From assembly GCA_027923505.1 (NCBI GenBank), contig BROI01000027.1:372001-423632 (forward strand): a stretch of 51,632 nucleotides of DNA, written 5' to 3'. Every line of letters begins with the position of its first letter. Within the stretch, counting starts at the first letter, position 1. Below the pieces are notes generated by a model. That model was not told the origin of the DNA. It did not search any database and worked only from the letters and a program-made list of their open reading frames with translations. The position numbers and the translations under genes were made by a program. This document shows, one piece after another, positions 1-51,632 of this stretch. Origin of the DNA: Mayamaea pseudoterrestris. Its lineage: Eukaryota.

Positions 1-311
1 ATGCAATTTCATATTCCAGCCACGCAAGCAAAGCCAAGCAATGACAAAGATCAAAACCACTGTGACACTGCCGCGGCTTTGCTGACCTTGTCATTCTCGC
101 TCAAACAAATCCATCACCTTCATTGCCACCCCCATTCTTAACATCAACCATGAATATGGATCACAATCCTCCTTTTGATGCAGCTCCTGCAGTTGCAGTT
201 TCTTTTTTTGATAATGAAGTAGATGAGATGGAGGTGGAGCTTGTCGCCTTGCGACAGGATGTCGTCGTCCAGTGACAGCAGCTCATTGTTCTGCAACAGC
301 AGCTCAACAAC

Positions 312-1487
312 ATGTCGAGGGAGCTCAGTAACACACTGGTGGAGTGCAACATGTGGAAGCAGCAATGCAGCAAGCAACAGTGCGCCTTGGATCACTTGGA
401 CTGTGTCGCTCCCTCTAGCCTGGTGCAAGGAAATTGGCAGACTAATCAACATAGTCAATGGCGCCGCCAGGCGAACAATTCCTTGTCGCGTGGAATGTAC
501 CTGGATGATGCAAATGACCTCTCTGCTGTGCACCAGTTGGATGAGGAGGAGGCTGGTGACAATGACAGTGAACTGAACGATGAGCTCGACAATGAGCTCG
601 ACAATGAGCTCCATGACAATGTAGAGGAGGAGGATGGCACTGCCAATTATGTCTCTTTTGACAGTGAGGAGGAGATGGATGAGCAAGGTGAATTGACGGA
701 TGACCAAGAGGCGGATGGCGAAGAGACAGATGGCAAAGAGGCGGATGGCGAAGAGGTGGACGGCGAAGAGGCGGACGGCGAAGAGGCGGACGGCAAGGAG
801 GCGGACAGCAAAGAGGCGGACGGTGAAGAGGCGGACAGCAAAGAGGCGGACGGCGAAGAGGCAGACGGCGAAGAGGCGGACAGCAAAGAGGCGGATGGCG
901 AAGAGGCGGACAGTGAAGAGGCGGACAGCAAAGAGTTGGATGGCACAGAGGCGGATGGCGAAGAGGCAGACGGCGAAGAGTCGGATGGCGCAGAGGCGGA
1001 TAAAGAGTCGGACGAAGAGTCGGACGGAAAATTGGATGAAGAGTCAGACGAAAAATTGGATGAAGAGTCGGATGGCAAAGTGTTAGACGAAGAGACGGAT
1101 GTTGAAGAGATGGATGAAGAGGCAGCTGGCGTGGAGCTGCATGGTGAGGAGCTGCATGGCGAAGAGGCGGACGGCGAAGAGGCAGACGGCAAAGAGGCGG
1201 ACGGCGAAGAGTCGGACGGCGATGAGTCGGACGGCGAAGAGTCGGACGGTGAAGAGTCGGATGGCAAAGAGTCAGATGGCACAGAGTCGGATGGCGAAGT
1301 GTCAGACAAAGAGTCGGACGAAGAGTCGGACGAAGAGTCGGAGGGCAAGGAGCTGCATGGTGATAACGAGAATGCAGTTGGAATGGGTAGCATGGCTGCC
1401 AAGACAGAAGCCAATGGGTCTCTTTTGAATCAACACAAGCTCAAGGAGGCAACAAACTGTGGCAGCAGCAAAGGCAGCAACTGTTAG
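312..1487 (+). pseudogene. Acidic low-complexity protein (EEADG/ELDN repeats), copy 0; coiled-coil-like N-terminus continues upstream through an in-frame TGA near 273
   Basis: 391-aa ORF; paralogous to 11601-12563 and 21606-22336; upstream frame reads EVELVALRQDVVVQ*QQLIVLQQQLNNM. Confidence 0.6.
700..1345 (+). repeat. 15-nt coding minisatellite (GAAGAGGCGGACGGC = EEADG) with 12-nt variants
   Basis: Directly visible tandem units; explains overlapping stop-free ORFs in other frames. Confidence 0.9.
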
Positions 1488-1835
1488 AGCAACAGGTTTG
1501 ACAGTTGATATGGTGGCCAAGTAATTATATATTCATGCATGCAAAGCACTGGCACATCTGCAGCCAATGATGATAGTAATATTTCACTCATAAAAAGATA
1601 GTCATTGTCAACACAAAGCTGCTAATGTCTCCTTAGTTTGTAGTGGCCCACCATGCTGCTAAATTGGTATCAGTTTCAATTGGAATATTGCCTTCCTCAC
1701 TTCATGGACCAATAGTGCAGATGTATCCGGTGGAAAGGACTGCCCGGAGTATGTCGTCCATCTTATCCATGAGCACCACTGTTTGATGATCTGAACGTGG
1801 CCGCGTGTGCAGTCCTGACTGGGGAGGAACACGTG

Positions 1836-2114
1836 TCACTCGTGCAAAGATAGGACAAGAGTCACCAGATTCGTTTTGTATGTGATGGATATGGCATAGT
1901 TACGACCATGGTGTTCAACATTGTGCAAGTTAGTATTTGGAATGTAAATGGTGCGACTAGCCTTGCCTTGCTCGGTTAACTTCCATTGGTGTCCAGTCAA
2001 CGAAATGACTTGCAATTCATTGCTTCCTAGCTTTGGCAGATATGCATAACACCTTCCCTTGAAGCCAACTTTGTCACCCTTCTGAAGAGCCTTATCTGCA
2101 GGGCAAACCCTCAT
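1836..2114 (-). pseudogene. Diverged paralog of the N-terminal domain of the TET/JBP-like ORF
   Basis: AYLPKLGS...LTG..W.LTE.GKASRTIYIPNT.L..VEHHGRNY shared with ORF 5522..6370. Confidence 0.75.
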
Positions 2115-2369
2115 GGTGATTTATGATGTTATGATCATCGGCGTTTTGCGGGGCGCCTCGTCGAACAAAGAAAAAGTAGTGGATGTGGAGCTATGTCACA
2201 TAAATATCTCACCGTTATTGGGGCTTTCATTAAACGTGCGAATTGGAAAAACAAGGTCGGCTGCCGCCGTTGGCACTGACCCAGCCTTTGGAGTTGGATG
2301 GCAGGTTGGTCTATCAGTGGGCGGTTGAAATGGATAGGCAGTGATGATGTTCTGTTCCCAAGAGAGAAC

Positions 2370-2690
2370 GTCGGCTAACTATCCAGCTAATGCCTGCACA
2401 AACTGTCGGGATATCTGTTTGCAAGGCAGTGGTCGGGCGGTGGTTGGGTACGACGGTATCAAATTATTGCCTGCGCGAACTAGCGGGAGTGGTTGGGCAG
2501 TGGTTGGGTAGCTAACTAACTATTGCTTGCATGAACTAGTGGGATCCGTTCGCAAGAGGTGCAGCACTCAGGCGGTGGTGGGGTAGCTATCAAACTACTG
2601 ACTATACGAACTACCGGTAGCGAGATCTGTTCGCAAGAGACTCTTGGTGCAGCGGTCGGGCGGTGGTTGGGTAGCTATCCGACATATTGT
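2370..2690. repeat. Degenerate short tandem repeats (core GCGGTGGTTGGGTAGCTATC)
   Basis: Core motif recurs about 4 times at irregular spacing. Confidence 0.6.
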
Positions 2691-2800
2691 GTCGCACTGG
2701 TGTTACTCACGCACACGTAAAACTTTTAACTCACTGAGCCCGTTCCGGGTCAGTGAAACCCACACGCGTTGGCCCATCACTCACACATACCGGTACTCAA

Positions 2801-3506
2801 GCATCCATTCTGTCATTTAAAGCCTATACGTAGTCTTTTTCATTGATTTAAAGCACAAGATCTACTAAGTAAGTCAAGTGGGTTCGAATGGTGTAATCAG
2901 TTTTGCTTCGTCATTGATATTGGTCCCGCCGCGGCACCTTTTGTGTTGAGTTCCATCCAGGCCTCGGACTGCTTGCATCCATTCTGTCATTTAAAGTCTA
3001 TACTCAGTCTTTTTCATTGATTTAAAACACCAGATCTACTAAGTAAGTCAAGCGGGTTCGAATGGTGTAATCAGTTTTGCTTCGTCATTGATATTGGTCC
3101 CGCCGCGGCACCTTTTGTGTTGAGTTCCATCCAGGCCTCGGACTGCTTGCTCCTTTCCGTCATTTAAAGTCTATACTCAGTCTTTTTCATTGATTTAAAA
3201 CACCAGATCTACTAAGTAAGTCAAGCGGGTTCGAATGGTGTAATCAGTTTTGCTTCGTCATTGATATTGGTCCCGCCGCGGCACCTTTTGTGTTGAGTTC
3301 CATCCAGGCCTCGGACTGCTTGCTCCTTTCCGTCATTTAAAGTCTATACTCAGTCTTTTTCATTGATTTAAAACACCAGATCTACTAAGTAAGTCAAGTG
3401 GGTTCTAACGGTGCGGTCGGTTTTGTCATCCGAGCCGTATTGGTCCCGCCGCGGCACCTTTTGTGTTGAGTTCCATCCAGGCCTCGGACTGCTCGCTCCA
3501 TTCCGT
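2801..3506. repeat. 173/174-bp tandem repeat, about 4 units (family R1)
   Basis: TCATTTAAAG at 2813, 2987, 3160, 3333; shared AGATCTACTAAGTAAGTCAAG core. Confidence 0.95.
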
Positions 3507-3761
3507 TGTTGCTATTGTGCTATAGGTCATTTTTGATGCTGATACCGTGCATACACTAGCTTTAATATGTAAAGGAGCTGATTGCCAAGTTTGGTTGAGT
3601 TCTGATGGGTATTTAAAAAGTGTGCACCCTCCAAGTGTCAATATTTTGTTGGTCTCCAGTATTTGCAGCATGATCATTCTCTAACAAATTATTGCTCTAG
3701 AATATTTTACAGACTGTAGACTATAATGTACAATGAAAGGAAGATTCAGCAACAAGTAATC

Positions 3762-4197
3762 AGATAGTGGTTTATAATGTTGGCGCGGGCTTCGACTCGG
3801 ATTTACTGCAGCAAGGAGAGAGGCTCTGCCACATTGGCAAGGGGAAATGCGACTGACCTGCGACCAGGATGGCTCCAAACTTGCAACCAGCACTTGTTGC
3901 AGCCAAGGGTTCCTGTCACTTATAGTGGTTTATAATGTTGGCGCGGGCTTTGACTCGGATTTACTGCAGGTTGAGTGGGAGACTGTGCTTTTGGCAACTG
4001 GCTGCAAACGAGTCGCCTGCAACTAGGATGGCTCCAAACTTGCAACCAGCACTTGTTGCAGCATTACTATATTTGCGGAAAGGGTTCCTGTCACTTATAG
4101 TGGTTTATAATGTTGGCGCGGGCTTTGGCGAATTTGCCGCAGGTTGAATGGGAGACTGTGCTCTTGGCAACTGCCTGCAAACGAGTCGCCTGCGACA
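3762..4197. repeat. Modular ~155-175-bp repeat, family R2 (ATAGTGGTTTATAATGTTGGCGCGGGC...)
   Basis: Three starts of the core within the interval; same family at 7816-8250 and 13965-16195. Confidence 0.85.
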
Positions 4198-4258
4198 TGA
4201 GCTAGCAACTACATTACAGCAAAATGTTGTAATTGCAACTAATAAACAGCTAGTACTT

Positions 4259-6295
4259 TTAAGTCTCCTCTGGCACAATCCATTCTCGGTAACTCCCACC
4301 TGCTCCCCAAGCAATGATGGTAGCATTGTCATCAAAGTAATGGACCAATCCAGTGTCCGGGTCCACAGCCACAGTTACAGCAGTATTATGTGCAATCTCT
4401 GCACCATAAAATTGCTGTGTCCAACCTTCCTTGAAACGAACAGCAATACCAATGCCATCATTCAAAAAGTACTGGTAAATAATCCAGGATGCAGGAAACA
4501 CACCAGAAACAGCGTAAGCACAATGTGTTGGAACTGAGAAGGTTTGTTCACCTTTCTTGTTCACCACTGTAAACATCTCTCGCATCTCCATCAGATACAA
4601 GTATATGTCATGCTTTGATGGATCGCGTTGCCACTCTTCAAGTACCTCATCAGCTCGGGCTTGAAACACTGGTAGTAACTTGTCATTTTGGTCCACATGG
4701 CTAGTATTCGCAAAGGACAACCACTTGGTTAGGTAGCCTGTTGTGAGAATCTTGATACTGTTATGGCCAAGTTCTTGAAGTTGCTTGCTACCCACAAGAG
4801 CTGCCTGCAAAAATTCATTGACACCCTCATCCAAAGCAAAAGCAGCTGCAACAGTTACATGTTCCAGCGCATTTACTGCAGCATTGCAAATGGGGACAAA
4901 GAAATCATGCCACTCTTGTCGGTAGTACTGATGCTCTGTGGCACAGAATTGCAAAGGCTTCCTGCCTGCCATTTTGGTGAGACGCCTACAAAAATATCCA
5001 TTTTGGCCAATGATATCAGAGGAACTTCATCCACCAAATATTATATTCCCGTATGTAAAGTCAATGAGGCCATAAAGCTGGGGATCCAGTTGAGTGAAAG
5101 CATTCTTGAGACGTCCCCATTCAACCACCTTGACACCATCTGGCGGAATGCTTGTTGGTCTTATATTGTGCTCTTCAAAATGTATGTCAGGCGTTTCATC
5201 TAGGTTGACGTCGCCAGCCTCACAAGTCTTGTCATTGGCAGCTTTCTTTCGGTCATTACCAAGTATAATTCGGACGCCGCCTGGAAACTCTTCTGTAACA
5301 TCAACCATCTGCAACTCAATAATATTATCCTTTGTTAACTTCCTGACCCATTTGTTATGCATTTTAGCAATGCGACGTTCCTCTTTCAACATGTTAAATT
5401 GTGTTTTCGTCAACAAACCAAACTTTCCAGCGTTCGGCTTGCCAAGCAGAGGGACAGCAAAAAGCATGGCCTCGGTCGTGCGCAATCCACCTTTAAGCTT
5501 GCAAACCTCCCGGCGGCGGGCTTATCCAACATGCACGCAAACCGTTGTGCACCTTGCATCACGAAACTGCTTGGTATGCTTGCCCAAGCAGTATCTGCGC
5601 TTCTTTGCTGGCTGTGCCTCTGGCTTGGAATCTTCCACTGTCGGCACTACGTAGGCCTTTGAATAGTCCGTCTTGACAGGCTCATTTTCATTTCGGGGAA
5701 TGACAGTCGTGAATACCTTATCTGGACCATAGGGATCCATTTGAATGCACTTGTCTTGGTGGTCAAGATTCGCAATAATATTGCCAATTTGGAGCGGCAC
5801 GCAAGGCAGTCCCGACAGGAGGTTGAGAAACTTGCAGGACTTGTGCTCCAAGTCACGATATGGCACTGTTTTGATGGTGAAGTATTGCTCAAATGCCGCA
5901 ATTGGAGCATCGGCTGGAAGGTTCGAGAATGGGTAAATAATTTGTCCATCTTGCTCGATGGCTTCACAGTGGCATTCCATGAAGGTGACGGTCGACTGTT
6001 GCCCATTGTAATGCGCGCTCATGAACACGCCAAAAAGATAGTCCTTACTGTGCTTGTACTTGATGACACATCCATAATTGCGACCATGGTGTTCAACATC
6101 ATCCAAGTCAGTATTTGGAATGTAAATGGTGCGACTAGCCTTGCCTTCTTCCGTCAAATTCCATCGGTATCCAGTCAATGGAACGGTTTCCAATGTGGCT
6201 GACCCCAGTTTTGGCAAATACGCGAGCGCTTCTCCCGTTCCAGTGGTTTTAGACAAGTCGCAGAAGAGCGCCTTTTTGGCAGCGCATGGAGGCAT
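4259..6295 (-). pseudogene. ~680-codon ORF with C-terminal TET/JBP-like Fe(II) dioxygenase domain, copy 1; two in-frame premature stops (5522, 5027)
   Basis: ORFs 5522..6370, 5027..5485 and 4259..4972 share one frame; copy 3 is open at both stops; motifs FANTSHVD (HxD), GIGIAVRF.EG...FYGAEIAHNT, AWGAGGSYREW. Confidence 0.6.
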
Positions 6296-6535
6296 GGTAG
6301 CAGGAGTAAAGGGTTGTTTCGCTTCATTTTGTGAGGCCGTGAGGTGCGACTTGGTGATGTGCGTACGCATCGGATGGAACGAGTTTTTGAATGGCGCTCG
6401 TTCCTTCCATTCGAGTCGTACCGGTACTCACTCTCTCGGCCGCAGTGAAACAATCAGCAGGCATGATGACCATGGAGGGAGAAAGGATGTTTATTGATTA
6501 ACGGCACGCCATCGAACAACATTTGTAGCAGAAGC

Positions 6536-7028
6536 ATGACGCAGCAGCAGCATTACCATTCCTTTGATCCTTCCTGGCTGTCGGTTCTTCTGCCTGACGA
6601 TCCCCTGGCATGCGACGCTCCGTACCTTTCCATTTTGTCCGAGAGCAATACATTTCAATGGTTGGCGCTACTGCTCAAGCATTTGAAGAGCGCCAAGCAT
6701 TACAAGCAATTTGGAATCTTGATGCGGGCGTATCGGCTGGAGCGTGGCGATTTTGAAGGCGATGACTGCGATGCAAATACGATGACGACTCCGAGTAATT
6801 TACCATTAACGCATGACAAGACGACGACGACGCGCCGCCGCTACCCCGACTCGTGGCTGCAGCAGACGCCCCTCCCCTCCAAACTCGACCATCAGCAGGT
6901 TTCATACGGCGAGCGCATTTACGATCACGTCAGCAAGACGCTGCGGTGGCGCTGCCTGCTGTGCGACTCTGGATGGATGGGCAATGGCAGCAAGGATGCG
7001 ATGGAGCACTGCGCGGGCCGCAACATGG
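6536..7028 (+). pseudogene. Zinc-finger-like ORF, copy 1, truncated by the duplication junction
   Basis: HLKSAKH and WRCLLC-x-HCAGR motifs; continues intact in copy 2. Confidence 0.6.
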
Positions 7029-7560
7029 GCATCCATTCTGTCATTTAAAGTCTATACTCAGTCTTTTTCATTGATTTAAAACACCAGATCTACTAAGTAA
7101 GTCAAGCGGGTTCGAATGGTGTAATCAGTTTTGCTTCGTCATTGATATTGGTCCCGCCGCGGCACCTTTTGTGTTGAGTTCCATCCAGGCCTCGGACTGC
7201 TTGCTCCTTTCCGTCATTTAAAGTCTATACTCAGTCTTTTTCATTGATTTAAAACACCAGATCTACTAAGTAAGTCAAGCGGGTTCGAATGGTGTAATCA
7301 GTTTTGCTTCGTCATTGATATTGGTCCCGCCGCGGCACCTTTTGTGTTGAGTTCCATCCAGGCCTCGGACTGCTTGCTCCTTTCCGTCATTTAAAGTCTA
7401 TACTCAGTCTTTTTCATTGATTTAAAACACCAGATCTACTAAGTAAGTCAAGTGGGTTCTAACGGTGCGGTCGGTTTTGTCATCCGAGCCGTATTGGTCC
7501 CGCCGCGGCACCTTTTGTGTTGAGTTCCATCCAGGCCTCGGACTGCTCGCTCCATTCCGT
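7029..7560. repeat. R1 173-bp tandem repeat, about 3 units
   Basis: Duplicate of 2975-3506. Confidence 0.95.
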
Positions 7561-7815
7561 TGTTGCTATTGTGCTATAGGTCATTTTTGATGCTGATACC
7601 GTGCATACACTAGCTTTAATATGTAAAGGAGCTGATTGCCAAGTTTGGTTGAGTTCTGATGGGTATTTAAAAAGTGTGCACCCTCCAAGTGTCAATATTT
7701 TGTTGGTCTCCAGTATTTGCAGCATGATCATTCTCTAACAAATTATTGCTCTAGAATATTTTACAGACTGTAGACTATAATGTACAATGAAAGGAAGATT
7801 CAGCAACAAGTAATC

Positions 7816-8250
7816 AGATAGTGGTTTATAATGTTGGCGCGGGCTTCGACTCGGATTTACTGCAGCAAGGAGAGAGGCTCTGCCACATTGGCAAGGGGAA
7901 ATGCGACTGACCTGCGACCAGGATGGCTCCAAACTTGCAACCAGCACTTGTTGCAGCCAAGGGTTCCTGTCACTTATAGTGGTTTATAATGTTGGCGCGG
8001 GCTTTGACTCGGATTTACTGCAGGTTGAGTGGGAGACTGTGCTTTTGGCAACTGGCTGCAAACGAGTCGCCTGCAACTAGGATGGCTCCAAACTTGCAAC
8101 CAGCACTTGTTGCAGCATTACTATATTTGCGGAAAGGGTTCCTGTCACTTATAGTGGTTTATAATGTTGGCGCGGGCTTTGGCGAATTTGCCGCAGGTTG
8201 AATGGGAGACTGTGCTCTTGGCAACTGCCTGCAAACGAGTCGCCTGCTAC
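7816..8250. repeat. R2 modular repeat
   Basis: Duplicate of 3762-4197. Confidence 0.85.
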
Positions 8251-8312
8251 ATGAGCTAGCAACTACATTACAGCAAAATGTTGTAATTGCAACTAATAAA
8301 CAGCTAGTACTT

Positions 8313-10349
8313 TTAAGTCTCCTCTGGCACAATCCATTCTCGGTAACTCCCACCTGCTCCCCAAGCAATGATGGTAGCATTGTCATCAAAGTAATGGACC
8401 AATCCAGTGTCCGGGTCCACAGCCACAGTTACAGCAGTATTATGTGCAATCTCTGCACCATAAAATTGCTGTGTCCAACCTTCCTTGAAACGAACAGCAA
8501 TACCAATGCCATCATTCAAAAAGTACTGGTAAATAATCCAGGATGCAGGAAACACACCAGAAACAGCGTAAGCACAATGTGTTGGAACTGAGAAGGTTTG
8601 TTCACCTTTCTTGTTCACCACTGTAAACATCTCTCGCATCTCCATCAGATACAAGTATATGTCATGCTTTGATGGATCGCGTTGCCACTCTTCAAGTACC
8701 TCATCAGCTCGGGCTTGAAACACTGGTAGTAACTTGTCATTTTGGTCCACATGGCTAGTATTCGCAAAGGACAACCACTTGGTTAGGTAGCCTGTTGTGA
8801 GAATCTTGATACTGTTATGGCCAAGTTCTTGAAGTTGCTTGCTACCCACAAGAGCTGCCTGCAAAAATTCATTGACACCCTCATCCAAAGCAAAAGCAGC
8901 TGCAACAGTTACATGTTCCAGCGCATTTACTGCAGCATTGCAAATGGGGACAAAGAAATCATGCCACTCTTGTCGGTAGTACTGATGCTCTGTGGCACAG
9001 AATTGCAAAGGCTTCCTGCCTGCCATTTTGGTGAGACGCCTACAAAAATATCCATTTTGGCCAATGATATCAGAGGAACTTCATCCACCAAATATTATAT
9101 TCCCGTATGTAAAGTCAATGAGGCCATAAAGCTGGGGATCCAGTTGAGTGAAAGCATTCTTGAGACGTCCCCATTCAACCACCTTGACACCATCTGGCGG
9201 AATGCTTGTTGGTCTTATATTGTGCTCTTCAAAATGTATGTCAGGCGTTTCATCTAGGTTGACGTCGCCAGCCTCACAAGTCTTGTCATTGGCAGCTTTC
9301 TTTCGGTCATTACCAAGTATAATTCGGACGCCGCCTGGAAACTCTTCTGTAACATCAACCATCTGCAACTCAATAATATTATCCTTTGTTAACTTCCTGA
9401 CCCATTTGTTATGCATTTTAGCAATGCGACGTTCCTCTTTCAACATGTTAAATTGTGTTTTCGTCAACAAACCAAACTTTCCAGCGTTCGGCTTGCCAAG
9501 CAGAGGGACAGCAAAAAGCATGGCCTCGGTCGTGCGCAATCCACCTTTAAGCTTGCAAACCTCCCGGCGGCGGGCTTATCCAACATGCACGCAAACCGTT
9601 GTGCACCTTGCATCACGAAACTGCTTGGTATGCTTGCCCAAGCAGTATCTGCGCTTCTTTGCTGGCTGTGCCTCTGGCTTGGAATCTTCCACTGTCGGCA
9701 CTACGTAGGCCTTTGAATAGTCCGTCTTGACAGGCTCATTTTCATTTCGGGGAATGACAGTCGTGAATACCTTATCTGGACCATAGGGATCCATTTGAAT
9801 GCACTTGTCTTGGTGGTCAAGATTCGCAATAATATTGCCAATTTGGAGCGGCACGCAAGGCAGTCCCGACAGGAGGTTGAGAAACTTGCAGGACTTGTGC
9901 TCCAAGTCACGATATGGCACTGTTTTGATGGTGAAGTATTGCTCAAATGCCGCAATTGGAGCATCGGCTGGAAGGTTCGAGAATGGGTAAATAATTTGTC
10001 CATCTTGCTCGATGGCTTCACAGTGGCATTCCATGAAGGTGACGGTCGACTGTTGCCCATTGTAATGCGCGCTCATGAACACGCCAAAAAGATAGTCCTT
10101 ACTGTGCTTGTACTTGATGACACATCCATAATTGCGACCATGGTGTTCAACATCATCCAAGTCAGTATTTGGAATGTAAATGGTGCGACTAGCCTTGCCT
10201 TCTTCCGTCAAATTCCATCGGTATCCAGTCAATGGAACGGTTTCCAATGTGGCTGACCCCAGTTTTGGCAAATACGCGAGCGCTTCTCCCGTTCCAGTGG
10301 TTTTAGACAAGTCGCAGAAGAGCGCCTTTTTGGCAGCGCATGGAGGCAT
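8313..10349 (-). pseudogene. TET/JBP-like ORF, copy 2 (same two stops as copy 1)
   Basis: Translations identical to copy 1 at +4054. Confidence 0.6.
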
Positions 10350-10589
10350 GGTAGCAGGAGTAAAGGGTTGTTTCGCTTCATTTTGTGAGGCCGTGAGGTG
10401 CGACTTGGTGATGTGCGTACGCATCGGATGGAACGAGTTTTTGAATGGCGCTCGTTCCTTCCATTCGAGTCGTACCGGTACTCACTCTCTCGGCCGCAGT
10501 GAAACAATCAGCAGGCATGATGACCATGGAGGGAGAAAGGATGTTTATTGATTAACGGCACGCCATCGAACAACATTTGTAGCAGAAGC

Positions 10590-12563
10590 ATGACGCAGCA
10601 GCAGCATTACCATTCCTTTGATCCTTCCTGGCTGTCGGTTCTTCTGCCTGACGATCCCCTGGCATGCGACGCTCCGTACCTTTCCATTTTGTCCGAGAGC
10701 AATACATTTCAATGGTTGGCGCTACTGCTCAAGCATTTGAAGAGCGCCAAGCATTACAAGCGATATGGACTCTTGATGCGGGCGTATCGGCTGGAGCGCG
10801 GCGATTTTGAAGGCGATGACTGCGATGCAAATACGATGACGACTCCGAGTAATTTACCATTAACGCATGACAAGACGACGACGACGCGCCGCCGCTACCC
10901 CGACTCGTGGCTGCAGCAGACGCCCCTCCCCTCCAAACTCGACCATCAGCAGGTTTCATACGGCGAGCGCATTTACGATCACGTCAGCAAGACGCTGCGG
11001 TGGCGCTGCCTGCTGTGCGACTCTGGATGGATGGGTAACAGCGGCACGGATGCAATGGAACACTGCGCGGGCCGCAACATGGCGCGAATTACGAGCAGTT
11101 TCGGGCCGCATATTTGCTACATGCGGAGCGAGAGTCAAGCGGCGGCGCGAGAAGCTGCGGAGCAAGAAGTCGCCACAAAACAAGCTGCTGAGCGAGAACA
11201 AGCTGCGGAACGACAGGCTGTGGAGCGACTGCAGCAGCAGCGACTGCAGCAGCAACAGCAAGACATACTAAAGCGACAGCATGCGCCAATGGAGCCAGCG
11301 GCGGCAAAGGAGGCTTTGCAAAAGGTGCAGCAGGAGCGACATGACAATATACATGGCCAGTAGGAGACGCAGACGCAGCCGCAGCAAACGCAAATGCAAC
11401 AATTTGCGAAACCGCAGCAAAATCGTTTGCAAATGGCAAGAACTAGTGCAAAGCAGCAATCTACTACATGTTTGGGTATCGTTTCATCTCCTCCAATAGG
11501 CAGCGTTGCGCCAGACTTTGAACCGCACTGGCTGCAGCATCTGCTCAAGGGCGTCTCCGCGTTTAGCGGCGTGCCGTATGGACAAATCAAAATGATACAG
11601 TCTAGCCTGGCGCAAGGAAATTGGTGGACTAATCAACATCGTCAATGGTGCCGCCAGGCAAACAATTCCTTGCTGCATGGAATGTACCTGGATGACGCAA
11701 ATGACCTCTCTGCTGTGCACCAGTTGGATGAGGAGGAGGCTGGTGACAATGACAGTGAACTCGACAATGAGCTTGACGATGAGCTCCACAATGAGCTCAA
11801 CAATGAGCTCGACAATGAGCTTGACAATGAGCTCGACAATGAGCTTGACAATGAGCTCGACAATGAGCTTGACAATGAGCTCCATGACAATGTAGAGGAG
11901 GAGGATGGCACTGCCAATTATGTCTCTTTTGACAGTGAGGAGGAGATGGATGAGCAAGGTGAATTGAGGGATGACCAAGAGGCGGATGGCAAAGAGGTGG
12001 ATGGTGAAGATGCGGACGCCGAAGAGGTGGACGGCGAAGAGGCAGACGGCGAAGAGGCGGATGGTGAAGAGTTGGATGGCGCAGAGGCGGACAGCGAAGA
12101 GGCGGATGGCGACGAGTTGGATGGCTCAGAGGGGGATAAAGAATTGGACGAAGAGTCGGACGAAAAATCGGATGAAGAGTCGGACGAAAAGTTGAATGAA
12201 GAGTTGGATGGCAAAGTGTTAGATGAAGAGATGGATGCCGAAGTGATGGATGAAGAGGCAGCTGGCGTGGAGCTGCATGGCAAGGAGCTGCATGGCGAAA
12301 TGGCGGACGGCGAAGAGGCGGACGGCAAAGAGTCAGACGGCGAAGAGTCGGATGGCACAGAGTCGGATGGTGAAGAGTCAGACAAAGAGTCCGACGAAGA
12401 GTCGGACGAAGAGTCGGACAGCAAGGAGCTGCATGGCGACAACGAGAATGCAGTTGGAATGGGTAGCATGGCTGCCAAGACAGAAGCCAATGGGTCTCTT
12501 TTGAATCAACACAAGCTCAAGGAGGCAACAAACTGTGGCAGCAGCAAAGGCAGCAACTGTTAG
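10590..12563 (+). pseudogene. ~650-codon ORF: U1/matrin-like zinc-finger remnants, Q/A-rich coiled coil, acidic repeat tail; single in-frame TAG at 11361
   Basis: ORFs 10548..11363 and 11394..12563 are in one frame, separated by one stop in a Gln-rich tract; divergent from the TET-like ORF. Confidence 0.6.
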
Positions 12564-12821
12564 AGCAACAGGTTTGACAGTTGGTATGGTGGCCGAGTAA
12601 TTATATATTCATGCATGCAAAGCACTGGCGCATCTGCAGCCAATGATGATAGTAATATTTCAATAAAAAGAAGATAGTCGTTGTCAACAAAAAGCTGCTA
12701 ATGTCTCATTAGTTTGTAGTGGCCCACCATGCTGCTAATTGGGGTTTTCCTTGAACGTGTGAATTAGCGAACGCACAGCTTTGTTTTTGAACGGGCGCGA
12801 CCACCGGTGTCAAGGATGACC

Positions 12822-13330
12822 GTTTTCGTTGATTTAAAGCACTAGATCTACTAAGTAAGTCAAGCGGGTTCTAATGGTGCGATTAGTTTTGCCCTCGAAT
12901 GAGTATTGGTCCTGTCGTGGCCCCTTTTGTGTTGAGTTCCATCCAATCGACCCACCACCCCCCACCCCGCATCACAAATCATCACGTTTTCATTGATTTA
13001 AAGTACTATATCTACTAAGTAAGTCAAGCGGGTTCTAACGGTGTAATCAGTTTTGTCATCGGAGCCGTATTGGTCCCGTCGTGGCCCCTTTTGTGTTGAG
13101 TTCCATCCAATCGACCCACCACCCACCACCCCGCATCACAAATCATCACTTTTGCCTTTTAAAGCTTATAATAGACCGTTTTCAGTGATTTAAAGCACTA
13201 TATCTACTAAGTAAGTCAAGCGGGTTCTAACGGTTTAATCAGTTTTGTCATCGGAGCCGTATTGGTCCGGTCGTGGCCCCTTTTGTGTTGAGTTCCATCC
13301 AGGCCTCGGACTGCTCGTTCCATTCCGTTG
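12822..13330. repeat. Diverged R1 repeats, about 3 units, interleaved with a 40-bp CCACCACCC-rich module
   Basis: ATCTACTAAGTAAGTCAAGCGGGTTCTAA core three times. Confidence 0.85.
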
Positions 13331-13579
13331 TTGCTATTGTGCTATAGGTTATTTTTGATGCTGATACCGTGCATACACCTGCTTTAATATGTAATGGAGC
13401 TGATTGCCAAGTTTGGTTGAGTTCTGATGGGTATTTAAAAAGTGCGAGCCCTCCAAGTGTCAATATTTTGTTGGCAGCAACTTGTCGCACCAATCAAAGG
13501 CATTGTTTCAGTATCCAGTCTTTGCAGCATGATCATTCTCTAACAAATTATTGCTCTAGAATACTTTTACAGACTGTAG

Positions 13580-13925
13580 ACTATAATGTACAATGAAAGG
13601 AAGATTCAGCAACAAGTAATCAGCATTGTTTTGGAAGCACTTGGTCAACACACTCTTGGCATTTGATGGCAAGAAACGCGTCAATTTGAAGTTTCATCTT
13701 CAACAAGCTATCCAGCAAGTCATTCCAACACTCTCACTGAGCCAATCCTACCGCTGGTTCCACCATTTTGCTCAGTATGGCGAAGTTCCAGCCATTACAC
13801 GACGCAGGCACCGGCGTTGCCGCAGACCTGTTCGGAATTGGACAGAAAATGACACCACTTTGCTCCGGGGAATTGTCAATGCAAAGCTTTATTTGTATCT
13901 TGATGTGTGAATACTATTCGTGCCT
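13580..13925 (+). mobile_element. Truncated N-terminal (HTH) part of an IS630/Tc1-like transposase
   Basis: SYRWFHHFAQYGEVP..TRRR...LRGIVNAKLYLYLDV resembles the RW...F...G.V and P.LYLDE motifs; no DDE domain present. Confidence 0.5.
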
Positions 13926-13964
13926 TTTCAAGCAGCAAAAATGCCCAACGGTGTTGTCCGGAGT

Positions 13965-16195
13965 GGGGCTTTGCCCCTTTGGCAAGGGGAAATCGAATCG
14001 CCTGCGACCACCCAACACTTGCTGCAGCCTTTACTATATATGCGGGAAGGGTTCCTGGTGCTAATAGTGGTTTATATGGCTGGCGCAGGCCTTTGGCGCG
14101 AATTTGCCGCAGGTTGAGTGGGAGACTGTGCTTTTGGCAACTGGCTGCAAATGACTTGCCTGCAACTAGGATGGCTCAAACCCAGCAACCAACACTTGCT
14201 GCAGCCTTTACTATATATGCGAGAAAAGTTCATGGTGCTAATAGTGGTTTATAAGGTTGGCGCGGGCTTCGACTCGGATTTACTGCAGCAAGGAGAGAGG
14301 CTCTGCCACATTGGCAAGGGGAAATGTGACTGACCTGCGACCAGGATGGCTCCAAACTTGCAACCAGCACTTGTTGCAGCCAAGGGTTCCTGTCACTTAT
14401 AGTGGTTTATAATGTTGGCGCGGGCTTCGACTCGGATTTACTGCAGGTTGAGTGGGAGACTGTGCTTTTGGCAACTGGCTGCAAACGAGTCGCCTGCGAC
14501 TAGGATGGCTCCAAACTTGCAACCAGCACTTGTTGCAGCATTACTATATATGCGGAAAGGGTTCCTGTCACTTATAGTGGTGTATAATGTTGGCGCGGGC
14601 TTTGGCGAATTTGCCGCAGGTTGAATGGGAGACTGTGCTCTTGGCACCTGCCTGCAAACGAGTCGCCTGCTACATGAGCTAGCAACTACATTACACCAAA
14701 ATATTGTAATTGCAACTAATAAACAGCTAGTACTTTTATGTCTCCTCTGGCACAATCCATTCTCGGTAACTCCCACCTGCTCCCCAAGCAATGATGGTAG
14801 CATTGTCATCAAAGTAATGGACCAATCCAGTGTCCGGGTCCACAGCCACAGTTACAGCAGTATTATGTGCAATCTCTGCACCATAAAATTGCTGTGTCCA
14901 ACCTTCCTTGAAACGAACAGCAATACCAATGCCATCATACAAAAAGTACTGGTATATAATCCAGGATGCAGGAAACGCACCAGAAACAGTGTAAGCACAA
15001 TGTGTTGGAACTGAGAAGGTTTGTTCACCTTTCTTGTTCACCACTGTAAACATCTCTCGCATCTCCATCAGATACAAGTATATGTCATGCTTTGATGGAT
15101 CGCGTTGCCACTCTTCAAGTACCTCGTTCCTGTCACTTATAGTGGTTTATAATGTTGGCGCGGGCTTCAACTCGGATTTACTGCAGGTTGAGTGGGAGAC
15201 TGTGCTTTTGGCAACTGGCTGCAAACGAGTCGCCTGCGACTAGGATGGCTCCAAACTTGCAACCAGCACTTGTTGCAGCATTACTATATTTGCGGAAAGG
15301 GTTCCTGTCACTTATAGTGGTTGATAATGTTGGCGCGGGCTTTGGCGAATTTGCCGCAGGTTGAATGGGAGACTGTGCTCTTGGCAACTGCCTGCAAACG
15401 AGTCGCCTGCTACATGAGCTAGCAACTACATTACACCAAAATATTGTAATTGCAACTAATAAACAGCTATTACTTTTATGTCTCCTCGACTCAGATTTAC
15501 TGCAGCAAGGAGAGAGGCTCTGCCACATTGGCAATGGGAAATGCAAGTGACCTGCGACCAGGAGGGCTCAAACCCAGCAACCAACACTTGCTGCAGCCTG
15601 TACTATATATGCGGGAAGGGTTCTTGGTATTTATAGTGGTTTATATGGCTGGCGCGGTCCTCGACTTGAATTTCAGCGGGCAAGTCAATATTGGGCGCTT
15701 TCTTGTCGACAATATTGACAAGCGGCGGCCATCCACCATCAACTGCTTTGATCTGAGCATAAAGATTGTCAGCGTGTTCAATTAGCTGGGAGATATGAAC
15801 GTTTAACTGAACATGCGAGAGCATCAAGTTGGTATTAACGCTGACGTGCGTCTTGTTGCCTCTCGAGAGAGAGTACGTGACGGAATCACCACCAGTCGTT
15901 TCAAAAGTGTGAAGGATGAGCTCGCCCCACGTGAACATTGGCATAGCCTTTACTATATATGCGGGAAGCGTTCCTGGTGTTAATAGTGGTTTATAAGGTT
16001 GGCGCGGGCTTCGACTCAGATTTACTGCAGCAAGGAGAGAGGCTCTGCCACATTGGCAATGGGAAATGCGACTGACCTGCGACCAGGAGGGCTCAAACCC
16101 AGCAACCAACACTTGCTGCAGCCTTTACTATATATGCGGGAAGGGTTCTTGGTAGTTATAGTGGTTTATATGGCTGGCGCGGTCTTTGACTCGAC
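13965..16195. repeat. Expanded R2 array interleaved with duplicated gene fragments
   Basis: About 9 R2 cores, with inserts at ~14673-15125, ~15410-15485 and ~15670-15940. Confidence 0.85.
14736..15125 (-). pseudogene. Partial copy of the TET-like C-terminus (lacks the HxD motif)
   Basis: 113-aa ORF nearly identical to the end of 4259..4972; breaks into R2 at ~15126. Confidence 0.8.
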
Positions 16196-16202
16196 TTTCA
16201 TC

Positions 16203-16788
16203 TCAAGTGGGCAAGTCGATATCGGGCACTTTCTTGTCGACAATATTGACAAGCGGCGGCCATCCACCATCAACTGCTTTGATCTGAGCATAAAGATTGT
16301 CAGCGCGTTCAATGAGCTGGGAGATATGAACTTTTAACTGAACATGCAAGAGCGTCAAAGTTGGTATTAACGCTGACGTGCATCTTGTTGCCTCTCGAGA
16401 GCGAGTATGTGACGGAATCACCACCAGTCGTTTCAAAAGTGTGAAGGATGAGCTCGCCCCACGTGAACATCAGCATGGCCTCCTCTAACTTGCCAATTAA
16501 AGGCTTGAAAGCAATGCGAATGGCGTAGTCCTGAGCAGCTCGCTTCATGGTGAGGTTGCGGTGACAAGCTGGCGTCTTGGGGATGAGCTTGGCGAGTGGA
16601 TTGTCCTCAAGCACTTGAGGGAGTGTGTAGTCAGGGTTTGGCTTGCCTCCGCAGAGGGCAATCTTGCGCTCGGAGTCGAGGTAACCACCAATGAGGGAAA
16701 CATTTTCGTTGGCCATTGGAATAGAGGTTTCATCCTTGAGGCTCCTCATTGGGGTCAGGCTCCTGGGTTGGCTTCTCTCAACCCACAT
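16203..16788 (-). pseudogene. Unknown frameshifted ORF X; its distal half is duplicated at ~15670-15940
   Basis: ORFs 16309..16788 and 16203..16436 join in one frame in the duplicate (ORF 15603..16112). Confidence 0.4.
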
Positions 16789-16848
16789 AAGCTAGCAACT
16801 ACATTACAGCAAAATATTATAATTGCAACTAATAAACAGCTAATACTT

Positions 16849-18888
16849 TTATGTCTCCTTTGACATGTTCCATTCTCAGTAACTCACACCTGCTCACCAT
16901 GCAATGATGGTAGCATCGGCATCAAGAAAATGGACCAATCCAGTGACCTGGTCCACAGCCACAGTTACAGCAGTATTATGTGCAATCTCTGCACCATAAA
17001 ATTGCTGTGTCCAACCTTCCTTGAAACGAACAGCAATACCAATGCCATCATACAAAAAGTACTGGTATATAATCCAGGATGCAGGAAAGGCACCAGAAAC
17101 AGCATAAGCACAATGTGTTGGAACTGAGAAGTTTTGTTTAACTGTCCCATTCTTGTTCAACACTGTAAACATCTCTCGCATCTTTAACAGATACAAGTAT
17201 ATGTCACGCTTTGATGGATCGCGTCGCCACTCTTCAAGTACCTTGTCAGCTCGGGCTCAAAACACTGGTAGTAATTTGTCATTTTTGTCCTCATGGCTAG
17301 TATTCGCAAAGGACAACCACTCAGTTAGGTAGCCTGTTGTGAGAATCTTGATACTGTTATGGCCAAGTGCTTGAAGTTGCTTGCTGCCCACGAGAACTGC
17401 CTGCAAAAATTCATTGACACCCTCATCCAAAGCAAAAGCAGCTGCAACAGTTACATGTTCCAGCGCATTTACTGCAGCATTGCAAATGGGGACAAAGAAA
17501 TCATGCCACTCTTGTCGGTAGTACTGATGCTCTGTGGCACAGAATTGCAAGGGCTTCCTGCCTGCTATGTTGGTGAAACGCCTACAAAAATATCCATTTT
17601 AGCCAATGATATCAGAGGAATTTTGTCCACCAAATATTGTTGCCCCATATGTAAAGTCAATGAGGCCATAAAGCTGGGGATCTAGTTGAGTGAAAGCATT
17701 CTTGAGACGTCCCCATTCAACCACCTTGACACCATCCGGCGGAATGCTTGTTGGTCTTATATTGTGCTCTTCACAATGTGTGTCAGGCGTTTCATCTAGG
17801 TTGACATCGCCAGCCTCACAAGCCTTGTTGTTGGCAGCTTTATTTTGGTCATTAGCAAGTACAATTTGGACGCCGCCTGGAAACTCTTCTGTAACATCAA
17901 CCATCTGCAACTCAATAATATTATCCTTTGCCAACTTCCTGACCCATTTGTTATGCTTTTCAGTGTTGCGAAGGTCCTGTTTCAACAACTTTAAGTCTGT
18001 TTTCGTCAACAAACCATACTTTCCAGCTTTCCGCTTGCCAAGCAGAGGGACAGCAAAAAGCTTGGCCTCGGTCGTGCGCAATCCACCTTTAATCTTGCAA
18101 CCCTCCCGGCAGCGGGCTTCTTCAACATGCATGCAAACCGTTGTGCACCTTGCATCACAAAACCGCTTAGTATGCTTGCCTGAGCAGTTTCTGCGCTTCT
18201 TTGCTGGCTGTGCCTCTGGCTTGGAATCTTCCGCTGTCGGCACTACGTAGGCCTTTGAATAGTCCGTCTTGACAGGCTCCTTTATATTTTGGGGAATGAC
18301 AGTCATGAATACCTTATCTGGACCATTGGGATCCATTTGAACGCACTTGTCTTGGTGGTCAAGATTCGCAATAATATTGCCAATTTGGAGCGGCGCACAA
18401 GGCAGTCCTGACAGGAGGTTGAGAAACTTGCAGGACGTGTGCTCCAAGTCATGATATGGCACTGTCCTGATGGTGAAGTATTGCTCAAATGCCGTAATTG
18501 GAGCATTGGCTGGAAGGACTGAGAATGGGTAAATGATGCGTCCATCTTGCTCGATGGCTTCACAGTGGCATTCCATGAAGGTGACGCTCAACTCTCACCC
18601 ATTGTAATGCGCGCTCATGAACACGCCAAACAGATAGTCCTCACTGTGCTTGAACTTGACGACACATCCATAGTTGCAACCGTGCTTGTCGGGATTTAAA
18701 TTGGTGTTGGGCACGTAAATGGTGCGCGACTTCATGCCTTCTTCCGTCAAATTCCATCATTATCCTGTCAATCAAATAGTTTCCAATGTGGCTGACCCCA
18801 GTTTTGGCATATACGCGAGCGCGTCTCCCGTTCCAGTGGTTTTGGACCAGTCGCAGAAGAGCGCCTTGTGGGCAGTGCATGGAGGCAT
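16849..18888 (-). pseudogene. TET/JBP-like ORF, copy 3 (more diverged, different premature stops)
   Basis: ORFs 17599..18591, 17257..17550 and 16894..17196 align with copy 1; FANTSHED and AHNT retained. Confidence 0.6.
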
Positions 18889-19180
18889 GGTAATGGTGAG
18901 CAGGAGTATAAGAGTTGTTTCACGTCGTTTTGTGAGGCCGCGAGGTGCGTTGATTGGTGATGTGCGTGCTTACGCATCGGATGGAACGAGTTTGAATGGC
19001 GCTCGTTCATTCCATTTGAGTCGTACTGGTACTCACCGTCTCGGTCGCAACGAAACATCAGCAGGCATGATGACCATGGAGGGAGAAAGGATGTTTATTG
19101 ATTAACGGCACACCGTCAAACTACATTTGTAGCAGAAGCATGACGCAGCAGCATCATCATTCGTTTGATCCTACCTGGCT

Positions 19181-20510
19181 AGAAACCAGAAAAACAAAAA
19201 CAACATCACGACAAATAATTGAACCAACCGAAAACATCAACAAGTGGCACAAATCAGCAAAATTCCTCTGCAAGAGCTCCGTGCAAATCAACCGGTATGT
19301 CTTAAAAGCTCCTGCTTTGTTAGTACGTTGGCGCAATGGCACCGACTGTTCCAGTGCTGCATTTCGCAAACTTTTTCAACAATTGAGTCGCCGCACTCCT
19401 CCAATCTGAGCTCCAGTGTTTAAATAAAAACAATTATGCCTTTTTCATGCGCTGCATGGATCCCTGGGGTGCAATGTAAAGGACTGTGCGCGACATCACA
19501 TTGTGCTCCCAGACCCAACTGGAACTTGGACGCGCGACAAACTTTGCCCGCTTCTTGAATTTTTTTGCCAGCCAGCAGTAGCTGCCATTTTGGAAACATC
19601 AGCTGAGTTTAACGCAGCATCATCTTGACTCCAACAAGGTGAAGCACTTGATCTCGACACATTGTCCGCGATGCCGGCGGGCGCACTGGCAGCACAGGTT
19701 GGGCAACGCTCCAATTATCCCAATTGTGCATTTTTAAATAACAACTATAGAAAAATCACACAAATTAACACTGAACTGGACTGCTGCAACAAGGCTGAGA
19801 TGACACAATCGCTATTGCCGGTGGAGCCAATGGACATTGAACCGGCAAACGTTCTCGTGGAACAGTGGCACCCTGTCCCACCGTCGACTCCAGCCACCGT
19901 ATCCATTTGCGACCAACCCTTGCGCAACATTCTGCCACATATTCCACCCACTGGCGTGTGACCAGTTTGACTCACACAATGCAAACATCGCAAACCAACT
20001 CGTGCCTCCTTTGTGACTCGATACCACTTTCTGGCAACCATCTTGGCCCCAGTTTGGCAATTTTTAATGGACACGGATTCAGGAAACCTACAGTCTGCCT
20101 ATCCTGATTTCTTACACCCAGTCTTTGGTTCAACAACCATCATGCATCCTGATCCTTGCATTTGGCTTAGACAAAAATTTGGTTGGGGCAAAGCGACTCC
20201 TGATATTTCGATGCAACATGCACAGCCATCACATCACATGGCCTTACACCTGGTTTGGCAATGGCTACAGTCTCAGATTGTCAAACAATGGCTGCTGTTG
20301 AGCCTTGTTGGGATAAATACGCACTTCTGCGCCAGCGTGCAGCAACACAGGCCGTCCCACACCTACGCGTTCCTCGCCAATTTCTGGCTGACGACGACTT
20401 GCCTATCAGCATGACTAGAGCAAACGACATGGGCGCAGCCCTTCTGCGCTTTGATTTTAAGTATGGCGACTTACTGCGCTGGCTAGGTGATGAATATGGA
20501 CATTGAGGCT
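19181..20510 (+). mobile_element. Degraded fragment, possibly a tyrosine-recombinase (DIRS/Ngaro-like) retroelement, truncating copy 3 of the zinc-finger ORF
   Basis: Homology with copy 2 stops after SFDPTWL (~19180); Cys/His cluster LCLFHALHGSLGCNVKDCARHH and ALLRFDFKYGDLLRWLGDEY recall such elements. Confidence 0.35.
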
Positions 20511-20554
20511 TACAAAAATGAGGGAGGCAAGCATTGGTTTCCGTCCACGGCTGG

Positions 20555-20850
20555 CAACGGGCCATCAATGCACGCGAGCACATTCCATCCATGAGGCTTA
20601 CCTAAATATGACGCAAGGCTTATTTACTCATGACGCCATTCATGGATGCAGCTGAGCCATCAAAGCCTTCCATCCAGGTGACAAATATTATTTGTGACAA
20701 TACGTCATTGCTGCATATCAGCTTGGGACATGCCATCAAGGCGTTCCATCCAGGAGGCATATGTATTTGTGACGTTATGTCATTGCTGCAGCTTGGATGG
20801 GCCATCAAAGCGTTCCATCCCAGAAGGCCTTTGTATGCCATCAACATGTG
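20555..20850. repeat. Degenerate ~70-85-bp tandem repeat (GCCATCAAAGCGTTCCATCCAGG)
   Basis: Core seen about 4 times. Confidence 0.7.
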
Positions 20851-20999
20851 TAAGAATTTAAACATAAGGCTTATGTATTTGTGATGCAACTTCTTGTTCC
20901 AGCCACGCAAGCAACGCCAAGCAATGACACATATCATACACCGCGGCTTTGACGGGCCTTGTCATTTTCTTGCTCACAATGAATCCATCGCCACAATCA

Positions 21000-21451
21000 G
21001 CACAAGTGCAGATTGCCCTCCGTCGCTCGGCTGTTTCTTTCCGCGGTGCAAGGCTCTGTCCGGTCTAGCTGCCCAACAGGAGGCAGCGATGTCCATGTAG
21101 GTTGCGTATGCTATGTGACCCGGAAATCCGGGTCCCTGAGCAACCACGTCATCGATGATGACTGGCAGCGAGTCCTGTCTTGACAGGAGTCGCCTCAACC
21201 CGGGTGGGTGGGTGGGTGGGACAAACAAACAAACAAGCTGGCTAGACAACAGGGTTGGCAAGCAAGCAAGCAAGAGGAATGAGAGGCATCGGATGGGGAT
21301 CGGCAACTCGGTCTGTGGTTGTCGGTCCTCCATTGATGTCGCATCTGACGTGTCCCGAACCATCGATGATGTGTATCACTCAGAGTGTACTCATAAGGTA
21401 TCTTATGAGTGTCCCCAAGGCAGTCTCCTCGAAGCATCCGCCCTGAGCCGG
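21000..21451. mobile_element. 452-bp non-coding insertion flanked by ATCA direct repeats
   Basis: Absent from the paralogous segment at 1-170; contains hairpins and short microsatellites. Confidence 0.55.
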
Positions 21452-21605
21452 ATCATTGCCACCCCATTCTTAGCATCAACCATGAATATAATCCATTGCC
21501 ATCAATGCCACCCCATTCTTACCATCAACCATGAATATGGATCACAATCCTCCGTTTGATGCAGCAACTGCAGTTGTAGTTCCTTTCTGACAGCAGCTCA
21601 ACAAC

Positions 21606-22336
21606 ATGTCGAGGGAGCTCAACAACATCCTGGTGGAGCACATCATGTGGAATCAGCGATGCAGCAAGCAACAGCACACCTTGGATCAATTGGACTGCAT
21701 TGCTCCCTCTGGTCTGGAGCAAGGAAATTGGTGGTGCTGCCAGGCAAATGAGTCCATGTCACGTGAGCTGTACCTGTATCACACAAATGGCCTCTCTGAC
21801 ATGCGCGAGTTGGATGAGGAGGAGGCTGGTGACAGTGACAATGACAGCAACCTTGAGCTCAATAATGAGCTCCATGACAATAATGTAGAGGAGGAGGATG
21901 GCACCACCAGTCATGTCTCTTTTGACAGTGAGGAGGAGATGGATGAGCACAGCAAATTGATGGATGGTGAAGAGTCGGACAAAGAATACGGATGGCAAGG
22001 AGCTGCATGGCAAAGAGACAGACGGCAAAGAGTTGGACAAAGAGACGGACAAAGAAGAGTCAGACAAAGAGGCGGATGGTGAAGAGTTGGATGAAAGGCG
22101 GATGGCGAGGACCTGCATTGCAACAAGACGGATGGCGAAGAGACAGATGAAGAGTTGGATGATGAGTTGGATGAAGAATTGGACAAAGAGCAGGTGGCGA
22201 GGAGCTGCATGGCAACGAGGTGGATCACAATGAGAATGCAGTTGCAATGGGAAGCATGGCCGCCAAGACGGAAGCAATTGGGACTGTGAATCATCACCCA
22301 ACAAACTGTGGCAGCAGCAAAGGCGGCTACTGTTAG
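21606..22336 (+). pseudogene. Frameshifted, degraded copy of the acidic-repeat ORF
   Basis: MSRELNNILVE...SFDSEEEMDE aligns with 312..1487. Confidence 0.75.
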
Positions 22337-23673
22337 AGCGACAGGTTTGGCAGTTGGGAGTTGATGGCAATGCAATCTACTGTATATACATGCATAACCC
22401 TTACTTAACAGTTTCGCATTCGTGACTGTTCATTGATCACTGTGGATGAATGTGTAGAATTTGTGACCCGACGACAAGAGGCTGGCAATATTTGACCATG
22501 GTGATCAACGTGCGCTGAGGCAAGGCAAGGAACGCAAGGATTGTCTTGTGTGCTCGCAAGCGGGACGGCTATCTTGAGTATGACTACAGGTAGGTTGTCT
22601 GTGCTGGCTGTGAAGCAATGGAGGATTCAGTTCACATGGGGGGCACTACTGATGGGACGCCAAATGTGATGCACAATGACACAACAGTGTGACGGTGCAT
22701 CGCTCACCTTTTGATGGATGGAGAAGAAGAAGATGATACGACAATTAACAATGTAGATGGAGAATAAGAGAGTAGAGCATAGAATATGATAACGTAACCT
22801 TGTTGTGTGTTTAGTTCATTTTCTGTTTGTTTCCCGCAGCTCCATTCGGCTCGTTTGATGGTATGTTGTGCCTGCTGCTGCTTGCTAATGTATTTTTCCA
22901 TTGCCAATCTAATGCCTGCACTTTTTTGTTTGTTTGATTAATACAGATACTTTCTTAGTAATTGGGCACATCAAGACATTCGTCAAGACAGTCGGCTCAT
23001 CAAGTCACACGCCTCCCTTCTGGTTGCTGCATCATGCATGTCGCATGCGATTGCTGCAGATTGCACCAGCATCCTTTGGCTGTTAATATTTAGTATAATA
23101 TAGTCTGTTATGAGGATAAAATACAAGCTTTCCTCTATGAACTATTGACACACGAAACGCCTTGGTTAGTACCGGTGAGACAAAGCTGTTTGACCCATTG
23201 TTCCAATAGCTTTTTATATCAGCGGTGAGTGGAAGTAATCACAGAATGCAACTGGAACTACTAATTTAACTTCTATAGCTGTATCAGAGTCCATACATTC
23301 AGATCATTGGGCAGTACAGGCATCCTCCTGGCCACTTGTCTCTCATGTATCAATCGCTCAGTGGAAACAAACAACTCATTTCATACTCAGACAGGCAGCG
23401 ACTGGAGCTAGATGGCTGTCCAAGTTGTCCTGCTGCTGTTTGTCATCTACTCCTTGCGGTTGCGGCTCCACCTTGACTGACATTGCAGGCAGCACTAGTA
23501 CTATTCACTGACAATGACTGTAATCCTGCATGCGCCACCTCCTGCTCAACCAATTCAATCAAGCTCACTGATGCTGCATCCGAAATTACTGCGGAAGAAT
23601 CAGTACTGCTGCTGCAACGTGTCTTGCATCATGATTAACCTTTTGCTTCCTCCTCATTCTCCTCTGCAGAGCC

Positions 23674-24027
23674 TGTCAGCCAATTACATGATTGAATACT
23701 CGAATGCTCTTGTCGCATGCGACATGAGCTATGCATCAATACCTGGCTCGTGTGTGAATCGCCTGTTAATTAAGGACGATCGCCTGTTGGATCTATTCAA
23801 CGGGAGCACATGGACAGTTACATACAAATTTAGCGGACGCTACAGGATTAGATGACTGTAGCGGGTAACTCACTTTCTATAGTATCACGTTGTTTTACCA
23901 ACGTTGTAGATTGTGCCTCTTGCAATACGAGAGCAGTAAAGGAGAAGTGCACATCTCTGGTCTGCTTAAGGATTGTACAGAGGATTGAAGACCACTGTCA
24001 AGCATCTTGCAAAGAGGCCGTGTGACA
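23674..24027 (+). repeat. Element A 5' LTR
   Basis: TGTCAG...TGTGACA; 5 differences from the 3' LTR by eye. Confidence 0.95.
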
Positions 24028-24186
24028 GATCAACAGTCTTGGTTTTATCCTGCAAAGTGAAGCTTTGGACGCAAGGCATCACCTTCCTTCCCTCAAAACT
24101 TCTTCGCAGTCGACGAGAGCAGCAACTCTCGTGGCAGCATAAAGCAGAAGCACCTTAAAAGTAAAGGGGTCTGCAATCGGATCGAC

Positions 24187-34802: not shown

Positions 34803-37800
34803 CTCCCCTCGGGTACGCTGCTCGTCGTAGCCGCATTCTTGTCCTTCACAATCGCATACGATGTATCGCCGCGCCAAAACAATACTGGCTTGAGCAATGG
34901 CATCGCATCACAGTACGGCAGGTACTTCGTCAGTACGTCCGCAATGTTCTCCTTTCCGTCAATCTTCACAAACTTGATAATCCCCGCAGCAACTGCCCAA
35001 CGAACACGATGGTAGGCCAACGCATTGTGTCGCTTGGACAATGTCAAACTTGGGATTGTAGATTGCGTAATCACTGCTTGGTTGTCTCCGTACATCCAGG
35101 CAGACTTCTCCAATGGTACGCCCATAGCCATGAGCGATGCACGTAGAGAAATGCTGATATCCGTTCCACTCTTTGCTACGCCGAATTCCGATCCGAAGGT
35201 CGCAGTCTCGACTGTAGCCTGGAGTTTGCAATGCCAGTCAACAGGCGTCTGGTTGACAAATGACAAAACTCCTTCCAATGACTTGCCTGTCACCATGCAA
35301 TGCATGAGACACGCATCCTCGAAAGTTGATGTTCGCACAGTCACACCCTTTGGCGGTGGGTAGACGTCCAACATCTCATCAACTCCGTCCTTCCCGTAAA
35401 CGCTGCGCTCCCAATCTTGTTCCTCCATGGTGCCGAAGTGCTCCTCGTTGGCTGGCCACCTGTACGGAAACGGATTGCTGCGTCCGGTAACTCTCGCAAA
35501 TATCCACAGACTCGCTTCACCCGCTGCAGGTGTCCCTTGCGCGGCTCCACACGGAATCGCGACAGACTCACAACTGCAACGGCAATGTCAAATCGTCCCA
35601 AAGTAATCGCCCACTGAAGTGCTCCGACTAGAGACTGGTAAATCTTCTTCTCTCGGTCGTTCAGTAGCTCGCTTTGGTCAAGTTCTGGATGGTCGTCTTT
35701 GTCGATTGGTGATGAGTACTTCTTCGGAGGACCTTCAAACAAACGCTCGTACTGCGCCAAGAGTTTCGCAACGTAGGTCTTGGCCGACCAGTAAAGGGTT
35801 CCGTCAGGGTCTCGTCCAAAGTCACCGCCGAGATGATACTCGGGATGTCCAACACCTTTGAGCTTAAACTTGTACTTCTCCTCTAGCATCTTGAAGAACG
35901 CTGCTGGATCGTCTGAAATATTCAACAGATCGTCGACCCATACACAGAGGTAGTCGTAGCTGTCGCCGGCGTCCTTGATCCACAGATCGGAATCGCAATA
36001 GGACGGCTTCCACCCTTCCGCAAGTAGGGCGTCGGCTAAGCGTTCATGAAATCGTGCTCCGCTCGTTCGCAATCCGTACAAAGCCTTGATGATGACCAGG
36101 ATGTGTCCTTCGCGCTCCCCGAACTTGGGGCCTCCAACGAAGTATACCTTCTCCTTGGTGAACGCTTCGAGGTAAGCATTCCCAATGTCACCGACCATGC
36201 ACTTCTTGCCGTTCGCTTCTCCAATGACGAGAGCTAGACGCATTGCCTTCAATGAGATAACACTGGAGTATGCATCGTCGTTGTCTTTCGTCATGTGGCC
36301 GCCTGCAACGAGACGTGCCTTGTATCGCAAATTGTGCTTGACATCGTACACAAAATGGACTCGGATCTTTTGGTAACCAGTTGGTGGTGTTGTGGTGGAA
36401 CTCGGACCAAGGTCTTGAAACGTCTTGTACTCGTCCAGGTTCGCAAGCTCCACGCCTTCCGCATCCGTCCACTTCGTGTGCCCTGCAGCTTCTTGTAGAC
36501 GACGCGCTTCCTTCCAGTCTCGGGGTACTTGGACTCCAAACTTGTAGCGCGGTCCGTTCTTCTGCTGCTCCATTCGGGCGGTCGCCACCTTGCGCGCAAC
36601 CTTCTTGGCGTTCCGGGCCCATCGATTCAACGATGTCCATCCGTCCTTGTCGAGAAGATTATGCTTTTGCGCGTAGGCTGCCACTGATACTTTGTCGCTT
36701 TCGATCATTGCGTTGAGAGGCTCCCAAGTCTTGGATCCATCGTCCCATTGTACAAGGACGTTCCACTTGGAGTGCTTCCAGTTCTTCGACTTGCTCGTCA
36801 GCGGACCCTGATGGTCTAGAATCTCCTTGAAGAACCATTTACGCTCAGGATTCGCCATGTCTTGGTTCACTTCGGCCTCGTAGAGATCGGAAACCTCGAC
36901 ATAGGACATGACTTCGTCCGCTTCGCCGTTACCAAGTTTCAGCATCATTTTAATGTTCTGATGGTTCTGGGCGTCGCGATTGTTCAGCTTGCTCATGACG
37001 GTCGCTCGAACTTCTTGCCCGTCGTCCGTCTTCATGAGAAACGACTTGCCGATAAGTTCATCGGGTGCATACTTCGGGAGTTTGCGCCACGGATTGATGT
37101 TCTTCTTCTTCGGCTTGTCGTCGTCGTCATCGGCAGGGTCGTCATCGGCAGGATTAGGATCTAGCTCCCCGTCGGTCATATCGTCATCTTCCGGGTATTC
37201 CACCGTCTCGACCAAAGGGGTATCGTCTTCGTCAGGAATGAAAGAATCATCGTCTCTGCTGTCGGCGTCGGTAATCTTCTTGATCATTTCCGGCATAAGG
37301 ATCTCGCCACCTAGACCAGGTACGGTATAGAGACGCGGCTCCCCTTCTTTCATGACTGGGGAAGCAGGTGCCGGTACGCGAAGGTTCAAAAATTTTGGGT
37401 CATTTCGGGGTAAGCAAACCGATCGCGTCATGATCTCGTGTGTCTCGCAATCGCAGATGAAGTACGTCAGGTCGTCTCCGCACGTCGTGTTGGGACCAAG
37501 CCAGTACGCCGCGCGCTGGCGGGTACCCGGGGCCTCGACATCCTTGACAAAGTAGTTGACAATTTCAAACCAACGAAAATGCAAATACTTCGACACGTCG
37601 GGGACTTGCCCAGTGATAAACTCGATGGGAGACTTGCCGTCCAAGGCAGGATGCGACAAATGACGGTACATCTCGGTCTGAAAGAGTAAAGCGCGTAGCC
37701 AGAAGCATGCCGGAGTGCCCGTTCGGTCCATAAGTCGTTCATGACTTTCCTTTACGTGCCCGATGATGCGCTCGGCTGGGTTTTGATTCTGATAGTACGG

Positions 37801-40634
37801 CTCCGATGTATGACGACGGCGAATCATGAACTCGCGCATTACTTCGTCAAACTCGGCACTCATCGCTTCTTTCGCATTATCCGAGAAGACTTCCAACGGA
37901 GCTCCAAACTCGCGGATGAAATCACGGAATCGTTTCGGTACGTCACCTTTCGTCCGCATGGGATACACGACAATGATCTGACTGCGACAACCATAGAATA
38001 GCTGCACGCATGTGCACCCTGCATGTCCGTCGATATGATCATCCATGGCTGGTTCGTCGAAGAACATGGTGTCATGGGCCACTCGATCATCTAGACGGTA
38101 GACGTTCAGGAATCGGCTCTTTCGATGCATTCGTGGGGGGTATCGGCGCTCGTGCATGTTGAACTGCGTGCTATGGCGCAAAGTATCCTTGATCGTCTGC
38201 GCCGGGTACCATGCAAAGTTCGGCAGCAATGCGTCGATATCAGGTTTCTTTGGCAGGATAGACTTGTAGGGCTGATAGACGAGATCCGCATTGTACTTCT
38301 GTACGACGGCACAAACATTCAGCTCCTTCTCGGTGTAAACAGGTTGATTGTCGTGTCCGAGATTCGTATAAGTCACGTTGCTCTGACGATGGGTGCGATT
38401 CCGCGTACGCGAACGTGTCACGCGCGTGAAGCCCTCTTCGTCGTCACTGTCTTCGTCGTCTTCGTCGCGCGACAACAAGTCCGGTACGTCGTCCTCGTCG
38501 TCATCGTCATCCGAAGAGTCATAGTCGTCGTCCTCGGTCGGCTCGACGTCAAACTCATTCGGATCCCAAGGCCCATCGAAGGTCATCATGACCCGAGGTA
38601 AGGTGTGAAGCTCATGCGCCGACACTGGAAACATTGGCAAGGTCGCCATGCCACTTTCCATTCCGAGCATAAACTTGTATCCGTCTGGCGTTTCGATTCG
38701 TAACTTGCCACCAAAGTTGTAATGCTTGTCGTTGACATGAAGTCCGAAGGCTTCCATCTGCATACTCGAATGAATCGTCTTGCCGGTTCCAGAATATGCG
38801 TAATTATGGAACTCGCCGACGACCCAACCCTTGGTGCTCTTAAGCTTGGCGACTGCTGTGACGGTAGACAGGTCCGGAAGTTTGAGACCACCGACTCCAG
38901 TGACTTCAATCTTGTGGAACTTGTCCTCGGTAAGGATGCGGCCGTCCGCTCCCCATACTCCGCCACTCGCGCCGCGATCGACAGTCGACGCTGAATGCTT
39001 ATCCAAGTCAATGCTCGCGACTTTGTACTTGCGACTCTGAGCAATATTTGCTCCCCGAGTCGTAGTCGTGGGCTGGTCTGGACCTAAGAAACTTCGCATC
39101 GCTGAGCCACGGCTGGTGTTGTTCACACGCTCGGTCGCCGCACTCGCCGTCGTTGCCGCTGATGAAGTGGCTGCGACGTTTGCGTTGCGTGTTGTACTCG
39201 TCGTCTGCGTGGTGCCTGCCTGTGTTGCTGATGTCGAACCACCTGCAGCACTGGCCGCTCGACTCGTACCACGGCGTTCAAACACTTCATGTTGCTGATC
39301 GCGGGTAAGGAGTCGCCACGTGTTTGGTGGAATCGTCGCATTCACGTCGCTGGGAATTTCGATCGTCTTCGTGTCGGCATAGCTGCGAACATACGAACGA
39401 GTATCTCCCCGACCGCGGCCGCCGCCGCCGCCTCGTCCCGTGCTCAAGTCGCCGCGACCACCGCCCCCCTGATTGGATTGCTGATTGTTGCTGCTACTTG
39501 GCGTAGACTGGGAATTGTTCGCGCTTGCCTTCTTCGTCTTCTCCTTCTCTTTCTTGGTCTGCTCAGATTGGTTCGCCTGACGCTTCTCGGTCTCCTTGAT
39601 GCCACGACGATTGTCAGATTGACGTGCGACGTCGTTCAGGAGGTTCCAAAACTGGGTGTACGCCATCGGGTTGCCGGTCTTGGACTCTTCGATCAGCGCC
39701 ATGTTCACCGCCGCTGCCATATCCGCATGGCGGAAAACCGCGCGCTCCAAAATCTGACGCTTCGTGCTTGCTGTAAGTAGCTCGGTTTCCTCGGCGTAGT
39801 CATTGTAGTTCTCTTCCTTGCTGGACCACTGGATAAGCCAATTGACGAGAGACTTGGCGTAACCCGCGTCGAGGGTGAAATTGCGCCATTCGTCTTCGGC
39901 CGAACGTAGATCCAACTTGCGCGCCATCCCGTCGAGGAATGTCGCCTCCAACTCTGCAATGCACGCTGAGGCATTCGCGCTGTCGATGTGCTTGCGGACA
40001 ATGAGCTTGCTCTGCGGTGTCTTGCAGGTATACTCGAGCGCCGCTAAAAGCTTCGAACACTGATACTGATACTCGGCGAATTCGGGCTCGAGTGCAGCTG
40101 GTGCCTTGAACTCGTCGTCCCAAAAGTAGCCAAGTCGCTCGCTTCGCATGCGGTTCTTGAAGGCCCGCCAGTAGGAGCAGAACTTGCGATCGTTCTTGAG
40201 CTCCAGCATGGTCTTCAGATCCAGCTTGATGTCGTGTCGCTTCGTCGTGGTGTCGTTGCCTCCGATAACGCTGAAGTCTCCGAAACTGCGGTTGCCTGCG
40301 GTTGGTGACCCCGGTGCTACTGGGAGGTCTCGGCTCGTAATGTGGTCTTTCTCCAAGTCTTGCCATTGCGCAGTCGTCCGACGTTGCTCGTGAATCCAAC
40401 TCATGAGCTTGCGCAATCGGCTTGTTCGTATCGTCGACCTATGGTACTGGGTCTTAATGTCGTCACGTCTTGTTCCAACAACTCGGCCATCGCCTCCGCA
40501 GTCGTGAGTTCTTCGGATTCAAAGCATACTGCGGTAGGCTCGTTTGGATCCCAAGTTGCGGACGCTGCAAGCCACGGAATGTCAAAGACTTTACCGACGG
40601 CACGCTTGTAGGTCGTTACATCAATTGTCGCCAT
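34757..40634 (-). CDS. Near-intact B-family gag-pol (gag, PR, IN, chromodomain-like, RT, RNase H) with single-base frameshifts near 40416 and 35460
   Basis: 1691-aa ORF with TVDRGASGG, SDNAKE, SEPYYQNQNPAE, VQWDDGSKTWEPL, KALYGL, VWVDD; flanking 77-aa and 223-aa ORFs supply the two ends. Confidence 0.92.
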
Positions 40635-40731
40635 GGTGGAGGTTGATCAGAGGAATCGGACTCGCTGCAGACGAATGTGTCACGATAGCTCCCTTGCTTG
40701 TTCTTGCTCTCAAAGCACTGAAATGTTAATC

Positions 40732-41126
40732 TAACACCGATGACGATTTCGCAGTCAACGTCATACCTCCAAAAAGCTCCGATACAGGGTCCTTGGCCAT
40801 GGTCTGTACAGCTCTTGATGGAGATGGCTCATCGAATAGTCTTGCGCTCGCCACTACACGAATACGACTGCACTCTCGTCGCAAACTTGTAGTTCTATAT
40901 TGTGAGCTTATCGCTACATCGCTACATTGACCACTCGGAAGATCATCCGATCAATCCGTTTCTTTCAATCACATTACATCAGTTGTAATCAGTCGTTCCA
41001 TTCATACAACGCATCCACACGACGGTTGCGCACTTTCTTCATTCACATGTCACATACGACAGCTGCGGACTCGACACAAGCTAATTAGTGTTTGGGCTCT
41101 TGACTTTGCCGCTCTGCGACTTGTCA
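40732..41126 (-). repeat. B-family LTR c (duplicate of LTR d)
   Basis: Shares all private variants of 46199-46593. Confidence 0.93.
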
Positions 41127-41129
41127 CTC

Positions 41130-44100
41130 AGTAGCTCGCTTTGGTCAAGTTCTGGATGGTCGTCTTTGTCGATTGGTGATGAGTACTTCTTCGGAGGACC
41201 TTCAAACAAACGCTCGTACTGCGCCAAGAGTTTCGCAACGTAGGTCTTGGCCGACCAGTAAAGGGTTCCGTCAGGGTCTCGTCCAAAGTCACCGCCGAGA
41301 TGATACTCGGGATGTCCAACACCTTTGAGCTTAAACTTGTACTTCTCCTCTAGCATCTTGAAGAACGCTGCTGGATCGTCTGAAATATTCAACAGATCGT
41401 CGACCCATACACAGAGGTAGTCGTAGCTGTCGCCGGCGTCCTTGATCCACAGATCGGAATCGCAATAGGACGGCTTCCACCCTTCCGCAAGTAGGGCGTC
41501 GGCTAAGCGTTCATGAAATCGTGCTCCGCTCGTTCGCAATCCGTACAAAGCCTTGATGATGACCAGGATGTGTCCTTCGCGCTCCCCGAACTTGGGGCCT
41601 CCAACGAAGTATACCTTCTCCTTGGTGAACGCTTCGAGGTAAGCATTCCCAATGTCACCGACCATGCACTTCTTGCCGTTCGCTTCTCCAATGACGAGAG
41701 CTAGACGCATTGCCTTCAATGAGATAACACTGGAGTATGCATCGTCGTTGTCTTTCGTCATGTGGCCGCCTGCAACGAGACGTGCCTTGTATCGCAAATT
41801 GTGCTTGACATCGTACACAAAATGGACTCGGATCTTTTGGTAACCAGTTGGTGGTGTTGTGGTGGAACTCGGACCAAGGTCTTGAAACGTCTTGTACTCG
41901 TCCAGGTTCGCAAGCTCCACGCCTTCCGCATCCGTCCACTTCGTGTGCCCTGCAGCTTCTTGTAGACGACGCGCTTCCTTCCAGTCTCGGGGTACTTGGA
42001 CTCCAAACTTGTAGCGCGGTCCGTTCTTCTGCTGCTCCATTCGGGCGGTCGCCACCTTGCGCGCAACCTTCTTGGCGTTCCGGGCCCATCGATTCAACGA
42101 TGTCCATCCGTCCTTGTCGAGAAGATTATGCTTTTGCGCGTAGGCTGCCACTGATACTTTGTCGCTTTCGATCATTGCGTTGAGAGGCTCCCAAGTCTTG
42201 GATCCATCGTCCCATTGTACAAGGACGTTCCACTTGGAGTGCTTCCAGTTCTTCGACTTGCTCGTCAGCGGACCCTGATGGTCTAGAATCTCCTTGAAGA
42301 ACCATTTACGCTCAGGATTCGCCATGTCTTGGTTCACTTCGGCCTCGTAGAGATCGGAAACCTCGACATAGGACATGACTTCGTCCGCTTCGCCGTTACC
42401 AAGTTTCAGCATCATTTTAATGTTCTGATGGTTCTGGGCGTCGCGATTGTTCAGCTTGCTCATGACGGTCGCTCGAACTTCTTGCCCGTCGTCCGTCTTC
42501 ATGAGAAACGACTTGCCGATAAGTTCATCGGGTGCATACTTCGGGAGTTTGCGCCACGGATTGATGTTCTTCTTCTTCGGCTTGTCGTCGTCGTCATCGG
42601 CAGGGTCGTCATCGGCAGGATTAGGATCTAGCTCCCCGTCGGTCATATCGTCATCTTCCGGGTATTCCACCGTCTCGACCAAAGGGGTATCGTCTTCGTC
42701 AGGAATGAAAGAATCATCGTCTCTGCTGTCGGCGTCGGTAATCTTCTTGATCATTTCCGGCATAAGGATCTCGCCACCTAGACCAGGTACGGTATAGAGA
42801 CGCGGCTCCCCTTCTTTCATGACTGGGGAAGCAGGTGCCGGTACGCGAAGGTTCAAAAATTTTGGGTCATTTCGGGGTAAGCAAACCGATCGCGTCATGA
42901 TCTCGTGTGTCTCGCAATCGCAGATGAAGTACGTCAGGTCGTCTCCGCACGTCGTGTTGGGACCAAGCCAGTACGCCGCGCGCTGGCGGGTACCCGGGGC
43001 CTCGACATCCTTGACAAAGTAGTTGACAATTTCAAACCAACGAAAATGCAAATACTTCGACACGTCGGGGACTTGCCCAGTGATAAACTCGATGGGAGAC
43101 TTGCCGTCCAAGGCAGGATGCGACAAATGACGGTACATCTCGGTCTGAAAGAGTAAAGCGCGTAGCCAGAAGCATGCCGGAGTGCCCGTTCGGTCCATAA
43201 GTCGTTCATGACTTTCCTTTACGTGCCCGATGATGCGCTCGGCTGGGTTTTGATTCTGATAGTACGGCTCCGATGTATGACGACGGCGAATCATGAACTC
43301 GCGCATTACTTCGTCAAACTCGGCACTCATCGCTTCTTTCGCATTATCCGAGAAGACTTCCAACGGAGCTCCAAACTCGCGGATGAAATCACGGAATCGT
43401 TTCGGTACGTCACCTTTCGTCCGCATGGGATACACGACAATGATCTGACTGCGACAACCATAGAATAGCTGCACGCATGTGCACCCTGCATGTCCGTCGA
43501 TATGATCATCCATGGCTGGTTCGTCGAAGAACATGGTGTCATGGGCCACTCGATCATCTAGACGGTAGACGTTCAGGAATCGGCTCTTTCGATGCATTCG
43601 TGGGGGGTATCGGCGCTCGTGCATGTTGAACTGCGTGCTATGGCGCAAAGTATCCTTGATCGTCTGCGCCGGGTACCATGCAAAGTTCGGCAGCAATGCG
43701 TCGATATCAGGTTTCTTTGGCAGGATAGACTTGTAGGGCTGATAGACGAGATCCGCATTGTACTTCTGTACGACGGCACAAACATTCAGCTCCTTCTCGG
43801 TGTAAACAGGTTGATTGTCGTGTCCGAGATTCGTATAAGTCACGTTGCTCTGACGATGGGTGCGATTCCGCGTACGCGAACGTGTCACGCGCGTGAAGCC
43901 CTCTTCGTCGTCACTGTCTTCGTCGTCTTCGTCGCGCGACAACAAGTCCGGTACGTCGTCCTCGTCGTCATCGTCATCCGAAGAGTCATAGTCGTCGTCC
44001 TCGGTCGGCTCGACGTCAAACTCATTCGGATCCCAAGGCCCATCGAAGGTCATCATGACCCGAGGTAAGGTGTGAAGCTCATGCGCCGACACTGGAAACA

Positions 44101-46101
44101 TTGGCAAGGTCGCCATGCCACTTTCCATTCCGAGCATAAACTTGTATCCGTCTGGCGTTTCGATTCGTAACTTGCCACCAAAGTTGTAATGCTTGTCGTT
44201 GACATGAAGTCCGAAGGCTTCCATCTGCATACTCGAATGAATCGTCTTGCCGGTTCCAGAATATGCGTAATTATGGAACTCGCCGACGACCCAACCCTTG
44301 GTGCTCTTAAGCTTGGCGACTGCTGTGACGGTAGACAGGTCCGGAAGTTTGAGACCACCGACTCCAGTGACTTCAATCTTGTGGAACTTGTCCTCGGTAA
44401 GGATGCGGCCGTCCGCTCCCCATACTCCGCCACTCGCGCCGCGATCGACAGTCGACGCTGAATGCTTATCCAAGTCAATGCTCGCGACTTTGTACTTGCG
44501 ACTCTGAGCAATATTTGCTCCCCGAGTCGTAGTCGTGGGCTGGTCTGGACCTAAGAAACTTCGCATCGCTGAGCCACGGCTGGTGTTGTTCACACGCTCG
44601 GTCGCCGCACTCGCCGTCGTTGCCGCTGATGAAGTGGCTGCGACGTTTGCGTTGCGTGTTGTACTCGTCGTCTGCGTGGTGCCTGCCTGTGTTGCTGATG
44701 TCGAACCACCTGCAGCACTGGCCGCTCGACTCGTACCACGGCGTTCAAACACTTCATGTTGCTGATCGCGGGTAAGGAGTCGCCACGTGTTTGGTGGAAT
44801 CGTCGCATTCACGTCGCTGGGAATTTCGATCGTCTTCGTGTCGGCATAGCTGCGAACATACGAACGAGTATCTCCCCGACCGCGGCCGCCGCCGCCGCCT
44901 CGTCCCGTGCTCAAGTCGCCGCGACCACCGCCCCCCTGATTGGATTGCTGATTGTTGCTGCTACTTGGCGTAGACTGGGAATTGTTCGCGCTTGCCTTCT
45001 TCGTCTTCTCCTTCTCTTTCTTGGTCTGCTCAGATTGGTTCGCCTGACGCTTCTCGGTCTCCTTGATGCCACGACGATTGTCAGATTGACGTGCGACGTC
45101 GTTCAGGAGGTTCCAAAACTGGGTGTACGCCATCGGGTTGCCGGTCTTGGACTCTTCGATCAGCGCCATGTTCACCGCCGCTGCCATATCCGCATGGCGG
45201 AAAACCGCGCGCTCCAAAATCTGACGCTTCGTGCTTGCTGTAAGTAGCTCGGTTTCCTCGGCGTAGTCATTGTAGTTCTCTTCCTTGCTGGACCACTGGA
45301 TAAGCCAATTGACGAGAGACTTGGCGTAACCCGCGTCGAGGGTGAAATTGCGCCATTCGTCTTCGGCCGAACGTAGATCCAACTTGCGCGCCATCCCGTC
45401 GAGGAATGTCGCCTCCAACTCTGCAATGCACGCTGAGGCATTCGCGCTGTCGATGTGCTTGCGGACAATGAGCTTGCTCTGCGGTGTCTTGCAGGTATAC
45501 TCGAGCGCCGCTAAAAGCTTCGAACACTGATACTGATACTCGGCGAATTCGGGCTCGAGTGCAGCTGGTGCCTTGAACTCGTCGTCCCAAAAGTAGCCAA
45601 GTCGCTCGCTTCGCATGCGGTTCTTGAAGGCCCGCCAGTAGGAGCAGAACTTGCGATCGTTCTTGAGCTCCAGCATGGTCTTCAGATCCAGCTTGATGTC
45701 GTGTCGCTTCGTCGTGGTGTCGTTGCCTCCGATAACGCTGAAGTCTCCGAAACTGCGGTTGCCTGCGGTTGGTGACCCCGGTGCTACTGGGAGGTCTCGG
45801 CTCGTAATGTGGTCTTTCTCCAAGTCTTGCCATTGCGCAGTCGTCCGACGTTGCTCGTGAATCCAACTCATGAGCTTGCGCAATCGGCTTGTTCGTATCG
45901 TCGACCTATGGTACTGGGTCTTAATGTCGTCACGTCTTGTTCCAACAACTCGGCCATCGCCTCCGCAGTCGTGAGTTCTTCGGATTCAAAGCATACTGCG
46001 GTAGGCTCGTTTGGATCCCAAGTTGCGGACGCTGCAAGCCACGGAATGTCAAAGACTTTACCGACGGCACGCTTGTAGGTCGTTACATCAATTGTCGCCA
46101 T
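41130..46101 (-). pseudogene. B gag-pol truncated in RT at the AGTAG site; continuation lies at 30582-29671
   Basis: 1600-aa ORF 41081..45883 identical to the other copy up to ELDQSELL, then reads into LTR c. Confidence 0.92.
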
Positions 46102-46198
46102 GGTGGAGGTTGATCAGAGGAATCGGACTCGCTGCAGACGAATGTGTCACGATAGCTCCCTTGCTTGTTCTTGCTCTCAAAGCACTGAAATGTTAATC

Positions 46199-46593
46199 TA
46201 ACACCGATGACGATTTCGCAGTCAACGTCATACCTCCAAAAAGCTCCGATACAGGGTCCTTGGCCATGGTCTGTACAGCTCTTGATGGAGATGGCTCATC
46301 GAATAGTCTTGCGCTCGCCACTACACGAATACGACTGCACTCTCGTCGCAAACTTGTAGTTCTATATTGTGAGCTTATCGCTACATCGCTACATTGACCA
46401 CTCGGAAGATCATCCGATCAATCCGTTTCTTTCAATCACATTACATCAGTTGTAATCAGTCGTTCCATTCATACAACGCATCCACACGACGGTTGCGCAC
46501 TTTCTTCATTCACATGTCACATACGACAGCTGCGGACTCGACACAAGCTAATTAGTGTTTGGGCTCTTGACTTTGCCGCTCTGCGACTTGTCA
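46199..46593 (-). repeat. B-family LTR d (5' LTR)
   Basis: 395 bp; followed by TSD CTCGA; internal region starts GATTAACA. Confidence 0.93.
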
Positions 46594-47484
46594 CTCGACA
46601 AGGACGACCATCCTGAGTTGGATCAGTCGCCATTACTGCGTGCCGATGGAATCAAGATGTATCAATTGCTCGTTGGAGCGCTGCAGTGGGCAATTACTTT
46701 GGCACGATTTGATATCGCATGCGGAGTTGCTTGCTTATCTCGCTTTCGAGTGGAGCCTCGTGAGGGGCATCTTGATCGAGTCAGGCGCGTCTGTGGCTAC
46801 TTGCGTAATCATCCTGACGCTGTGATTCGCTTTCGTGTTAACTGGCCTGAAAACGAGGCAATCTTTGGAGAGCAACCCGAGTCTGATTGGATGTATAGCG
46901 TCTACGGGGAGCCCGCGGAGGATGAGCTTGCTTTATATCCTCCACCAAAGGGAAGAATGGTGCGTCTGATGACATGGAAAGATGCCAATTTAATGCACTG
47001 CAAAGTAACTGGCAAATCTTGCAGCGGCATTCTTCATTTCATGAACCAAACGCCCGTCAAGTGGTTCTCCAAGTTACAAGATACAGTGGAGGCGGCAACG
47101 TTTGGATCTGAGTCAATGAGTGGATGCATTGCTACCGACCATATCATCGGGATGCGCGCGTCGCTCAAAGCGATGGGTGTGCCTATAGAGAAGACCAGCT
47201 GGATGCTTGGAGACAACCAGTCGGTAATCACTCAAAGCACAGTCCCTAGCTCAACACTTACAAAGCGTCACAATGCTCTGGCCTACCATCGGATTCGCTG
47301 GGCGGTGGCGACTAAGGTAATCAAGTTCGTCAAGGTCAACGGTAAGGAAAACGTCGCAGACCCTCTGACCAAGTACATGAATTACACTGACAGTGAGTCA
47401 ATGCCTTTGATCAAGCCTCTGTTATTCTGGAGAGGAGAGACTTTGATTGAAGGAGATTTGGGAGCTGGCAGCCGATCTGCTTAA
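46594..47484 (+). pseudogene. Element A RT C-terminus and RNase H
   Basis: LDKDDHPELD...VGALQW...TFGSE...GDNQSV...KRHNALAYHR...ENVADPLTK; in frame with 24187-29321 after removing B. Confidence 0.93.
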
Positions 47485-47490
47485 GCGGAG

Positions 47491-47844
47491 TGTCAGCCGA
47501 TTACATGATTGAATACTCGAATGCTCTTGTCGCATGCGACATGAGCTATGCATCAATACCTGGCTCGTGTGTGAATCGCCTGTTAATTAAGGACGATCGC
47601 CTGTTGGATCTATTCAACGGGAGCACATGGACAGTTACATACAAATTTAGTGGACGCTACAGGATTAGATGACTGTAGCGGGTAACTCACTTTCTATAGT
47701 ATCACGTTGTTTTACCGACGTTGTAGATTGTGCCTCTTGCAATACGAGAGCAGTAAAGGAGAAGTGCACATCTCTGGTCTGCTTAAGGATTGTACAGAGG
47801 ATTGAAGACCACTGTCGAGCATCTTGCAAAGAGGCCATGTGACA
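47491..47844 (+). repeat. Element A 3' LTR
   Basis: Matches 23674-24027; preceded by AAGCGGAG; followed by TSD GAGCC. Confidence 0.95.
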
Positions 47845-48459
47845 GAGCCTTTTTGGCATTGCAAAACCCTCATGGTGATTTCACATGATGATTGGCGTTT
47901 TGTGATGATTGGTAGAAGAAAATTAGTGGATATGTCACAGGTATGATTTGGAGAAGAAAAAGGGATACATGAACAAACATTAATGGATGGTTGTTTGACA
48001 CTTTGGTGAAAGACGTCAGCGTTCAAGTAGAGTTTACAAACCTCATGCTGACTGAAAACAACTGGAATGAGATCCAAGGAGTGGGAAAGTACATCATGCA
48101 AAGTGCCCATAGGCTTTCAGGAGCTTCTCTCTGCGATGGTCTTTGATATATCTGCCGCATTGGTCGATTTCTTCTTCGCAAATCGAATCGAGTTGCTTGC
48201 GACCAATTTTGGCGAGCGCGTGACGCATCGATGACGTCAGCAGATTGGAGCCTGCGCCGCGATTCACGTTTGAAGCAAACGCAGCCATCATCATCACACA
48301 CGACGACGATCTGCCTCCAACCTGCGACAAACCTGCCGAACGGATCCTTTTTCCGATATTCATAACATCATGAGGCATTTATAAAGTTGAAAAGCGACGC
48401 TACAGCTACAGCAGTGCAATCTTGTATATATTAAATAATTTAGCAGCTATCACTGTAAC

Positions 48460-51400
48460 ATGTCCGACCGAATCCAACGAGAGCGACAGCAGCAACAGTC
48501 AGCATTTCAGTTACACAATGCCGACGACTCGACGATTCAGTCCATGCAAAGCATGAATACAATGACTTCCAGCATGACTGCCTTGGAAGCGGAACGCCTC
48601 ATGCGTCTCTGTCTCGGTGAAGCGGAATTCTTTCGCCTGCAGCAGGCGGTGCAAGTCATGCAGTCGGTGGTGCGAACATTCTTGGCGCAATCAAGTTATT
48701 CCAAGTTTCGTCGCGCCGTCATTCAGTTGCAGTCTCTTGTGAGAGCTAGATTGGAGCGACTGCGGTTTGCCGCGAAACTGCGTCTACTGATTCAGACGCG
48801 AGACGCAGCCGTCCAGTGGCAAGCACTGTGGCGCGCCTATGCAACGCGAAGCAACTACCTTGACCAAAAGTACGCGGTGACGATTATGCAAGCCCTGTTT
48901 CGAGGCAACATTGATCGCAGGATTGTCACTATTGTCAAGCAAATGAGACGGCGCGTACAATTATGCTCCATTGTGCGAATACAGGCTACATGGAGGTGCT
49001 ACTTGGCGGAACGGCTCTACGTGACGCTGCGTCGACTGCATCCCAGCGTCGGGCGGGCCAATCATGCCATTGTTACCGTGCAGAGTCAAGTACGATGCTG
49101 CATTGCCGTGAAAACCTTTCAAACGTGTCGCTCCAGTGCAATCATGATTCAGTCCTTGTTTCGCTGCTTTGCGGCTCGCACCAACGTTTCCACCCGACGC
49201 GCGCGACGACGAATTGCGGCGGCAGTGCGAGCGATGAAAGACTTTTGGAAAGCGCATCGAGAGACGCGAGACTTTGTGGCTGATCGAGCGGCGGCAGTCA
49301 CGTATTTGCATCAAGTACATGGCTGCAATTTAAAGTTTCGTCGAATGCAATTAAAACTGCTGGCTGCGACAACCATTCAGAATGCTTGGCGGCGCTACAA
49401 AGCGCAACGACAGTTTCAAGCTGCAAAGCAAGCGGCAACTACAATTCAAGCCTTTATAAGACGATATCTAGCCATCAAACTGTATCTTCAGGGAGTGGTA
49501 GTTGTAATGCAATTGCAGGCCGTGCTGCGCGGACATTTTGAGCGAAGGCACGCCACTGTAATATGTACGCGGAGAAAAGCGACGCTGGCCGCCGTGATAG
49601 TACAATCTCAGTGGCGAACTTGGCATGCGCAGCAAAGATTATTGACTGCTTTGACTGCCGCAAGGCGTATACAATCCTACTGGCGGCGCTTTTGGGCCAT
49701 TCGATTGCTTGACGAACAACGAAATGCCGCTTTGACGATTCAAGCGTTTCAACGAGGCTGCATGGCGAGACGGGAGGCTGAGTTGAGGCGGACAGCCAAA
49801 CAGATGATGAATGCAGCCACTATTATTCAATGCTTGTTTCGAGGCTATCTGCAGCAGAAACTTTGGAGAAGCGATCGACTCTGCATCATTGCTATTCAAG
49901 CTCAGGTTCGTCGAAACCATGCGGTGGATGGCTTCCAAAGGCATTTGCTCCTAGTGATACGGCTTCAAGCTGTAATTCGAGCAAGTATTGAACGACACAA
50001 CGCAATTGAACTGTATGATTGCGTTCAACAAGCAACGGCGGCCACCAAACTTGCCAGCATGTGGCGAGCCGCAGCGTTCAAACGAAGGTATTGGCTTGCC
50101 AAAAGATCTATTGTCAAGATTCAAGCTTGCGTGCGAGCGCATCAGCATGAACGACAATTTGCAAAATACCAAGGACTGTTAAAGAGGCTACAAGCTGTGA
50201 CCCGGGCGTATCTTGTACGGCGTGAAGCTAAAGGTGTTTTAGTTCGAGTGAAGCAGCATGAGGCAGCGGTTGAAATACAAGCTGTCGTTCGCGGTCATGT
50301 TGCTCGCTATCAGACAATCAACATTATTGCTCGCGCACAGCAACACATGGCCGCGATTGAACTCCAAGCTGCAATACGTGGTCATGTTGCTCGCTGTCAA
50401 ACAGTAGACATACTTGGTCGGGTGCAGCGGCATATGGCAGCGATTTCTGTGCAAGCTGTTATGCGTGGCCACATCGAGCGTTGTCAGACCATCAAGCTTA
50501 TTGCTCGTGTAAAGCAGCACGCGGCAGCAATAACCATTCAAACCTGCTTGCGCAGGTTTTTAGCTCAGAAACTGTTTGGAACTCGTCAATTTGCAATTCT
50601 GTTACTACAATCTGTCATAAGAGGGCGCAGCGCAATGATGGTTTTCCAAAGGCAACGAGCGACAATTGTGAAAACTCAAAGTACTGTGCGGGGTCGTTTG
50701 GCGCGGCTTGCGACAGCGCAACTTCGTGCGCAAAACTTGCGTTACAAGGCCGCATTAATGATGTGCTGTTATTGGAGAAGCTTTGCAGCACGGTCGGCTT
50801 ACCAATCAGCCAAGAAAGCTGCAATCACTATTCAAGCCTGCGTCAGACGCCATCGCGTTTCTCGGCAACTTGATAAACAATATGTTGCTGTAATACAGAT
50901 GCAGAGTTTGACTAGAAAATATCAAGCTCATCGGAGAGTTCGCCGAATGCGGGCGATAATCCGACTCGCTCGTTTACGCTCTGAGGCGCTGCGTAAAGAA
51001 GCTTCCGCAGTTCAAATACAAACGACATGGCGACGCAAGCTTGCGCATCAGGCTTTGAAACTATCGCGACAATCAACTGTTGTTCTGCAGACTTGGATTC
51101 GGCGGCGTCATGCAATGCGATTGCTACATCAGAGGCGTTTGGCCGCCTTACAAATACAATCTTTCTTTCGAAGATTACTCGCTGTGAAGCACGTCAAATT
51201 GCTGCGATCGACAACTTTAGCTATGTTAAGTTCTGCAGTGCAAATACAAAGCAACGTGCGCCTTTTTTTGGCGAAGAGGGCATTCCGTACAAGTAAAGCC
51301 AATTGCACAAAGTTGCAAGCTCATGTTCGGGCTCGTCATTGTCGAGCCCTATTGCGCGAGATGATTGTCCGTAAACGAGGGGTTCAACAAATTCAAGCTA

Positions 51401-51632
51401 CCTTGCGGGGTCACTTGTGTCGTACGGCAGAAAGATTTTTACTGCTTAAAAGAACCGAGGCTGTCCTTTTGATCATTGAATGCTGGCGACGTTATAAGGT
51501 TCGCAAAGAGTCGTTGGCGAGAGTCGTCGCAACAATCAAAATACAGTGCATGTTTCGACGCAATCAAGCGCGGTTGGTGTATGAGGAAGTAAAGCTGGAT
51601 AAAGTGCATCTTAGTGCTTTGCGTACAGCGGT
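48460..51632 (+). CDS. IQ-motif-rich calmodulin-binding protein (ASPM/abnormal-spindle-like IQ array), partial; runs off the window end
   Basis: Manual translation: ATG at 48460 (MSDRIQRERQQQQ) and no stop for more than 1050 codons; dozens of IQxxxRxxxxR motifs, e.g. IQNAWRRYKAQR, IQAVVRGHVAR. Confidence 0.9.
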   Translation, partial: MSDRIQRERQQQQSAFQLHNADDSTIQSMQSMNTMTSSMTALEAERLMRLCLGEAEFFRLQQAVQVMQSVVRTFLAQSSYSKFRRAVIQLQSLVRARLERLRFAAKLRLLIQTRDAAVQWQALWRAYATRSNYLDQKYAVTIMQALFRGNIDRRIVTIVKQMRRRVQLCSIVRIQATWRCYLAERLYVTLRRLHPSVGRANHAIVTVQSQVRCCIAVKTFQTCRSSAIMIQSLFRCFAARTNVSTRRARRRIAAAVRAMKDFWKAHRETRDFVADRAAAVTYLHQVHGCNLKFRRMQLKLLAATTIQNAWRRYKAQRQFQAAKQAATTIQAFIRRYLAIKLYLQGVVVVMQLQAVLRGHFERRHATVICTRRKATLAAVIVQSQWRTWHAQQRLLTALTAARRIQSYWRRFWAIRLLDEQRNAALTIQAFQRGCMARREAELRRTAKQMMNAATIIQCLFRGYLQQKLWRSDRLCIIAIQAQVRRNHAVDGFQRHLLLVIRLQAVIRASIERHNAIELYDCVQQATAATKLASMWRAAAFKRRYWLAKRSIVKIQACVRAHQHERQFAKYQGLLKRLQAVTRAYLVRREAKGVLVRVKQHEAAVEIQAVVRGHVARYQTINIIARAQQHMAAIELQAAIRGHVARCQTVDILGRVQRHMAAISVQAVMRGHIERCQTIKLIARVKQHAAAITIQTCLRRFLAQKLFGTRQFAILLLQSVIRGRSAMMVFQRQRATIVKTQSTVRGRLARLATAQLRAQNLRYKAALMMCCYWRSFAARSAYQSAKKAAITIQACVRRHRVSRQLDKQYVAVIQMQSLTRKYQAHRRVRRMRAIIRLARLRSEALRKEASAVQIQTTWRRKLAHQALKLSRQSTVVLQTWIRRRHAMRLLHQRRLAALQIQSFFRRLLAVKHVKLLRSTTLAMLSSAVQIQSNVRLFLAKRAFRTSKANCTKLQAHVRARHCRALLREMIVRKRGVQQIQATLRGHLCRTAERFLLLKRTEAVLLIIECWRRYKVRKESLARVVATIKIQCMFRRNQARLVYEEVKLDKVHLSALRTA

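Follow-up and report, generated by a model that had tools for sequence, protein, structure and literature searches.

The closest described systems are the TET/JBP Fe(II) dioxygenases, in which the arginine that holds the distal carboxylate of 2-oxoglutarate (2OG) is located exactly six residues before the aromatic residue that stacks on the base. This spacing is given in two reports, for TET2 (R1896/Y1902), NgTET1 (R289/F295) and CMD1 (R410/F416; PMC7854593) and for CcTet (R385/F391; PMC11040006). CcTet needs 2OG, and its activity is abolished by R385A (PMC11040006). For phage TETs, PMC8256090 describes the beta-VIII arginine as always conserved, and Burke et al. there equate a second, upstream invariant arginine with TET2 R1261, which stacks on the base and forms a pair with the proximal carboxylate of 2OG (PMC4678852). 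The distance from this upstream arginine to the HxD motif is 121 residues in TET2 and CcTet and 101 in CMD1, and the residue five positions after the HxD histidine (His+5) contacts N4 of the base (D234 in NgTET1, D350 in CMD1, N1387 in TET2; PMC7854593 and, for CcTet, PMC11040006). In CMD1, W358 blocks the C5-carboxylate site (PMC7854593).

Here, we analyzed 51,632 nucleotides of DNA from the diatom Mayamaea pseudoterrestris (GenBank assembly GCA_027923505.1, contig BROI01000027.1, positions 372,001 to 423,632, forward strand; hereafter the window), in which an earlier note had described a TET-like domain that appeared to lack the 2OG-binding arginine. The explanation that we favor, and hold as a whole with moderate confidence, is that a lineage-expanded gene is present in the window as three decayed full-length copies and two fragments; that the C-terminal ~300 aa of this gene form an Fe(II) dioxygenase domain of the TET/JBP kind, though a very divergent one; and that the family to which it belongs lost the arginine, with 2OG most likely kept as the co-substrate of its intact members.

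Gene copies and their surroundings

The locus is a pseudogene cluster in repeat-rich DNA (Table 1). The dioxygenase-like domain occupies the C-terminal ~310 codons of copy 1, whose frame is interrupted on translation by two in-frame stops (TAA and TGA). An open frame of 237 aa occupies the minus strand at 4259-4972, with the C-terminal end FYGAEIAHNTAVTVAVDPDTGLVHYFDDNATIIAWGAGGSYREWIVPEET before its stop codon; minus strand 4259-4400 reads AEIAHNTAVTVAVDPDTGLVHYFDDNATIIAWGAGG, with HVD upstream. Copy 2 is the second unit of a tandem duplication with a repeat spacing of 4054 bp. The C-terminus of copy 3 reads FLDADATIIAW before the stop, and HED is present where copy 1 has HVD. Translation confirmed the motifs that the earlier note had read by eye, with N-ATIIA-W in copies 1 and 2 and D-ATIIA-W in copy 3, and placed a further N-ATIIA-W in the fragment at 14736-15125, which that note did not list. 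HVD and AHNT are present in copies 1 and 2, as that note had seen for HxD and the distal histidine, and copy 3 has HED; the fragment retains DDNATIIAW and AHNT and has no HxD.

The annotated 610-aa gene model P0001 was 100% identical over the last ORF of copy 1 by word-index search. P0002, a 726-aa Mayamaea paralogue, is 58% identical and apparently intact. Word-index searches for homologues returned just two Mayamaea proteins plus two others.

Table 1. Positions of the TET-like copies, their motifs and stops, and neighboring features in the window
Feature	Positions	Strand	Description
Copy 1, TET-like gene	4259..6370	minus	703 codons and terminal stop in one continuous frame
N287-A-T-I-I-A-W293, copy 1	4307..4327	minus	N287, 4325-4327; W293, 4307-4309
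Distal His H266, copy 1	4388..4390	minus	conserved in 85/86
H163-V-D165-Q-N-D168, copy 1	4682..4699	minus	predicted HxD metal ligands (HVD 4691-4699) and Asp at His+5
In-frame TGA	5027..5029	minus	copies 1 and 2, at R53 column; CAA (Gln) in copy 3
In-frame TAA	5522..5524	minus	copies 1 and 2; GAA in copy 3; P0002 reads through
Copy 2	8313..10424	minus	100% identical to copy 1 over 2112 nt
Copy 3	16849..18967	minus	90.8% nt identity to copy 1; five in-frame stops
5'-truncated fragment	14736..15125	minus	390 nt, last 129 codons and stop; 98.7% identical to copy 1
Paralogue 5' fragment	1875..2114	minus	80 aa, 89% identical to P0002 N-terminus
Tandem 4054-bp units	3764..11871		98-100% identity; unit contains TET-like pseudogene and 173-bp satellite repeats
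Divergent ORF of 4054-bp unit	6494..7048; 10548..11363	plus	longer in second unit
Satellite arrays (family D2)	2801..3620; 7029..7674; 13143..13442		~173-bp period; flank TET-like copies
Acidic-repeat ORFs	312..1487; 11394..12563; 21606..22082		long acidic Asp/Glu-rich 5-residue repeats, 15-nt period; no Pfam match
Copia-type ORFs	35341..40416; 41081..45883	minus	near-identical, 1691 and 1600 aa; RVT_2, E 1.8e-20
Third copia-type element	24187..29520	plus	more broken
IQ-motif ORF	48460..51630	plus	open-ended, >1057 aa, almost wholly IQ calmodulin-binding motifs (Pfam IQ, E 1.3e-65)

Each acidic-repeat ORF lies downstream of a plus-strand ORF that adjoins a TET-like copy, and the two may together form one gene. 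The copia-type elements are young LTR retrotransposons adjoining the pseudogene cluster. No transposase was found beside the TET-like copies, the flanking retroelements being separate copia-type elements.

The TET-like domain and its conserved residues

Residues are numbered by the translation P0152 (window 4262-5185, minus strand), with X at the TGA. To assess conservation, we aligned copy 1 with 85 homologues (86 rows) chosen by query coverage from the 150 listed. A HMMER scan with P0002 returned at least 170 representative proteins at E ≤ 1e-3, almost all of which match residues ~445-722. The N-terminal ~220 aa of the Mayamaea proteins (P0002 residues 1-225; window 5636-6295) have no relatives among the 150 matches listed, and for this region ESM Atlas features pointed only weakly to Duc1 (score 0.87).

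For structure prediction, a 75-row alignment headed by P0152 (TGA read as X) was used as input for AlphaFold (AF2), which returned a model of the domain with a pLDDT of 86.7 and a pTM of 0.85; the single-sequence AF2 model of the 237-aa ORF had a pLDDT of 41. The modeled domain is a double-stranded beta-helix whose fold is closest to solved TET enzymes, with CcTet and CMD1 as the best Foldseek matches in the PDB (E 3e-4), in support of the TET-like assignment made in the earlier note. The top match in a viral structure library was gp8 of Synechococcus phage S-CBWM1, a true Tet_JBP protein (Pfam, E 4.3e-18). By ESM Atlas features, 25 of 30 matches fell in clusters with some Tet_JBP members (score 0.95).

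Sequence profiles gave no such match. None of 156 proteins (5 window ORFs, P0001, P0002 and 149 homologues) scored above a Pfam cut-off; the best Tet_JBP (PF12851) score, 17.7 bits for P0033, fell short of the cut-off of 34.9, and a match of one protein to the "Tet-like" 2OG-FeII_Oxy_6 family (E 0.11) was likewise below the cut-off. Searches of PDB sequences with the family profile or with P0033 (hmmsearch) retrieved no TET, and PHROGs gave no match. Profile-profile alignment with hhalign was performed against a comparison set of 7 phage Tet_JBP proteins (probability 0.4-0.6%, not significant) and against S-CBWM1 gp8 (0.2%, not significant). Similarity to AlkB with an R-x-N-x-T-x-R strand was not found either, the hhalign probability against AlkB being 0.4%. 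Among 1208 prokaryote genomes, there were 0 Tet_JBP matches over the cut-off.

The HxD...H iron triad is complete in copies 1 and 2, and copy 3 carries HED. Across the 86 rows, H163 and G294 are invariant (86/86), D165 and H266 are each kept in 85, D168 and W293 in 84 and T268 in 83. By its sequence conservation, we judge the N-ATIIA-W motif not to be due to chance. D168 takes the His+5 position, and by analogy with the TET enzymes above it would contact N4 of the base.

Upstream of the triad, 110 residues before the HxD histidine, lies R53, an arginine kept in 72 of the 73 homologues with coverage there; in the phage Tet_JBP alignment (n=7), the only invariant arginine besides that of beta-VIII lies 113 residues before the HxD histidine of the phage proteins. 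Because this distance is close in phage, TET2, CcTet and CMD1, R53 is probably the counterpart of TET2 R1261, an assignment made by spacing, on which R68 (R67 and K6 of 85 homologues) fits nearly as well; R68 is otherwise the weaker candidate. Two further arginines, R89 and R250, show fair conservation.

The last strand, the missing arginine and the co-substrate

If W293 is the stacking aromatic, as its spacing and the ends of the structural alignments suggest, the place of the beta-VIII arginine is N287. The window copies have N or D here, and the last core strand carries no conserved arginine at the six-residue spacing from the aromatic, so the absence reported in the earlier note holds at the spacing-matched place. 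The phage Tet_JBP alignment (n=7) carries an invariant R254-x-S256-x-V-x-Y260 with the same six-residue spacing, and its profile aligns to the TET2 stretch RISLVFY (E 1.4e-5). In the 85 homologues (gaps disregarded), the residue at W-6 is D in 21, N in 15, S in 12, K in 9, G in 8 and R in 4, with others making up the rest, and that at W-4 is N in 18, S in 10, T in 9, L in 9, R in 8 and K in 2, again with others; Lys or Arg at one or other of these positions, which share a strand face, is seen in 22 of 85. The apparently intact P0002 has Lys at W-6, which weakens the co-substrate inference of the earlier note. After H266, the most basic column is 280 (K28 and R16 of 86, 51%). From these alignments, the lack of a conserved beta-VIII arginine is a property of the whole divergent family and not a decay product of the window copies.

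This register of the last strand is drawn from spacing, conservation and the ends of structural alignments, and is not certain. With W293 as the stacking aromatic, the structural alignment ended at 1919-1920 in TET2 where 1917 was predicted, at 432 in CMD1 (predicted 431) and at 399 in CcTet (predicted 402), with NgTET1 as a misfit (320 against 310). A different register, in which the true beta-VIII is G-[KR]-V-[YHF]-[YLF] at columns 279-283, with FAWG as an additional strand at the C-terminus, we consider unlikely, though it deserves some weight. A local hhalign piece sets phage R254, S256, V258 and Y260 on columns 275, 279, 281 and 283, but at a probability of 0.4-0.6% and in a run that misplaces HxD. 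The shift would bring the distance from the distal histidine to the aromatic to 15, as in CcTet and NgTET1 (usually 15-16), would better fit the usual His-to-Arg distance of 9-15, and would place V281, conserved in 70/86, in the strand; against this, only 43 of 86 rows have an aromatic at column 283 and W293 is kept in 84, the supposed strand would enclose an Asn/Asp-Gly turn, no other element comes near FAWG in conservation, and the alignment ends agree with W293 for TET2, CMD1 and CcTet, if not for NgTET1. The arginine place would then be column 275, which is likewise unconserved (R8 and K10 of 86).

Under the favored register, a working arrangement can be proposed for intact members. H163, D165 and H266 would hold iron; D168 may read the exocyclic amine of a flipped pyrimidine; W293 would stack under the base; and R53, in the manner of TET2 R1261, may stack over the base and pair with the co-substrate at its proximal carboxylate. 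The conserved beta-VIII arginine, anchor of the distal (C5) carboxylate of 2OG in TET2, NgTET1 and CcTet, has been lost from the family as a whole. Intact members would most likely still use 2OG, held elsewhere in the pocket, with N160, the polar residue at W-4, R68 and R250 as candidates. In 2OG oxygenases such as JmjC and FIH, the C5 carboxylate is held by a Lys or Tyr from other strands.

The earlier note had instead proposed a non-2OG co-substrate and an unusual base. That intact members, like CMD1, take a co-substrate other than 2OG (ascorbate or some other small acid) and produce an unusual DNA base is in our view distinctly unlikely. Neither candidate place for the beta-VIII arginine has a basic residue conserved family-wide, and the loss of CcTet activity in R385A together with the constancy of the arginine in phage TETs, both in the published account and in our alignment of 7, speaks for this reading; yet Lys or Arg occupies W-6 or W-4 in 22 of 85 members, the conserved R53, R68 and R250 might reach the pocket, and JmjC and FIH offer a precedent for a C5 carboxylate held from other strands. 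CMD1 bears on the question in two ways. It shows that a TET fold is able to switch co-substrate (PMC7854593), but its description in the earlier note as lacking the canonical 2OG site was imprecise, since both aligned arginines (R244 and R410) are kept in CMD1 (PMC7854593), and loss of the arginine is accordingly not a known signature of such a switch. Somewhat less probable again is the most far-reaching reading, by which a Pfam-undetected Fe(II) family with a TET fold (at least 170 representative clusters, apparently diatom-centered) dropped the 2OG-anchoring arginine, uses a different co-substrate and marks diatom DNA with a modified base not known so far, with the Mayamaea copies as recent casualties of family turnover.

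Decay of the copies and comparison with known systems

The earlier note had treated the locus as encoding an enzyme, which the copies do not bear out. Two stops interrupt copies 1 and 2 and five interrupt copy 3, and the TGA of copies 1 and 2 falls exactly on the codon of R53, the best-conserved arginine of the family. Over 622 compared codons, copies 1 and 3 differ by 102 non-synonymous and 27 synonymous codon differences, a pattern such as unconstrained drift would give. In P0001 both stops are bypassed by a pair of in-frame GT-AG "introns", 105 and 102 nt long. P0002 has each segment as conserved coding sequence and copy 3 keeps both open, and because the second holds the family columns R53, G60, N62, Y64, G66 and R68, the spliced product would be without part of its core. 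With splicing around the stops judged from homology, every full-length copy in the window is a pseudogene, P0001 models one of them with false introns that keep its frame open, and copy 1 would give no working enzyme whether read through or spliced; with copies 1-3 as pseudogenes, there is therefore no working enzyme at this locus. That copies 1 and 2 are working genes, with real in-frame introns that excise both stops as in P0001, is very improbable, for although each skipped segment has a length divisible by three and allows GT...AG boundaries, the two are conserved as coding sequence in P0002 and uninterrupted in copy 3, the second comprises the core columns just listed, and the substitutions between copies 1 and 3 look unconstrained.

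Contigs from public DNA runs contain both the window letters and copy-3-like letters at 5027-5029 and 5522-5524, and their summed depth is uneven across the gene, which fits several diverged genomic copies. The supplements of the Mayamaea genome paper (PMC9724779) mention neither locus tag.

For the window itself the finding is a modest one, of dead copies and of a public gene model (P0001) built on false introns. Diatoms methylate cytosine. Should intact members of the family prove active, diatom DNA methylation would gain its missing oxidative branch, and the family would offer a natural test of how far the 2OG site can be eroded in a TET fold. No account of a diatom TET/JBP enzyme came up in full-text literature searches.

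Compared with human TET2 (PDB 4NM6 and 5D9Y), to which identity is about 10%, the diatom family lacks the Cys-rich zinc region and has nothing conserved in place of R1896; it has a Gly after the aromatic and no conserved His at aromatic+2, and its stretch from the distal histidine to the aromatic is 4-10 residues longer. CMD1 (PDB 7CY4-7CY8) keeps R410, which points away (PMC7854593), whereas the diatom family lacks the arginine in sequence. Fungi have transposon-borne TET/JBP genes (CcTet; KDZ and other elements); beside the diatom copies no transposase was found.

In phages, the Tet_JBP gene of Pelagibacter phage HTVC112P adjoins genes for a ParB-like nuclease and an FkbM methyltransferase, and that of Methylophilales phage Melnitz-3 adjoins a gene for an HhaI-type cytosine methylase; these neighbors fit the published ParB-dependent and 5mC-linked subclasses. 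With respect to the phage Tet_JBP proteins (5-methylpyrimidine dioxygenases, such as S-CBWM1 gp8), the diatom family differs in scoring below the Pfam cut-off, in a profile-profile probability of 0.4% and in the R-x-S-x-V-x-Y strand, which is invariant in phage; the order of the triad is the same, and the upstream arginine, invariant in phage and nearly so in the diatom family, lies at a like distance before the HxD histidine, 113 residues in phage and 110 in the diatom family.
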